Source: Candidatus Lustribacter sp.
Lineage (GTDB): Bacteria; Vulcanimicrobiota; Vulcanimicrobiia; Vulcanimicrobiales; Vulcanimicrobiaceae
Length of the DNA stretch: 64,000 nucleotides
NCBI GenBank assembly: GCA_965277805.1
Contig: OZ255842.1
Span: 2,048,001 to 2,112,000, forward strand
Direction of reading: 5' to 3'
Positions 1-64,000 of the stretch are shown piece after piece (position 1 is the first letter of the stretch; each line of letters starts with the position of its first letter). The position numbers and the translations under genes are program-made. The notes beneath the pieces are model-generated. The model did no database searches and had not been told where the DNA came from. It saw only the letters and a program-made list of their open reading frames with translations.

Positions 1-92
1 ACGCTCGTAGAACGCCGCAGCCTCATCGAGGTGGGGACCATCAGGCTGAAGTGATCCAGGGAGTGCGCTCCGACCGCCCCTGCCCGGCGCAT
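1..92 (-). CDS. 5' end of a VOC-family (extradiol dioxygenase-like) gene running off the window, with an apparent 1-nt frameshift near nt 33
   Basis: ATG at 92 reads MRRAGAVGAHSLDHFSLMVP; adding one C to the CCCC run continues HLDEAAAFYER, matching the paralog at 51545 (HSLDHFSFAVPDVAAAAAFYER). Confidence 0.6.
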   Translation of the reverse strand, partial: MRRAGAVGAHSLDHFSLMVPTSMRLRRSTS

Positions 93-97
93 TGGAG

Positions 98-1132
98 CTA
101 CCGCCCAACTTTCGCGAGTTCACGCAACGGCCGCGCAGCGATCTCCTCGCGGATGCGCGTGACCATGATCGATGCGGCATCAGCTGCCATATTCATGAGC
201 GGCGCATCGCGATCGCGGTCCAAGCTGCGTTGCTGTGCTTCGAGGATGACCAGATCCTGATTGAACGTTTGCTGAGCGGCGGCGCGCAATTGCTCGGTTT
301 GTCCCGCGTCATCGAGCGCGAAGTTTCGCGCGTACACCCAAAAGTAGTGCGTCGTGGTTTCCGTTTCGGGCGTGAGCAGGTGCAACTGCGAAATCTCGAT
401 CCCGGCGGACCGGTCGCCCTCGGGCGCACCCGTTCCGGCAACCGCGCAGCCCACGTCCAGTGCCGTCGTCGTCGGCGCCAAAAACGTGGTGTGAAACCAG
501 CGGTCGACCGGTCCCGTGAAGTTTCCGGCTTTGGCAAAGTGCGGCGGAGCCGTCGTATTGAGGAGCCAATGCCGGCTCTCGACGTGATCGCCGATCCGCT
601 GCAAGTGCGACTCGGCATCGGCCATCCCCGCGGCGCCGATTTGCGGATGAACGAACGGCACGTGCGCATGATTGTTGAGGTTTTCCAGAACCAGCTCGTG
701 CCGGGCCTGGACGAGCATCCGGTCTCCCGCCGCAGCCCAGCCCGGATCGTCAGCGGTGTGCGCGTCGGGGATCAACCCGGGGTCGGCATAGGCGGCATCG
801 CCGAACCAGAGCCACACGAACCCATAGCGTTCGACGAGCGGATAGGGGCGTACGGGAAGGGCGGACTGCGGAACGCCCTGGCCGGGAATCTTCACGCAGG
901 TGCCCTGCGCATCGAAGCACACTCCGTGATAGCCGCACTGGAGGAGCCCATCCACTACGCTGCCGAGCGATAGGGGCACGCCTCGGTGCGCGCAGCGGTC
1001 GGCAAGGGCGACGGCTTGGCCGCGGGTGCGCCACATGACCACCGGTTCGCCGAGGAGCGTACGTCCTAAGAGCTGATTTTCGCCGATTTCGTGACACCAT
1101 GCGGCCACGTACCAAGCGTTGCGAAGGATCAT
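98..1132 (-). CDS. Rieske oxygenase alpha subunit, VanA/O-demethylase-like
   Basis: Starts MILRNAWYVAAW with GAGGA SD; Rieske CAHR...CGYH; Fe site ENLNNHAHVPFVH; VanA-type C-terminal domain. Confidence 0.9.
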   Translation of the reverse strand: MILRNAWYVAAWCHEIGENQLLGRTLLGEPVVMWRTRGQAVALADRCAHRGVPLSLGSVVDGLLQCGYHGVCFDAQGTCVKIPGQGVPQSALPVRPYPLVERYGFVWLWFGDAAYADPGLIPDAHTADDPGWAAAGDRMLVQARHELVLENLNNHAHVPFVHPQIGAAGMADAESHLQRIGDHVESRHWLLNTTAPPHFAKAGNFTGPVDRWFHTTFLAPTTTALDVGCAVAGTGAPEGDRSAGIEISQLHLLTPETETTTHYFWVYARNFALDDAGQTEQLRAAAQQTFNQDLVILEAQQRSLDRDRDAPLMNMAADAASIMVTRIREEIAARPLRELAKVGR

Positions 1133-1179
1133 GCGTTTCCTCACCGGACCCGGCCGAACATGCGTAATGCGTTTCATCA

Positions 1180-1208
1180 AGCGTAATGTCATATTACGTC
1201 GCGGTCAA
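1180..1208 (-). promoter_or_regulatory. Sigma70-type promoter for the Rieske gene overlapped by palindrome CGTAAT-N5-ATTACG (1182-1198)
   Basis: Minus strand TTGACC-17 nt-TACGCT; perfect 6-bp inverted half-sites. Confidence 0.55.
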
Positions 1209-1228
1209 GGGTGCCGTCCCGATCCGCC

Positions 1229-1258
1229 TTGACAGGGGGAAATTGCCAAGCTTACGAT
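1229..1258 (+). promoter_or_regulatory. Probable sigma70 promoter for the SBP / Mo-hydroxylase operon
   Basis: TTGACA (1229-1234)-18 nt-TACGAT (1253-1258). Confidence 0.45.
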
Positions 1259-1312
1259 AATAGCAAATCATTACGTAAAGAGTAATATCTGCGAACAGTA
1301 GGGGGAGCGTCC

Positions 1313-2527
1313 ATGATCAGCCGTCTCATAGCCGCCCACGCGGGCCGGGGCCGTATCCGTACGGCACTGGGGATCCTGGGCGTGGCAGCCCTCCTGGGCG
1401 CGGCCGCTCCTCCGTCGGGGGCTCCGGTCGTGATCAATGCCGTCATACCGCTCACCGGCGGGGCGGCGTTCCTCGGGACATCGTTTAACAGCGCCTTCCG
1501 AGCCGCCGAGATCCTCGTGAACGAGACGGGTGGCATCCAGGGCCGGCCGCTAAAAATCGTTGCTGCAGATTCGCAAACCTCGCCCGCCGTGGGCCTGCAA
1601 CTCGTGCAAGGCCTCGTCGCGCAACACGCCGACCTGTTTCTGGACGGCGGGCCGGCACCGATCTGCAACGCCTCACTGCCCCTAATTGCGAAGAGCGGCC
1701 CGGTCGATTACTGCCTATCGCCCGCATTTTCGCCGGGGCCGAATAGCTATGGATTTTCTACGAATCCATCAGCCAGCGATGTCTCGCATGTCGTCGTAAG
1801 GTACTTCCGGCTGCGCGGGTGGACCCGTATCGCGATGATCAGTGCGACGGACGCGGCGAGTCAAGTAAACGAAGCGGCAACGATTTCTGCGATCGGTCAG
1901 CCCGAGAATCGCGGCGTCACGTTAGTCGCCAAAGAGAATTTCGCCCCGAGCGACGTCAGCGTGAGCGCGCAAATCGCAGCGATCGTCGCGGCAAAGCCGC
2001 AAGCAATAACGGTTTGGGCAACCGGTACTCCGGTCGCAACGGTACTGCGTGCTCTCAACGATGCCGGCAATACCGCACCCGTTCAGATCTCCGGTTCCAA
2101 CATGATCTTTCCTGAGCTCCACAGCTTTGCTGCATTTCTTCCGAAGCAGCTGTTCTTTTCGACGCCCATCGCACTAACGCCCAAGGATAACCCGCCCGGG
2201 CCGGTACGCGACGCGCAACTTGCATATGTTGCGTCGATCAAGCGCGTCGGCGTTCGTGCGGACATTGCGACGGATCTGGCCTGGGACCCGATCATGATTT
2301 TCGTCAATGCCTTGCGTCATTTCGGACCGAATGCGACCGCCGAACAGGTTCACGACTACATCGAACATCTCCACGGTTATGCCGGCACAAACGGCATCTA
2401 TGACTTCAGTTCCGGCGACCAACGCGGGATCGGCCAAAACGGCCTCGAGATGGCGCAGTGGGATGCGAAAAAAGATGATTTCGTCCGGGTCAGCCGCGCT
2501 CGCGGATTCCTTTTGACCGGCCACTAA
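1313..2527 (+). CDS. ABC solute-binding protein, LivJ/Peripla_BP_6 type
   Basis: Signal peptide; PLTGGAAFLG, VNETGGIQGRP, GPVDYCLSP motifs; GGAG SD. Confidence 0.9.
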   Translation: MISRLIAAHAGRGRIRTALGILGVAALLGAAAPPSGAPVVINAVIPLTGGAAFLGTSFNSAFRAAEILVNETGGIQGRPLKIVAADSQTSPAVGLQLVQGLVAQHADLFLDGGPAPICNASLPLIAKSGPVDYCLSPAFSPGPNSYGFSTNPSASDVSHVVVRYFRLRGWTRIAMISATDAASQVNEAATISAIGQPENRGVTLVAKENFAPSDVSVSAQIAAIVAAKPQAITVWATGTPVATVLRALNDAGNTAPVQISGSNMIFPELHSFAAFLPKQLFFSTPIALTPKDNPPGPVRDAQLAYVASIKRVGVRADIATDLAWDPIMIFVNALRHFGPNATAEQVHDYIEHLHGYAGTNGIYDFSSGDQRGIGQNGLEMAQWDAKKDDFVRVSRARGFLLTGH

Positions 2528-2535
2528 ACATCTCG

Positions 2536-4689
2536 ATGACCGTCGTCGCTCCGAAAATCGGTACTATCCCGGCGCTGATCGGCCGTGATGAAGCGCGCAT
2601 CGATGGCCGCAGCAAAGTCTCGGGCGAGACGATGTACAGCGCGGACTTCAAACGCGAAGGCATGCTCTGGGCTGCCTTCGCGGCCTCGACCTACGCCCAT
2701 GCGCGCATCGTCAGCGTCGACACCACAGTCGCCAAAGCGATGCCCGGCGTGCGCGCCGTCATCACCGGTGCCGACATCGGTGAACGGTATTTCGGCTGCA
2801 TGCTGAAAGATTGGCCCATTCTTGCGCGCGGCGAAGTGCAGTTCGTCGGCGAATATCTCGCGGCTGTCGCGGCCGATACGCGCGACCAGGCTGAAGCCGC
2901 CGCCGCAGCCATTGACGTCCAGTACGAGGAGCTGCCCGCCGTCTTCGATCCGGAAGCCGCGATCGCACCCGGCGCACCGCCCTTCCACCCGAATGTCGCA
3001 CAATTCGCGCACCTCCTGGGCAAACGCCCACCTGTTCCGCACCCGAACATGCACGGCTACGACATCACGCGCAAGGGAGACGTCGAAGCCGGCTTCGCGC
3101 GCAGCGACTACATCTTCGAGCACACATTCACCACGCCGCGCACGCATGGCGGCTACCTCGAACCGCGCGCCACGCTAATCTGGATCGACGATGGCGGCAC
3201 GGTGCACCTGATCTGCACGAATTCGGGACCGTTCTTGCTGCGCGACAGGCTTGCGTCGGCGATCGACCTGCCGAAGGACAAGGTCGTCGTCCATCCGAGT
3301 TTCATCGGCGGAGATTTTGGCGGCAAGGCGCTGACCATCGAAGAGTTTCCGATGTATTATCTCGCCTTGGCGACGAACCGGCCGATCAAGCACGTTCGCA
3401 CGCTCGCCGATGACGTACGTTCCACCCACACGCGACACGCATCAAAGACGCGCGTACGCATGGGTCTCAAGAACGACGGCACGATCGAGGCGTTCGACGT
3501 GCGGGTGCTCTTTGACGGCGGGGCCTATGCAGCTGGTAAGCCCGTGCCCTGGCTGATGCCGGGCCTCGCACCGAAATTGCCCTACCGACTCGAAAACGCG
3601 CAAATGGAACGCATCGCGGCCTACACGAATACCGTGCCGGCCGGCTTCGTGCGCGCGCCAGGCGACATTCAAACGATCTTCGCGCTCGAATCGGCGATGG
3701 ACATGGCGGCCAATGCATTGGGCATCAGTCCATACGACATTCGCATGCGCAATGCGGTAACCGAGCATGATACGACCCTCGAGGGAAATCCGTTCGCACG
3801 TCCCCGCACGCGCGAAATGCTCGAACTTCTGCATCGCGAAATCGGCTGGGGCAAGCCGCTCCCGCCGGGACGCGGACTCGGACTTTCGCTCACCGCGCGC
3901 CACTTCGTCGGCGGAAAAACAAGCTTCACCGTAACCGCCCAAGAAGACGGAACCATCGCCGTCGACACCGGTGCTCCGGAGCAGGGCGTCGGCTCGCTAA
4001 CGGTCATTCAGCGCGTGCTGGCCGCCGAGCTGAATATCGACCCGGAGCGTATCACCGTGACGCGCGGTGCGACCGACGCCGTACCGTTCGACCCCGGAGT
4101 CGGCGGCAGCAAGGGCGCTCTACTGCTCGGTCGCGCGGCGCTCGACGCAGCGCAAAAGCTGCGCGCCGCGCTGGCGCTTCCGCATTCCGGCCCGGTGACG
4201 GTGACCGGCGAGGGCGCCTATATGCACCAGCGCGGTGAGCCCGTCTGGACGAATTTTGCCGCGTACGGCGTCGATCTTTCGGTCGACCGCGACACGGGCG
4301 AGATCACGATTCACGAGGTCGTGTTCGTCGCCGACGTCGGCACGATCATCAATCCGATCGCGCATCGCGGCCAAATCGACGGCGGCTTCATGATGGGTAT
4401 CGGCAGTGCGTTGACCGAGGAGCTGCACATTGAGGACGGGCGCCTCGTCAACATCGCCCTCTCCGATTACAAGTTACCGTGTCAGCGCGACATCCCGCCG
4501 TTTCGCGTGATCATGATGGAGCCTGACGACGGGCCCGGGGCCTTCGGGTCGCGCGCCGTCGGCGAATTCAACACCGCGGGCGTTGCGCCGGCAATCGCCA
4601 ACGCCATCGAAGCCGCCTGCGGGGTACGCCTGGATCGGCTCGGTCTAACGGCAGAACGGATTTACGCCGCGTTACAGACGCAATCCTGA
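2536..4689 (+). CDS. Xanthine dehydrogenase-family molybdopterin-binding (large) subunit
   Basis: KVSGETMYSAD, GGDFGGK, GQIDGGFMMGIG, GSRAVGE motifs; 717 aa. Confidence 0.92.
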   Translation: MTVVAPKIGTIPALIGRDEARIDGRSKVSGETMYSADFKREGMLWAAFAASTYAHARIVSVDTTVAKAMPGVRAVITGADIGERYFGCMLKDWPILARGEVQFVGEYLAAVAADTRDQAEAAAAAIDVQYEELPAVFDPEAAIAPGAPPFHPNVAQFAHLLGKRPPVPHPNMHGYDITRKGDVEAGFARSDYIFEHTFTTPRTHGGYLEPRATLIWIDDGGTVHLICTNSGPFLLRDRLASAIDLPKDKVVVHPSFIGGDFGGKALTIEEFPMYYLALATNRPIKHVRTLADDVRSTHTRHASKTRVRMGLKNDGTIEAFDVRVLFDGGAYAAGKPVPWLMPGLAPKLPYRLENAQMERIAAYTNTVPAGFVRAPGDIQTIFALESAMDMAANALGISPYDIRMRNAVTEHDTTLEGNPFARPRTREMLELLHREIGWGKPLPPGRGLGLSLTARHFVGGKTSFTVTAQEDGTIAVDTGAPEQGVGSLTVIQRVLAAELNIDPERITVTRGATDAVPFDPGVGGSKGALLLGRAALDAAQKLRAALALPHSGPVTVTGEGAYMHQRGEPVWTNFAAYGVDLSVDRDTGEITIHEVVFVADVGTIINPIAHRGQIDGGFMMGIGSALTEELHIEDGRLVNIALSDYKLPCQRDIPPFRVIMMEPDDGPGAFGSRAVGEFNTAGVAPAIANAIEAACGVRLDRLGLTAERIYAALQTQS

Positions 4690-4704
4690 CGTGATGAGGA
4701 TCGA

Positions 4705-5637
4705 ATGAATCGACACAGCTATTTGTCCGGCCTCGCCGCAGCTGCGGCTGCAATCGTTCCGAGCGGCGTTCGAGCCCAGGCGCGGGCCATTCGGATCGGT
4801 TCCGGCTCGAGCGATCAATATTCACTGTCGATGTTCGCCAAAGACGCGGGCTTCTTTGACCGAGCAGGACTCGACGTGGACGTCCAGCGGTTTACGCAAC
4901 TCCAGACGGCGGTGCAGGGCCTGGCGGCAGGCGAGCTCGACGTTGTCTGTGCCGATGTCGTGCAGATCGCGAATGCAATCAACAGCGGGATCCCGCTCGG
5001 CTACTTCGCGCCTGCGGCGATATATACGACCGCGGTGCCGACGGTGTTCGTCTGCGTTGCGAAGAACGGCACGGTGCGATCGGCAAAGGATCTGGAAAAC
5101 GGCTCCGTTGCCGTCGTCGCGCTCTCGACGCAGATAACCGTGGGGCTGCAGCAATGGCTAAAAGACAGCGGCGTCGATGCCACGAAGGTGAAGCTGGTTG
5201 AGTTGCCCTTTGCGGCGATGGCGCCGGCCGTTAGCCGCGGGACCGTCGCTGCGGCTGTTATTGCCGAGCCGTTCGTAACGCAGAGCATCGATAGCATTCG
5301 CCTCATCGGCGATCCGATGGCTGCGATCGCAAAGAACTACTTGCTGTGCGGCATGGCATCAACGCACGCGTGGATAACGGCGAATCGGGATCTCGCGAAG
5401 CGCCTAACTAAGATGTATGGCGAAGCGGCGACTTGGGCCAACGCTCATCCTGCCGACACGGCGAAGACGCTCGCGGCGTATTCGAACATTCCGTTAGCGA
5501 CGGTCCTCGCGATGAGAAGAGCAACCTTCACCGCAACGCTGTCGCCACCCCAGATCCAGCCGGCACTTGATATGGCATTCAAGTACGGACAATTGCAGAA
5601 ACCGCTGCGCGCTCAGTCCATGATCATCCCGCTCTAG
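4705..5637 (+). CDS. ABC solute-binding protein, NMT1/SsuA type
   Basis: Signal peptide; FAKDAGFFDRAGLDVDV, VELPFAAMAPAVSRG, EPF motifs. Confidence 0.88.
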   Translation: MNRHSYLSGLAAAAAAIVPSGVRAQARAIRIGSGSSDQYSLSMFAKDAGFFDRAGLDVDVQRFTQLQTAVQGLAAGELDVVCADVVQIANAINSGIPLGYFAPAAIYTTAVPTVFVCVAKNGTVRSAKDLENGSVAVVALSTQITVGLQQWLKDSGVDATKVKLVELPFAAMAPAVSRGTVAAAVIAEPFVTQSIDSIRLIGDPMAAIAKNYLLCGMASTHAWITANRDLAKRLTKMYGEAATWANAHPADTAKTLAAYSNIPLATVLAMRRATFTATLSPPQIQPALDMAFKYGQLQKPLRAQSMIIPL

Positions 5638-5646
5638 TCTGCCGCC

Positions 5647-6645
5647 TCAAGAACCCCTGGCCGCGGCCGGGAGCTTCAACATCCGCTCGGCATTGCGGTG
5701 GGCGATATCTTCTCTTTCTGATTCGCCGACGGGTAGCGTATCGAGAAAGTCGCGCGCCGCGCGATTGGTCGCGAATGGGTAGTCGACCGAGAAGAGAAGC
5801 CGATCCGTTCCGAACGTGAGCAAGGCCCCCATGAACGGCGGCAGGGTAAAGAAGCCGCTGGTCGTGACCGCGACCTGATCTAGAATCGTCTCGCCTACCG
5901 TGCGTTGCAAACCGGTATTGACGTGCGCAAACGCCTCATCGCTGCGCGCGAGCATGATTTGCAAACCTTCACCCATGTGGCCGATAATGAGCCGCAACTT
6001 TGGATGACGATCGAGCGCGCCGGAAAGCACCAGGCGCAAGACGTGCACCGCGGTATCAGCGTGCCATCCCCAGGCGGCGTTCGCGAACATGTACGACACT
6101 GCCGGATCGAAGCCGTCATAGTATCCGCGCCGCACGCTTGCCGGCGGAACTCCCGGATGCAGATAGAGCGCCACGCCGAGGGCTTCTGCGCGCTCCAGCA
6201 CGGGATCGAACATCGGGTGATCGAGAAATTTTTCGTCGGTGTGGCCGCTGATCATGGCGCCGCAAAAACCGTATTGCTGCACCGTGCGCTCGAGTTCGCC
6301 GGCCGCTGCTTCCGGCGCCGTCAACGGCAGATGTGCGAATGCCGCAAAGCGGTCTGGGTGCCGCTGCACCCTGGCAGCCAATTCATCGTTGTAACGGCGG
6401 GCAAAAGCGGGACCGGCGTCCGCCGGCAATAAGTCCGCTCCGGCACCAATGACGGAAAGAACTTGGACGTCGATGCCCGCCTCATCCATCAAACGAAGCC
6501 GCTTCTCATCCACCTCATCGAGATCGTCCGTGCGCGATTCGGGACCCAGAGCGGGGGCCATGCCGCGCCGCAGCTTCAGCCCCGGATCGATCTCGCTCGC
6601 AAAGCGCCGAAAAGAAACGTGCTCCTCGAGTGCGATAATGCGCAC
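5647..6645 (-). CDS. Amidohydrolase_2 family, aromatic acid decarboxylase-like
   Basis: IALEEH, YLHPG, GHMGE, FSVDYPF motifs (LigW/gamma-resorcylate decarboxylase-like). Confidence 0.88.
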   Translation of the reverse strand: MRIIALEEHVSFRRFASEIDPGLKLRRGMAPALGPESRTDDLDEVDEKRLRLMDEAGIDVQVLSVIGAGADLLPADAGPAFARRYNDELAARVQRHPDRFAAFAHLPLTAPEAAAGELERTVQQYGFCGAMISGHTDEKFLDHPMFDPVLERAEALGVALYLHPGVPPASVRRGYYDGFDPAVSYMFANAAWGWHADTAVHVLRLVLSGALDRHPKLRLIIGHMGEGLQIMLARSDEAFAHVNTGLQRTVGETILDQVAVTTSGFFTLPPFMGALLTFGTDRLLFSVDYPFATNRAARDFLDTLPVGESEREDIAHRNAERMLKLPAAARGS

Positions 6646-6688
6646 GGCGTTAACCCCTCAGTCCAAACGATACGTGATGTGAGAAAAA

Positions 6689-8290
6689 TTACGACTTGAT
6701 GAGATCGGCTGCCTTTTCAGCCACCATGTAGACGGCTGCGTTAATGTGCGCCGAGACGAGATCGGGAAAGACCGAGGCATCGACCACCCGCAATCCCTCG
6801 ATGCCGCGCACGCGCAGTTGCGGATCGAGCACGCTGTCTTCGCCGCTGCCCATCCGGCACGTGCCGGCGGCATGACTCACGCCGGTCGCGGTGCGGCGCA
6901 AGTGCTGATCGATATCTTCATCGCTCGTAACGCCGGCCCCGGGATCGAGTTCGTCACCGCGAAACGCATCGAGTTGCGTCGATTCGCCGATCGCGCGCGC
7001 CATGCGTAAACCCTCTCGCAGCTTCGCGATATCGGCCGGTGCGGAGAAATAATTAAAGTGAATGATTGCCGGGTCGGCGGGGTTTGCCGAGCGCAAGCGC
7101 ACCGTTCCGCGGCTTTCGGGGTGCAGCAGGACGGGATCGATGCCCCACGAGTCGGTATACGCCTTCTGAGCCACGGGCCAATAGGGTCCGACGACGGGCG
7201 GTGAACTGCGGAGCATGAACTCCAGATCGGGCACTTCGAGTTCCGGACTCGATTTGATGTACGCTTGCGTTTCGAGCGGCAGTTCCGTCGCCGGTCCGGT
7301 TCCAAACAGCAGCGCTTGCAGCATCGCAAGGCCCGCCCGGTCATAGCGCATGAGTTTGTTGAAGCTGCTACGCGGCCCGCGCCGCTTCCAGAGCACGAGC
7401 GCTCGTACGTGATCTTGAAGGTTGTTGCCGACCGGCAGCGCCGCGACAACGGGAATACCGAGTTCACGCAAATGCTCGGCCGGACCGATCCCTGAGTGCA
7501 TCAGTAACGCGGGCGAACTGAGCGCGCCGCCGCTCAGCACCACCTCGCGTTCGGCGCGCACGGTTTCGACGCCGCCTGCGCGAGCATACTCAACGCCGGC
7601 CGCGCGGGTGCCGTCCAGCAATATTCGGCGGGCCGTGGCACCGGTAACGACGGTCAAGTTATGTCGATTCATCGCGGGCAGCAGGTAGGCACGCGCAGCC
7701 GAGTCGCGCCGGCCGTTGTGCAAGTTGAACTGCGTGCGGCCGAAGCCGACGCTCTGGGCGTTATAGTCGCCGGTCAACGGATAGCCGCACGCTACGGCAG
7801 CCCGATCGACGGCGGTCGTGAGCGGATCGTTCGGCTTCGCCGCAACGACGTGCACCGGACCCGTTCCGCCGCGTAACGTTGAAGCGCCGCCTTCCCACGT
7901 CTCGATTCGACGGAAGTACGGCAACACGTCGTTCCACGACCATCCGCCGGCGCCGTTGCGCGCCCAACGATCGAAATCACCTGCGCTGCCCCGTGTGAAG
8001 GCCGTCATGTTTATCGAAGAGCCGCCGCCGAGCACTTTTCCGCGCAAGGCTCGCATCGGGCGGTTTGCCATGCCCGCTTCAGGAACCGAATTCTGGCCCC
8101 ACTCGAACATCCGCTTCATTTGCAGTTTGCCCATGCCGAGCGGAATGCGGATGTAGGGATGTCCATCGGCCCCGCCGGCCTCGAGCAAGAGGACGCGGGT
8201 AGCGGGATCTTCGCTCAGGCGGCCGGCTAAAACACAGCCGGCAGATCCCCCGCCGACGATGACGTAATCGTACGTCCGTGCGGCCGTCAC
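6689..8290 (-). CDS. GMC oxidoreductase (choline dehydrogenase-like)
   Basis: YDYVIVGGGSAGC, RGKVLGGGSSIN, NLQDH, HAAGTCRMG; GTG start overlaps the upstream TGA. Confidence 0.93.
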   Translation of the reverse strand: MTAARTYDYVIVGGGSAGCVLAGRLSEDPATRVLLLEAGGADGHPYIRIPLGMGKLQMKRMFEWGQNSVPEAGMANRPMRALRGKVLGGGSSINMTAFTRGSAGDFDRWARNGAGGWSWNDVLPYFRRIETWEGGASTLRGGTGPVHVVAAKPNDPLTTAVDRAAVACGYPLTGDYNAQSVGFGRTQFNLHNGRRDSAARAYLLPAMNRHNLTVVTGATARRILLDGTRAAGVEYARAGGVETVRAEREVVLSGGALSSPALLMHSGIGPAEHLRELGIPVVAALPVGNNLQDHVRALVLWKRRGPRSSFNKLMRYDRAGLAMLQALLFGTGPATELPLETQAYIKSSPELEVPDLEFMLRSSPPVVGPYWPVAQKAYTDSWGIDPVLLHPESRGTVRLRSANPADPAIIHFNYFSAPADIAKLREGLRMARAIGESTQLDAFRGDELDPGAGVTSDEDIDQHLRRTATGVSHAAGTCRMGSGEDSVLDPQLRVRGIEGLRVVDASVFPDLVSAHINAAVYMVAEKAADLIKS

Positions 8291-9483
8291 CCTTCCGCCG
8301 GCACGAGCGTTTCGCGATCCCATTCGGCGACCGGGTCGAAGCCCCACACGAAATCGATATTGAAGTGCGATCCGCCACGCCCAGCTTCGATCAACGCTTT
8401 TTGCGCCGCCGCGTCGTTCATATGCTTGAAACGGGCGGTCGATATCGCTAAGCGTTGCACTGCCTGCACGCGCGGAATCCGAACCCGGCGAAAATTGCTG
8501 AACGCTTCAACCCGATTGGTACGATCCGCATCGAGCCAACGTGCGAGGATATACGCATCTTCGAAGGCTTGGCACGCGCCTTGCCCGATGTTCGGCAGCA
8601 TCGCATGGGCTGCGTCACCGATCAACTGAATCCGGCCACGTCCCCAGTTACCGGTTAGCGGACGCGTGAAGAGGCCCCATTTCGAACAATCGTTTACCAG
8701 ATTCAGCAACGTCGCGAGCCGCGGTTCGGGGTTGGGGAAGCTGGCGCGCATCTCGTCGGGATCGCCGGCACTCGACCAGCCTTCGTCCACCCAGTCTTCC
8801 GTGTCTTGCTGCGTGACGATGTTGACGATTTCTTTGTGACGGATATAGTACGCGATGAAGTGACAGCCGGAACCCATCCACTGAATGCGCCCGTTCGGTT
8901 CCAAAATTTCGGCTGGAACGTCGCTCGCTTTCAACAAAGCCCGCCACGCCATTTGACCGGTGTAAGACGGATGGTCGTCACCGTAGAGCGCGTGACGGAT
9001 CGTCGAACGAACGCCGTCGGCACCGATGACGATATCGGCCTCAACGGTCGCACCGTTCGCGAACGTCAACGAAACCGCACTGCCGTGCTCTTCGATGCCG
9101 GTAAGACGGTGCCCCAAGTGGATCGTTTTCGGATCGATCCCGTCGGCCAGCGCGTCGAGCAGGTCGGCGCGATGAAAGGTATACGACGGCGCCCCGAAAC
9201 GGGCTTCAATATCTTTTGGGTCGCGAAACTCGAGAAACTCGCCGGTCTGCATGTTCCGCGTATACAAGCCCTGAAAACGGTCGCCGATCTTGGAGATCTT
9301 CTCGCCAAGTCCGATCGCCTGCAGTGCCTTGAACGCCTGCGGGCTGGTACCGACGGCAGCACCGATCTCGCCGAGTGCGGGCGCCGTTTCGAACACGTCT
9401 GCCTGCATTCCGAACTTCGCAAGTGCCTGCGCCGTCGCCAGTCCCCCGAGTCCGCCACCGACGATTGCAATCTTGCATTTCAT
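8287..9483 (-). CDS. Single-component FAD monooxygenase (salicylate / 3-hydroxybenzoate hydroxylase-like)
   Basis: GGGLGG, GADGVRS, GDAAHAMLPNIGQGACQAFED. Confidence 0.9.
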   Translation of the reverse strand: MKCKIAIVGGGLGGLATAQALAKFGMQADVFETAPALGEIGAAVGTSPQAFKALQAIGLGEKISKIGDRFQGLYTRNMQTGEFLEFRDPKDIEARFGAPSYTFHRADLLDALADGIDPKTIHLGHRLTGIEEHGSAVSLTFANGATVEADIVIGADGVRSTIRHALYGDDHPSYTGQMAWRALLKASDVPAEILEPNGRIQWMGSGCHFIAYYIRHKEIVNIVTQQDTEDWVDEGWSSAGDPDEMRASFPNPEPRLATLLNLVNDCSKWGLFTRPLTGNWGRGRIQLIGDAAHAMLPNIGQGACQAFEDAYILARWLDADRTNRVEAFSNFRRVRIPRVQAVQRLAISTARFKHMNDAAAQKALIEAGRGGSHFNIDFVWGFDPVAEWDRETLVPAEG

Positions 9484-9493
9484 GAGGCTTCTC

Positions 9494-10702
9494 CTAGTCT
9501 AGCGGGTACGTATCGCTCGGGAGCGGCGGTAGCCCAAGTTCGTCGCGGCCGGCAATTTGGAATGCCGGAGCCGTCCATGCGGCATGATGACCGATTGCGT
9601 GCATATCGCGCCAGTGGCGTTGGAGCGGTGAATCGCCGTGCAAGCCCCGTGCACCGCTCAGATCGAACAATCGGTCGACGGCCCGTTGCAGCAACTTGTG
9701 CGTCATGAGATAATCGCGCCGATGCCGTACGGCGTCGAGCCGCTTGATGTCTTTGCCTTCCATCACCGTCGCATTCAACTTCTCCGTGATGAGATAGGCC
9801 AGATCGATTTCGGCCTTCGATTCACCGATGGCAATCTGCATCTCGGGGCGATCGGCCGAGGCTCCGCCGAAGACATTACCGCGTTTCGCAGTGTATCCGA
9901 CGAACGATTCATACGCGCCGCGCGCGATGCCGTGCGTCGGCGACATGACGGGAAAGCCGGCGTTGACGATGAGCGGCGCGCGATACATTGGCCCCTCGTG
10001 CAAATTCTGACCGGGTGCGCGACCGACGAGCGCGTCTTCATGAGCGTAGGTAAACGCTTCCGGAACGAACGTGGGTTCCACGATGACGTCGTTGCTGCCC
10101 GACCCTCGCAGACCGGCGGAATTCCAAACGCGATCGATCTTGAACTGATCCGAGCGCAGCAAGAAATTCAGTTGCCGCCGAGTGCCGTCGACACCGGTTG
10201 CGAATCCGCCGAGGATCGCCCATTGGCAATAATCACCGCCGGACGCGAACGGCCAACGTCCCGTGAGCTCGTAACCGCCGTCGACAATCTTCACTTGGCC
10301 CGCCGGGTTGACGAACGAGGTCAAGATGACGGGATCGGGTTGGCGCTCGTAGACGAAGCACTGCGCTTCTTCGGGGAAGAGGCTGAGGAAGTATTGATGG
10401 GTCAAGAAAAATGCCATGACCCAACCGGTCGAACCGCAGAATCGGGCGACTTCGCTCACGCAATCGATGCCCGTCAGCCAATCGCCTTCGAAACCGCCGA
10501 ACCGCTTGGGCCGAAGCAGCGGCATCAGCCCCGAGTCGAGGATCGCCTGGACGTTTTCTTCCGGGAGACGGCGCAGCTCTTCCGCCGCGCCGGCGTTCTT
10601 TTCGGCAATCGGCGCAATCGTTTGAGCGCGCTCGATCGCCTCCTCGTGCGAGATCGTCATCCCATGGTAATTCGTGGCAACGCGCGGACCGGTTACAAAC
10701 AT
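9494..10702 (-). CDS. Acyl-CoA-dehydrogenase-fold two-component flavin monooxygenase (HsaA/C2-HpaH-like)
   Basis: GRWPFASG, WNSAGLRGSGSND, LQRHWRDMHAIGHH; GAAGGTGG SD. Confidence 0.88.
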   Translation of the reverse strand: MFVTGPRVATNYHGMTISHEEAIERAQTIAPIAEKNAGAAEELRRLPEENVQAILDSGLMPLLRPKRFGGFEGDWLTGIDCVSEVARFCGSTGWVMAFFLTHQYFLSLFPEEAQCFVYERQPDPVILTSFVNPAGQVKIVDGGYELTGRWPFASGGDYCQWAILGGFATGVDGTRRQLNFLLRSDQFKIDRVWNSAGLRGSGSNDVIVEPTFVPEAFTYAHEDALVGRAPGQNLHEGPMYRAPLIVNAGFPVMSPTHGIARGAYESFVGYTAKRGNVFGGASADRPEMQIAIGESKAEIDLAYLITEKLNATVMEGKDIKRLDAVRHRRDYLMTHKLLQRAVDRLFDLSGARGLHGDSPLQRHWRDMHAIGHHAAWTAPAFQIAGRDELGLPPLPSDTYPLD

Positions 10703-10740
10703 CAGACCACCTTCAGTGAGCCCTAAGGCATCATACCTTA

Positions 10741-10770
10741 CGTATATCGTAATCGATTACGTAGTGCAAG
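10741..10770 (-). promoter_or_regulatory. Promoter with operator palindrome CGTAATCGATTACG (10748-10761) in the -35/-10 spacer
   Basis: Minus strand TTGCAC-17 nt-TATACG; 29/30 identical to 12949-12978. Confidence 0.8.
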
Positions 10771-10831
10771 CCCTTTTTTTCCGGAATCTTCCCTATTGCG
10801 AAACTAATCGCTCTATGAGTAATATTAGACC

Positions 10832-12079
10832 GTGGCAACCAATACCGCCTCCGGCAAAGCGAAATTCCCCGTCGATGGGGTCCTCATGGACCGGCCGTTC
10901 AAAGTGCGCCGCCTCGGCCACTTCGGCTACAACTCCTATAAGATGGAAGAGGCGCTCCACTTTTACCGCGATTTGCTCGGGTACCGGATCACGGACGATC
11001 TCGACTTTTCGAAGACGATCCCGAAGCCTGGCCTCTTCGATGGCGTCCCCAGCGTCGGGTACTTCACGACCCACGGCACTGACCACCACTCGTTCGTCCT
11101 CTTCCCCCGCGCCGCGCTCGATCGGATGCAGACCGGAAGCGCCGGCGGCCACACGACCAACAGCGAGGTGACGACGAATCAGATCACGTGGCAGGTCGGT
11201 TCGTTAAGCGAAGTAAGCAATGGAATCGAATGGTTCCGCTCGCTCGGAATCGACCCTGGGCGCGTCGGCCGGGACGTGCCGGGCTCCAACTGGCACAGCT
11301 ATCCCTCCGATCCTGAAGGCCACACCAACGAGATCTACTACGGCATCGAGCAAATCGGCTGGAACCTTCGCTCGAAGCCGCGCGAAAATCGCCAGCGTGG
11401 ATTTCGCGTCAAGCCTGACTTACCGCAGATTTCCGAGTATCAAGAACTCGAGGCGTTTAAAGCAGACGGCGTCGACCTCGACAGCGGCTACACGCACGTC
11501 GAAAAGGGCCCGTTCACCTACGACGTCGGCGGCGTGTTACTCGCGCGGCCATTCAAGACGATCAAGATCGGCCCGGTGCGTCTCTTTATCGCCGATATGG
11601 AGAAGGCGCTCGACTTCTACACGCATGCTTTCGGCTTGCGAATCACCGAAGAGGTCGTCTACAACGGGCATCGTTGCGTTTTCTTGCGCTGCAACACCGA
11701 GCATCACTCGCTCGCACTCTACCCGATCGCGCTGCGCGAAGAACTCGGCCTCTCGCCGCACACGACGTGCATGAGCTTCGGCAATCAAGTCGGCGGTTAC
11801 GGCCAGCTGCGCAATGCGATCGACTATCTCAAAAGCAACAGCGTAACGATAAAATACTTACCGCCGGAACTCTTCCCGGGCATCGATTACAGCGCGTTTG
11901 CCGTAGATCCCGACAATCATCTCGTGCAGCTCTACTATTACATGGAGCAGGTCGGTTGGGACGGCCGAGTCCGTTCGAGCTCCGAGCGGCCGAAAGTCGA
12001 CAACGCGAACTGGCCGAATGCCGTCTCCGCGATGTCCGACACCTACGATGGCGAGACGCTGTTAGGCCCCCTCGGCTGA
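10832..12079 (+). CDS. Two-domain VOC-family protein (extradiol dioxygenase-like, atypical)
   Basis: Internal duplication (RPFKVRRLGH / RPFKTIKIGP; DHHSF / EHHSL; DPEGH..EIYY / DPDNH..QLYY). Confidence 0.8.
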   Translation: MATNTASGKAKFPVDGVLMDRPFKVRRLGHFGYNSYKMEEALHFYRDLLGYRITDDLDFSKTIPKPGLFDGVPSVGYFTTHGTDHHSFVLFPRAALDRMQTGSAGGHTTNSEVTTNQITWQVGSLSEVSNGIEWFRSLGIDPGRVGRDVPGSNWHSYPSDPEGHTNEIYYGIEQIGWNLRSKPRENRQRGFRVKPDLPQISEYQELEAFKADGVDLDSGYTHVEKGPFTYDVGGVLLARPFKTIKIGPVRLFIADMEKALDFYTHAFGLRITEEVVYNGHRCVFLRCNTEHHSLALYPIALREELGLSPHTTCMSFGNQVGGYGQLRNAIDYLKSNSVTIKYLPPELFPGIDYSAFAVDPDNHLVQLYYYMEQVGWDGRVRSSSERPKVDNANWPNAVSAMSDTYDGETLLGPLG

Positions 12080-12892
12080 ACGCGGCTTAAACCCCAAACG
12101 CTGCGAAAGCTCGGCCGCCTTCGCCATCGCCTGTTCTGCCAAAGCCCCGCCGATCTTGAAATCATGCTGGTCCGTTTGGCCCGTCATCGTAATCGTGTAA
12201 ACGATGTTGCCGGTGTGGTCGAACACCGGCACGGCGAGACCGCTCATACCCGACACCACGAGATTGTAGGCCGTGCTTATGCCGTCACGCCGCGTGTCGC
12301 TGATGATTTTTTCGACGTCGTCGTTCGAGAGCGTGTCGTACGACAATTCGGCGGCCAGAGTGCGGGCGGTGCGTTCGCGCGGCAGGTAGGCGAGGAACAC
12401 GCGCCCGGACGCCGAGCGCAGTAGCGTCAGGCGCGATGCCAGCCGTACGCCCGTAAAGATAACGCCGATGCCGAATTCCACTGCCGTCACGACGACGGTT
12501 TCGTTGACCCAGGCCGCCGTGCAACACGTGACGCCCGTTTGCAGCGCCAGGTCGGTCACCGCTTGCCGGGCCGTGCCGTCCTGGTCGACCATGCCGAGCG
12601 CGGCCAATCCGAGTTCCACTGCCAAAGGTCCGAGGACGTAATAGCGCGACCCGGAAACGCGCTCGATCAGCCCCGCTCGAATTAGGCTTACAAGGTAACG
12701 GTGCGCTTTGGGCGGGGCGAGTCCCGCGGCTTGGGCGATCGCCTTGAGCGGCAACGGCCGGCCCGCGTTGACGAGCGGCCGGATCAGGGCCAAGCCGACC
12801 TCAACGGACTGAACGCCGGCGCTTTCGGTCTTACTTTCCGGGATCAACTCAGTCGGCGCTCCCTTGTCCCGAAGCGCGGCGCGCGGTGGCAT
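12062..12892 (-). CDS. IclR-family transcriptional regulator
   Basis: GVQSVEVG HTH, KAHRYLVSL, SASGRVFLA, LAVPVFD. Confidence 0.92.
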   Translation of the reverse strand: MPPRAALRDKGAPTELIPESKTESAGVQSVEVGLALIRPLVNAGRPLPLKAIAQAAGLAPPKAHRYLVSLIRAGLIERVSGSRYYVLGPLAVELGLAALGMVDQDGTARQAVTDLALQTGVTCCTAAWVNETVVVTAVEFGIGVIFTGVRLASRLTLLRSASGRVFLAYLPRERTARTLAAELSYDTLSNDDVEKIISDTRRDGISTAYNLVVSGMSGLAVPVFDHTGNIVYTITMTGQTDQHDFKIGGALAEQAMAKAAELSQRLGFKPRSAEGA

Positions 12893-12948
12893 GCGCAACA
12901 AATTGCACGATAACGACCCGGTTCCCCGCGCGACTGACGGACAAAGCA

Positions 12949-12978
12949 CTTGCAATACGTAATCGATTACGATATACG
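12949..12978 (+). promoter_or_regulatory. Promoter with operator palindrome CGTAATCGATTACG (12958-12971); probably drives a leaderless mRNA
   Basis: TTGCAA (12950-55)-17 nt-TATACG (12973-78); GTG start follows at 12985 with no SD. Confidence 0.8.
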
Positions 12979-12984
12979 ATATAC

Positions 12985-13860
12985 GTGGGTTATCGCTCCA
13001 TGCTGTTTGTTCCCGGTGATCGCCCCGAGCGAATGGATCGAGCCATGCAATCCGGTGCCGACGCCGTCGTCTTCGACCTCGAGGACTCCGTAACGCCGGA
13101 ACGGCACGCCGCAGCGCGCGAAACGGTCCAGTCCAAGATCGGCGGCACGGGCGTGGACCGCTGGGTACGCATCCTCGCCTTCGGTTCGGAGGACGCCGAC
13201 CTCGATCTGCGCGCCGCCGTCCGGCCGGGCCTCACCGGCGTCATCCTGCCGGGCGTCCGCGATCCCGGCACCGTGCGGTCTGCGGCTGCGCGGATCGCCG
13301 AACTTGAATCAGCCGGCGGGGTCGACGCTGATTCTATTCGTCTCCTTCCGCTGATCGAGAGCGCTCTCGGTCTGCATCGAGCCTTCGATATTTTCGCGGC
13401 CAGTTCGCGCGTCAGCGTCGGTGCCTTCGCTGGCGCACCCGGCGGCGATTTATGTGCCGACCTAGGGGCGCAGCCGGTGCCCGGCGGTGTCGAGTTACTT
13501 CACGCGCGTTCGCACCTCGTGCTCGAAGCGCGCGCAGCCGGAATGGAATCTGTGATCGACAGCGTGTGGGTCGATATGGAAGACGGCGCCGGACTGGAAG
13601 CCGACAGCCGCCTCGGACGCCGGCTCGGATTTACCGGCCGATTTGCCATCCACCCCAAACAAATTGCTGCGCTTCACGCTGCGTATAGCCCGACCGAGGC
13701 GGAGATCGACGATGCGCATGCCGTTGTATCGGCCTACGAAGCCGGCCGCGCGGAAGGTCGCGGTGCGATCCGGCACCGCGGCCGCCTCGTCGATCGCGCG
13801 ATGGCAATTGCCGCAGAACGCTTACTCGCCTCAATTCGCACGGAGTCTACGCAGCGATGA
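12985..13860 (+). CDS. CitE/malyl-CoA-lyase-like CoA-ester lyase (HpcH/HpaI family)
   Basis: RSMLFVPGDRP, FDLEDSV, LIESALG, AIHPKQ. Confidence 0.9.
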   Translation: MGYRSMLFVPGDRPERMDRAMQSGADAVVFDLEDSVTPERHAAARETVQSKIGGTGVDRWVRILAFGSEDADLDLRAAVRPGLTGVILPGVRDPGTVRSAAARIAELESAGGVDADSIRLLPLIESALGLHRAFDIFAASSRVSVGAFAGAPGGDLCADLGAQPVPGGVELLHARSHLVLEARAAGMESVIDSVWVDMEDGAGLEADSRLGRRLGFTGRFAIHPKQIAALHAAYSPTEAEIDDAHAVVSAYEAGRAEGRGAIRHRGRLVDRAMAIAAERLLASIRTESTQR

Positions 13861-15059
13861 AACCCTCACAGTCGCTGAGCGGCATTCGCGTCCTGGATGC
13901 GGGGCAAGTCGTCTCAGGTCCGTTCATCGGCCAGTTGCTCGGCGACTTCGGCGCCGATGTGATCAAGATCGAGCACCCCGAGGGCGGCGATCCCTATCGT
14001 CGCTTCGGGCCAAGCCGTGACGGCGTGCCCCTTGGCTGGCTCTCGATGGCCCGCAATAAGCGATCGCTTTCGCTGGATCTGGCTAAACCCGAGGGAGCCG
14101 GCATTTTCCGCGAACTGGTTGCGACCGCAGACGTCGTGATCATGAGCTTTCGCCCGTCGACGCTCGAGCGGTATGGTCTGCGTTACGAGGATCTCTGCGC
14201 GATCAACCCGCGCATCGTGCTCGTGCTCGTTTCCGGCTTCGGACAGACGGGGCCGTACCGCGATCGCGCCGGCTTCGGCACGTTGGCGGAAGCGATGAGC
14301 GGTTATGCCGCGATGAACGGCGAGGCCGACGGGCCGCCGATTCTGCCCCAGTTCGCGCTTGCCGACAGCGTCGCCGCACTGTACGGCGCTTTTGGGGTGC
14401 TGAATGCGCTCTACTGGCGTGACGCGCTCGGATCGGGCGTCGGGCAGCTGGTCGACGTCAGCTTGATCGAACCGCTGTTCTCGCTGCTCGGCCCGATCGC
14501 GACCTACTACGACCAGCTCGGCGAAGTCCCGCAGCGGCTCGGCAGCCGTAACATCTTCAACGCACCGCGCAACGTGTACCGCGCCAAAGACGGCGGCTAT
14601 GTCGCCATCGCCGCATCCGTCCAGGAGATCGCGCGCCGTTGTTTTGCGGCCATTGGGCAGCCCGAGCTCATCGACGACGAGCGTTTCTCGACCGCTCGCG
14701 CACGCGTCGCAAATGTCGATGCGGTCGATGCGATCGTCGGCGCATGGGTCGGCGAGCGAACGCGCGATGAAGCCATTCAGATCTTGCTCGACGCGCAAGT
14801 TGCGGCCGCTCCCGTAATGGATATCGCCGACTTGGCGCGCGATCCGCACGTAGCTGCGCGCAACATGATCGCTGAAGTTCCGAATGCGCGCCTGGGTCCG
14901 GTGCGCATGCACGGCGTCGTGCCGGTGCTCTCGCGGACGCCGGGCGCAATTCGTTCCGGCGGTCCTGAAATCGGCGAACACACCGATGACATTCTGCGCG
15001 AGCTTCTCGACGTCAGCGACGAGCGGCTCGCCGCGCTGCGGGCAGCCAAGGTTATCTAG
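13857..15059 (+). CDS. Family III CoA transferase (CaiB/BaiF)
   Basis: LSGIRVLD, GADVIKIEHP, RNKRSLSLDL, SGFGQTGPY, ALADSVAA. Confidence 0.93.
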   Translation: MKPSQSLSGIRVLDAGQVVSGPFIGQLLGDFGADVIKIEHPEGGDPYRRFGPSRDGVPLGWLSMARNKRSLSLDLAKPEGAGIFRELVATADVVIMSFRPSTLERYGLRYEDLCAINPRIVLVLVSGFGQTGPYRDRAGFGTLAEAMSGYAAMNGEADGPPILPQFALADSVAALYGAFGVLNALYWRDALGSGVGQLVDVSLIEPLFSLLGPIATYYDQLGEVPQRLGSRNIFNAPRNVYRAKDGGYVAIAASVQEIARRCFAAIGQPELIDDERFSTARARVANVDAVDAIVGAWVGERTRDEAIQILLDAQVAAAPVMDIADLARDPHVAARNMIAEVPNARLGPVRMHGVVPVLSRTPGAIRSGGPEIGEHTDDILRELLDVSDERLAALRAAKVI

Positions 15060-15061
15060 TA

Positions 15062-16642
15062 ATGGAAGGAAACCAGATGGAGCCCTATGACGTTGCAATC
15101 GTCGGCTACGGCCCGGTCGGTCAAAGCCTCGCGCTAGCGCTCGGCCGGCGTGGATACCGCGTCGTCGTTTTCGAACGTCACAAAGCGCTTTACGGTCAAG
15201 CCCGCGCCGGACACATCGACGGCGAGGTGATGCGCATTTTCCAGGGGCTCGGCGTCGCAGGCGAACTCGAACCGCTGATTTCCCCCGTAAACCGCTATGA
15301 AATGGTCGGTGCGAATTGGGAAGTGCTGCAACGCATCAACGCCGGCATCGCGACCGCCGGTTGGCGCAACAACTACCTGTTCTACCAGCCGGACGTTGAA
15401 GACATCCTCGACCGGGCCATCCGCGCACTGCCCGTGGTTACGGTCCGTCAAGGCTGCGAAGTGACCGCAATTGCGACCGAAGACGCCTCGGTCTCGATTT
15501 CAACGGTCGACCGTACGTCCGGTTCGCTCGAACACCACATTGCACGGTATCTGGTTGGAGCCGACGGAGCGCGCAGCCTCGTGCGCGAAGCGATGAACTT
15601 CACGACGACCGACCTCGGTCTCGCCCCAATCAATTTCTTGGTCGTCGACATCAAACAACACGACCCGACCGCGTCGATTCCCCGTATGGGCGAGCTGCGC
15701 CAAGTGCTCGATCCGAAGCGCCCTCGCCATGCATCGCGTTGGAACGGCCCGCTGCATTCGCGCACGGAGTTCATGCTCTTGCCAGGTGAAACGCCGGAGG
15801 AAATGTCGACTCCGGAGCGCTGCTGGGAACTGCTCAAGCAGTATTGGGACATCGACGCCGACAGCGGGGAACTGGTTCGCCACGCGGTCTACACATTCGA
15901 GACGAAGCTGGCCGACCAGTGGCGCCGCGGACCCGTCTTTCTAGCCGGCGACGCGGCGCATATCATGCCGCCGTTTCTCGGGCAAGGCATGTGTTCGGGC
16001 TTGCGCGACGTCGTGAACCTGGCGTGGCGGCTCGATCTGGTCTTGCGCGGACAGTGTCGCGAGAACGTGCTGGAAGCGTATGAGACGGAACGCCGGCCGC
16101 ACGTAAAAGGCATCATCGAAGGCTCGGCGGTCATCGCCGAGGAGTGCAACGTCCTCGATCCTGAAGCGGCCCGTTGGCGCGACGACGCGTTGCGCGCCCG
16201 GCCGGCCGACCACTCGTTCGAGCGCAGACTCATCGCAGGCACTCTTTCCTCCGCGTCGCCGCTCGCCGGACAACCCTTCCTTCAGGGCCGCGTCCACGAT
16301 GACGGCCGCACGGCATTACTCGACGATATTCTCGGTCACGGGTGGCGGCTGATAACGCAACGCCAGATTCCTGATGATGCGCTCGACGCGGGTGCTCGGC
16401 GCGTGCTCGATGCACTCGACGCGAAGGTCGTGCTGATCAGCCGCGGACGCGTTCCGGGCGGCTACCTCGATCTCGATGCGACCTACGACCAGTGGTTCTA
16501 TGCCACCGGAATGCAGTTCGCGCTTGAACGTCCCGACCATTACCTCTTCGGAGCGGGATCTTTTGCGCAACTAGCGGAGATGCTTGACGACCTTGGCCGC
16601 CAGACATTTGCGTTACCGAGGCATGCCGAAACCGTAAGCTAA
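15062..16642 (+). CDS. MhpA-like FAD-dependent aromatic hydroxylase
   Basis: VGYGPVG, FYQPDVE, GADGARS, GDAAHIMPPFLGQGMCSGLRD, RPDHY. Confidence 0.9.
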   Translation: MEGNQMEPYDVAIVGYGPVGQSLALALGRRGYRVVVFERHKALYGQARAGHIDGEVMRIFQGLGVAGELEPLISPVNRYEMVGANWEVLQRINAGIATAGWRNNYLFYQPDVEDILDRAIRALPVVTVRQGCEVTAIATEDASVSISTVDRTSGSLEHHIARYLVGADGARSLVREAMNFTTTDLGLAPINFLVVDIKQHDPTASIPRMGELRQVLDPKRPRHASRWNGPLHSRTEFMLLPGETPEEMSTPERCWELLKQYWDIDADSGELVRHAVYTFETKLADQWRRGPVFLAGDAAHIMPPFLGQGMCSGLRDVVNLAWRLDLVLRGQCRENVLEAYETERRPHVKGIIEGSAVIAEECNVLDPEAARWRDDALRARPADHSFERRLIAGTLSSASPLAGQPFLQGRVHDDGRTALLDDILGHGWRLITQRQIPDDALDAGARRVLDALDAKVVLISRGRVPGGYLDLDATYDQWFYATGMQFALERPDHYLFGAGSFAQLAEMLDDLGRQTFALPRHAETVS

Positions 16643-16649
16643 AAGCTCG

Positions 16650-17645
16650 ATGAACATGAACGCGCCGCACGCCGTCGATTGCCATCATCATTTCGTTCCG
16701 GCCGAGCTCTTCGCGAATCTCGAACGATACACCGCGCCTGGTATCACCATATCGAGAGGTTCGGACTATATCGATTTCGGCTACGGCGACCAAATCACGC
16801 GGATGTCGAACGTTTTTTCCGACTTGCCCGCCCAAGTACGCGACCTCGACGCGGCCGGAATAAAAACCGCCATTTTATCGGCAAGCATCCTGCAGTCGTG
16901 GCTCAATCTCGATGGCGCAAAACTCTATAATTTAGAGCTCGCCGCGGCGCAACAACGATATCCGCAACGCTTTCTCGGGCTCGCGCACGTTCCACCGTTC
17001 GGCGAGCCGGGGAATCTTGCCGAACTCGAGCGAGCCATCAAAGATTACAAGCTGGCCGGCGTTTGTATCACATCGTCGTTCCGCGGGCGTTATCCCGATG
17101 ATGAATTATACGAGCCGTTCTACGCGACCGTAAATCGGCTGAACGTCCCCATTTTCGTTCATGCCGCACTCTGCCCGATCGATGCGCCGCAGCTCGAGTC
17201 CTACAAGCTTGGCGAGACCCTTGGCCGCGCATTGGATCACACGCTGGTCACGGCGCGAGTGCTCTACAGCGGCGTGCTGGAACGCCATCCAAATGTGCAG
17301 TTCCTCATGGGACATTTGGGTGGAATGTTCTACGGAATGACCGACCGGTTGATGGTCCAAGCGCCGAACCGCCCGGGTGGTGCGGTTCCAAGACGGGATT
17401 ACGCCGCCCAAATGAAACGCATTTGGTACGACACCGCGCCTTCCGTTTGGAACGGCGCTTATGAAATCGAACACGCGACAAAAACGCTCGGGGTGAATCA
17501 ACTCTGTTTCGGATCAGATTATCCGATCGGCGAGCCGAAGATGGCGATGATCAACGCGTTAGGAGCACTCCGAAGAGTTCCCCTAACGTATTCAGATCTC
17601 CGCAAGATTGAGTCGGGAAACGCCGCGCAGCTCTTCCGCATGTAA
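16650..17645 (+). CDS. Amidohydrolase_2 family (ACMSD-like decarboxylase/hydratase)
   Basis: DCHHH, FVHA, GHLGG, GSDYP. Confidence 0.88.
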   Translation: MNMNAPHAVDCHHHFVPAELFANLERYTAPGITISRGSDYIDFGYGDQITRMSNVFSDLPAQVRDLDAAGIKTAILSASILQSWLNLDGAKLYNLELAAAQQRYPQRFLGLAHVPPFGEPGNLAELERAIKDYKLAGVCITSSFRGRYPDDELYEPFYATVNRLNVPIFVHAALCPIDAPQLESYKLGETLGRALDHTLVTARVLYSGVLERHPNVQFLMGHLGGMFYGMTDRLMVQAPNRPGGAVPRRDYAAQMKRIWYDTAPSVWNGAYEIEHATKTLGVNQLCFGSDYPIGEPKMAMINALGALRRVPLTYSDLRKIESGNAAQLFRM

Positions 17646-17649
17646 GGGA

Positions 17650-18453
17650 TCACGCCGGCTTCCGTTTTTCAAGTTCCTTTAGGATCGGACGGATCTCGGC
17701 AGCGAACGTCGCCGGATCGGTCGTGTACGCGATATGGTTGCCGGACAACGTATAGACCGGACAACCAACGCCCGCGGCTACGGCGTCCGCCGAACGCGCG
17801 TAAAAGGCCCCTTCGCTGAGCTTACCCTTACTCGCGACGAGGTTGATGCCGTTGCGCTTGATCCGATCGAAGTCCGGCCAATAGTAACAGAGGCTCATAT
17901 GTTCGTTCGCGAGGAAGAAGTCTGCGTCATCGCCCTGCGGCCGCGGAGGGCCGCTGCCAGCGGCCATGCCGACCATATTACTCGCGAGCAATTTGCCGGC
18001 GGCACCGGCTCCCTCACGGCAATAGAGGTCGTCAACCTTGCGGTTGAACTGCATTAGGGCATCGCGATCGTCGAGAGCGCAGATCGTTATCGGTTCGTGA
18101 ACGATCATGCCGAGCACGACTTCCGGGTAACGTTCGGCGACTTTCAGCGCGATCGCGGCGCCCGCGCTATTGCCAAGAATGTAGGCTTGGCGCGCCCCTA
18201 AGTCGCGAAGTACGGCGACGGCGTCGGAAGCCTGTTGCGTTAGATCCATCGGCCGGCTGTTGTCGCCGGTGCTGCGTCCACAACACCTGCGATCGTAGCG
18301 CACCACGGTATAGTCGGTTTTGAGGATGTCAGAAAGGCCGGCATATCGCCCGCCCGTCCCGCCGCGAGCGGCAATGGTGAGCAATACTGCCCCGGCGCCT
18401 TCGTAGTCGTAGACGATATCGGCGCCGTCGGTGGTTACCGTGCTGGTTTGCAT
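17650..18453 (-). CDS. Alpha/beta hydrolase
   Basis: YDRRCCGRS, GNSAG nucleophile elbow, C-terminal GNH. Confidence 0.85.
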   Translation of the reverse strand: MQTSTVTTDGADIVYDYEGAGAVLLTIAARGGTGGRYAGLSDILKTDYTVVRYDRRCCGRSTGDNSRPMDLTQQASDAVAVLRDLGARQAYILGNSAGAAIALKVAERYPEVVLGMIVHEPITICALDDRDALMQFNRKVDDLYCREGAGAAGKLLASNMVGMAAGSGPPRPQGDDADFFLANEHMSLCYYWPDFDRIKRNGINLVASKGKLSEGAFYARSADAVAAGVGCPVYTLSGNHIAYTTDPATFAAEIRPILKELEKRKPA

Positions 18454-19382
18454 TACGAAGCGATCGTGTACGCGGCGGCCGCGTCGGCGACGATCGGATT
18501 GCGAAGAATTCCGAGGCCCGTGATCTCGACTTCGCAGATATCTCCGGCGCGCATGTGAACTGCACCCGGAACGCCGAGCGGGCCGTGACCGGTGCCGGCG
18601 GGAGCAGCCGCCGGTGCGGCATCCTCACTTGGCAGAGCACCGGGAGTTCCCATGAAGATGAGATCTCCCGGGAGAACGGTCGACCCTTCGGAGATGTAAC
18701 TGATCACCTGCTCCACTCCGAACCGCATGTCGGATAGCGACGAGCGCTGTCGCGTCTTGCCGTTCAAGCGCGTCTGAACGTCGGCTTTTGCGACGTCGCC
18801 GAACTCCTCCGGCGTCATCAGCCACGGACCGTAACTGCCGGAGCGCTCGAAGTTTTTCCCGAGGCCAAACTGCCGGTTATGCGTCTGATACTCACGCACG
18901 GAGCCTTCGTTTCCGACCGTAAAGCCGGCGACATGGTCGAGCGCCCTCTCCGGTGGTATATGCCGGCCGGCGCGGCCGATAACGACAACCAGCTCGCCTT
19001 CGTAATCGAAGCGCCGCGATATGCTCTCGGGCGGGGCGAGGAGGGCCCGGCCCGCACCGACGAGCGAGAGCGGCGTGCGGAGGAAGAGATGCGGATAGCG
19101 ATCTGATGTCGTGAGTCCCGTCTCCGCGATGTGCGCCTCAAAGTTTAGCGCGAGGGCCCAAATGGCGTTCGGCCGGCGCACCAGAGGTACCATTTCTATG
19201 TCTGTTATACGTCCGGTCGGTTGCCGGCCTCGGATGGATCGTTCGAGCGAAGCCAGCCCGGAAGTGTCCGCGAGGATGCTCTGGAGATCCGATACGCCGT
19301 GCGCTACTTCGATGAATTCTTCGTCGGAGGTCATGACGCCGAGCCGCTCGGCGCCTCCAGCTGTGAAGGCAATGACTCTCAT
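18453..19382 (-). CDS. Fumarylacetoacetate hydrolase-family protein
   Basis: LNFEAH, DYEGELVVVIG, NEGSVR, GKNF, PGDLIFMGTP. Confidence 0.92.
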   Translation of the reverse strand: MRVIAFTAGGAERLGVMTSDEEFIEVAHGVSDLQSILADTSGLASLERSIRGRQPTGRITDIEMVPLVRRPNAIWALALNFEAHIAETGLTTSDRYPHLFLRTPLSLVGAGRALLAPPESISRRFDYEGELVVVIGRAGRHIPPERALDHVAGFTVGNEGSVREYQTHNRQFGLGKNFERSGSYGPWLMTPEEFGDVAKADVQTRLNGKTRQRSSLSDMRFGVEQVISYISEGSTVLPGDLIFMGTPGALPSEDAAPAAAPAGTGHGPLGVPGAVHMRAGDICEVEITGLGILRNPIVADAAAAYTIAS

Positions 19383-19529
19383 GATGATTCCGTCCGCTTC
19401 CCATTACGTCATAACCCAGCCGTCACGACAAACCGCAACGCTGGAGGACAGTTATTCCTCTATACGTAACGAAGCATGAAATACGTAATCAACCAGAAAT
19501 TGCCCTGCCGCCGACTGGAGTCTCGTTTC

Positions 19530-20297
19530 ATGACACAGCTTGCGTTCCAAAAATTCGGAACCGGACCCAAGGTGGTTTTGGGGCTGCACGGCTGGCATGG
19601 CGGCCGTTGGAGTTTCGAACCGCTTCTGCCGTCACTCGACCTCGAGAATTTCACCTGGATCTGCCCCGAGTTCCGAGGATATGGCCAGTCCTCACATCTC
19701 AGCGGGCAATTCACCATGGCCGAAGCCGCGCGTGACTGCGCTGAGATCCTCAGGGCCGAAGGCATCGAGCATTGCTATTTACTCGGTCACTCGATGGGCG
19801 CAAAGATCGCACAGTTGATCGCTCTTGACGGCGGCATCGTCGTCGATGGGCTGCTGGCGGTTACGCCCGTCCCGGCCAACGGCGTACCTTTCGATCAGGC
19901 GACGTTCAATTTTTTCTCCGAATCGACGCGCTCCTCCGACGGCGTAAAACGTGTGCTCGAGAATGCAACGGCTGGACGTCTTGGCAACGCCTGGCTCCAA
20001 CGACAAGCCGAACTCACGTTTGCGAACAGCAGTCCCGACGTGCTCCTCACGTATTTCAAGGACTGGGCGAACGACGACTTCAGCCATCGAGTGAAAGGCC
20101 TAGCCGTCAAGACCCTGGTGATCATCGGCCAACACGATCAGTCGATCTCCCAACCGGTTATGGAGCACACCTACCTCGCTTGGCTACCGAATTGTGCGCT
20201 TGAGACGGTTGATGGCGCCGGACACTATCCGATGGACGAGGCTCCGCTGAGGCTCGGCGCTCTGATCGACCGATTTCTTTCGAGCGCGAGCGTTTGA
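19530..20297 (+). CDS. Alpha/beta hydrolase
   Basis: LHGW, RGYGQS, GHSMG, AGHYP; GGAG SD before ATG 19530. Confidence 0.88.
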   Translation: MTQLAFQKFGTGPKVVLGLHGWHGGRWSFEPLLPSLDLENFTWICPEFRGYGQSSHLSGQFTMAEAARDCAEILRAEGIEHCYLLGHSMGAKIAQLIALDGGIVVDGLLAVTPVPANGVPFDQATFNFFSESTRSSDGVKRVLENATAGRLGNAWLQRQAELTFANSSPDVLLTYFKDWANDDFSHRVKGLAVKTLVIIGQHDQSISQPVMEHTYLAWLPNCALETVDGAGHYPMDEAPLRLGALIDRFLSSASV

Positions 20298-20332
20298 GGG
20301 GATAGAGCCCAGCCCATCGGAGGATTTCACTG

Positions 20333-21301
20333 ATGCTCACTGTCAAGAACCCCGTGCGCGTTCCACCGGCGATGCGCTCGCGCCTCATGCTGGAAGCGGT
20401 GTCCGAGTTAGTCGCCGCTGATGAATGGCCGCAGAGGCAGGTTATGATTCTCATGCGCGCGCAGGGTGATTCGCAGTGGCGAACCCGCTTTTTTGCGAGC
20501 GATTCGCCGCAATCCGTAGACGCGGTTATCAACGGCGAGGCGGATATCGCGATCTGCAATCCCGGCGGCGTGCTCGGCATGGCTTTGCGCGGCAGCGGTC
20601 CCTTCAAAAAGGCGTACCCGCTCCGCTCGATCATGGTTATCCCGCAATTCGATCAGCTCGCATTTGCGCTAAGCGCAAAAACGCCGATCACATCGTTCGG
20701 CGAGCTCAAACGTACTCGATATCCGCTTAAGGTTTCACTGCGGGGACAGCCCGATCACTCGGTGCACTTCGTCTGCAATCACGTGCTCAGCGTGTACGGG
20801 ATTTCCCTAAGCGACATCGAGTCCTGGGGCGGTAAGGTTCTGTATACCGAAGGGCTACCATTCGTTGACGAACGGCTTGGTGCCGTGGAGCGCGGCGAGA
20901 TCGATGCGGTCTTTGATGAAGCCCTGCCGCTCTGGGGTCCACGGGCGATCGATATGGGCATGCGCTTCCTGCCGGTCGACGAGCCGGAACTTGCGACGCT
21001 TGAAGCGGACGGGCTCAAGCGCGCGGCGATTACTGATGAAGAATATCCCGGCCTCGGGAAAACGGTGTGGACGGTCGATTTCAGCGGCTGGCCCGTATTC
21101 TGTCTCGATACAGCGCCTGACGAGATGATCTACAATTTTTGTGCGGCGCTTGAAGCGCGGAAAGACCGGATACCTTGGTTCGGCTCGGGTCCGCTGCCGC
21201 TCGAGAAACTGTGCCGGGACAGCAAAGAAGGCTCGCTTTTCCTGCCGCTTCATCCGGGGGCCGAACGCTTCTGGCGCGAGCGCGGCTATCTGACGAAATG
21301 A
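20333..21301 (+). CDS. TAXI-like solute-binding-fold protein lacking a signal peptide
   Basis: GEADIAICNP, YGISLSDIESWGG, GEIDAVFD, C-terminal PLHPGAERFWRERGYL typical of TAXI proteins. Confidence 0.7.
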   Translation: MLTVKNPVRVPPAMRSRLMLEAVSELVAADEWPQRQVMILMRAQGDSQWRTRFFASDSPQSVDAVINGEADIAICNPGGVLGMALRGSGPFKKAYPLRSIMVIPQFDQLAFALSAKTPITSFGELKRTRYPLKVSLRGQPDHSVHFVCNHVLSVYGISLSDIESWGGKVLYTEGLPFVDERLGAVERGEIDAVFDEALPLWGPRAIDMGMRFLPVDEPELATLEADGLKRAAITDEEYPGLGKTVWTVDFSGWPVFCLDTAPDEMIYNFCAALEARKDRIPWFGSGPLPLEKLCRDSKEGSLFLPLHPGAERFWRERGYLTK

Positions 21302-22254
21302 CGCCATCGCGCACAATCGACGTCCATGCGCATGCTTTTAGTGCGACCTACGTCGATCTACTCGAAAAGTTCGGCGCTGCGAAAGAAGCCGTCTTCTCTG
21401 CCCGTCACGTACTCGCCGCGGCCTCCGACGCGGGCTTGACAGAGCGGCTCGCGAGAATGGACCAAGGCGGCGTCAAACGCCAAATCCTCTCGATGGCAGC
21501 GGCCACGCCGTACTTCGACGATGTCGCAGCGGGCGTTCACGCTTCCCGCTTCCTGAACGACGAGCTGGCGGGACTGTGCCGTAAGCATCCTTCACGGTTC
21601 TCTTTTTTCGCGACGCTGCCCATGCCGCACGTTGATGCCTCCCTGAAGGAGCTCGACCGCGCGCTCGCCGGGCCGGGAGCCGTCGGCGTGACCTTCACGA
21701 CCAACATTCGCGGCCGTTCGCTAACCGATCCCGCATTCTCGGACGTGTTCGCCGAACTCGACCGCCGCGGTTCGGTCGTCTTTCTTCATCCGCCCGGATA
21801 CGGGTGCGCGTCAGCTCTCATCCGTGAAAGCAACCTTTCTTGGGCACTCGGCGCGCCGGTTGAAGATGCTTTATGCGCATTGCAGCTCATGCAAGCCGAC
21901 TTCCCGCGCCGCTATCCGAATGTGAAGATCATCTTGCCGCACTTGGCGGGATTTCTTGCGCATCTGCGCTTTCGTTTTGATCGCAGCCCGGAGCTGCTTG
22001 GGCCCGGCGGGGAATTGCCGAGCACGCAAATGCGAAAATTCTGGTACGATAGCAGCAACGGCGAGCCCGAATCGCTAAAGCACGCTGTAACCGCGTTCGG
22101 CGTCGACCGCATCCTGTTGGGCACGGATTACCCCTATTGGATCGGGCCGGATTACGATCACTCGGTCACGTACCCGGCCTTGGCCGGCCTCGAGGACGGC
22201 GAAGTTGCTGCAATCCAATACGGCAATGCGCGTTCGTTACTGGGCGTTACGTGA
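21298..22254 (+). CDS. Amidohydrolase_2 family protein
   Basis: IDVHAH, FLHP, PHLAG, GTDYP; ATGA coupling to the upstream gene. Confidence 0.88.
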   Translation: MTPSRTIDVHAHAFSATYVDLLEKFGAAKEAVFSARHVLAAASDAGLTERLARMDQGGVKRQILSMAAATPYFDDVAAGVHASRFLNDELAGLCRKHPSRFSFFATLPMPHVDASLKELDRALAGPGAVGVTFTTNIRGRSLTDPAFSDVFAELDRRGSVVFLHPPGYGCASALIRESNLSWALGAPVEDALCALQLMQADFPRRYPNVKIILPHLAGFLAHLRFRFDRSPELLGPGGELPSTQMRKFWYDSSNGEPESLKHAVTAFGVDRILLGTDYPYWIGPDYDHSVTYPALAGLEDGEVAAIQYGNARSLLGVT

Positions 22255-22279
22255 CGCCAGGTCTGCCGGCCTAAAAGCG

Positions 22280-23491
22280 TTAGTGTCCGGCGAGCGGAAT
22301 TCCGCGCGGACGGCTCGCCCGAACGAAGTCATCTTTCTTCGCGTCCCACTCGGCCATCTCGAGGCCGTTTTCACCGATTCCGCGCTGGTCCCCCGAACTG
22401 AAATCATAGATTCCGTTGATTCCGACCCAGCCGTGCAGGTGCACGATGTAGTCGTGAATCTGGTTCGCCGTTGCGTCCGGTCCAAGATGCCGCAAGGCGC
22501 CCACGAAGATCATAATGGGGTCCCACGCTAGGTCCGTGGCGACGTCAGCGCGCACTCCCACGCGTTTCATCGAAGTGATGTGCACACGTTGCGCATCGCG
22601 AACGGGGCCCGGCGGAGTCTCGTTCGGCGTCATGGCGGTTGGCGCCGAAAAGAATAGTCGTTTGGGAAGAAACGCGCCCATGCCGTGCAACTGACCGTAG
22701 ACCATATTTGATCCGGAGATTTGCACCGGCACGGTATTACCCGCATCATTGAGCGCGCGCAACACGGTCGCAACCGGCGTACCGGTAGCCCACACAAGAA
22801 TCGCGTCGGGTTTTGCAGCTTCAATGGTTGCGATTTGTGCGGTGACGCTGACGTCGGACGGCGCAAAATTCTGGTGAGCGACGATAGTGACGCCGCGATT
22901 TTCAGGTTCTGCCACCGCGGCGATCGTTTGCACGTCTTGCTGCTGACTGGATGCGTCTGTCGCGGCGATCAAGGCGAGTCGCGTCCAACTGCGGAGCCGG
23001 AAGTATCGAATAACGACGTGCACGACCGAATTGGTGTTCGCATTCGTCGAAAACCCGTAGCTAAAGGGCGGCGGGCTAAAGGCCGGTGACAGGCAGTAAT
23101 CGACCGGCCCTCCCTTCGCGATTAGCGGCAACGAGGCGTTACAGACGGGTGCGGGCCCGCCATCAAAAAACAACGTTGCGTGGCGATCGATAAAGCCTTG
23201 TACGATTTGCAGCGCAACCGGCCCCGATGTTTGCGAATCAGCTGTCGTGATCTTGAGCGGGCGACCGCGAATGCCACCGGTCTCATTGACGAGAAGTTCA
23301 GCAGCGCGAAATGCGTTGGCGAATGACGCCCCGATGAAAGCGCCGCCGCCCGTTAGCGGAATCACGGCATTGATCTCGACCGGAGCTACGCTCGTCGGAG
23401 CTGCTGCCCCAAGCATCGTCGCCAGACCAAATAACGCGAGCGCCATGCGCACGTGAAGCGCTTTGCAGATCATGAACGCACGGGTCTGCAT
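22280..23491 (-). CDS. ABC solute-binding protein, LivJ type; close paralog of 1313..2527
   Basis: Long shared blocks such as FRAAE.LVNETGGI.GRPLKI and GIYDFSSGDQRGIG.NGLEMA.WDAKKDDFVR. Confidence 0.9.
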   Translation of the reverse strand: MQTRAFMICKALHVRMALALFGLATMLGAAAPTSVAPVEINAVIPLTGGGAFIGASFANAFRAAELLVNETGGIRGRPLKITTADSQTSGPVALQIVQGFIDRHATLFFDGGPAPVCNASLPLIAKGGPVDYCLSPAFSPPPFSYGFSTNANTNSVVHVVIRYFRLRSWTRLALIAATDASSQQQDVQTIAAVAEPENRGVTIVAHQNFAPSDVSVTAQIATIEAAKPDAILVWATGTPVATVLRALNDAGNTVPVQISGSNMVYGQLHGMGAFLPKRLFFSAPTAMTPNETPPGPVRDAQRVHITSMKRVGVRADVATDLAWDPIMIFVGALRHLGPDATANQIHDYIVHLHGWVGINGIYDFSSGDQRGIGENGLEMAEWDAKKDDFVRASRPRGIPLAGH

Positions 23492-23495
23492 CGAA

Positions 23496-24542
23496 CTACA
23501 CCAGTACGTTCTCGGGTTGCTGTTCATTTTTCAGCATTGCATCGATCGTTCGGCGCATGCTGACGCGTGCGCCATCCGTGTGAGTGTTCACTAACCCTTC
23601 TTCCTCACCGAGCTCGGTATAGCGGAGCTGCTGCTCTTCGATCATGACCTTATCTTCGGCGATGACCGCTCGCGTCGTCTCTAGAGCGCGTTCGGCGGTG
23701 TGAGGATCGTCGTGCCCGAATCCCGTGGCGATTGACAAAAAGTACGTGCAGGTCGTCGCGGTTTCCGGAGTTATTCCATGGAAAACCCGTATGTTAAATC
23801 CGCCGTCGCGGTGCCCTCGATCGTAGGCGCCCGTGTTGGCATCGACCGCGCCGGCCCAGTGCTTGACCACGCTAGGTGCGATCAACTCGAACTCTTGCCA
23901 GCGGTCGACGTTGCCGGAGAACGGGACCTGCATTTGAATCATCGGTGATGGCGGCCCGTCGAGAATCCAACGCGTAAACTTGAGGCCGCGCGGCGTCAGT
24001 TCGGTCGCCGTTTTGGCATCAGCATGGGCGCTTGGTACGCCACCGATCGTCGGATGATGCACGTAACCGACGTGCGTAAGATCCATGAGGTTGTCGATCA
24101 GGAGAATCCAACTCGCCTTGATCGGTACGGCCATTTTTCGATACGGCCAGTTCGCCGGGTCGCTGTGGAACGGATAGTCGACGATCAAGCTCGGATCGGC
24201 GACGGCATCTCCCATCCAAATCCAGATGATCGCGTTCTTTTCGACTACGGGAAAACTTCGCACCGCAGTCGCCGGCGGAATGTGCGTTTGTCCGGGGATA
24301 GCCACGCATTTGCCTGCGCCGTTAAAGACGAGACCATGGTAGCCGCATTCCAATCCACCCGCCGTGACCTGGCCACGACTCAACGGAGCCGCCCGATGAC
24401 AGCACCGGTCGAGTAGGGCCGCCGGCGCACCGTCAGCACTCCGAAATAAAACCACCGGAACGTCGCAGATTCGTCGAGCGATCGGATTTTCACCGAGTTC
24501 GTCAGCCCAGGTCGCAACGTACCATGCATTTTTTACGAGCAT
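23496..24542 (-). CDS. Rieske oxygenase alpha subunit, VanA-like
   Basis: MLVKNAWYVATW, CCHR...CGYH, DNLMDLTHVGYVH; GGAG SD. Confidence 0.9.
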   Translation of the reverse strand: MLVKNAWYVATWADELGENPIARRICDVPVVLFRSADGAPAALLDRCCHRAAPLSRGQVTAGGLECGYHGLVFNGAGKCVAIPGQTHIPPATAVRSFPVVEKNAIIWIWMGDAVADPSLIVDYPFHSDPANWPYRKMAVPIKASWILLIDNLMDLTHVGYVHHPTIGGVPSAHADAKTATELTPRGLKFTRWILDGPPSPMIQMQVPFSGNVDRWQEFELIAPSVVKHWAGAVDANTGAYDRGHRDGGFNIRVFHGITPETATTCTYFLSIATGFGHDDPHTAERALETTRAVIAEDKVMIEEQQLRYTELGEEEGLVNTHTDGARVSMRRTIDAMLKNEQQPENVLV

Positions 24543-24580
24543 GTTCATCTCCAGCGTGGCGCAGATAGGGGCGCTTCGTG

Positions 24581-25489
24581 CTAGTGTTTCAGCCGACCGG
24601 ATGCCGCGAAGGGGAAAATGCCCGGACGTCCGTCTGCTCCCGATTTGGGTCGTGCCAGGATATCCTCGCGCAACGCGTTCCGATCGTATGCGTGCACGCG
24701 CTCGACCGATGTCGCGTCGAGCCCCGGCAACGCTGCCCAGTCGATCTCGGCATGCGAGCGGGTCGCGCGTGACGCGATCCATTGCTCGAAGGCGAGGTAT
24801 GTTGGACGCACGTTTGCGAGGTAGTCGTCCGCTTCGGCGCGATCGACACCGAGTTCTTGAAGAATGCGTGTGTCCAGATCCTCGGACGCAAGCTCGTATG
24901 TTTGCGGCAATGCGTTCGCGGCCCGCAGGGTGGCCTTGAGCCAAAGGCGCGGCAAATGTGGAATCCCAAGTGTACCGGTGTCCAGCGGACTGATGCCGGG
25001 GACGAGTCGCTCGTCGAATCCTTCGGCGAACACTTGATGGTGAATCGCGTGCCAGTCGTCGTAATTGTTCAACATAATGGAGTTTTGCACCGACGCGTCG
25101 AGATGCAGAAACGCTTGAAATTGTTCGTTTAGCCCCGATGGCAGCGGAACGGTGAGCAGCACGGCGTTGGATCGCGCGATCGATTCGGCATGGAGGTCGC
25201 TCGCATTCGCAACGATCCATGCTTCAGCGCCGGCATAGGTGGGGAGCTCACGCGTCAGCCAATCCATACAGGAGACCTTGTCGACGCCGATGTGATCCAT
25301 CATTCGCTTGTCCAGACCTTGGGCGCCGCAGCCCCAATCGTCGGCCAAGGCGTCCTTGGCGTGCAGCAGCGCCTTCAGCCACATACGCGGCAAATGAAGC
25401 AACCCCAATGGCCCCGTCGTGTACGAGCTGATAACGGGCACTCGCTTGCCTGCCGCTACCGTACTCCCCCGGTAGGGAGGCTGAGACAT
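24581..25489 (-). CDS. Tandem DUF5069-like domain protein
   Basis: Two copies of VP.IS...G.LG..HLPR.WLKA ... PTY...E.WI. Confidence 0.65.
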   Translation of the reverse strand: MSQPPYRGSTVAAGKRVPVISSYTTGPLGLLHLPRMWLKALLHAKDALADDWGCGAQGLDKRMMDHIGVDKVSCMDWLTRELPTYAGAEAWIVANASDLHAESIARSNAVLLTVPLPSGLNEQFQAFLHLDASVQNSIMLNNYDDWHAIHHQVFAEGFDERLVPGISPLDTGTLGIPHLPRLWLKATLRAANALPQTYELASEDLDTRILQELGVDRAEADDYLANVRPTYLAFEQWIASRATRSHAEIDWAALPGLDATSVERVHAYDRNALREDILARPKSGADGRPGIFPFAASGRLKH

Positions 25490-25540
25490 ATCGACCACTT
25501 CGAACCTCCAGCCACTTGATCTGGCCAGAAGGTTTTTTAT

Positions 25541-25556
25541 TACGTAATCGATTATC
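25541..25556. promoter_or_regulatory. Third, degenerate copy of the CGTAATCGATTACG operator
   Basis: TACGTAATCGATTATC in a divergent intergenic region; 12/14 match. Confidence 0.65.
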
Positions 25557-25567
25557 CTTTGCGTAAC

Positions 25568-26752
25568 ATGTTGCAAAAACGCAAATTCCTGGCCAGCTTT
25601 GCCCTCGCGCTCGCCGTCATCGGGGGCCTATCTGCCCAGGCCCCGCCGGCTGCACCCTACGATTTGCACGTCATTTTGCCGTTGACCGGCGGCGGAGCGT
25701 TTAACGGCCAGGCCGACCGCGATACCTTCGAAATCCTGGCGCAAATGGTCAACGCGTCAGGGGGGATCAAGGGCCGCCCGGTTCACTTCGTGTACCACGA
25801 CGATCAGACGAGTCCGCAGGTCGCCGTGCAACTGACGAACGACATTCTCGCGCTGCATCCGGCTGCAATCTTAGGATCGAGCCTCGTCGGGATGTGCGCC
25901 GCAATGGCGCCGCTGTTGAAAAGCGGTCCCGTTGACTACTGCCTATCGCCCGCGCTCCCAAATACGGAAAAGTTCACCTTTTCGGCGGGAACCTCGCCGA
26001 ACGACGACACCTGGGCCAACCTCCGCTACTTCCGGGCGAAAGGCTGGACGAAGATCGCAACGATAAGCAGCACCGACGCTTCAGGACAGGGATTCGATCG
26101 CTCTCTGCCCCCGATACTCGCGCTCCCGGAAAACAAGGACGTTACCGTCGTCGATCGTGAGACGTTCAATCCCAGCGATATCAGTGTCGCGGCCCAAAGT
26201 GCACATCTGAAGGCATCCGGCGCTCAGGCCATCCTGGTCGGTGCGACCGGGGCGCCGGTTGCGACGGTGCTGCGAAGCCTCTACGAAGCGGGAATCGACA
26301 AGCCGATTGCAATCACCGCGGGCAACGAGCTGTTCGCGCTCATGCGTCAATGGAAGGACTTTCTGCCCAAGAACCTCGTGCTGGAGTCATCCGCGTTTCC
26401 CGAACATCAGGGGCTCTGGAAATTCGACGCTCGAGTCGAGGCGGCCCAACACGCGATGTACGCGGAGCTTGCGAAGCATGGTATGAAAGCCGACAACGGC
26501 ATAGCGACTTCGTGGGACGCGGGTCTTATCGTTATCGACGCCCTCAAAGCCTTAGGACCTGACGCCACCGCCGATCAAGTTCGGAGTTACATCCTCAACC
26601 TCGCGGATTTTCCCGGCATCGACGGCATGTATAACTTCAAGGCCCACCCGGACCGAGGTCTCGGAGTCGAGAGCGCGATCATGGTGCGTTATGACGCCAA
26701 AACTAACGCCTGGATATGGCTCACGCAACCGGGCGGCGCTCCGCTAAAATAG
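25568..26752 (+). CDS. ABC solute-binding protein, LivJ type
   Basis: Signal peptide; LPLTGGGAF, VNASGGIKGRP, GPVDYCLSP. Confidence 0.9.
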   Translation: MLQKRKFLASFALALAVIGGLSAQAPPAAPYDLHVILPLTGGGAFNGQADRDTFEILAQMVNASGGIKGRPVHFVYHDDQTSPQVAVQLTNDILALHPAAILGSSLVGMCAAMAPLLKSGPVDYCLSPALPNTEKFTFSAGTSPNDDTWANLRYFRAKGWTKIATISSTDASGQGFDRSLPPILALPENKDVTVVDRETFNPSDISVAAQSAHLKASGAQAILVGATGAPVATVLRSLYEAGIDKPIAITAGNELFALMRQWKDFLPKNLVLESSAFPEHQGLWKFDARVEAAQHAMYAELAKHGMKADNGIATSWDAGLIVIDALKALGPDATADQVRSYILNLADFPGIDGMYNFKAHPDRGLGVESAIMVRYDAKTNAWIWLTQPGGAPLK

Positions 26753-26840
26753 CACGCCGCGCGCGAACGTCACAGACCAGAATCGCGACAGCCGCCCTTA
26801 GCCGGCGATCTCCGAACTAGCAGCGATCGGCACCGGCCCG

Positions 26841-26865
26841 CGTCATTCCGAGCTTGTCGAGGAAC
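26841..26865 (+). repeat. Single CGTC-tagged REP-like palindrome
   Basis: CGTC-ATTCC-GAGCTTGTCGA-GGAAC hairpin; only one copy seen in the window. Confidence 0.45.
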
Positions 26866-26949
26866 CGCAACCATCGGCGGCGCGCAATTCGCACGTCGCC
26901 AAGACCGAACACCGAGATCGGTCGCCTGCGCAGCCTTCGGTAGGATCCC

Positions 26950-27456
26950 GAACTTGCGCAACATCCAGTGCCGGCTGAATATCGGCGACGCGCAGTTGGT
27001 CTGCGAAGGGGCATCGTACCATCCCGCGGATGATATCGACGTCCGTCTTTGCATATTTCGCGAGGATTAGGGCCGACTCGTCGTGGTGCGCACTCGCCCA
27101 GGCCTGCGCTTCTGCGATCGCGCTTTGGAATCGCTTGACGATACCAGGGTTCTGCTGCAGAAAGGGCCGGGGTTGAGAACCAAATCGCCGACAGAATTTG
27201 CGGCGCGATCGCTTGGGTAGGGTCAGCGAGGAGACGGAGATTGCCACTAAGGCTGAATATCGACCTCTAAACCAGCCTTTGCAAAGAACCCCATGTCCTT
27301 TGCGTAGAAAACCTGAGCGCTGTTTTTGAGCGGGATCGCGCCGATACGCAGAACGGGGATTGTCTGCGCGTGAAGCGGGGCCGTGCTTCCGAGCCCGATG
27401 ACTACCGCGAGCGTGGCTGCAAGTTTTCGGACATGATCGAGCATAATGAACCTCAT
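26950..27456 (-). pseudogene. Degraded NMT1/SsuA-type solute-binding protein
   Basis: Intact N-terminus (VFYAKDMGFFAKAGLEVDIQP) jumps directly to C-terminal sequence (LRLLADPTQAIAP...WFST, frameshift, FLQQNPGIVKRF...IQPALDVA); centre deleted. Confidence 0.8.
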
Positions 27457-28423
27457 GGTGACCCTTTCGCCCCGACCATAATCATCTGGGCCGGGAAATC
27501 CGGGAACGGCATGTACTTCGCAGCGACATCGATTTGTGGTTGGACGTCTCGGCGGTCATCGTGTCGGCAAAATGGACGCGAACCATGGTTGCGACTGCCG
27601 CCGGGTCAGCGAGCAAATACTTGACGAGAATGCCCGCCGAGGCCGCACGATTGGAAGGATCGTTCGCCCATATGGCCGTCCGCCGCATGACGGCTGCAAA
27701 GCGTTGGACGAGGGCGGGGTGATCGCGCGCCCAGTCCGACGTAGAGAACCAGCCGGCAATAAGAAACCTACTCGCTAATGCGTCATCCTGATAACCCAAA
27801 AATCGTCCGACTTTTTTCCCTTCGCTGAGGAATGGTTCGTTCAGGGACGCCGCATCGATCCGGCCGCCTCGCAGCGCTTCAACCATCGCCGGATACGGCA
27901 GCTCTACAAACTTGACCGTTGTTGCATCGCCACCGTTGCGATCGATCCAGGCTCGGACGGCGTAGTCACCCAGTGTTCCAAGACCGGCGATCCCGACGGT
28001 CTTTCCGTTGAGATCCTTACCCGTCCGAATGGTCGACCTCGCCGCAACGTAGAGAGCACTGTTGCGCGCTTCCGGAGTCCACTCGCCGCCTGGGGCGACC
28101 AGCACGAACGGGAAGTGTTTTGTGTGCGCGATTGCTAACGGAACGATGCTCGCGAAGCCGATATCTGCTGCGCCCGATGTGACGGCGGAGGAAATCGCGC
28201 TTCCGCTCTGCACGGATTGAACGTCCACATCGAGGCCGGCCTGCGCGAAGAAGCCGAGTTCCTTGGCGTAATACACCTCCGCTCCGTTTTCAATGGGCGT
28301 CGTCATCACCCGAAGCGAGATAAGTCCCTCGCCCCGGACGCTGTAGCCGGTGAACCCTAGGTCGGTAATCAACACGAGCACGGCAGCACATACCGTCATG
28401 AAATGACGACGCATAGTGTTCAC
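27453..28423 (-). CDS. NMT1/SsuA-type solute-binding protein with an apparent 1-nt frameshift near 27549
   Basis: The shifted frame gives DVQPQIDVAAKYMPFPDFPA..., matching the C-terminus of paralog 52791, and stops in an ATGA overlap at 27453-27456. Confidence 0.8.
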
Positions 28424-29601
28424 TTTTCGAGCGGATCGCGTACTTGCGGATAGGTGGCAATTTCGGTGTTGACGTAGCCGCTACCGGCTTTGTCCGTGCG
28501 TTCGATATAGATATTCTGTGTGCAATCGCGCGTCTGCGAATCGATTTGAATCGGGCCGCGCGGGCTCTGGAGTTTGAGGCCCTTCAGGAGCGCCATCGTT
28601 TTGTCGGGATCGACGCTGCCGTTTTGTTTGGCGGTGACCGCATAGATGGCTTGCATCACGTCGTAGGTCGCAACGGTGAAGAAGTCGGCCACGCCGGCGT
28701 TCGGGTCCGCCGCGTGCATGTCGCGCTTGAACGCGTCGTTGACCGGCGACTTATGATCGAGCACATAGTTGGTCGCGGCCACGATCCCGACCGCGGCGTC
28801 GCCGAGGGCCGGCAAGCTGCTTTCCTTCACCAAATCGCCGGTGGCGAGGATCTTGATCCCGGTCTGCGGACCGCCACCCGAGTACCATGCCTTCATGAAC
28901 GGCACGCCGGACACGGTGAGAAACGCGAATACCGCTTGTGGTTTTGCATCGCGGATGCGCTGGATGTAGGCCGCAAAGTCCTTCGAGCCAACCGGCACGT
29001 GCTCTTCACCCACGACCTTGCCGCCCTTAGCTTCGAACGCGGAGCGGAACGTATTGGCCGCGTCGATGCCGGAGCTGAAGTCCGTGACGATGACGTACAC
29101 GCTCTTGATCTTCCGTTTGGCGGCCCAATCGGCGAGCGGATAGGTTTCCTGGCCCGTCGTGAAGCTGAAGCGCGCAAAGTACGGGTTGGGTTCAAGCACG
29201 CCATAGGCACCGGCGTTGACGAGCAGCGTTGGCTTTTTGGCTTGGGTCGAGATTTGGCCCGCCGCCATGGCGTTGGGCGAAAGCGTCAATCCCATTAGGT
29301 AGTCGATGCGGTCGCTCACGATCAGATCCTGCGCCAGGCGCCGGGCATTCTCGGGCGAGAGGCCGCCGTCGTCGCGTTTGATGATCTGCACCTTACGGCC
29401 GGCGACCAAATCCCCGTGCTCCTTGAAGAACGCGGCGATCGCGGCGTCGGTGTCGCGGTTCTGATCCGCATACGGTCCCGAAAACGACGCCAGGAAGCCG
29501 ATCTTGAGCGGCGGCTGGTCGGCCGAAACCGTATTCTGGACTAGACAACCGGCCAGGCCCATGGCGAGCGCGGCGCAGCGGGCAACGGGGGCAATACGCA
29601 T
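28420..29601 (-). CDS. ABC solute-binding protein, LivJ type (aromatic-acid-binding-like)
   Basis: SFSGPYAD, VAGRKVQIIKRDD, ARRLAQDLIV, SPRGPIQID...QNIYI. Confidence 0.9.
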   Translation of the reverse strand: MRIAPVARCAALAMGLAGCLVQNTVSADQPPLKIGFLASFSGPYADQNRDTDAAIAAFFKEHGDLVAGRKVQIIKRDDGGLSPENARRLAQDLIVSDRIDYLMGLTLSPNAMAAGQISTQAKKPTLLVNAGAYGVLEPNPYFARFSFTTGQETYPLADWAAKRKIKSVYVIVTDFSSGIDAANTFRSAFEAKGGKVVGEEHVPVGSKDFAAYIQRIRDAKPQAVFAFLTVSGVPFMKAWYSGGGPQTGIKILATGDLVKESSLPALGDAAVGIVAATNYVLDHKSPVNDAFKRDMHAADPNAGVADFFTVATYDVMQAIYAVTAKQNGSVDPDKTMALLKGLKLQSPRGPIQIDSQTRDCTQNIYIERTDKAGSGYVNTEIATYPQVRDPLEK

Positions 29602-29677
29602 AGTCTCTCCATCAACTCAAAGTCGAAAAATTTGACGTTGAGTAGGAATTGCTGCCGGTGGCTCGAAGTTTCCTCCC

Positions 29678-30895
29678 ATGCAATCCCAGGTGACGGCCGG
29701 ATTTCGCAACGCCGAGTGGACGTTGCAGGCGCTCCCCTCGGGCACGATCGTCGGAGTTTATCCGCTTCGCACCGCCGACGGAGCAGCCACCAATGGCTTC
29801 CTTTACCGCCGCGGCGACCCGCGGGCGGTCGTTTGCATCATGCATCCGCGGGAGTTCCTGGCAACGCATTACATGATTCCGCCGTTGATCGAGGCCGGCT
29901 ACGGCGTCTTCACGCAAACGCCGCGAGCGGTCGGCACCGATCTGCGGCTCGAACATGAAGTAGCGCTGCTGGACGTCGCCGCGGGCCTGACGTTTTTGCG
30001 TGACTCCGGCTTCGAGCGCATCGCGCTGTTGGGGAATTCCGGCGGTTCGGGCCTGTACTGCCTCTACAACCAGCAGTCACTGCTCGCGCCCAACGACCGC
30101 CTCACGCGCACCCCCGGCGGAAGGCCCATCGACGTAACCGCGCTGGACATGCCGGTGGCCGATGCAATCGTACTGCTCTCGCCGCACCCGGGCCAGGGCA
30201 CACTTTTGATGAACGCCATCGACCCGTCGGTGGCCGACGAGCAGGACCCGTTTTCGGTCGACCCAACGCTCGACCCGTTTGCCGAACGCAACGGCTTCCA
30301 AGAAGAAGAGACGCGCTACGCGCCAGACTTCGTCGAGCGCTACCGCGTCGCGCAGCGCGAACGCGTGCGCGCCCTGGACGTGCTCGCCTTCACACGCATG
30401 GCGGAACGAGTCGACGCCAAACGCCGCGGCGACCGGGCCCGCGCCGCCTTCCAGAGCATCATGACGGTTTGGCGCACGGATGCCGACCTGCGCTGTTGGG
30501 ATCTCTCGCTCGATTCCTCGGAGCGCGCGTACGGCTCGCTGTGGGGACGCGATCCGTATAAATCGAATTACGGCGCAATCGGCTTCGCGCGGCTGTGCAC
30601 ACCGGAAAGCTGGCTCTCGACGTGGTCGGGGCTTAGTTCGAACGCTGCCCTCAGCAAAACCGCGCCGTCGATCACGCAACCGACGCTGATGGTCACCTAC
30701 ACCGGCGACCAAACGCTGTTCCCGAGCGACGCCGAAGCGATCTTCACCGCGATCGGTGCGAGCGACAAGTCACGCGCGTCGTTCCGCGGCGACCACCATG
30801 GGCGGCCGATTCACAAGGGCGATGCCAACGACGGCCGCCAACGCGCCGGCGAACACATCGGCGCGTGGCTGCACGCCCACTGTGCGGTATCATGA
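29678..30895 (+). CDS. Large alpha/beta-hydrolase-fold protein
   Basis: GNSGG elbow, ESWLSTWSG, late TGD and GDHH candidate triad residues. Confidence 0.75.
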   Translation: MQSQVTAGFRNAEWTLQALPSGTIVGVYPLRTADGAATNGFLYRRGDPRAVVCIMHPREFLATHYMIPPLIEAGYGVFTQTPRAVGTDLRLEHEVALLDVAAGLTFLRDSGFERIALLGNSGGSGLYCLYNQQSLLAPNDRLTRTPGGRPIDVTALDMPVADAIVLLSPHPGQGTLLMNAIDPSVADEQDPFSVDPTLDPFAERNGFQEEETRYAPDFVERYRVAQRERVRALDVLAFTRMAERVDAKRRGDRARAAFQSIMTVWRTDADLRCWDLSLDSSERAYGSLWGRDPYKSNYGAIGFARLCTPESWLSTWSGLSSNAALSKTAPSITQPTLMVTYTGDQTLFPSDAEAIFTAIGASDKSRASFRGDHHGRPIHKGDANDGRQRAGEHIGAWLHAHCAVS

Positions 30896-32046
30896 ACGGC
30901 CCGATGAAGATCCGCATCCTTGGCGCCGGCCCGGCCGGCTTGTGGCTGGCGCGCTCGCTCAAACGCATCTCGCCCGCGTTCGACGTGGCGATTTACGAGC
31001 AGAACGCGGCCAATGCGACCTACGGCTTCGGCGTCGTATTCTCATCGACGGCGCTCGACTTTCTGCAACAAAGCGATCCCGATGCGCTCGCAGTACTGAA
31101 GGCACCGATGCAGATCTGGGACGGCATGACGATCACGCACCGCGACGTAGCCGTGCCGATCGATGGCGGTGGCTTCGCCGGGATCGAACGCATCGCGCTC
31201 TTGCAGACGCTGCAGCGGCTGTGTGAAGCCTCCGGCGTGCGCATCACGTACGAGCGGCGCATCGAGCGGCTCGACGAATTCGACGGCGCCGACCTGGTCG
31301 TTGCCGCGGACGGAACGAACTCCGTCGTGCGGGCCGCTCTGGGCGCCTTCGACACCCATCGCTCCGAACTGGGCAACCGCTTCTGCTGGTACGGGACGAA
31401 AACGCCGTTCGCGACCCATGCGCTGACGTTCAAAAGCGCGCACGGCGGCCACTTCGTTGCGCACCACTACCGCTTTCGGCCAGATAAGAGTACCTTTCTC
31501 GTGGAGTGCGATGAAGCGACCTGGGAGCGCGTTCTCGCACCGATGGATGACGCCGAGCGCAAGTCGCTTTCCGAGCGCGTGTTCGCCGGCGAACTCGACG
31601 GTAGACCGCTGATCGAGAACAACTCGGTCTGGCGACGCTTTCCGGTCGTCTTTTCCGACCGCTGGTCGGTCGGAAAATACGTGCTCGTCGGGGACGCCCT
31701 GCGCAGTGCGCACTACTCAATCGGCTCCGGTACACGGCTTGCGATTGACGACGCCATTGCGCTGGCCGGCGCCATCGCCGAGGCGCCCGACGTTCCCGCC
31801 GCGCTCGCGCTCTATGAAGCGCGCCGCCGGCCCGCCGTCGCTCGTTTCAGCGACGCAGCGCGGCGCAGCTATCAATGGTACGAGCGTTTCCCCGAAAAGA
31901 TGGCGCTCGCGCCGATAGAGCTGGTGCACGACTTCATGATGCGCACAGGCCGGGTTGACGAGACGCGCTTGCGCAACGAATCGCCGCAATTCATGCACGG
32001 CTACGACGCCTACCGCGCAGCGCAGCTGAAAGCGGGCGTCACGTGA
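30892..32046 (+). CDS. FAD monooxygenase, salicylyl-CoA 5-hydroxylase / anthraniloyl-CoA monooxygenase N-domain type
   Basis: GAGPAGL, TYGFGVVFS, GDALRSAHYSIGSGTRLAIDDA. Confidence 0.88.
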   Translation: MNGPMKIRILGAGPAGLWLARSLKRISPAFDVAIYEQNAANATYGFGVVFSSTALDFLQQSDPDALAVLKAPMQIWDGMTITHRDVAVPIDGGGFAGIERIALLQTLQRLCEASGVRITYERRIERLDEFDGADLVVAADGTNSVVRAALGAFDTHRSELGNRFCWYGTKTPFATHALTFKSAHGGHFVAHHYRFRPDKSTFLVECDEATWERVLAPMDDAERKSLSERVFAGELDGRPLIENNSVWRRFPVVFSDRWSVGKYVLVGDALRSAHYSIGSGTRLAIDDAIALAGAIAEAPDVPAALALYEARRRPAVARFSDAARRSYQWYERFPEKMALAPIELVHDFMMRTGRVDETRLRNESPQFMHGYDAYRAAQLKAGVT

Positions 32047-32510
32047 TCGTCACCGAGCAAGTCATCGCGATAGAACCGCTGACCGTGCGCCGGCGCGTGC
32101 GGTTCGGTGAGTGCGATCCGGCCGGCGTCGCATACACCGCGCGCTTTTCGGAGTACGTCGTCTCGGCGATGGACCTATTCTTTCAAGAACTGGTCGGCGG
32201 CCCGTTCCCCGACCGCTTCCCCGGCATCGACACGCCGATCAAAGCGCTGGCGTTCGTGTTCGCGGCACCGCTGCGCCCCAACGACGAGTTCGACATGGTT
32301 GTCACGGCCGGAGACATTCGAGAGCACAGCTTCGACCTGCACATCACGGCCACGCGCAGCGACGGCATCCTCGCGTTCACCGCCTCGGTGACGCCGATCT
32401 GCATCGACCCAGCCGACCGCCGCCGTGTCGGCATCCCCGCTCCCGTGCGCGCCGCGCTCGAGAGCCACCAACGAACAGGAACGGCGAATGGCTCCTCGCT
32501 TCCCCATTGA
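32043..32510 (+). CDS. Hotdog acyl-CoA thioesterase (4HBT-like)
   Basis: RVRFGECDPAGVAY motif. Confidence 0.88.
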   Translation: MIVTEQVIAIEPLTVRRRVRFGECDPAGVAYTARFSEYVVSAMDLFFQELVGGPFPDRFPGIDTPIKALAFVFAAPLRPNDEFDMVVTAGDIREHSFDLHITATRSDGILAFTASVTPICIDPADRRRVGIPAPVRAALESHQRTGTANGSSLPH

Positions 32511-34161
32511 CGGTGTCCGCTTTCGGCCGAGCACCGAGGTCGAAACGTACTTCGCGAACGGCTCTTGGGTGCGCGCGACCGCCGGCGACTTACTGCGCGC
32601 CGCTGGGCATGACGTGCCCGAGAAAACCGCCGTCATCGGCGACGACGGCACGCTGAGCTTCGGCGAGCTCGATCGCCGATCGGAATCGGTCGCTGCGGCG
32701 CTGATCGAAAGCGGGTTGCGCCCCGGCGATCGGGCACTCTTTCAGGTCGGCTCTAACAGCGCGATCTTCATTGCCCTCTACGGCTGCTTCAAGGCCGGCG
32801 TGGTGCCGGTTTGCTCGCTGCCGCAATTTCGCGAGATCGAGATCGGCCAACTCGCCGAGCGCACGCGACCGGCGGCATACGTCGTTCAAGCCGACGTGCA
32901 CCCGTCGTTCGATCAAGCGGCGTTTGCGCGGCGCATGCAAGCGGCGCACGGCATCAGGCAACTCATCATCGTCAACGGCCTCGCGCAACCGGGTGAGTAC
33001 GAGCTCGATGCGATGTCCGAACGCTTCGACGTCGCGGCCGCGCGCGCGATCGTCGCGCCATGGGACCCAAATCCCGAAGATCTGATTCAGCTTCAGCTTT
33101 CGGGCGGCTCGACCGGTTTGCCGAAAGTCATACCGAAATTCCACGGAGAGTATCTCGCCTCGACCAAGGCCCTCGGCGACCGCTTCGGCGTGGGCGAGGA
33201 CGATGTCATGCTGTGGGCCCTGCCGCTCATTCACAACGCCGGCATGCTTTATGTCATCATGCCGGCCTGCGTCTTTCGCCGCACGGCGGTCGTCCAGTCG
33301 CGTTTCGAGATTCGCAGCTTCCTCGCGGCGATCGGCACGCATCGCGTGACCTTCAGCGGCAGCATCGGCCCGATCGCCGCGCGCATACTCGAGATCGACG
33401 ACATCGCGAACTACGACCTCTCGAGTCTGCGTCAGTTTTTCGCGCTCAATCAAGCCGACGCGGTCCAAGCGCACACCGGCGTTCCGGCCAGCAACATGTT
33501 CGGGATCACCGAAGGGATGTATTGCGTGTCCGCGTTGACCGATCCGATCTCGGCACGCCACGACACCGTCGGCTACCCGATCGACGCGGCCAACGAGATT
33601 CGCCTCGTCTCCGAGAACGGCGAAGAGGTACCGACGGGCGCCGTCGGCGAGCTGACGTTCCGCGGCCCGCATATTCTGACCGGGTACTTCAACGATCCCG
33701 CAGCGGACGCGGCGTGCTTCACGCCCGACGGCTGGTTCAAGACCGGTGACCTCATGTTCGCAACGGAACTCGAAGGCACACTGCGCTACGCGTTCGCCGG
33801 CCGGCTCAAGGACAACATCAACCGCGGTGGCGAGAAATTCGGCGCCGAGGAAGTGGAGACGCTGATCGCCCGCCATCCGGCGATTGCCGATGCTCGCGTC
33901 GTCGCGATGCCGGACAAGCACCTCGGCGAGCGCGCGTGCGCGTACCTGATCCTCCTGCCGGGCAAGAGCGCGCCTAAGCTGGGCGAGCTAGGCGAGTTTC
34001 TTCTGGCCTTCGGGTTAGCCAAATACAAGCTTCCCGAACGTCTCGAGATCATGGATGAGTTTCCGCTCACTCGCGTCGGCAAAGTCGACAAGGCGGCGCT
34101 GCGAGCGATGATCGCCGGGAAGCTCGCCTCAGAAACACCATGCGAAGGAGCACTTTCGTGA
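32488..34161 (+). CDS. Aryl-acid adenylation enzyme / CoA ligase (DhbE/salicylate-AMP ligase-like)
   Basis: QLSGGSTGLPKVIP, FGITEG, KTGD, INRGGEK, YKLPERL, VGKVDK. Confidence 0.92.
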   Translation: MAPRFPIDGVRFRPSTEVETYFANGSWVRATAGDLLRAAGHDVPEKTAVIGDDGTLSFGELDRRSESVAAALIESGLRPGDRALFQVGSNSAIFIALYGCFKAGVVPVCSLPQFREIEIGQLAERTRPAAYVVQADVHPSFDQAAFARRMQAAHGIRQLIIVNGLAQPGEYELDAMSERFDVAAARAIVAPWDPNPEDLIQLQLSGGSTGLPKVIPKFHGEYLASTKALGDRFGVGEDDVMLWALPLIHNAGMLYVIMPACVFRRTAVVQSRFEIRSFLAAIGTHRVTFSGSIGPIAARILEIDDIANYDLSSLRQFFALNQADAVQAHTGVPASNMFGITEGMYCVSALTDPISARHDTVGYPIDAANEIRLVSENGEEVPTGAVGELTFRGPHILTGYFNDPAADAACFTPDGWFKTGDLMFATELEGTLRYAFAGRLKDNINRGGEKFGAEEVETLIARHPAIADARVVAMPDKHLGERACAYLILLPGKSAPKLGELGEFLLAFGLAKYKLPERLEIMDEFPLTRVGKVDKAALRAMIAGKLASETPCEGALS

Positions 34162-34757
34162 ACGCCACCGATCGCTTGACGCTACACGGCGTCCACCACA
34201 CCGCGTTTCCGACCTGGAAGCCAAAGACGACAGTCGAGTTCTACCGCGATACGCTCGGCTTGCCGATCAGGCACGCGATTACGGCCAAAGGCTGGGGCCG
34301 CAAGAATGAAACGCATCCCGATTTCCTGCACTTTTTCTTCGAGACCGGCGAGGAAAACATGCTCGCGTTCTTTTACTACATCGGAACCGAGCCCAATCCG
34401 GCGCTGACCGCGTTGCGCGGCTACCTTGCGCTCTCACGCCACACGGCGTGGGCTGCCAAAGACGTCGACGAGCTGCACCGCTGGCGCGACCGCATCGCGG
34501 CGGCCGGCGTGCGCGTTAGCGAAGCGATCGAACACGAGATTCTCCACTCGATCTATTTCCGCGATCCCAACGGCTACGACATGGAAATCACGATCCAGCT
34601 GCGGCCGCTCACCGCGCGTGACACGCGCGACGCGGAGTTGAGCGTGCAGGCGATGCTCGAAGTTTTCGGCGACGACAACCCGAGCGGGGCGACGATCAAC
34701 GACTTCTGGCAGCGTAAAGGACAGCTCGTCCGCGCACAGAGCGGGCTCGCACAATGA
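34158..34757 (+). CDS. VOC/glyoxalase-family protein
   Basis: GVHHTAF, RHTAW, SIYFRDPNGYDMEI (H-H-E ligands). Confidence 0.85.
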   Translation: MNATDRLTLHGVHHTAFPTWKPKTTVEFYRDTLGLPIRHAITAKGWGRKNETHPDFLHFFFETGEENMLAFFYYIGTEPNPALTALRGYLALSRHTAWAAKDVDELHRWRDRIAAAGVRVSEAIEHEILHSIYFRDPNGYDMEITIQLRPLTARDTRDAELSVQAMLEVFGDDNPSGATINDFWQRKGQLVRAQSGLAQ

Positions 34758-35908
34758 GGCGCTTCGCTGCGCTCCTGGGGCTGTTTGCGCTCGTCGCCGC
34801 CGGACCGCAAACGCCGTACGAGATCAATGTGCTCGTCCCCGTCACCGGTGCGGGGGCGTTTCTCGGCAGCTCGTACGAGCAGTCGCTGCAGGCGCTGGAG
34901 AGCACGGTCAATGCCAGTGGCGGCCTGCGCGGCCGCCCGGTGAAGTTCGTGGTCAACGACTCGGCAACGACCGGTCAAGTCGGTTTGCAAATCGTCAACG
35001 GACTGATCGGCAAACATGTTACGCTTTTCATCGACGGTGGCCCGAGCCCGGTCTGCAATGCGACGATTCCGATCGTGCAAGCGGCCGGTCCGCTCGACTA
35101 TTGCCTCTCGCCAGTCATTGCGCCAACGCCGCACAGCTACGTGTTCTCCGCCGGCGCTTCGGCCAACGACCTCGCCGCGGTGGCCGTACGCTACCTGCGC
35201 GCGAAGGGTCTTAAGCGCTTGGCGATGCTGACGACGACCGACTCCACCGGGCAGGCGTACGAACGCGCGATCGGGACGGCACTTGCGTTGCATGAGAACC
35301 GGGACGTCCACCTTCTCGTAAGCGAACATTTCAATCCGGCGGACCTTTCGGTAGCGGCGCAACTCGCGCGCATTCAAGCCGCGAAGCCGTCGGCACTGAT
35401 GCTGTGGGCAACGGGAACGCCGCTGGGCACGGCACTCCACGGGTTCAAAGACACCGGACTCGAGATTCCGGTCCTCACGAGCAACTCGAACATGACCTAC
35501 GCCCAGATGAAGAGCTACGCCGGCGAGTTGCCGCGCGACTTCTGGTTCACGTCGCTGCGCGGTTTGTTGCCGGAAGACACGGCGGCCGGCCCGTTGCGCA
35601 GCGCACAAACCGTCTACGTCCACGCCTTTGAGAAACTGCACGTACGACCGGACATCGGCCATAGCCTGATCTGGGATCCGGCCATGGTGTTCGTTGACGC
35701 GCTACGCCACGTCGGCACTGACGCAACGGCCGCGCAACTGCATGACTACATCGAAAGCCTGCACTCATGGGTCGGCACCAACGGCGTGTACGATTTCGCT
35801 GCCGGCGATCAGCGCGGACTCGGCGATGGGTCGATCGTCGTGGCGCGCTGGGATGTGGCCAAAGACACCTGGGTGCAGATCAGCGCACCGAAGGGCGCCC
35901 TTCGTTGA
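34754..35908 (+). CDS. ABC solute-binding protein, LivJ type
   Basis: Signal peptide; VNASGGLRGRP, GPLDYCLSP, GDQRGLG. Confidence 0.9.
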   Translation: MRRFAALLGLFALVAAGPQTPYEINVLVPVTGAGAFLGSSYEQSLQALESTVNASGGLRGRPVKFVVNDSATTGQVGLQIVNGLIGKHVTLFIDGGPSPVCNATIPIVQAAGPLDYCLSPVIAPTPHSYVFSAGASANDLAAVAVRYLRAKGLKRLAMLTTTDSTGQAYERAIGTALALHENRDVHLLVSEHFNPADLSVAAQLARIQAAKPSALMLWATGTPLGTALHGFKDTGLEIPVLTSNSNMTYAQMKSYAGELPRDFWFTSLRGLLPEDTAAGPLRSAQTVYVHAFEKLHVRPDIGHSLIWDPAMVFVDALRHVGTDATAAQLHDYIESLHSWVGTNGVYDFAAGDQRGLGDGSIVVARWDVAKDTWVQISAPKGALR

Positions 35909-36597
35909 ACCGGCCGCGCAAGATGCGCCGGGAGCTCGTGGAGAACGAGCTTCTCGAGCGTGCGGCCGAACTCTTCGGCACGCGCGGCTTCAACGGCACG
36001 ACGCTGCAAGACGTCGCCGACACGGTCGGCCTCACACGTGCGACGTTCTATCACTACTTCGACAGTAAGGAAGCGCTCCTGGCGGCACTGGTCGAGGACA
36101 TTGCGGTCGCGCGGGCCACGGAGATCAAAGGGATCCGCTCAAATCCCTCGCTTTCTGCGGCCATCAAACTGGCTGCGGTGACGCGCATGATGGTGCTCAA
36201 CGTGACGAGCCAAGCAGCCCGCTTCCGGTTGCTGTTGCAAACGGAGAACGAGCTTCCGCCCGACCTGGCAACGAAGTACGCGCGTGGGCGGCGCGAAACG
36301 CTTAAGGAACTGGTCGCGCTCTTCGAAGAGGGCTTCCGCTCGGGCGATTTGCGCCCGATGGAGCCGCACCTCGCGGCGTTCGCACTGCTGGGTATGTGCA
36401 ATTGGACCGCGTGGTGGTTCAACCCCGAACACCAATCGGCCGAGGCGGTCGCCGATCAGTTCAGCGAAACGGCGTTGGCCGCCTATGCTCTGCCGCAGGG
36501 CGCGGCGCGACAGGGCGGCGGTATAGGCGATTCGATTCAACGCATGCGCGATGAGCTCGCCCAGCTCGAGCGTTTGACTCAAACGGAGAAGTCCTGA
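35905..36597 (+). CDS. TetR-family regulator
   Basis: AAELFGTRGFNGTTLQDVA...TFYHYFDSKEALL; GMCNWTAWWF; start uncertain (TTG 35905 or ATG 35923). Confidence 0.92.
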   Translation: MNRPRKMRRELVENELLERAAELFGTRGFNGTTLQDVADTVGLTRATFYHYFDSKEALLAALVEDIAVARATEIKGIRSNPSLSAAIKLAAVTRMMVLNVTSQAARFRLLLQTENELPPDLATKYARGRRETLKELVALFEEGFRSGDLRPMEPHLAAFALLGMCNWTAWWFNPEHQSAEAVADQFSETALAAYALPQGAARQGGGIGDSIQRMRDELAQLERLTQTEKS

Positions 36598-36842
36598 TGA
36601 CGTGTTCCATTTGCGTATTGCGCGTGCCCGAATTCGACGCGATAGCGCGGGAACTCGCGAAGCTTGGCGGCGTGTCTCTGGCCGAACGCGGCGATTACCT
36701 GATCGCCGAAGCCCACGGCGAGATCGCACTCGAGCGCTCCGCGACCGGTGTCGGCCAGGCGGTATGGTTCGGCGCCCTGACCGGGGGCATGAGCGGCACG
36801 GTGCTGGAGTTCAGCGCAGAGCTCTTGCGCGTCGCGCCATGA
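36597..36842 (+). CDS. Small hypothetical protein (81 aa)
   Basis: GGAG SD; overlaps both neighbours' stop/start codons; exactly fills the gap. Confidence 0.7.
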   Translation: MTCSICVLRVPEFDAIARELAKLGGVSLAERGDYLIAEAHGEIALERSATGVGQAVWFGALTGGMSGTVLEFSAELLRVAP

Positions 36843-37762
36843 TTGACGTTCACCACCATTTCGAGCCAAGCGGCCGCAACGTCGACGGCACGCCCTGGTC
36901 GATTACCGCGGCGGTCGACGAGTTGGACCGTAACGGCATCGCCACGGCCATCGCATACGCCGGGCCGGTCTTTGAAGAGGGCACAAAAGGCGCCGAGGAT
37001 GCGCGCGCGATGAACGAGTGGGCCACCGCCCTGTGCCGCGCGCATCCGGGACGCTTCGGTCTCTTCGCGTCGATTCCGATGAACGATGCCGACCGTGCGC
37101 TCGGAGAGATCACCTACGCACTCGACGTCTTGCACGCCGACGGCATCGGCATCTCGACGCACTATGGCGAGCAGGGTTTGGGTGAAGCGCGCTTTCAGCC
37201 GATTTTCGAAGAGCTCGATCGCCGTGGCGCCGTCGTGTACGTTCACCCGGCCGGTGCGCCGTGCGAATCGCCCGTGACGCCGGTCTACGAAAATCCGCTT
37301 ATCTCGGCGCCCTGGATCGAGTTTCCAGCCAACACCGCGCGAACAATGTTGAGCCTGTGGTCGACGCAGACGACGCGCCGGCTGCGGAGCGTGAAGTTCA
37401 TCTTCTGCCATGGCGGGGGCGTCATGCCGATCTTGCTCGGCCGCATCGCCGGTTTCCAGAATTGGGCTAACGTCGGCGAGGCGAAACTGCACGAGCTTTT
37501 TCCCGACGGTATCTACGCCGAGTACGCAAAGTTTTACCTCGACTGCGCGCAAGCCTATGCACCTGAAACCTTCGCGCTGCTCCGCTCGATCGTCCCCGCG
37601 ACCCGTCTGCTGTACGGCTCCGACTATAGCTACTTCCCGATCGCGCATAGCGTGGAGCAATTCATGCGACTAGACCTACCCGACGCCGACCGGCACCTGG
37701 TGCGCGGCGGGAACGCCTCGACGCTCTTTTCTCGCTTTGCTCCGCCTGCGGAGGCACCGTGA
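36839..37762 (+). CDS. Amidohydrolase_2 family (6-methylsalicylate decarboxylase-like)
   Basis: IDVHHH, YVHP, CHGGG, GSDY. Confidence 0.88.
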   Translation: MIDVHHHFEPSGRNVDGTPWSITAAVDELDRNGIATAIAYAGPVFEEGTKGAEDARAMNEWATALCRAHPGRFGLFASIPMNDADRALGEITYALDVLHADGIGISTHYGEQGLGEARFQPIFEELDRRGAVVYVHPAGAPCESPVTPVYENPLISAPWIEFPANTARTMLSLWSTQTTRRLRSVKFIFCHGGGVMPILLGRIAGFQNWANVGEAKLHELFPDGIYAEYAKFYLDCAQAYAPETFALLRSIVPATRLLYGSDYSYFPIAHSVEQFMRLDLPDADRHLVRGGNASTLFSRFAPPAEAP

Positions 37763-37813
37763 ATGGTTCACCCGACCGCGGGCGCCGGCCACCGGATCGA
37801 TCGGTCTAGCCCA

Positions 37814-38430
37814 ATGACTGAGTCGCGGCCGCAGCCAATTGGCGCCGGCGAACGCCTCGCGTTCCTAGGCGTGACCATCGTGAATACAACCGATGGTACC
37901 TCGCAGAACGACATGCTCGTGTCCGTTGAAAACGGGAAGATCGATGCCATTACACCGGCGCCCAGGTTTGTGGCGGACCGTTCGACCCGGGTCATCGACG
38001 CACGCGGCAAATTTATGATTCCTGGCTACAACGATCTGCATGCCCACCCGCTGGGCTCGAGTGACCCCGAAGGCAGTCTTACGCTCTTGCTGGCCAACGG
38101 CGTCACGGGCTTTCGTGAGATGGGCGCGTGGAATGATATGCTTGAGCGGCGCCGCGCGGGGACGTTAATATCATGCACGGCGCCGGAACTGCTCGAGCTC
38201 GCCGGCGAGGGCATCAATCCCGGCAGTGTTTCAACGCCCGAAGCCGCTGCGGCAGCCGTCCAGAGCCAAATTCGCCGCGGCGCTGATTTAATTAAGCTCC
38301 TCGACTATACTCCGGCCATTTTCGACGCCATCGTTGCCGAGTGCAAGCATGTCAACATGCGCTTTATGGTCATCTCTCGCCGACGGTTGACGTGCGCAAA
38401 GCGGCGCGCATGGGTATGTCCACCATACGG
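37814..38430 (+). pseudogene. Truncated amidohydrolase_1-family gene
   Basis: IDARGKFMIPGYNDLHAH, LLANGVTGFREMG, GADLIK; frameshift near 38367 to GHLSPTVDVRKAARMGMSTI, then homology ends where EH is expected; start uncertain (37763 or 37814). Confidence 0.75.
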
Positions 38431-38495
38431 GACGCACGTAATTGTCAGCCGCCCGCCGGGATCGCATCGATGATTGACCGAAACCCACAGCGGCG

Positions 38496-39092
38496 ATGAA
38501 AGCAGTGCGTGATAGCGAACTCCTCATCCCGGATGGGGTTGTTTCTTACTACGAGCAAGTCAAAGGCAAACCGTACGATGCCACGTCCGTACGGCTCTTA
38601 TTTTTGGTGCGTGCCCTCGCTCAGCGGATCAATGACATTTCGGCAATCTGGCTTGAGCCGTTCGGACTGACGCCGTTATCTTACAATGTGCTCGCACGGT
38701 TGCTCGCGACGCCCGGGAATGCGATAACGCTCAGCACGCTTAGCCGCTCGCTTCACACGCGAGCAGCGACAATTACGTCTCTGATCAATGCACTCGAGCG
38801 AGAGAGTCTCGTGCGCCGGGTCGCGCACTCGACCGACGGACGCGCGACCCTCGCCAAGTTGACCGCAGCAGGTCGGCGCGTCGCCGAAAAGGCTACTGAC
38901 ACGCAGCACCGCCACATACTCGAAGCACTTCAAACTCTGCGCCCCCGCCACCGCGAGTTTGCGCTCGAGATACTCCTTGAGATTGGCAATGCATTAGGAA
39001 CCGAACAGAAGCGCCTGCGCGGCGATCGGCGACCGCCTTCGAGCCGCAAGGCTCTCACTGGTCGCCGTGGTGCCAAAGCCAACGACTTTTGA
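38496..39092 (+). CDS. MarR-family regulator
   Basis: ATITSLINALERESLVRR...DGRATLAKLTAAG. Confidence 0.9.
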   Translation: MKAVRDSELLIPDGVVSYYEQVKGKPYDATSVRLLFLVRALAQRINDISAIWLEPFGLTPLSYNVLARLLATPGNAITLSTLSRSLHTRAATITSLINALERESLVRRVAHSTDGRATLAKLTAAGRRVAEKATDTQHRHILEALQTLRPRHREFALEILLEIGNALGTEQKRLRGDRRPPSSRKALTGRRGAKANDF

Positions 39093-39117
39093 CGCACGCC
39101 GCTCCCGCAACCGGGCG

Positions 39118-40038
39118 CTATTTCGGGGGCTTCGTGCTACTCAGAAAGGCTTCGATCTTGGCCGTCACAATTTCGGGCTTCTCGAGGTTAGTATAATGGC
39201 CGGCATCCGCGACCCATTCCAAGCGCGCATCCGCAAAGAGCGCGACTCCGGGGTTAACCGGATCGTCGTAATAGAACCGCGGCTGGCCATCATCTTTATC
39301 GCCTTGCAGCAGCAACACGGGAAACTTCATGCGCGGAATGAGCCGGCTCGTGCGATCCAGTCGCTCCTTCTCGAAGGACGAAGATTGAAAGTAGCGGATT
39401 ACGGCGTGCTCAAGACCTGGATAGCTCATCTCCATCTTGAAACGCTCGAGTTGCTCCGGTGGCACGGGATTCTTCAGCATCTTCAGTAGGCGGTATTCGA
39501 AGTAAAAATCCGGATCACCATAAATTGCCGGGCCGAAAATAGGATCAGCAAAATACGTCGCTTGCGGCGAGTTGTCCGCGCGCCAGATGTGCAGGATCTG
39601 TTGCATGCGCACATATCGTAAGACGCGCTCAGGGTGATTGCCGCTAAGGTAATCCGCAAGCACCGCACCACGATCATGCGCGACGATGTTGAAGCGTTTC
39701 AAGCCGAGCGTGTCGAGCAGCGCCAGCATCTCTTCCGCGACATTCTCCCAGCGCCAATCGCCGGGGCGCTTGTCACCTTGGCCATAGCCCTTCAGATCGA
39801 CGGCAATAATGTGAAACCGATTGGCGAACGCTTCGATCTGCCGATGCCAGGAATACCAACTCTCCGGATTGCCGTGCAAAAAGAGGATCGTTTCGTTCTT
39901 TCGGTCTCCGGCCTCGACATAGTGCCAGCGGATTGGAATCACGGCACCCGGCGCTTCAATGAAGTGGTGAACTACCGCAACGTCATTACTAACTTGTTCG
40001 ACTTGGCCTTCGACGTTCGGAACGACGCTACGCTTCAA
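39118..40038 (-). CDS. Alpha/beta hydrolase, epoxide hydrolase / haloacetate dehalogenase type
   Basis: LHGNPESWYSW, DLKGYG, AHDRG (Asp nucleophile), AGHY; start uncertain (TTG 40038, or ATG 40049 with a 1-nt indel). Confidence 0.85.
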   Translation of the reverse strand: MKRSVVPNVEGQVEQVSNDVAVVHHFIEAPGAVIPIRWHYVEAGDRKNETILFLHGNPESWYSWHRQIEAFANRFHIIAVDLKGYGQGDKRPGDWRWENVAEEMLALLDTLGLKRFNIVAHDRGAVLADYLSGNHPERVLRYVRMQQILHIWRADNSPQATYFADPIFGPAIYGDPDFYFEYRLLKMLKNPVPPEQLERFKMEMSYPGLEHAVIRYFQSSSFEKERLDRTSRLIPRMKFPVLLLQGDKDDGQPRFYYDDPVNPGVALFADARLEWVADAGHYTNLEKPEIVTAKIEAFLSSTKPPK

Positions 40039-40054
40039 TCGGGATCCATGCTTC

Positions 40055-40942
40055 CTAGTTGACGGCAGCGGCCGGTTCGACGACCGGGGCGACGGCCTTT
40101 GCGTGCACGCGCATTGTGCCGATACGCTCGATCGTTGCGACGATCGTATCGCCCGGTTCAACGGGGCCGACGCCCGCCGGCGTTCCTGTCATGATCACGT
40201 CACCAGGATACAGCGTGTGGAACTCCGAGGCCCAGGCGATGAGTTCCTGGACGTTCATAATCAGATGCCGCGTGTTCGATTGCTGGCGGCACTCGCCATT
40301 CACAAAAAGTTCGATAGCTAACGCGTTCGGATCAACGATTTCATCGGCGGTTACGAGCCAGGGTCCAAGGACGCCGTAGCCGTCGACGGACTTGCGGAAG
40401 CTTCGATCTTCCTTGCCGCGCGGAGTCATATCGAGCGCCACGGCATACCCGGCTACATAATCCAATGCGGATTCAACGCGCACACGGTCCGCGGTCTTCC
40501 CGATAACGACCCCGAGCTCGAGTTCGTGGTCCGTCCGGCGATCAGGAAAGCGCAGCGAGACACCGTCACCAGGGCCGACCAACGATGATGACGCTTTCAG
40601 GAACAATCCGGCCTGCTGGATGCGCGCTAAAGCGTGCGGAAAAGCCGCAAGATTACTTTGCGCCTCATCGAGATGTGACTCGTAGTTGACGGGCGCACCG
40701 ATGATCTTCGTCGGATTTGCGACCACGCTCGCGAACGAAGCGGCGTCGGCCGGCCCAATTTCGCTCAACGTCGGCGTCGCGTCGATCGCTCTGACTACTG
40801 TATCGAGCTGCGCGATGAGCTGATCGGCCCGCGGATACGGCCACGATTGCGACTCGAGAACCGCGAGCGCTTCGCTTGCATCGTAGCATTTGCCGTCGCG
40901 AACGACAACGAGTTCCCCCGAGGTCAAGCGCCCGATGCGCAT
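40055..40942 (-). CDS. Fumarylacetoacetate hydrolase-family protein
   Basis: VNYESH, DHELELGVVIG, LDMT, PGDVIMTGTPAGVG; GGAGG SD. Confidence 0.92.
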   Translation of the reverse strand: MRIGRLTSGELVVVRDGKCYDASEALAVLESQSWPYPRADQLIAQLDTVVRAIDATPTLSEIGPADAASFASVVANPTKIIGAPVNYESHLDEAQSNLAAFPHALARIQQAGLFLKASSSLVGPGDGVSLRFPDRRTDHELELGVVIGKTADRVRVESALDYVAGYAVALDMTPRGKEDRSFRKSVDGYGVLGPWLVTADEIVDPNALAIELFVNGECRQQSNTRHLIMNVQELIAWASEFHTLYPGDVIMTGTPAGVGPVEPGDTIVATIERIGTMRVHAKAVAPVVEPAAAVN

Positions 40943-40943
40943 A

Positions 40944-41894
40944 TTAGGTTGGCTCCTCCGTGCGATAGACATCGAGCGCACGCATGAGCGGCACATCGTC
41001 GTAGCGCATGAGGTAGGCGGTCTCAGCGCCGGCGTTAACATGCGAAAACGAATGCCATGACGGGACGACGAACGTGTCGCGCGCTTTCCATTCGATCGTC
41101 TGATCGCCGATCGTCGACGAGCCCGACCCCTTGACCACGTGATAGATCGAACTTGCGGTTTCGCGCCGGACGGGCGAAGCGTGCCCCACGGCGGCTCGCT
41201 CGGCTTGCGCGCCCATCGTGCGTGATACCGACGCCCCCGTCTCGCGATGACGGTATTCGCGGGTGGCAAAAGCGGCAGGATCCGAATCGAGTTCACGCTG
41301 CATCTCGGCCCAAGGATAGATGAGTGCAGACTCCGCGGCGCGCGGTACTGACGGGTATTGCTCAGCCGAGAAAAAACGGGTGAAGTGGACTGGCAACCAC
41401 TGATAGAGGGGAACATCCAGTCCGTCGAGCCATACCATCGGCGTTTCGGACTCGTTACCGTGATCGTGGAATTGCATCGACGGCGTGAGGACGAGGTCGC
41501 CGGGCCGCATATCGAAGCGTTCTCCCCCGACGCCGGTGTATGCAACGTCACCTTCAATGATGAAACGCATAGCGAAGGCCGTATGCTTGTGGGCGCGCGC
41601 GATCTCACCGGGCAGGATAAGTTGCAACCCGGCGTAGATCGTGTCGGTGGTAAACGGCAGCCGGTTGATTCCGGGATTCAGCAGCATCGCCACTCGTCGC
41701 TCGGCGTCCGCCGTGCTCACGAGCTCCCCGGATCGTTCGAGGAGCGGGCGCATGTCCGTATACTTCCACAGGCACGGTACGGCAACGGCGGCGGGTTCGC
41801 GGCGATTCACTTGATTGATATTGGTCCAAAGCGCGCCGGAGTTGTGGAGGCGCAGGTCCTCGTACAGAGACTCGAGGCCATCGGTTGTGATCAT
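40944..41894 (-). CDS. Cupin ring-cleaving dioxygenase, gentisate 1,2-dioxygenase family
   Basis: AERRVAMLLNPG, AGLQLILPGEIARAHKH, HDHGN, WLDGLDVP, VPSW. Confidence 0.9.
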   Translation of the reverse strand: MITTDGLESLYEDLRLHNSGALWTNINQVNRREPAAVAVPCLWKYTDMRPLLERSGELVSTADAERRVAMLLNPGINRLPFTTDTIYAGLQLILPGEIARAHKHTAFAMRFIIEGDVAYTGVGGERFDMRPGDLVLTPSMQFHDHGNESETPMVWLDGLDVPLYQWLPVHFTRFFSAEQYPSVPRAAESALIYPWAEMQRELDSDPAAFATREYRHRETGASVSRTMGAQAERAAVGHASPVRRETASSIYHVVKGSGSSTIGDQTIEWKARDTFVVPSWHSFSHVNAGAETAYLMRYDDVPLMRALDVYRTEEPT

Positions 41895-41998
41895 GTCGCG
41901 CTCCCGTGCTGAAGGAAAATATTTACGCTTCGTACCAATTACCATCATAATGCCCGGTAAAAGGCTCGTCAAGCCCATGTTGTCAGGGGGATAATGCC

Positions 41999-42991
41999 TT
42001 GGACACCCGACTGCGTTTGACACTCGCCGTTTGCGACTACGACCACGTACGCGATCTCACGTCGGGTTTCGTTCAGCCGGAAGGCATCGACATTCTTCCG
42101 TTCGATTTGCCGATCGAAGAGATCTTCTGGCGCCAACTCAAGTACAGCGAGTTCGACGTTACGGAACTGTCTTTTGGCATGTATACCTCGCTCGTTTCGC
42201 GTGGTAACCACGATTTTGTCGGCATACCGGTCTTCCCCTCACGCGTTTTTCGGCACGGAGCGATCTTTGTCAGGAAAGATTCCGGCCTCTCGACCCCGAG
42301 TGATTTTCGCGGCAAGCGCGTCGGGCTTGCGCAGTGGTCGCAAACGGCGGCAACGTTCGTACGAGGCATTTTTGTCGACCGCTACGATGTTCGCCTGTCA
42401 GACATCGAATGGGTGCAAGCGGGTGTGAACGATGCGGGTCGTGAGGATCCGGCGACTTTAAAACTGCCGGCCGGCATCCGGCTGACGTCCTATCCGCACC
42501 GTTCCCTCGACGAGATGATCGTCGCCGGCGATATCGACGCTATCATCAGTGCCAGGGCACCAAAAAGCGCGCTCGGGCCGAATCCAAACATCGTGCGCTT
42601 ATTCGAAAACTACGTTGAGATTGAACAGCGCTACTTCGAGGAGACCGGGATCTTCCCAATCATGCATCTTATCGCGATCAAACGTGCGACGTATGAAGCG
42701 AACCCCTGGATCGCGCGCAGCTTATATAAGGCGTTTGATCGAGCGCGTGCACGAAGCCGGGAGAGGTTGATCGATAGCACCGCCTCGCGCATCCCCGTTC
42801 CGTGGCTGCCGGACTTCGTCGGTCGCTCGGCAGCGCTACTTGGTCCGGATCCCTTCGCCTACGGCATCGAGCCGAATCGCACGACCCTCGAAGCATTCAC
42901 GCGATATGCGCACGAGCAGGGCGTAGCCCATCGTCTCCTGGCCGTCGAAGAACTCTTCGCCCCGGAAATGCAAACCGAATATCGCGTTTGA
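41999..42991 (+). CDS. 4,5-dihydroxyphthalate decarboxylase-like protein (periplasmic-binding fold)
   Basis: LTLAVCDYDH, EFDVTELS, IPVFPSRVFRH, GIFPIMH, YGIEPNRTTLE. Confidence 0.85.
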   Translation: MDTRLRLTLAVCDYDHVRDLTSGFVQPEGIDILPFDLPIEEIFWRQLKYSEFDVTELSFGMYTSLVSRGNHDFVGIPVFPSRVFRHGAIFVRKDSGLSTPSDFRGKRVGLAQWSQTAATFVRGIFVDRYDVRLSDIEWVQAGVNDAGREDPATLKLPAGIRLTSYPHRSLDEMIVAGDIDAIISARAPKSALGPNPNIVRLFENYVEIEQRYFEETGIFPIMHLIAIKRATYEANPWIARSLYKAFDRARARSRERLIDSTASRIPVPWLPDFVGRSAALLGPDPFAYGIEPNRTTLEAFTRYAHEQGVAHRLLAVEELFAPEMQTEYRV

Positions 42992-42997
42992 CGGGAG

Positions 42998-44170
42998 TCA
43001 TTTAAGCTTACCACCCGGTTGACTCGCGGGAACGACCGTTCCGGTCGCCGGGGAATACTTCACGACGATCACGGAGTCCGGCCCCAGCCCGTGCTGGTCC
43101 CCGCTCCGAAAGTCGTACAGTCCGTTCACGCTGGCGAAGTCGTGCAGATTCTCGATATAGCTGTGAACCTGGTCGGCGGTTGCATCCGGCCCGAGTTGGT
43201 TGAAGGCCGAGACGACGATGCTGGCTGCACCCCAGACGCTAGCGATTGCCGCGGTTGGAGCCACCCCAGCCGTCTTGAGCGCGTCGGTGAAGGTCGCAAT
43301 CGCTTTTCTGACTGCCGGTGAGCCCTGCGACCCGGCGCCTTGGTAGAGGTCGCCGTCGAAGTACAGCTCTTTGGGGAGAAATGCCGCGGACTGCTCGAGC
43401 AGGGAATTGATGTTGCTGTTATTCCCGAACACCGGAACATTCAGGCCCGCATCGTGTAAGGAGCGCAGAACCGTCCCGAACGCCGGTCCGAGCGCGATGG
43501 TATACACGATTTGCGGGTTGAAGGTTTTCAACTTCTCAATTTGCGCGGAGATCGTCAAGTCAGCCGGGCTGAATCTCTCCACGTCGACGATCTGCAACGC
43601 GGGATACATCTTCAGGGTGTTGAGGATGGCAGCCGAGCCGAATTGGCCCGATGCATCCGTGGTGACCAAGAGTGCCACCCGATGGTAGCCCTTGTCGGTC
43701 ATGAATCGTCCCTGAGTGACCGCCATGACGTCGGCCGATTGCGCTGCTGAGAAGGCAAACCCGCCCTTCGGCGTCTGCAGTCCGGGCGTAAAGCAGTATT
43801 CGACCGGGCCCACGTTGCGCACCAGCGCCTCGGCCGCGGCGCACGGTCCGGTGGTGACGGGACCAAGAAACACGGGAGCGTGTTTTGCAACGATCGCGTT
43901 CACTAATTGCACGGCGACTTGCGGCGAGCTCGCATCGTCCAGGAACTCAAAATGTACGGGCCGGCCGCGGACTCCGCCGGACCGATTGACGACGGTTTCG
44001 TAGACTTGCAAGCCGGCTTTTTCTTGGGCTCCGACGTACGCGGCGGGACCCGTAAGCGACACGATCGCGTCGATCGTGAGAGCTTCATCGCTCGATGCGC
44101 TCGTCGGGGAAAGTCCCATGAGGAGCGCGAGACAGACGAGCAGCCGCAGACACTTGGAAGGCCAGTGCAT
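42998..44170 (-). CDS. ABC solute-binding protein, LivJ type
   Basis: Signal peptide; SLTGPAA, VNRSGGVRGRP, GPVEYCFTP, GDQHGLG. Confidence 0.9.
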   Translation of the reverse strand: MHWPSKCLRLLVCLALLMGLSPTSASSDEALTIDAIVSLTGPAAYVGAQEKAGLQVYETVVNRSGGVRGRPVHFEFLDDASSPQVAVQLVNAIVAKHAPVFLGPVTTGPCAAAEALVRNVGPVEYCFTPGLQTPKGGFAFSAAQSADVMAVTQGRFMTDKGYHRVALLVTTDASGQFGSAAILNTLKMYPALQIVDVERFSPADLTISAQIEKLKTFNPQIVYTIALGPAFGTVLRSLHDAGLNVPVFGNNSNINSLLEQSAAFLPKELYFDGDLYQGAGSQGSPAVRKAIATFTDALKTAGVAPTAAIASVWGAASIVVSAFNQLGPDATADQVHSYIENLHDFASVNGLYDFRSGDQHGLGPDSVIVVKYSPATGTVVPASQPGGKLK

Positions 44171-44197
44171 ATTGTTAAAATCTCCGTCAGCGTGTTG

Positions 44198-44567
44198 CTA
44201 CGTCTTTGGTACGAGCGTAAAGTCGAACGGCATCGTAAGGAACGGCAAGGGCATGGAGAAGCGCTGAGCATCGATTTCCGTCGCCTCAATGTATGGCGCG
44301 ATCAGACCCTCTCGGACGCCGAACCCGGCATCTTTGCCGAGGAGCGGATCGCCCGCCGGGTAAATCGCGGATACGACCGTCTCGTAACCGTCTGCCCGGA
44401 GCATGGCGTGAATATGCGCCGGTCGCCCGGCCTTACGTCCCATCGCCCGAAGCATCTCACCGACGGTTTCTGTCGCTTGGCGCGTTTTCAACCGTCGCCA
44501 GCACGAGCCTCAGGGCGCTCTCTTCATTGAAATCGACGATGCCGGCGCTCGTTGTGGAAGCACTCAT
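44198..44567 (-). pseudogene. Internally deleted intradiol dioxygenase (hydroxyquinol 1,2-dioxygenase-like)
   Basis: ATG 44567 gives MSASTTSAGIVDFNEESALRLVLATVENAPSDR, fused out of frame near 44468 to TVGEMLRAMGR..RPAHIH...D..FGV...LI...FDFTL. Confidence 0.8.
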
Positions 44568-44570
44568 TTT

Positions 44571-45590
44571 TTATCCCTTAGAAGCTTCTGCGTACACGCG
44601 TAAGTAGTCGAGCACGACCTCTTTCGTGCGCGTGCGCGCGATACCGCACTCGGTGGAGATGCCGAAGCGTCCGACGTACTGCCGGGCGGCTTGCATGCGA
44701 GCCTTCGTGCCAGAAATGCCGTCGCTCGCGTGAACGAGCCCGAGAAACAATTCGGTCTCGGCCGGTAGGGCGAGATCGCGGAGCGGCGCAAAATAGGCAT
44801 CGTCCGTGCGGCCAGCCGGAACGGGCATGTGGATGTAGCTGATCGGGCGTGGCACCGCGCGCAGCAACAGCCCGGCCATCGACGCGAGCCGTTCGGTATC
44901 GCGCGGTTCGATGAAATGCTTGCCTTTATGATCGCCGTAGCACAAATGAAAGCCGAGACCAACGTCAGTTGGAACCGCCCCGCCGAGTCTTCCGAATGCT
45001 GCCGTTAGGCGATCTTCCAAATCGGGCGTCGCCGGCATGCGTGCCCAACCGCCGTCCCACATCAGCATCTCCATGCACACATCCCACTGAATCAACAGAT
45101 CCTCGTGCGGAATGGCCGCGCAGATCGTCTCGACTTCGCGTAGCATTGCGCGTTCGTATGCCGGCAAGATCACCGGCACCGCTTCACGCGCACAGTAGAC
45201 GACGACCACCGCCGTGGGCGTCGGCAGCGACACTTGAAAGCGGATCGACGGCGCTATGAGGCCTGCCGAGCGGGCTTTGAGAAAATCGACGTACGAGGTG
45301 CGCGCTTCGCGCGCGTACCCGAGTTCACCGAACCGGACGTCTTCGGGCGCGACATCCGGCGCAAGCGAAACGGCAGGGAACGCGCTTACCTGTTCGACCG
45401 GCGCGTCGTTCCTCAAGTACGGGTTTGAGGCGAGAACGGGATATTGCCAGAGGATCCAATGCCGCCGGCCACCCGGTTCGCCGTCCGGGATACTGCGCAA
45501 GTTCGAGCCGAGCATCGAGCCGATCGTCGCGAAGACGTCGTCGACCGTATCCAAGCCCACGCTGCCGACGAAGTGCACCGGATACGCCAT
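44571..45590 (-). CDS. MetE catalytic-domain-like (UROD/MetE fold) Zn protein
   Basis: HFVGSVGL, IPDGEPGGR, FQVSLPTP, IQWDVC, HLCYGD and TECG candidate Zn ligands; AAGGAG SD. Confidence 0.75.
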   Translation of the reverse strand: MAYPVHFVGSVGLDTVDDVFATIGSMLGSNLRSIPDGEPGGRRHWILWQYPVLASNPYLRNDAPVEQVSAFPAVSLAPDVAPEDVRFGELGYAREARTSYVDFLKARSAGLIAPSIRFQVSLPTPTAVVVVYCAREAVPVILPAYERAMLREVETICAAIPHEDLLIQWDVCMEMLMWDGGWARMPATPDLEDRLTAAFGRLGGAVPTDVGLGFHLCYGDHKGKHFIEPRDTERLASMAGLLLRAVPRPISYIHMPVPAGRTDDAYFAPLRDLALPAETELFLGLVHASDGISGTKARMQAARQYVGRFGISTECGIARTRTKEVVLDYLRVYAEASKG

Positions 45591-45600
45591 GTTGTACTCC

Positions 45601-46809
45601 TTAATCCGTGCCGGTAATCGGCAGCAGGCCTTCGGGTCGAACGAACGACCGCAGCGGACGCCCTTCCGCCAGGGCCTTGAGCTCCGTGCTCCACAGCTTA
45701 CGCATCGCGATGATAGCGACGTCGGAACGTCCGAGGTGCTCGACGCCTTTGCGCCGGTCAGCGATGCGCCCCTGACCGGTTTGACAGACGTCGTCTTGCG
45801 CCATCGCAACATGGTGACAGAGCTGCGCCATGTCGTCGTAGCCGATGTCGCCGCGCAACACGGCCTGAGCTGCGACATGCGCCTCTTCCTCCGCGTTCGC
45901 AAACTGTTTCCAGCGCTCGGCGTATGCCGGATCGACCGTATCGCCATGAAGATGAACATTAATGAGACGCAATTCGAGGGTGCTTTCGTCGTCGATCGGC
46001 ACGCGATAGGCTAGGAAATCTTGCCAGGCAACCTCCGCCCGGTTCACTTTCTCCTCACCAGGCTTTTGAATATTGTCGGGATGGACAGTGAAGAGGCCGA
46101 TATTCGGCATGCCGAAAAGCACCTCGCGTTTGTGGCCATGGCGCGTGGCGATGCATTTCATGCCCCACGGGGTTTCCTCGGCCGCGATCTCGGGCAGCTG
46201 ATCGAAGTAGACTTTGGTGAACACCGATGTCCGGTGCGTGAACGCGAGATGGCCCTCGTCCATGAAGTTTTCCACGCACTGAAAGAAATTGCAAGCGCGC
46301 ACGCTCATGAGCGGCATGACGAGCTTTCCCCGCTCCCATTCGGGATACCGCGGAAACTCGGGCGGGTCGCCGCCGCCGAAGTACGCATAGATCAAACCGA
46401 GGTAATCGCGCGCGGGATAGCCGCCGATCTTGACGCGCTGCGCGTAGGTGCTGTCGGGCCCCTCGAGCGGCTGCTCGACGCATTGACCGTTCGCTTCGAA
46501 TTTCCAGCCATGGTACGGACATCGAATGCAGTCGCCTTCCACCCAGCCGGCGTTGAGTTGCGTTCCACGATGCGCGCAGGCTTGGTCGACACAGTGAATG
46601 TCGCCCGACTCGCCGCGGTAGAGCGCGTAGTTCTCACCCATGATGCGCAACGGACGCGCGCGCCCGGGCGCTACGCTCTCACTCAAAGCCACCGGATGCC
46701 AGAACGTGCGCATGTAGCGTCCCGCGATCGTACCGGGGCCGGTGTGGGCGAAATCGACGCCCTCGCCGGCGTCATTTACGGAGGCAGTTCCGGAGAGAGT
46801 GGTCGTCAT
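45601..46809 (-). CDS. Rieske oxygenase alpha subunit, phthalate 4,5-dioxygenase/LigX type
   Basis: TGPGT..GRYMRTFWHP, CAHR...CPYHGW, ENFMDEGHLAFTH, HLGRSD. Confidence 0.9.
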   Translation of the reverse strand: MTTTLSGTASVNDAGEGVDFAHTGPGTIAGRYMRTFWHPVALSESVAPGRARPLRIMGENYALYRGESGDIHCVDQACAHRGTQLNAGWVEGDCIRCPYHGWKFEANGQCVEQPLEGPDSTYAQRVKIGGYPARDYLGLIYAYFGGGDPPEFPRYPEWERGKLVMPLMSVRACNFFQCVENFMDEGHLAFTHRTSVFTKVYFDQLPEIAAEETPWGMKCIATRHGHKREVLFGMPNIGLFTVHPDNIQKPGEEKVNRAEVAWQDFLAYRVPIDDESTLELRLINVHLHGDTVDPAYAERWKQFANAEEEAHVAAQAVLRGDIGYDDMAQLCHHVAMAQDDVCQTGQGRIADRRKGVEHLGRSDVAIIAMRKLWSTELKALAEGRPLRSFVRPEGLLPITGTD

Positions 46810-47810
46810 GAATACTCCTTACTTCGCGATTGAGCCAACGCGGCGCGTGCGATCTCTTCGTCTTCTTCGGCCGAGCGCGCTCCGGCGATCCCGAGCGCTC
46901 CCGCGACGCAACCAATTGCGTCAATGGTCGGCAGACCACCGGCAACGGCTAGAAAGGGAAAGCGAGCGAGACGCCCATACCCGGCTGCGTCCGCCGTCCA
47001 TGGACCTTCCGCGCCGCTGGGCGCTTGCAGGTTCACCGCTGTTGCCGCTTTGGCTTCTGCCAGATCCACCGTGATCGGCGCGGCGGAATCCATCCGGTCG
47101 AGCTGCACCAGATCGCCGTTACGGTCCGCGACCGCAGCACTGATGCGAACGCCTCGGCGCTGCGCTTCCGAAAACGCGGCGTCGACGACGGCCAGTGCCC
47201 AGGTCAGACGCTGCTGCTCGCGCGCCGGCGGCGGAGCGCTCAGACCCGTTCCGGAAGGCAGTGGATCGTACCGATTACCGTACGCCTTGCGCCAGCGCTC
47301 GAGATCGTCGCCGTGCTGTGGCGCATAATGATCCAGGCCGATCGCGTAGGAGATGATGAGGTCGATTGCATTCGCGGGCCGGCCTTCGACCAGAAACTTC
47401 TCCGGATCGACGCCGGGGGAACTGACCTCGGGCGGGATATCCGCTGCGGACGACATCGCTCCCACGTGCGCACCGTTGCGCGTGATCGGCATCGCGCCCG
47501 GTCCGGGGAAGCAGCGGTCGCGCAAGATGTCTTGATAGGCGGCGAAAACGCTCGGCGGCCGGCCGTAGATCCGTGCGGCGAAGCGGGCCGATGTTTCGCG
47601 GTTGGCCGCCGCCTCGTACGCCTTCGCGCGCGAGATGCCCATGCTGATCGATCCGGCGCCATCCATCCGCGACGCCGAAATGACGATGCCGCCCTCGTTG
47701 ACCACGACGAATGCGCCGCGCTGTCCGACGTCCTCGGCCTTGTCGACGGCACGCCGGAGCAGTTCACGCGCGTCGGCGAGCGAGAGCAGTGGAGCTTCGA
47801 ACCCCGTCAT
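46806..47810 (-). CDS. Tandem GlcG/HbpS (heme-binding, DUF336) domain protein
   Basis: Two copies of RMD.A.....A.AKA..A plus GG.P....G...GA.G..G; ATGA coupling on both sides. Confidence 0.82.
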   Translation of the reverse strand: MTGFEAPLLSLADARELLRRAVDKAEDVGQRGAFVVVNEGGIVISASRMDGAGSISMGISRAKAYEAAANRETSARFAARIYGRPPSVFAAYQDILRDRCFPGPGAMPITRNGAHVGAMSSAADIPPEVSSPGVDPEKFLVEGRPANAIDLIISYAIGLDHYAPQHGDDLERWRKAYGNRYDPLPSGTGLSAPPPAREQQRLTWALAVVDAAFSEAQRRGVRISAAVADRNGDLVQLDRMDSAAPITVDLAEAKAATAVNLQAPSGAEGPWTADAAGYGRLARFPFLAVAGGLPTIDAIGCVAGALGIAGARSAEEDEEIARAALAQSRSKEYS

Positions 47811-48412
47811 ACAAACGAACACGAGTCTTGGAATTCCAACCGAGGTAGCCGTCCGAACAACATATCCGGGTTACCGAATCCGACCGAACACAAGAAGTTC
47901 GAGCGATACGACGTGCCGGCCAAGAATGCTCGGTCGACGGCCTCGTGGTCGAATCCCGAGAGCGGCCCGCAATCGAGCCCCAGCGCACGCGCAGCGACGA
48001 TGAAATATGCACCCTGCAGGGTGGAATTGCGAAATGCCGTCGCTTCCGCGTACCCAGTGTCGTCCGCGTAATGGCCGCGCATGTCTTTGTGTGGAAAGAG
48101 CCGCGGCAGATGGTCGAAGAATCGCTCGTCGTAGGCGACGATCGCCGTTACAGGGGCGGACAGCACTTTCGGCTTGTTACCGGGGCTGACAGCCTCGGCC
48201 AGTTGCGCCTTCGCTTGAGCACTGCGCACAAAGATGAAGCGCGCCGGCTGCGAGTTCGTACTCGTGGGTCCGAGCTGGGCCAACCCGATCACCGCTCGGA
48301 GCAGCGCCTCGTCGACCTCCTTCGGCAACCAGCCGTTGTGGCTGCGCGCGGCCCGGAAGATCAAATCGAGACCCTGGTCGTCCAGGGCCCGACGATCGCA
48401 TTCGATATCCAT
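47807..48412 (-). CDS. RutE/HadB-type nitroreductase-family flavoprotein
   Basis: ARSHNGW, GPTSTNSQPARF, RNSTLQGAY, GLDCGPLSGFD, RLPRL. Confidence 0.9.
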   Translation of the reverse strand: MDIECDRRALDDQGLDLIFRAARSHNGWLPKEVDEALLRAVIGLAQLGPTSTNSQPARFIFVRSAQAKAQLAEAVSPGNKPKVLSAPVTAIVAYDERFFDHLPRLFPHKDMRGHYADDTGYAEATAFRNSTLQGAYFIVAARALGLDCGPLSGFDHEAVDRAFLAGTSYRSNFLCSVGFGNPDMLFGRLPRLEFQDSCSFV

Positions 48413-48436
48413 TAGCGCCTTCGCAGGTTCCTTTGT

Positions 48437-48471
48437 TTGAAGAATTTGTCTTTCAAGAATGTGTGTTTGAA
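48437..48471. promoter_or_regulatory. Probable MarR operator array
   Basis: TTGAA (48437) / TTCAA (48452) / TTGAA (48467) at exact 15-bp spacing in the divergent intergenic region. Confidence 0.55.
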
Positions 48472-48525
48472 GGTACTATGCATCTCGCGAGCCGAAACGT
48501 CAACCCTTCTCTAGGGGGTTATGCA

Positions 48526-49110
48526 GTGAAACCGCGGGACCACATCGACCTTGTGCGTAGGGCGGCGGGCATGCCGTCGTCCGACACGACGACGGTCGAA
48601 ATTACCAGCCGCCTTTTCCGGTTGTGCGCGCACTACGATCAACTCGTGTCGCCGCTCTACGCACGCCGCGGGCTGACGCGCGTCGAGCTGGATCTGCTTT
48701 GGGCGCTCGAACGCGCAGGCGATACGCCGCTGACGCCGACCAAGCTGGCGGCGCGGCAAATGTGCGCCTCGGGCACCCTCAGCAATCGCCTCGAAAAATT
48801 GGAGCGGCTGGGCCTGCTCACGCGTCAGGCGGATCCATCCGACCGGCGCGGCGTCCTGCTTGAGATCACCGAGCACGGCCGCACGATCGTCAACGAACTC
48901 AACGCGGCGCGCGAACGTATCGATGCACTTCTAATCCCCGGCCTGACCGTCGCGCAACGGCGCGCATTGGTGGACCTGCTGCGGACATCGCTCATTGCGG
49001 CCGAACAGATCGCGCAGCTGGAAACGGCGAGCGAGACGCCACCGTCCTCCGATGAAGAATCATCTGCACCGCAGCCAGCGCCGCTGCGCCGGACGCGTGC
49101 GGCCCGCTAA
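48526..49110 (+). CDS. MarR-family regulator
   Basis: LTPTKLA...SGTLSNRLEKLERLGLLTR..DPSDRRGVLLEITEHG; AGGGGG SD before GTG. Confidence 0.9.
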   Translation: MKPRDHIDLVRRAAGMPSSDTTTVEITSRLFRLCAHYDQLVSPLYARRGLTRVELDLLWALERAGDTPLTPTKLAARQMCASGTLSNRLEKLERLGLLTRQADPSDRRGVLLEITEHGRTIVNELNAARERIDALLIPGLTVAQRRALVDLLRTSLIAAEQIAQLETASETPPSSDEESSAPQPAPLRRTRAAR

Positions 49111-49143
49111 CATTTCTGCAAACCGCTGTAAGGAAAGGCCCTG

Positions 49144-49527
49144 ATGCAGGTTACCAAAGACGATGTCATGCAAGCCAGCAAAGGCATGCTACAGAAGCAA
49201 TTCTACGTCGTGTTCAGTACGCCGACGAATGGGATTGGTCCCGTGATGGAAAACCTCGAGGCACACCTCGCGCACCAATGCAAGATCGAGGCGGACGGAA
49301 TCATGGTGGCGGCCGGCCCGTACTGGACCGATGACGAGAAGCAATGGGAAGGCGAGGGCATGTTCGTCATTCGTGCGCGATCCCTCGCGCATGCGAAGGA
49401 ACTTGCGGCGAGCGACCCGATGCACAAATGCGGAGCGCGGTCGTTCGTCGTCCGGCCATGGATGGTGAATGAAGGCGGCCTCACTATCCGGCTCACGTTC
49501 TCGGACGGGAAATTCGTTCTTGAGTAA
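49144..49527 (+). CDS. YciI-family protein (copy 1)
   Basis: AHLAHQ, AAGP, GMFVIRA, DPMH...RPW. Confidence 0.85.
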   Translation: MQVTKDDVMQASKGMLQKQFYVVFSTPTNGIGPVMENLEAHLAHQCKIEADGIMVAAGPYWTDDEKQWEGEGMFVIRARSLAHAKELAASDPMHKCGARSFVVRPWMVNEGGLTIRLTFSDGKFVLE

Positions 49528-49573
49528 CGACGTTCCTGAACGGTCTTCTCGCAGCGCCTCGGAGTTCTACTGA

Positions 49574-50764
49574 ATGCCGTCACTAGCGAAGCTCTCGGAG
49601 TCCACTCGCAACTCCGTTTTGACCCTGCCGGTCGACCTCCACGAGTCGAGCCCGTTCACGCGGCCCAAGAAGCCACTCAGCCAATCGCGGGTCGCGATCG
49701 TCACGACGGCCGGATTACACCGCCGCGACGACCGGCCGTTTACCGGCGGGGATCCGACCTTCCGAGCCATACCCTCAGGAACGCCGGCGTCAGAGATCGT
49801 GCAAAGCCACACCAGCATCGGGTTCGACCGGACCGCCGTGCTCGAGGACATCAACGTCGTTTTTCCGATCGAGCGGTTGCGCGAGATGCTTTCGGCGGGT
49901 CGCATCGGGGAGTTGGCGCCGACCTTCTATTCGTTCATGGGCGCGCAGCGTGACTGGTCACCGATCAGGGAGCGAACGGGACCCGAAGTTGCGAACCTGT
50001 TGGTCGGCGATGGTGTCGACGTCGTCTTACTTACACCAACTTGACCACTTTGCACGAACACGGTCAGTGTTCTCTCACGGGTCTTGGAAGAAAACGGGCT
50101 CACGACGGTCGCTTTGAGTCTGATCCGCGAACACACGGAAAAAGTGAAGCCTCCGCGCGCCGTGTACGTTCCCTTTCCGTTGGGTCTGCCGGTCGGTCAT
50201 CCCGGAAACGTTTCCGAACAGGAGGCCGTCTTGGACTTGGCATTTTCCACTCTCGATGCCGCCAGCGGCCCCGTGCTGCTCGACTATCGCGATGACTCGG
50301 CAGCCGAGGAGGCCGGCTCGCCGCTTCAGGCCTCCGACGTCGATGCGGACGAGCAGGCTCGGACGGCTGACTTCGCTACGGAAGTGACGTTGATGCGGCG
50401 CTATTGGGAGCAGCACGTCGCGGCGACCGGCCGCACCGGCGTCGGCTTATCGAACGTCCCGCCGCAGCGGTTCCGCGGCGTCGTGCGGTTTCTCGAAGCT
50501 CTTCTCACCGATCAAACGGCCGACTCGGACGAACGGCCGGCGGAGGTGCCGAGACCGCTGTTCATCCGGACGTGCCTCGAGGACCTACGCGTGATGTACA
50601 GTGAAGCGCGCTTGCAAACGCATCCACATGAGTCAAGTCAAGACCGGCAACGTTGGTTGCTCGGCTCGACCGCGCTCGGGCTCATGCTGCGCAGCCTGCG
50701 CGATACCTTCGACGCCTCGACCGATCCGCAGTTCAAAGCGCTCGCCTTCGGTATCGCGCGCTGA
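49574..50764 (+). CDS. PrdB/GrdB-family selenoprotein (396 aa, Sec157, UxxC) with a C-terminal extension
   Basis: Two same-frame ORFs joined by TGA 50042-50044: VLLTPT-U-PLCTNTVSVLSRVLEENGLTT; family motifs on both sides (KPLSQSRVAIVTTAG, DINVVFPIERL; KPPRAVYVPFPLG); the in-window paralog has Cys here. Confidence 0.85.
50045..50072 (+). promoter_or_regulatory. Candidate bacterial SECIS element
   Basis: Stem GAACAC/GTGTTC (50056-61/50067-72) with GGTCA loop starting 17 nt after the UGA. Confidence 0.65.
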
Positions 50765-50768
50765 TTCG

Positions 50769-51152
50769 ATGGAAGAACAGGAGCGGTTCTCATCCTTACA
50801 CACATGGGCACGGCGCGCGGGAGACGTCGTGACGGTCGGTATCAGCGCCTACGCCGAACATCAATTGGGTGAGCTGCAATACGTCGGTCTACCGCGCGTC
50901 GGCTCTGCCGTTGTGAAAGACCAGTGCTTCGGTGAGGCTGAATCGACGAAGACCGTTTCCGACCTCTACGCTCCGTGCAGCGGCACCGTCGTTGCGGTCA
51001 ACTCCGAACTCATTGCCGATCCTGCGCTGGTCAATCGCGATCCGTATGGCGCGGGGTGGATAATACTGGTTGAGCCGTCGCAGCCCGGGGAATTCCACGA
51101 ATTGCTCGACCAGCCGGCGTACGACGCGTTCGTCGCCACGCAGGAGCATTGA
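50769..51152 (+). CDS. gcvH: Glycine-cleavage H-protein-like lipoyl carrier
   Basis: HTWAR, VGISAYA..QLG, lipoyl-Lys motif ESTKTVSDLYAP, VNRDPYGAGW. Confidence 0.9.
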   Translation: MEEQERFSSLHTWARRAGDVVTVGISAYAEHQLGELQYVGLPRVGSAVVKDQCFGEAESTKTVSDLYAPCSGTVVAVNSELIADPALVNRDPYGAGWIILVEPSQPGEFHELLDQPAYDAFVATQEH

Positions 51153-51206
51153 GGCATCCAAGCTATGCTTTCAACCTAAGATGATAAGCGAGGGGGCTTG
51201 TACCAC

Positions 51207-51400
51207 GTGCTAAGATCCACATTCGTCTCTTCCAGTCTGAGCCTAACGGCAGCGGCGGAATTGCCGCTGCCGGTAGGCGCCCAATCTGTCGCGTTCGCTC
51301 CAGATGCCACCCGAAGCCGTCGGGCAGAGGTGGTTACGACAATGAACCTTGCGCGCCCGGGCGTTTCGCAGGCGTGGATCCCCTTGCCGTCAGTGAGCGC
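51207..51400 (+). pseudogene. Possible N-terminal remnant of a secreted (transglutaminase-like) protein
   Basis: Degenerate signal peptide, then EVVTT...SQAWIPLPSV, then no continuation. Confidence 0.3.
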
Positions 51401-51544
51401 CCTAGCCGTTCTTGATGTATCCTCAAGCCGTGAACGCGGGCATCGCCTGCGACTGCCTCGATCCAAAGGCTGTCGCTTATTCGATCACGGTAACGGCCTA
51501 GTTTCTCTCTTCGAAGGCGACGCGACGTTCCCGAGGTACTCAAC

Positions 51545-52516
51545 ATGTCCGCTGCAATCCATTCGCTCGATCACTTTAGCTTCGCCGTCCCTGACGTAGC
51601 CGCCGCGGCTGCGTTCTACGAACGCTTCGGCCTCGATGTCCGCTCGGAAGGTACGGGTTTCACGCTGCGCGCGAGCGGCAGCGATCACGTTTGGGGTCGC
51701 ATTTACGAAGGCCCGCGAAAAGCCATCGGTTACCTCTCGTTCGGCGCGTACGAGCACGATATGCCGCAACTGCGCAAGCAAGTCGCCGGATGCGGAGTGG
51801 CGTTACTGCCGGCTCCGAAACGTGCCGTCGACGATGGCGGGGTGTGGTTCGAGGATCCGGACGGGACACTAATAGAGATTCGCGTCGGTCCGAAGGTCTC
51901 GCCTGACGTAAAAGCTGCGCTGAGCGCGACGTTTGCCCCGCCCGATGTCGCTGGTGCGCCCATGCGCTCCGACGCCAAGACGGTGCGGCCCGACCGTCTT
52001 TCGCACGTGCTCGTGTTCACGAGCGATGTCTCGCGCGCGATCGACTTTTATCGCGAGACCGTTGGCATGCAGCTCTCCGATCGGGCTCGGGACGGCATCG
52101 GGTTCATGCACGGCGCACACGGCAGCGACCATCACCTCGTCGCATTCGCGAAATCTGACGCTCGCGGATTTCATCATTGCAGTTGGAACGTAGCTTCGGT
52201 GAGCGATGTCGGCCTAGGTGCGATGCAAATGGCCGATGCGGGATACACTCGCGGGTGGGGAATGGGGCGGCACGTACTCGGGTCAAACTATTTTGACTAC
52301 ATCCGCGACCCGTGGGGAAGCTACTCCGAATATTCCTACGATATCGATTTCGTCACTCCGGGAGCGGTTGCGAAAGGCACGTGGAAAGCGACCGACGCAT
52401 CGCCCGAAAATGGCTTCTACTTGTGGGGGCCGTTGCCACCTGACGATTTCGCCTTTAATTACGAGTCGCCGTCGGCCGAATTACAACGGGACCTCGTCGC
52501 AAGCGAACCGCGGTAA
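51545..52516 (+). CDS. Two-domain VOC extradiol dioxygenase-like protein
   Basis: C-domain ligands LSHVL, HHCSW, GRHVLGSNYFDYIRDPWGSYSEY; GAGG SD. Confidence 0.88.
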   Translation: MSAAIHSLDHFSFAVPDVAAAAAFYERFGLDVRSEGTGFTLRASGSDHVWGRIYEGPRKAIGYLSFGAYEHDMPQLRKQVAGCGVALLPAPKRAVDDGGVWFEDPDGTLIEIRVGPKVSPDVKAALSATFAPPDVAGAPMRSDAKTVRPDRLSHVLVFTSDVSRAIDFYRETVGMQLSDRARDGIGFMHGAHGSDHHLVAFAKSDARGFHHCSWNVASVSDVGLGAMQMADAGYTRGWGMGRHVLGSNYFDYIRDPWGSYSEYSYDIDFVTPGAVAKGTWKATDASPENGFYLWGPLPPDDFAFNYESPSAELQRDLVASEPR

Positions 52517-52734
52517 GCGTGCGTCAAAAATGTAACGATGCGGCGATTTAGCGGTGCCAGCAGAACAATGAGCGGAATCATCGCTAACCAGGCAAAGAGC
52601 CATGCGCGGACCCATAGCAAGAACGTTGACTGCAAATGCAATAAGAGTCCTGTTGCGATCGCGGCTGTGACCGCTGTTGTTGCGCCGGACTGAATGGTTC
52701 CAAAAAGTAAATCAGCGTAACGCTTGTTGATCAT
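52459..52734 (-). CDS. Small membrane protein, DUF2798-like
   Basis: Two hydrophobic helices; QSG.T...A...W..AWL.AW..M.P......AP..RR pattern. Confidence 0.6.
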   Translation of the reverse strand: MINKRYADLLFGTIQSGATTAVTAAIATGLLLHLQSTFLLWVRAWLFAWLAMIPLIVLLAPLNRRIVTFLTHAYRGSLATRSRCNSADGDS

Positions 52735-52790
52735 GCGCTCGTTCCAAGTCGCCAGCTGGCGTAAATTTTGTCTGCCCAATCGTACTGGCC

Positions 52791-53738
52791 TCAACCCGGA
52801 AAAATGAGCTCGGACGCTGGGAAGGCCGGAAATTTTTGGTACTTGGCGGCTAGATCGATCGACGGTTGAAGCTGCCCGGTCGCGAGCTTTTCGGCGAATG
52901 TCGCGCGGTGGACGTGGGCGACGAATTCCGGATCTTGCTTGAGCTTGCTGGCCACGATTGGTACGACTTTATCGGGATTTGCCTTCGCCCAGGCGGCCGA
53001 TTCGACCATGACGCGCGCAAATCGCGCGACGAGATCGGTATGCGCCTTCGCCCAGGTAGCTGTCGCGCACCATGCCGTTACTAGGTAGGGCGGTGCGAGA
53101 ACTTCGTCTCCTGACGTGAGCAACTTCGCTTGCCCCTTCTGGATTGCGATCGTGAAGAATGGCTCATTGAGCCACCCCGCATCGGCGCGTCCCGCAGCAA
53201 GGGTATCACCAATTGCGGGAAACGGGACCTCGAGAAACTTGATCGTGGCCGAATCACCGCCATTCTTGTCCATCCAAGCTCGCGGTATGAACTCGGCTAG
53301 CGATCCGAGTCCCGGAATCGCGATCGTCTTGCCCTGGAGGTCTCCTGGGCCCTTGATCGCCGAGTTCGGTGGCACGACGATCCCGCCCTGAACGAGGCCC
53401 TTTTCGACATCTCCTTGCGGCCCGACGATCACGAACGGCAGTCCCTTGGCATGGGCCAGTGCAAGATTCGTGATCGTCGCGTTCCCGATGTCGAACGTTC
53501 CAGCGAGTATCGCCGGCAAGATAGCCGCTCCGGTTGATAGCTGACCTATCTCCGCGCTGATCCCGGCCTTCGCAAAAAAGCCGTTCGCCTCGGCGTAATA
53601 CGGCTGGCACCCGGGCTCGATCGGGACAACTGCGACCTTCACCAACGGAAGGTCGACGGCGCGAGCGACGCCCCTGACACTTGGAAGAGCGAACGCTCCG
53701 GCTATAGCTTGTGCGGCTCGGTGGCGGGTGATGTTCAC
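52791..53738 (-). CDS. ABC solute-binding protein, NMT1/SsuA type
   Basis: YYAEANGFFAKAGI, DLQGKTIA, WMDKNGGD, NEPF. Confidence 0.88.
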   Translation of the reverse strand: MNITRHRAAQAIAGAFALPSVRGVARAVDLPLVKVAVVPIEPGCQPYYAEANGFFAKAGISAEIGQLSTGAAILPAILAGTFDIGNATITNLALAHAKGLPFVIVGPQGDVEKGLVQGGIVVPPNSAIKGPGDLQGKTIAIPGLGSLAEFIPRAWMDKNGGDSATIKFLEVPFPAIGDTLAAGRADAGWLNEPFFTIAIQKGQAKLLTSGDEVLAPPYLVTAWCATATWAKAHTDLVARFARVMVESAAWAKANPDKVVPIVASKLKQDPEFVAHVHRATFAEKLATGQLQPSIDLAAKYQKFPAFPASELIFPG

Positions 53739-54634
53739 GGTGTGAATGCGCTCGGAAAGATATGAAGCATGACGATTTTCCGAGCGGCTTCAGAACTTCT
53801 TTGGTAGCACGTCTGCAGCGTTACTTTCATGCCGTCACCTTTGGCGTTGCAACATGAGGCTTGGCTAAGATAATTGCCCGGACCGTTCACTGTTGGAGAA
53901 AGTACCATCCGCGCGTTTGTAGCATAGGAATCTCGACAATATGAAGTGGAGTGGAAGTCCTAGTAGTCCCACTACCCCTCGCATAAGCCAGCTTGATCGC
54001 GCAACGTCAGCACGATGCGTTGAGCGCTCGGGCTCACATTCAGTCGGATGGGATGATCGTCGAGTGGGTGGCGACGGCTGCGCAGGTGACCGACGGACGG
54101 CGGCCGTTGCGGTCGCGTCGCGCGGACGTGCGCGCGAAGGGATGCAGGACGGCCTGTGCTTAAAGCGCGCTCGAAGGTCGAACTATTCCAGCTCGCGCAG
54201 TGTTGCCACGAACGCTTGAGCCGCTTGCAGAGTCATACCATGAAGCATCAGAATGACGACATTCAGTTCATCGTCTTGCACCGAAGACGCATGTGCGATG
54301 TTCTCTGAGCCGCCCATAATGTTGCCAAGAGCCCGCCCAAATGCAGAGCTCCAACCATTGTTGATTGCGGTTTGGCGGACTAGCCGCTTATACCATTTAA
54401 GCATGGAGGCCGCGCAGGACCAGTCCGAACAGTCGCTGCGTTTTAACTTGAGTCAAGATTTACGCCTTTGCGCGATGTTGCGCGACTACTTCGCTTGGGA
54501 ACGAATCGAACCTCGGTCTGCCTCACCAACACGGTGAGGTTTCGCCTCGGGCCGTGGCGCTAAATTCAAGAACAGCGTGACTACTCCGGATCCACGCTCA
54601 TCACGGGCAATGCGGTCCGAAATGGCGCGATGCC

Positions 54635-55492
54635 CTAATCGCCTTCTGACACTTCCCCGCGACGATCGCGAAGCCGCACTAGTCGCTGAAGCGCGCTGCT
54701 GCTTTCCTCATCAACGGGCGTCTGCAGGAACACCATGACCCCCGGAAGTGCGGGCGGCTCCAGCGTCATGGACCTCACCGCGATCGGTCCGGCGGCCGTT
54801 TCGAAAGTGATCGGCGTCGCCGGACCACGGCCCACGATCTTTTCCGACCACGCGCGCGTGAAGTCGGGTGAATCGGCGAGCGCGTCTAGCAGCTCGTCGA
54901 TACGCGCATCCGCACCGTGACGCGCGTACAATGAGCGAAAGATGGCCACCGGACCGAGCGACATCTCGTCCCAGCTCCGCACGATATGGCGGAGCGCCGG
55001 ATCCTTGAACATGCGCCAGATGTGATTGTTGGCTTTCCAATCGGTTGCGTCGCTGAACTCGTAGAGGGCCGCCGTGCGCCGATTCCAGGCAAGGTGATCC
55101 ATGCGGGCGTTGACCGCGAACGCGCTGCCGGTGAACGCGTGCAGCATCGCCTGGACATCGGCCGGAACCGCGGTGACCAGCTCGCCCCACGGCACGATCT
55201 GCCGTTCGGCCAGGCCGAAGACATAGCCCGACTCTTCCGGCGAAAGGCGCAGCACGCGAGAAATCCGCGTAAGGACTTCGGACGAGGGGCGTACTGGGCG
55301 CCCTTGCTCGAGCCAGGTGTACCAAACGACGCCAATGTGCGCCAGGCTGGCCACCTCCTCGCGACGCAAGCCACGCGCGATCCGGCGCGCACCTCGCTCT
55401 AAGCCGGCAGCCTCTGGCGCGATCGCCTGGCGCCGCGAGCGCAAGAACATGCCGAGCTCTTTGCGACGTGCGGCCGGGTCATCAGAATTCAT
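54635..55492 (-). CDS. XRE-family (HTH_31 + MmyB ligand-binding) regulator
   Basis: RRKELGMFLRSRR, GLRREEVASLA.IGVVWYTWLEQGR...PS, AWN. Confidence 0.92.
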   Translation of the reverse strand: MNSDDPAARRKELGMFLRSRRQAIAPEAAGLERGARRIARGLRREEVASLAHIGVVWYTWLEQGRPVRPSSEVLTRISRVLRLSPEESGYVFGLAERQIVPWGELVTAVPADVQAMLHAFTGSAFAVNARMDHLAWNRRTAALYEFSDATDWKANNHIWRMFKDPALRHIVRSWDEMSLGPVAIFRSLYARHGADARIDELLDALADSPDFTRAWSEKIVGRGPATPITFETAAGPIAVRSMTLEPPALPGVMVFLQTPVDEESSSALQRLVRLRDRRGEVSEGD

Positions 55493-55506
55493 GACAGCTC
55501 TTTGAG

Positions 55507-55529
55507 GAGTACTCGCAGTACTAGTACTG
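55507..55529. promoter_or_regulatory. Probable operator of the XRE/MmyB regulator
   Basis: Perfect palindrome CAGTACTAGTACTG (55516-55529) plus GAGTACTC (55507-55514) between divergent genes. Confidence 0.6.
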
Positions 55530-55599
55530 TTTCTTGCCTTTGTGGCGGCCGCACTCCTGTGCTACAAAGCCTCGGACGGTACTTGCGGGGGATGCGCTC

Positions 55600-56607
55600 A
55601 TGACTGATTCCGGCACATTTTCGCTTGCCAAAGCCCGCGCATTGCTTTCGCGCGCCGTAGCAAAATGCGAGGCCTTTGGGCAATCCGGCACCTTCGTCGT
55701 CGTCGACGCCTCGGGCGCTCCGGTGAGCGTGGCGCGTATGGACGGCTGCGCCCCCTCGGCGCTGCCGCTGGTTCGTGCGAAGGCGTTCGCCACCGCCGCG
55801 AACGGCGAGCCGAGCGCGCTCTTCGCCGCACGCATGGAGAAGTTCGGTCCCCACACGTTTGCGAGCTATCAGGCCGTTCTGCGCGACCAGCCGTTTCCGG
55901 GCGCCGGCGGTGTACCGGTGCGGGAGAACGGGAGGATCGTCGGAGCGATTGCGACCGGCCTGCGCATCGGGCCGTTCGTCAAGTTGCCCGGCATCTCGCC
56001 GTCGCAACTGATCGCCGACGGCAAGCCGGGCAATCTCGAGGATACGATCATCAGCTACGCGCTCGGCGTACCGTACAATCCGCAGCACGGCGATGACGCT
56101 GCGCGCTGGACCGAAGCCTATGGCGCGCCGCCGGACCCGGCGGAAAAAGGAACGGCCATGGACCCGGTTCCGGAAGCGAGCGCGCAACCCGAACTCGCGC
56201 GCGCGCGCGCAATTGCCGATCGCGTGATCGCGCGCGCCACGGAAAAGGGCGCGCGCGTGGCCGTTGCGGTTGTCGATGCGGCCGGCGATGCCGTCACGCT
56301 CGATCGCATGGACGGCGCGCCGCCGATGGGGGTCGACGTCGCCGCAGCCACCGCGACCGCCGCCGTCAATTTTGGCATGGCGTCGGGGGCGATCGCAGCC
56401 GACCGCCACTATTCGAGCGTTCTCGACAGCGTGCTCACAACCGTCCCATACCGGATGCTGACGTTGCCCGGCGGATGTCCGATTCGCAGCGGAACGGCGG
56501 TGCTCGCTGCCATCGGTGTGTATTGTCATGATCTCGACCTCGCCGCCGAGCTTGCGCAGAGTGCGGCGGATTGGGTCTTACCGCAATTCGAAGGAAGTGG
56601 TCAATGA
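55600..56607 (+). CDS. Tandem GlcG/HbpS domain protein (paralog of 46806..47810)
   Basis: RMDGC..AKAFATA and RMDGAPP; shared IISYA.G..Y.PQHGDD..RW..AYG linker. Confidence 0.82.
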   Translation: MTDSGTFSLAKARALLSRAVAKCEAFGQSGTFVVVDASGAPVSVARMDGCAPSALPLVRAKAFATAANGEPSALFAARMEKFGPHTFASYQAVLRDQPFPGAGGVPVRENGRIVGAIATGLRIGPFVKLPGISPSQLIADGKPGNLEDTIISYALGVPYNPQHGDDAARWTEAYGAPPDPAEKGTAMDPVPEASAQPELARARAIADRVIARATEKGARVAVAVVDAAGDAVTLDRMDGAPPMGVDVAAATATAAVNFGMASGAIAADRHYSSVLDSVLTTVPYRMLTLPGGCPIRSGTAVLAAIGVYCHDLDLAAELAQSAADWVLPQFEGSGQ

Positions 56608-57809
56608 TAGAACAGGATCGCATCGACATCGACATCGCTCCGCTCACCGATCCTGGCACGGTCGACTATGTCCACACCGGCCCCGGCACCTTGGCCGGCA
56701 CCTACTTACGGCGCTTTTGGCACCCCGTCTATTGCAGCCGTAACCTCGAGCCCGGCTTCGCTAAGCCGCTGACGATCATGAGCCAGAAATTGGCGCTGTA
56801 CCGCAGCCAGGAAGGCCAGGTCCACTGCGTCGACAACCGCTGTGCGCATCGCGGCGCGATGCTCAGCACGGGCTGGGTCGAGGGCGACGTCATCCGCTGC
56901 CCCTATCATGGCTGGGCGTACGGGGCCGATGGCAGGTGCGTGGAGCAGCCGATGGAACGAGCGACATTCGCCAAGCATATTCGCATCGGCGGCTACCCGA
57001 CGCAAGAATATCTCGGCTTCATCTGGCTCTATCTCGGCAACGGCGAACCGCCCCCGTTTATACGCTATCCCGAATGGGAGAATGCGCCCTTCGTTTCCGC
57101 TCAGATCGACACGCGGCCATGCAATTGGTTTCAGAACATCGAGAACTATCAAGACGAAGCTCACGTTTGGTTCACGCACAAGCGCTCCGCGCTCGAAGGC
57201 CTCGATCTGAACCATCTGCCGCAGCTCTCGTGTGAGAAAACGCCCTGGGGCTTGCGTATGATCGCAAAGAAACAGGACGGCAACGACCGCATCGTGCAGT
57301 TCGGTATGCCCAACATCTGCATGTTCGCCGTGCATCCGGACAACATTAAACGCCAGGGCGAAGAACGCAACGCCGACGAGACAGCGTGGCAGATGTTCCT
57401 CGACTACCGGGTGCCGGTGGACGATTTCTCGCATCTGCAAGTGCACTGTATCGCGACGTTCATGAACGGGACGCCCAGCGAAGAGTACAAGAAGCGCTGG
57501 AAAGACTTCGCGAACGCCGAAGCCGAGGCCCACGAGGTCGCGCAGAAAGTGCTGCGCGGCGAACTCCAGTACGATAGGATCGCCGAAATATGCCACCACG
57601 TGCCACTTGCGCAAGACGAAGTTGTGCAAGTGGGCCAGGGCGTCATTGCGGATCGCCGGCGCGGCATCGAAAATCTGGGCTCGACGGACGTCGGCGTCGT
57701 CGCGATCCGGCGACTGTATACGCAGGAGCTCACGGCGCTGGCCGAAGGCCGGCCGCTCGGGAATTTCGAGCGGCCGGAGGGACTGTTGCCCAAAGGCGGC
57801 GGCGACTAA
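56604..57809 (+). CDS. Rieske oxygenase alpha subunit (paralog of 45601..46809)
   Basis: HTGPGTLAG.YLRRFWHP, CAHR...CPYHGW, ENYQDEAHVWFTH; shared FGMPNI..F.VHPDNI and CHHV..AQD. Confidence 0.9.
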   Translation: MIEQDRIDIDIAPLTDPGTVDYVHTGPGTLAGTYLRRFWHPVYCSRNLEPGFAKPLTIMSQKLALYRSQEGQVHCVDNRCAHRGAMLSTGWVEGDVIRCPYHGWAYGADGRCVEQPMERATFAKHIRIGGYPTQEYLGFIWLYLGNGEPPPFIRYPEWENAPFVSAQIDTRPCNWFQNIENYQDEAHVWFTHKRSALEGLDLNHLPQLSCEKTPWGLRMIAKKQDGNDRIVQFGMPNICMFAVHPDNIKRQGEERNADETAWQMFLDYRVPVDDFSHLQVHCIATFMNGTPSEEYKKRWKDFANAEAEAHEVAQKVLRGELQYDRIAEICHHVPLAQDEVVQVGQGVIADRRRGIENLGSTDVGVVAIRRLYTQELTALAEGRPLGNFERPEGLLPKGGGD

Positions 57810-58192
57810 TGCCGGTTTCCAAAGAGGACATCCTTGAAGCCGGTAAAGGCATGCTGCAAAAGCAGTATTACGTCGTCTTCAGCACGCCGACGAACGGTAT
57901 CGGTCCCGTGATGGAAAATCTCGAGGCGCACCTCGCGCATCAATGTAAGATCGAGGCCGACGGCATTATGGTGGCGGCCGGACCGCACTGGACGGATGAC
58001 GAGACGCAGTGGGAGGGCGACGGGATGTTCGTCATCCGCGCACGGGACCTCGTGCACGCAAAGGAGCTTGCGGCGAGCGATCCGATGCACAAATGCGGAG
58101 CGCGGTCGTTCAAAGTCCGCCCGTGGCTGGTGTGCGAAGGCGGCTTTACCATACGGATCACGTTTTCGGACGGCAAATTCGCACTCGAGTAA
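57809..58192 (+). CDS. YciI-family protein (copy 2)
   Basis: 108/127 aa identical to 49144..49527 by manual alignment; TAATG coupling. Confidence 0.88.
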   Translation: MPVSKEDILEAGKGMLQKQYYVVFSTPTNGIGPVMENLEAHLAHQCKIEADGIMVAAGPHWTDDETQWEGDGMFVIRARDLVHAKELAASDPMHKCGARSFKVRPWLVCEGGFTIRITFSDGKFALE

Positions 58193-58223
58193 CGTCGCGC
58201 TCATCGGCGGAAAGTGAAGGCTC

Positions 58224-58577
58224 ATGCTCTACCTCAGAATGTGTTTTGACAGTCCCGGTAAGGAACAGCTCCGCGATGCCACGCGGTCGGAGCACCGCGC
58301 CTACCTCGTCCCATTTCTGGCCCCCGGCGGGGACGTCCACATCGTTCAGGCCGGTCCCATGTGCGGCAGCGATGAGAGCGATCAGAACGTGGGCAGCTTT
58401 TTCGTCGTCGAAGCCACGTCGATAAAGGCGGTCGAGGCCTTTCACGCCGGCGATCCGTTCACGCAAAAAGGCGTGTTCGGAAACGCGACGGTCGTGCGGT
58501 GGGATCGGCACATCGACAGTAGCAGCGAATCGCACGCGACGTTCGCCGCACAAAACGCCCGGCCGGCTGTCGGATAA
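58224..58577 (+). CDS. YciI-family protein, canonical type
   Basis: D.PG..QLR..TR.EHRAYL, AGP, GSFFVVEA, DPFT..GVF. Confidence 0.85.
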   Translation: MLYLRMCFDSPGKEQLRDATRSEHRAYLVPFLAPGGDVHIVQAGPMCGSDESDQNVGSFFVVEATSIKAVEAFHAGDPFTQKGVFGNATVVRWDRHIDSSSESHATFAAQNARPAVG

Positions 58578-58579
58578 CG

Positions 58580-59458
58580 ATGCCGTACAGCTTCTCCCGC
58601 TTTCTGGCCGAACTGGGGCGATCGATTCCGATGCCCGAATTCGATCCGCCCACGCTCGTGCCGTTGCGCAAGCCCATCGCCGAGTCGACAATCGGGATGT
58701 TCGTCAGCTGCGGCGCGCAACTGCCCGAAGACCCGCCGCTGCTCGAGACGGAAGACATCACGTTCCGGTTGTTGCCACGCGACGTCCCGACCGATCGACT
58801 AGTCATTTCGCATCAAACGCTGGTACGGAAGTGGGCGGTAGAAGACCTGAACGTCGCATACCCGATCGACCGCATGAAGGAGCTGGAACGTGAGGGAACG
58901 TTCAAGCGGCTCGCGCACACAAACGTCTCAATGGTCGGTTCGATCGAGCGCTATACCGAATTGATGGAACAGACAGTGCCGCGGATGAAGGCCGTCTTTG
59001 ACTCGCAAGGTGTCGACCTCGTCTTGTTGCTGCCGTTCTGCCCCGCATGTCATCGGGCGACGGGCCTCGTCGCTCGGGCGTTGGAGGCCCGCGGGCTGCC
59101 GACCATTAGCACGAGCGTGCTGTGGGAAATGAGCGCTGCCGTCAAGCCGCCGCGCACGTGCTTCCTAGATTTTCCGCTAGGTTGCCCGGCCGGCAAGCCG
59201 CACGAAGTAGCGCAGCAGCGCGACATTCTCCGTCAAACGCTGCAACTCGCACCGGAGTTCGACGCCGACAGCTGGGCGATGAAGTCGCTGCCGTTTCAAT
59301 GGGATGCCGACGGAAGTCGCGACTGGGAGCGCGCGACAGAAGACCTCTACCGAAACGGTGGAATCAAGATTACCGATCGGCACATGGCGGCGCACGCAAA
59401 CGTCGGCGAGTCGTTACTTGGCAACGAGCGCGCCTTCGCAGTCAAATGTAACTGTTAA
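58580..59458 (+). CDS. PrdB/GrdB-family Cys homolog (CxxC) with a C-terminal CxC
   Basis: KPIAESTIG, EDLNVAYPIDRM, VLLLPFCPACHRATGLVARALEARGLPT, KPPR...DFPLG; ends KCNC-stop. Confidence 0.85.
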   Translation: MPYSFSRFLAELGRSIPMPEFDPPTLVPLRKPIAESTIGMFVSCGAQLPEDPPLLETEDITFRLLPRDVPTDRLVISHQTLVRKWAVEDLNVAYPIDRMKELEREGTFKRLAHTNVSMVGSIERYTELMEQTVPRMKAVFDSQGVDLVLLLPFCPACHRATGLVARALEARGLPTISTSVLWEMSAAVKPPRTCFLDFPLGCPAGKPHEVAQQRDILRQTLQLAPEFDADSWAMKSLPFQWDADGSRDWERATEDLYRNGGIKITDRHMAAHANVGESLLGNERAFAVKCNC

Positions 59459-60003
59459 TACGAACGGCCTATGTACCGTGCGCCATGCGCGAGCAGGCAT
59501 GTTAAAGTGATTCTTGCTTCGCACACCCGATCCACTTTAGCCACTGCGTGCTATGTGCGTCAGGTCATTGCTGGCGCTTGGCCGGTGTTCTGCGTGATGG
59601 GCTTACAACTGCGCACTCGAAAGGGTTACTTCTCTTTCGACGGATAGTGGACCGGGTCCAGAATTGCCCGGTCCGGTGCGCCACCTGCGGCAAACAACGG
59701 AAAATGAACCGAACAGTACTCGACGGTCAGCGCTTCAGAATCGCTTCCACAAGCGCTGCAACCGCAAGGCCACCAATGCGTACTAACGAGTCGACGGTTC
59801 GAATCGAAATCGACTGTTGTGGAAACGTGTCCGGACAAAGCCAGCCTAAGAATATGTAAGCCCTTCGTCATCTGCCAGCCCTCCCGCCGATGTGACGACG
59901 TTCCACTTGGTGGAGAGAAAACACGATTCCTAGCGGTGGTCCGGGCGGCGACCGGTCGGACACATTTCGATCTTGGCGAACCGGCACACGACAATCGTAT
60001 CTA

Positions 60004-60311
60004 CTAGTGAACCAGTTTTAGGATCGGGCCAGGAACGGACGCCATATAACGCCAGCCAACCTTCTCGACCATGCTCTCGATCGTGAACGGCTTTTCGAGC
60101 GGCTGCATGACCAACGTGGAAAGCCCGGGCTGGGTGATCCGGAGATGAGCATGGCCGCGCGCACTCCGCTGCGAAACATGGCAACGGCGACGAGCCGGGC
60201 GCTTTCGGTGGCCTCCTGAGCCGACGTTCCCAGCGAGCAGATGCGTGGCTCCGTACTCGTCGCAACAAAGCGTTCCCCGCGCGGTGCGACAATCAAATGA
60301 AGCGAGTCCAT
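60004..60311 (-). CDS. Hypothetical protein with an apparent 1-nt frameshift near 60143; weakly HicB-like N-terminus
   Basis: GGAGG upstream; MDSLHLIVAPRGERFVAT...GTSAQEATESAR...AMLI joins LRITQPGL...LEKPF in the next frame. Confidence 0.35.
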
Positions 60312-60451
60312 GTGCTGCACACACCTCCGAGCAACGAACGAAAAGATGGGGGGACTCATCCTAGCAGGCGGAGCGACTGCCTGTCCGTACGACAGCGCGC
60401 CCTAGACTGTGTGTCTACTTGACAAGCAACACTCTCGACGATGCGCCACAA

Positions 60452-60886
60452 TTAATCCCCGCTATGTAGTTTAATAGCGGCAGACCGCCAACGTTGCAAG
60501 CGGATCGGAAGCACGGCGGTTACTTCGCATCTCAGGGGGTTGGCGACAACGTCGAGATTGCGGGCGAGTTGGTTCACGATGTACAAGCCTCGGCCGCCTT
60601 GAGCGTAGAGTGGTTGAGGACGGAGAGTCGAGAGATCGAAACAATCGCCGTCGTCGGTGACGCGCAGCGTCGCCCATTCATCCTCGATCAACTCGACCTT
60701 CACGCTCGTTCGCGCGCACTTCACCGCGTTCGCAACGAGTTCACCAAAAATCAACGCGCCATCGTAGCGGGCTAGTTCGCCGGTGGGATTCGTTTTCACC
60801 ATGCGTGAGAACTCGTGCCGAGCTGAAACGGCCCCTCTGAGATCGCCGCCCTTGATCCACCATTCCCGTGCCGTCCGTTTCGTCAC
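60452..60886 (-). CDS. RsbW-like HATPase_c (anti-sigma factor) protein
   Basis: GELVANAVK, LRVTDDG, GGRGLYIVNQLA; GAGG SD. Confidence 0.85.
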   Translation of the reverse strand: MTKRTAREWWIKGGDLRGAVSARHEFSRMVKTNPTGELARYDGALIFGELVANAVKCARTSVKVELIEDEWATLRVTDDGDCFDLSTLRPQPLYAQGGRGLYIVNQLARNLDVVANPLRCEVTAVLPIRLQRWRSAAIKLHSGD

Positions 60887-61020
60887 ATCGCGTACCTCAC
60901 CGGTCTCATACCCAAATCAATGGCTCACTGCAAGCGGTTGCTGGTTTCCGTCCGGCTGTCTTATGCTCGTTGTTTCGAGCAATGCTTGCCTTGGCCTCAA
61001 ATGGGTACATTGGCACCCTT

Positions 61021-61758
61021 GTGATAAAATCGCAGCCGTCTCTGAACGACCTTTTAGCACATCTTCCTGACCGCGAATGGCACCTTCTGGCACCCCACGC
61101 GACGATCGTAAATCTTCATCACGCTGAGCAGATTTTTGATGACCATGATCCGGGAACGCTGACGTATTTTCCGCTCACGTCAATCGTTTCGATGATCGCC
61201 CAAATGGCCAACGGCGACGAATGCGAGTACGGGTGCATTGGTCGCGAAGGCATGCTGGGTTTGCACGTGGCCTTAGGAGCGCAACCCCTTCGGGGCCAAG
61301 GATTGTGCCAGCTGGAGGGAGCGGCAGTTCGTTTGGACGGAAAGATTCTGCAGAAACTTACGCACAACGGCGAAGCCCCCGAACTGCATCGCCTTTTGTT
61401 GCGCTATGCTCAGGCATCGATCAACGTGCTAGCGCAATCGGCGGCCTGCAATGCATTGCACAGTGTTTCAGCGCGGACAGCTCGGTGGCTGCTGCAAAGC
61501 CAAGACCGAGCGGGTGCAGATGAGTTTTCCTTGACACAAGAATTCTTGGCGCGAATGCTCGGCGTGCGCCGTGCGACGGTGACCGAAGTGGCTTTGGAAC
61601 TTCAGAAGCTCGGTATCATTACGTATACGCGCGGCCACATCACGGTTTTGGATCACGGCGCGCTCTTAGCAGTAAGCTGCGAATGCTACGAACTGATGAA
61701 GAATGAGTACGAACTTGTTTTCCAGGGTAGCGCGAATCACGCAAACCGGCGGACATAA
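61021..61758 (+). CDS. Crp/Fnr-family regulator
   Basis: IGREGMLG, QSAACNALHSV..RTARWLL, LTQEFLARMLGVRRATVT, SCECY. Confidence 0.92.
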   Translation: MIKSQPSLNDLLAHLPDREWHLLAPHATIVNLHHAEQIFDDHDPGTLTYFPLTSIVSMIAQMANGDECEYGCIGREGMLGLHVALGAQPLRGQGLCQLEGAAVRLDGKILQKLTHNGEAPELHRLLLRYAQASINVLAQSAACNALHSVSARTARWLLQSQDRAGADEFSLTQEFLARMLGVRRATVTEVALELQKLGIITYTRGHITVLDHGALLAVSCECYELMKNEYELVFQGSANHANRRT

Positions 61759-61854
61759 TTGCCCTAGTTTTCGGACTGGCCATAAGGTGACTGGCGAAGC
61801 TTCTTCGAGTCGCCTACGTGGTACACGTTCCTGCGACGCCCTCGCCGAAGCGCC

Positions 61855-62037
61855 TTACGTCCTTTCAGAATCATAAATCGATGGGCCCGGACGCCGTACT
61901 TCGGCGATGGCCGCATCCAACGCCAGCCACGCGCTTAATTTACACGAGCAGTTGTTTGCGAACTGGTCGCCTCCACAACCCTGCATCTCGTGTTGGCTGA
62001 GTGTGTGGCCGCAGGGGCATTTGACCAGATTTGTCAC
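61855..62037 (-). CDS. Cys/His-rich microprotein (60 aa)
   Basis: CPCGH-x4-H-x3-GC-x8-CSC...ALDAAI; GTGA coupling to the upstream paralog. Confidence 0.65.
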   Translation of the reverse strand: MTNLVKCPCGHTLSQHEMQGCGGDQFANNCSCKLSAWLALDAAIAEVRRPGPSIYDSERT

Positions 62038-62336
62038 GAGCGACGGTCTACGCGCCGCACGGTCATAGACGCTAGAACGTTGCGCCGCAGTCGCGCGTGC
62101 GATCCGTCGAACGATTTGATCCCGGCGTCGAGCGCCGCGACGTCCGAGCGCTTGCAATCACACGGGCCGCCACGCATCGCGACCCCACCACATCCCTGCG
62201 AATCGTGAAACGCTATGGTATGCCCGCATGCGCAATGAAGCGATTTCCTAAGACCTCGGCGATCAACGCCTTGATAACTATCCCTGCTGATATGCAACCT
62301 AGATACTCCGCTATCCGTTAGATGATTCCGGTCCAA
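62034..62336 (-). CDS. Cys/His-rich microprotein, paralog of the downstream gene; start uncertain
   Basis: CACGH-x4-H-x3-GC-x9-CDC...ALDAGI. Confidence 0.55.
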   Translation of the reverse strand: MDRNHLTDSGVSRLHISRDSYQGVDRRGLRKSLHCACGHTIAFHDSQGCGGVAMRGGPCDCKRSDVAALDAGIKSFDGSHARLRRNVLASMTVRRVDRRS

Positions 62337-62529
62337 GAGGCCCGGTCAAGAGTCTAACGCAGCCGGCATCGGGGTCGATGTGCTTGGGAGCACACGCGCC
62401 ATGAAACTTTGGTTAAGGGTGTCTGGCATTGCGCCGCGTTGCGCGAGCCTGCCGAAGTTGCGAAGAATTGTTGCGTGTCCATCTCGCCCGCGCGAGGCAG
62501 TTTCCACATCGGGCGCCAAGCACTCCCGC

Positions 62530-64000
62530 ATGAGCGGTCCCGCGCGCAACGTGCTCTTCATCATGGCCGATCAGTTACGCTGGGACTATCTCTCGTGCGC
62601 GATGCCGGGCCGCGTGGCGACGCCGAACATCGACGCCCTCGCCAAGCGCGGCGTGCGCTTCGACCGCGCCTACGTGCAATCGCCGATCTGCGGCCCCTCG
62701 CGCATGTCGACGTACACCGGCACCTACATGCGCACGCACGGCACGACCTGGAACGACGTGCCGCTGCGCCTCGATGAATGGACGCTCGGCGACTACCTGC
62801 GCCCGCTCGGCATGCGCACGCAACTGGTCGGCAAGACGCACATGCGCGCCGACATCGACGCAATCGAGCGCCTCGGCATCGACCGCAACTCCGAGTGCGG
62901 CAAGCTCCTGATCGAATGCGGCTTCGAAGCCTTCGAACGCGACGACGGCCTCCATCCCGAATCGCCCGCCATCCCGCCCGAGCGCCATGCCCAACTCCGC
63001 TACAACCAATACCTCAACGCGCTCGGCTACGACGGCCCCAACCCCTGGCACACGTGGGCCAACTCGTGGGAAGACGCGGACGGCACGATCCGCTCGGGCT
63101 GGCTGCTCGACGCCGGCCCGCATCCCGCGCGCGTCGCGGCCGAACATTCCGAAACGCCGTACATGACGCGCCGCGCAATCGAGTGCATCGAACGGTCCGT
63201 CGGCGCGCCGTGGTGCATCCACCTTTCGTTTATCAAGCCGCACTGGCCGTACATCGCGCCCGCACCGTATCACGCGCTCTACGGACCGGACGCTGTCCCG
63301 CCGGCCGTGCGCGGCGGAGGCGAGCGCCGAGCGCACCCGGTCCTCGACGCGTTCCAGCAACTGCACTACTCGCGAAGCTTCCAGCGCGACGACGTACGCC
63401 GCGCCGTCATCCCCGCCTACATGGGCCTGATCAAACAGATCGACGACGAGCTCGGCAAACTCTTCGCCTACCTCGAATCACACGCGTTGCTCGATTCGAC
63501 GATGATCGTCTTCACGAGCGATCACGGCGACTTTCTCGGCGATCACTGGCTCGGTGAAAAGGACTTCTTCCACGAACCCTCCGCCCGCGTTCCGCTGATC
63601 ATCGCCGATCCGCGCAAGGAAGCCGACGTCACGCGCGGCACGGCCAGCACGGCCCTCGTCGAGCAGATCGATCTCGCGCCGACGTTCATCGAATTCGCCG
63701 GCGGCACGCCCGCCTACCACCGCCTGCAAGGCCGCGCCCTCACGCCGCTGCTCCACGGAGCGGTGCCGCCCGATTGGCGCAGCGCCGCCTTCAGCGAGTT
63801 CGACTACGCGATCAACGGCGTGCGCCAAATCCTCGACACGCCGATCGATCGCTCGAAGATGCAGATGGTCGTCACCGATCGCTGGAAGCTGATGGCGTTC
63901 GACGGCTATCCGCCGATGGCGTTCGATCTGCACGACGACCCGCACGAACTCCACGACCGCGGCACCGATCCCGGCGCAGCGCACGCCGTCGCCGATCTGC
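62530..64000 (+). CDS. Sulfatase-family hydrolase (phosphonate monoester hydrolase-like), running off the window
   Basis: MSGPARNVLFIMADQLRWD, formylglycine motif CGPSR, KPHWPY, SDHGD; missing from the ORF track because no stop lies in the window. Confidence 0.92.
   Translation, partial: MSGPARNVLFIMADQLRWDYLSCAMPGRVATPNIDALAKRGVRFDRAYVQSPICGPSRMSTYTGTYMRTHGTTWNDVPLRLDEWTLGDYLRPLGMRTQLVGKTHMRADIDAIERLGIDRNSECGKLLIECGFEAFERDDGLHPESPAIPPERHAQLRYNQYLNALGYDGPNPWHTWANSWEDADGTIRSGWLLDAGPHPARVAAEHSETPYMTRRAIECIERSVGAPWCIHLSFIKPHWPYIAPAPYHALYGPDAVPPAVRGGGERRAHPVLDAFQQLHYSRSFQRDDVRRAVIPAYMGLIKQIDDELGKLFAYLESHALLDSTMIVFTSDHGDFLGDHWLGEKDFFHEPSARVPLIIADPRKEADVTRGTASTALVEQIDLAPTFIEFAGGTPAYHRLQGRALTPLLHGAVPPDWRSAAFSEFDYAINGVRQILDTPIDRSKMQMVVTDRWKLMAFDGYPPMAFDLHDDPHELHDRGTDPGAAHAVADL

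Follow-up and report, generated by a model that had tools for sequence, protein, structure and literature searches.

A PrdB-like reductase subfamily with an invariant C-terminal C-x-C, probably a built-in redox arm

The stretch of 64 kb analysed here (the window) encodes two PrdB-like reductases, one with selenocysteine (Sec) and one with cysteine (Cys) in the active site, and the Cys paralog ends in two cysteines with a single residue between them. The question raised by the locus is what this terminal pair is for. The earlier note saw in it one of two alternative solutions to the same problem, the Cys paralog recycling its active site with a tail in cis and the Sec paralog with a neighbouring lipoyl-GcvH in trans, and suggested that the Cys gene may serve as a selenium-independent backup. 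As we read the sequences, the tail is probably an inbuilt redox arm rather than a stand-in for selenium or a neighbouring GcvH; as regards selenium this follows because the CxC marks a whole subfamily, Sec and Cys forms alike.

The gene of the Cys paralog (58580..59458, + strand) starts with ATG, encodes 292 aa and closes with a TAA stop at 59456-59458. Its reading contains ...LLLPFCPACHRATG..., which holds C154 and C157, and ...LDFPLGCPAGKPH..., which holds C202, and the C-terminus is ...FAVKCNC, followed by TAA; the CPAC motif, the extra LGCP cysteine and the AVKCNC-stop that had been described are all present in this ORF (58580-59458, +). The CPAC active-site motif (59039..59050, +; C154 and C157) is followed by an invariant H158 and is matched in the alignment by UPLC in the Sec paralog, while LGCP (59177..59188, +) places C202 in a family-wide FPLGxPxGxP loop. 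TIGR04483 (PrdB) matches aa 17-242 at 134.4 bits (4.2e-39), short of its cutoff of 300, and by this match CPAC is the counterpart of UGTC in canonical PrdB, giving the protein the U/CxxC motif; Pfam GRDB (PF07355) matches partially (aa 69-126) at 22.4 bits, which reaches its cutoff of 22. Beyond the end of the TIGR04483 match at aa 242 lies a subfamily-specific C-terminal extension of about 50 residues (approximately aa 246-289; 59315..59446, +), with helices at 248-275 and 283-286 in the AlphaFold2 (AF2) model, and this leads into the terminal C290-N291-C292 (59447..59455, +), a CxC tail that is an invariant C-x-C-COOH in relatives. The product is predicted to be a PrdB/GrdB-like thiol reductase that stands alone, and it falls in a separate subfamily whose members measure about 292-306 aa.

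The Sec paralog (49574..50764, +) is a long-type PrdB-like selenoprotein of 396 aa, in which U157 comes from a single in-frame TGA (50042-50044), read as Sec within TUPLC. A SECIS-like hairpin of 6 bp (GAACAC-GGUCA-GUGUUC; 50056..50072, +) lies 14 nt after this UGA and has equivalents in Sec-type relatives and none in the Cys-type L054 and L075. The protein scores 146.8 bits with TIGR04483, below the cutoff of 300, and 42.9 bits with Pfam GRDB; it has no Cys matching C44, C194 or C202 of the Cys paralog, with Leu at the C202 position, and its last 15 residues contain no cysteine. Four nucleotides past its stop begins gcvH, encoding the lipoyl carrier H protein (50769..51152, +; Pfam GCV_H 1.1e-34; NCBIfam PRK01202 134 bits, cutoff 117), so the description of the Sec paralog as tail-less with an adjoining gcvH is accurate. 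Equally accurate was the statement that no gcvH follows the Cys paralog, since tblastn with the window's GcvH shows no second copy in the whole 64 kb.

The two PrdB-like types hold equivalent places in duplicated YCII/Rieske/HbpS-like cassettes, because both adjoin a duplicate YCII gene and lie near Rieske and HbpS-like paralogs. On the side of the Cys paralog, an apparent operon opens with a double HbpS/GlcG-like protein (55534..56607, +; Pfam HbpS-like in two stretches), 47% identical to the product of 46806-47819 (-), and includes a Rieske non-haem oxygenase (56571..57809, +; Pfam Rieske 1.8e-23), 55% identical to that encoded at 45601-46806 (-). The YCII-domain gene that follows (57809..58192, +; Pfam YCII) is a recent duplicate of the one directly 5' of the Sec paralog (49144..49527, +; Pfam YCII 8.1e-08), with 85% amino-acid identity and, against 49141-49532, 83% nucleotide identity over 392 nt. 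A further YCII-domain gene (58224..58577, +; Pfam YCII 1.3e-13) stands directly 5' of the Cys paralog, with 2 nt between its stop and the ATG at 58580. Scanning 48300-60500 for promoters and terminators was uninformative.

The terminal CxC is more than a chance feature of this gene; it is a subfamily-wide invariant. All 120 of the closest homologs among the matches listed (66-100% identity) end in C-x-C, 119 with CNC and one with CDC, as do 17 of the 150 representatives listed, among them every one of the 13 whose match extends to query residue 292; the C-x-C-ending representatives range down to 38-51% identity and have N, A, V, T or S as the middle residue. A genome scan with a four-sequence alignment gave at least 601 stretches and at least 536 relatives, and the analysis covered the best 80 of these, those most similar to the Cys paralog. 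The 24 tail-subfamily loci among them all encode C-x-C; 22 are intact, and the frameshifted L015 and L025 still encode ...RCNC-stop in the shifted frame. Because the C-x-C is thus conserved among close homologs, in the 120 listed and the 24 loci alike, the doubt left by the earlier note, that the tail might be missing from them, falls away. Across 27 tail-family sequences, U/C154, C157, H158, C290 and C292 are present in all and are the sole universal ones, C202 is found in 25 (P0124 and P0125 are without it), and C44 and C194 are variable; the segment just before the tail, G-x-E-[RK]-x-F, is highly conserved. The window protein has every feature of the subfamily, namely (U/C)PxCH, a length of about 292-306 aa, the helical extension and the C-x-C end. 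Tail-less relatives are known at 39-42% identity (P0131 and P0132), a fragment extending to residue 287 (P0192) has a different end, and the tail is absent from canonical PrdB, which works without one. Another stand-alone subfamily (UPVCHQ, about 286-302 aa) carries a CxxC 4-12 residues before the C-terminus at 9 of its 12 loci in the best 80 of the 536.

In the earlier note the tail was a trait of the Cys copy as opposed to the Sec copy, and here the wider family gives another picture. Eight of the 22 intact tail-bearing genes have an in-frame TGA (Sec) at the active site together with the same tail, and a conserved SECIS-like hairpin of 8 bp, 13 nt downstream of the TGA, accompanies the Sec genes and is lost in the Cys forms. 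Since these eight carry Sec, the tail is by all appearances independent of the Cys form, a property of the subfamily and no compensation for Cys in place of Sec. In the tree the Sec forms are basal and the Cys forms fall in three derived groups; the window gene is among the Cys forms, and its protein clusters with L003 and L004 (support 100/99). The window's Cys form is accordingly placed by the tree as a descendant of Sec ancestors, its SECIS hairpin lost. The proposal that it serves as a selenium-independent backup of the Sec gene has to be given up, because the two paralogs come from different subfamilies (35% identity over 190 residues; 292 vs. 396 aa; CPxCH vs. UPxCT); in the long type, TGA stands at the same aligned position in 22 of the 24 loci found in the best 80 of 536 relatives. 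The tail subfamily offers clean natural Sec-to-Cys replacements with SECIS loss, and, because databases truncate Sec members at the UGA, predicted-protein censuses mislead.

As to GcvH, no gcvH was found within up to 6 kb on each side of any of the 80 related loci (best 80 of 536; best E 0.62), nor at any of the 24 among them that are of the long type, where the downstream sequence runs to 1 kb or more in 22 cases; these long-type loci include L068, the closest to the Sec paralog at 57% identity, and are not centred on that paralog, since the 80 were ranked by similarity to the Cys paralog. Compared with these best 80 of 536, gcvH adjacency is seen in the window only. Because gcvH is beside none of the 80 loci examined, the expected anticorrelation between tail and gcvH is empty as checked. 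In the preferred reading the tail does not compensate for a missing neighbouring GcvH. The idea of a cis tail in one paralog and a trans lipoyl-GcvH for the other is kept alive, at low probability, because there are duplicated YCII-Rieske-HbpS cassettes, one per paralog. Within the window it is favoured by the sole gcvH lying 4 nt after a Sec paralog without terminal cysteines, and by the position of both paralogs directly 3' of YCII genes that include the 85%-identical pair, with paralogous Rieske (55%) and double HbpS-like (47%) genes close by. Outside the window it is favoured by the lack of Cys from the last 15 residues at all 24 long-type loci in the best 80 of 536. Besides the missing gcvH, it is opposed by the eight genes that combine tail with Sec, by the 35% identity of paralogs that belong to different subfamilies and have no backup relation, and, as weak evidence, by the absence of a GcvH fusion from the three proteins longer than 396 aa that match the C-terminal half of the Sec paralog; Pfam found only fusions with HTH and AMP-binding domains in eight long representatives. 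A broader version, to which we give little credence, would have the stand-alone PrdB-like selenoproteins draw on interchangeable electron-input modules, be it a terminal CxC, a near-terminal CxxC or, for the long type, a separate carrier, here lipoyl-GcvH. If it were true, the window would show the two solutions next to each other, in a pair of duplicated cassettes belonging to an aromatic-catabolism island, and in GcvH a selenoenzyme would have its first lipoyl-protein reductant; a real GcvH link would be new biochemistry, seen so far in one genome. A literature search found nothing joining GcvH, lipoyl and selenoprotein.

As to what the tail does, we give a probability of about one half to a flexible shuttle dithiol, the CxC, by which the U/CxxC centre is recycled. 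Turnover would leave residues 154 and 157 joined as a selenenylsulfide or disulfide; C290 and C292, as a mobile terminal dithiol, would attack the 154-157 bond and take over the disulfide, and a diffusible cellular reductant would then re-reduce the tail. We infer the redox activity of the tail and its reach to the active site, as well as the nature of reductant and substrate. An arm in cis is reasonable because the tail is invariant, ends a subfamily-specific extension and has a pLDDT below 50 in its last three residues; this half of the original proposal is supported to that extent, while its contrast with a lipoyl arm in trans does not hold. The AF2 monomer has a mean pLDDT of 94.6, and the values below 50 at residues 290-292 put the invariant Cys pair on a predicted flexible end, as is found in the class of shuttle dithiols. 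A homodimer is also predicted, with a score of 0.76 against 0.01 for the best control. This passes a mark attained by 20 of 30 proteins whose solved structures are pairs of one chain and by 1 of 23 whose structures are single chains; contacts agree 100% between runs, with a partner pLDDT of at least 92. The confident interface comprises residues 48-68, 110-114 and 132-144 and does not name the tail, CPAC or C202, residues not so named being merely uncertain, and the dimer model gives no support to a swing of the tail between subunits. The fold is not anchored to a solved enzyme, because neither a sequence relative nor a fold match was found in the PDB: six sequence matches have E<=1, all at E>=0.2 beyond the lowest, and no solved structure matches the fold at E<=0.001 (best TM about 0.3). 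The lowest sequence match (4.1e-4) falls on short repeats in a protein designed de novo, which is not a relative. Matches in the protein atlas are to GRDB-family clusters only.

The same cysteines might serve otherwise. The invariant CxxC (154-157) and the terminal CxC could together bind Zn(Cys)4, Fe or a soft metal or metalloid, the tail then being structural, regulatory or metal-handling and no electron shuttle. Hsp33 forms a zinc centre from a CxC and a CxxC, MerA likewise has metal-handling cysteines at its extreme C-terminus, and it is precisely four cysteines and H158 that are universal here, C44 and C194 being variable. Such a site is the main rival of the shuttle and nevertheless clearly less likely: a structural-ligand role fits poorly because UxxC is described as the catalytic redox centre of the PrdB/GrdB superfamily in the sections available of two papers (PMC13188914, PMC1088965) and Sec occupies position 154 in 8 of the 22 intact members, with dedicated SECIS hairpins. 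The last three residues are, moreover, modelled as disordered, and no metal-related genes recur beside the family at the loci examined. Very unlikely, in our estimate, is a role in docking or handover, where the CxC would be linked by a mixed disulfide to a partner protein of its own, or take a covalent intermediate away from the active site, and would do more than recycle that site. There is a model for this in glycine reductase, where the carboxymethyl group passes from protein B to selenoprotein A. GrdA, a separate CxxU protein, interacts there with the GrdB motif, according to the text available of one study (PMC13188914), and a tail that is terminal and, in the model, mobile, preceded by the conserved G-x-E-[RK]-x-F, would suit such a partner. 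No conserved partner gene appears across lineages, however, the sole recurrent neighbour being an Amidohydro_2 gene at 15 of the 24 tail-family loci (best 80 of 536), and Pfam shows no relative of GrdA, GrdC, GrdE or PrdA among the scanned ORFs of the window and the loci.

With the shuttle dithiol as the preferred reading, there remains the setting in which it would work, and here gene context points to aromatic-compound catabolism. Of the cassette genes, YCII, HbpS-like, MmyB and extradiol dioxygenase are beside none of the 80 loci (best 80 of 536) at E<=0.05, and a Rieske gene is beside one of them, L005. Plasmids yielded canonical prdB and, besides it, just two PrdB-like genes of alphaproteobacteria, whose neighbours are uninformative and include no annotated gcvH, and no account of a selenoprotein B with Rieske and YCII was found in a literature search. 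What is new is a sharply defined subfamily, recognisable by its last three residues and likely to have a built-in redox arm, to which the recurrent Amidohydro_2 and the aromatic-catabolism context can be added.

Compared with known systems, the Cys paralog belongs by sequence to the same core fold family as PrdB and GRDB, with U/CxxC at the same position, a His directly after it as in canonical PrdB (AGUGTCHRS), and the PPR...FPLGxPxGxP loop. It differs from PrdB in its score (134 bits against the equivalog cutoff of 300) and from canonical PrdB, which has 237 aa and no terminal Cys, in its 292 aa, helical extension and CxC end. D-proline reductase requires the pyruvoyl proprotein PrdA, as stated in the portion available of one paper (PMC13188914); here, by Pfam, the window ORFs contain neither a PrdA/GrdE pyruvoyl partner nor PrdC/GrdA, and none of PrdA, PrdC and the like is among the neighbours of 13 related loci. 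Unlike the PrdB of Stickland fermenters, the relatives come from Vulcanimicrobiota and Acidobacteriota, with aromatic-catabolism genes next to them. Of the same kind as the stand-alone PrdB family in the Sargasso Sea and GOS surveys are the Sec paralog of the window and the majority of the 80 loci (best of 536). In the accessible parts of the surveys these UxxC selenoproteins with Cys homologs are abundant outside clostridia and count as one of the most abundant selenoprotein families in the environment (PMC1088965, PMC2398784); those parts list the family and its UxxC, with no CxC-ending subfamily or C-terminal Cys pair. Literature searches found nothing on PrdB-like selenoproteins under that name, or on selenocysteine in Eremiobacterota.

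C-terminal redox arms are familiar from the large thioredoxin reductase (GCUG), MerA (CC) and class I ribonucleotide reductase. Each such arm is a terminal dithiol or selenolthiol through which a buried centre exchanges electrons or a ligand with a partner outside. The folds of those enzymes are unrelated to that of the Cys paralog, and the function of the arm is experimental in them and presumed for the CxC tail. In the ERV/ALR oxidases the shuttle Cys motif is variable (CXC, CX3C or CX4C, N- or C-terminal), with a CXC at the C-terminus in yeast Erv2, as the available sections of one account have it (PMC4019985). Unlike these oxidases, the Cys paralog has an unrelated fold and no FAD, its electron flow would be reductive, and the dimer model has no sign of the tail crossing to the other subunit. 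Like them, it has a Cys pair on a terminal segment, flexible according to the model, beside a CxxC centre, and it is predicted to be a homodimer; and the variation of the ERV/ALR motif is paralleled by the CxC and CxxC tails of the different stand-alone PrdB-like subfamilies.

The PrdB/GrdB-like gene at 58580-59458 (+), the Cys paralog, encodes 292 aa ending ...FAVKCNC before a TAA stop, with CPAC at residues 154-157 and an LGCP containing C202; reading of the ORF confirmed all four features as the earlier note had given them (the frame itself, the CPAC, the LGCP cysteine and the CNC end). ATG 58580 is the likely start, rather than the internal Met18, because the N-terminal MPYSFS... is kept among relatives. 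Database entries of 274-275 aa (P0005-P0009, P0031 and P0072) begin at an internal Met (MPEFDPP..., window 58631 rather than 58580), and since the upstream segment is conserved their starts have probably been called too short.

The earlier note's proposal depended on conservation of the terminal C290-N291-C292, and this tail is conserved without exception wherever the C-terminus is visible. All 120 homologs listed of 311 at E<=0.001 (66-100% identity) end in C-x-C, 119 as CNC and one as CDC. An exhaustive search of representatives with the Cys paralog gave 1052 proteins at E<=0.001, of which the best 150 were used; 17 of these 150 have the C-x-C end, including 13/13 with a match reaching residue 292, and the full-length tail-bearing ones show 38-51% identity to the Cys paralog, with N, A, V, T or S as the middle residue. 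P0131 and P0132 are relatives without the tail (39-42% identity), and the match of fragment P0192 extends to residue 287 and has a different C-terminal end. Only U/C154, C157, H158, C290 and C292 are universal in the CxC-tail subfamily (27/27); C202 is found in 25/27, and C44 and C194 are invariant in close relatives only.

A scan of the genome collection yielded 80 loci, the best 80 of 536 confirmed relatives, which fall into four types. The CxC-tail type (L003-L026) comprises 24 loci, all ending C-x-C-COOH, and among the 22 intact genes are 14 Cys and 8 Sec forms. The two others, L015 (about 6849-6880) and L025 (about 6120-6600), are acidobacterial MAG genes with frameshifts, which may be either assembly indels or pseudogenes; the shifted frame still encodes ...RCNC-stop. 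The long UPxCT type, to which the Sec paralog of the window belongs, also has 24 loci in the best 80 of 536 (22 Sec, 2 Cys), of about 385-412 aa except one of about 581 aa, none with Cys in its last 15 residues. Nineteen loci are of the CPxCH type without CxC tail (16 Sec, 3 Cys), and 13 of a short CN type, all Sec, with a C-terminal CxxC in two (L046, L071). Twelve of the 19 CPxCH loci form a second stand-alone subfamily (UPVCHQ, 286-302 aa) with a conserved TPQYQ..ED segment; nine of them (L027-L030, L037, L041, L048, L069, L070) carry a CxxC that lies 4-12 residues before the C-terminus, and the Entotheonella-type L033-L035 are without it.

The active-site codon in the 22 intact tail genes is TGT/TGC in 14 and TGA in eight (L005, L018-L023, L026). 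In all eight Sec genes an 8-bp hairpin, AUCGGUCC-GUG-GGACUGAU, lies 13 nt past the UGA; it is degraded in the Cys genes, that of the window among them. In a maximum-likelihood tree of these 22 genes, the window's and four outgroup rows, with frameshifted L015 and L025 omitted, the Sec forms are basal and paraphyletic, and three derived Cys groups appear: Vulcanimicrobiota including the window (100/99), an 11-row acidobacterial clade (100/99) and the long-branched L024. At least three state changes are required, likely in the direction Sec to Cys, with the outgroup giving the root of a tree drawn at midpoint. Because the Sec forms are basal and carry the tail, the tail is, on this tree, older than the Cys replacement and independent of it. 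Fourteen of the best 150 representatives (P0136, P0151, P0155, P0172, P0226, P0252, P0253, P0255, P0259, P0260, P0262, P0266, P0268, P0269) stop exactly one residue short of the active-site position (...PF, ...PL, ...PT), the pattern to be expected if gene callers end Sec genes at the UGA, and fragments of the C-terminal part, P0134 and P0227 for example, begin just past it; Sec forms are therefore under-represented in protein databases.

The Sec paralog (49574-50764, +) is a well-supported selenoprotein gene, as had been claimed: it has a single in-frame TGA (50042-50044, read TUPLC), a hairpin (50056-50072) 14 nt 3' of that UGA, and gcvH next door. Over 190 residues it shares 35% identity with the Cys paralog, and its U aligns with C154. 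Among the long-type relatives in the best 80 of 536, TGA stands at the same aligned codon in 22/24 (among L040-L082), with a hairpin of the CACAC-GGUCG-GUGUG type about 14 nt 3' of it; the hairpin is absent from the Cys-type L054 and L075. The window holds no tRNA genes, hence no tRNA-Sec. P0274 (438 aa), a database protein in which MarR domains are joined to a stretch matching the C-terminal half of the Sec paralog at 57% identity, may be a mis-called ORF.

The gcvH gene begins 4 nt past the Sec paralog and is the sole one within the window. An anticorrelation between tail and gcvH had been predicted; it proved empty, because outside the window gcvH adjoins neither type among the best 80 of 536. 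By tblastn with the window's GcvH, no gcvH was found beside the 80 loci at E<=1e-4 (best chance match E = 0.62; window positive control E = 1e-85), and at least 1 kb of downstream sequence was present at 74/80 loci, including 22/24 of the long type. In this set the Sec paralog is most similar to L068 of a Candidatus Lustribacter MAG (57% identity), which is flanked by an AraC-type regulator upstream and an opposite-strand NAD(P)HX dehydratase gene downstream.

Within the window the two genes lie in paralogous cassettes (45601-51152 and 55534-59458), and they belong to different subfamilies. Beside the Sec and Cys paralogs, respectively, lie Rieske oxygenases (45601-46806, -, and 56571-57806; 55% identity), double HbpS-like genes (46806-47819, -, and 55534-56604; 47%) and YCII genes (49144-49524 and 57809-58189; 85% in amino acids, 83% in nucleotides over 392 nt). 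The YCII copy (49141-49532 vs 57806-58197) seems to have arisen by recent duplication or by gene conversion, in either case limited to that gene. Each PrdB-like gene is directly preceded by a YCII gene. The one in front of the Cys paralog ends 2 nt before it, and the Cys paralog is the last gene of an apparent operon in the order double HbpS-like, Rieske oxygenase, YCII, YCII, PrdB-like, with a divergently oriented gene for an MmyB-type regulator upstream. That tail-bearing and gcvH-linked types occupy equivalent places is suggestive, as a single case, in favour of the earlier note's model of a cis CxC arm and a trans lipoyl arm as alternatives. Beside the 80 relatives (best 80 of 536), no YCII, Rieske or HbpS-like cassette gene was found except one Rieske gene in L005.

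The window reads as an aromatic-catabolism island (101-48409 and 51545-53738), with two VanA-type Rieske demethylases, five Amidohydro_2 genes, a MoCo hydroxylase, FAD monooxygenases, extradiol dioxygenases, FAA hydrolases, an HpcH aldolase, CoA transferase(s), a nitroreductase and about ten solute-binding proteins. In the fetched flanks of the best 80 of 536, Amidohydro_2 occurs at 15/24 tail-family loci (L003, L006, L007, L010, L011, L014, L016-L019, L021-L025) vs 1/56 other PrdB-like loci. The linkage spans several phyla, often as an adjoining gene, the acidobacterial loci being close kin, and the Amidohydro_2 product is a possible functional partner of the tail-family protein. Cupin, FAA hydrolase, LigXa-like Rieske, MoCo hydroxylase and GST genes also occur around tail-family loci; no relatives of PrdA, GrdE, GrdA or PrdC were found among the window and locus ORFs scanned with Pfam. 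In the acidobacterial clade L006-L017 the gene directly upstream, about 600-750 nt before the tail gene (+), codes for an exported protein about 190-222 aa long with a C-terminal CYSCH haem-binding motif and a weak cytochrome c' match, and downstream of the tail gene lie Amidohydro_2, a dihaem cytochrome c and a PQQ dehydrogenase.

The AlphaFold2 model of the Cys paralog (pLDDT 94.6, pTM 0.93; no solved relative by sequence or fold) is weak at block 281-290 (pLDDT 70) and at residues 290-292 (below 50). It places the tail after two helices, 248-275 and 283-286, that are missing from canonical PrdB (237 aa, ending PLPIEY). Complex modelling predicts a homodimer (score 0.76 vs 0.01 for the best control; runs agreeing in 100% of contacts; pLDDT >=92); the 0.76 mark is reached by 20/30 proteins solved as one-chain pairs and 1/23 single chains, counts that are only rough because our own alignment was used. 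Predicted contacts involve helix 125-142 together with strands near 48-68 and 110-114. Neither tail nor CPAC is named in the confident part of the interface (48-68, 110-114, 132-144), and the model speaks neither for nor against an inter-subunit swing of the tail.

The PrdB-like family, with its UxxC motif, is already recognised among environmental selenoproteins in the available parts of PMC1088965, PMC2398784, PMC13188914 and PMC1794560; in the text covered by a literature term search neither the CxC-tail subfamily nor a GcvH link was described, and supplements could list such subgroups. The suggestion that the Cys gene is a selenium-independent backup is unsupported: it and the Sec gene encode distinct enzymes, and in orthologs of the Cys gene this tail occurs together with Sec. 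Sec, present in a third of tail-family members, argues for a catalytic redox centre rather than a structural metal site built from the active-site and tail cysteines, the latter being the less likely alternative. The best-supported reading, with a probability of roughly 0.5, is that the tail would be a subfamily-defining shuttle dithiol recycling the U/CxxC centre. The arms of TrxR, MerA and RNR are analogues. The proposed role may be likened to the terminal shuttle cysteines of the ERV/ALR oxidases, which, in the available part of PMC4019985, vary across phylogeny and in Erv2 take the form of a CXC at the C-terminus.
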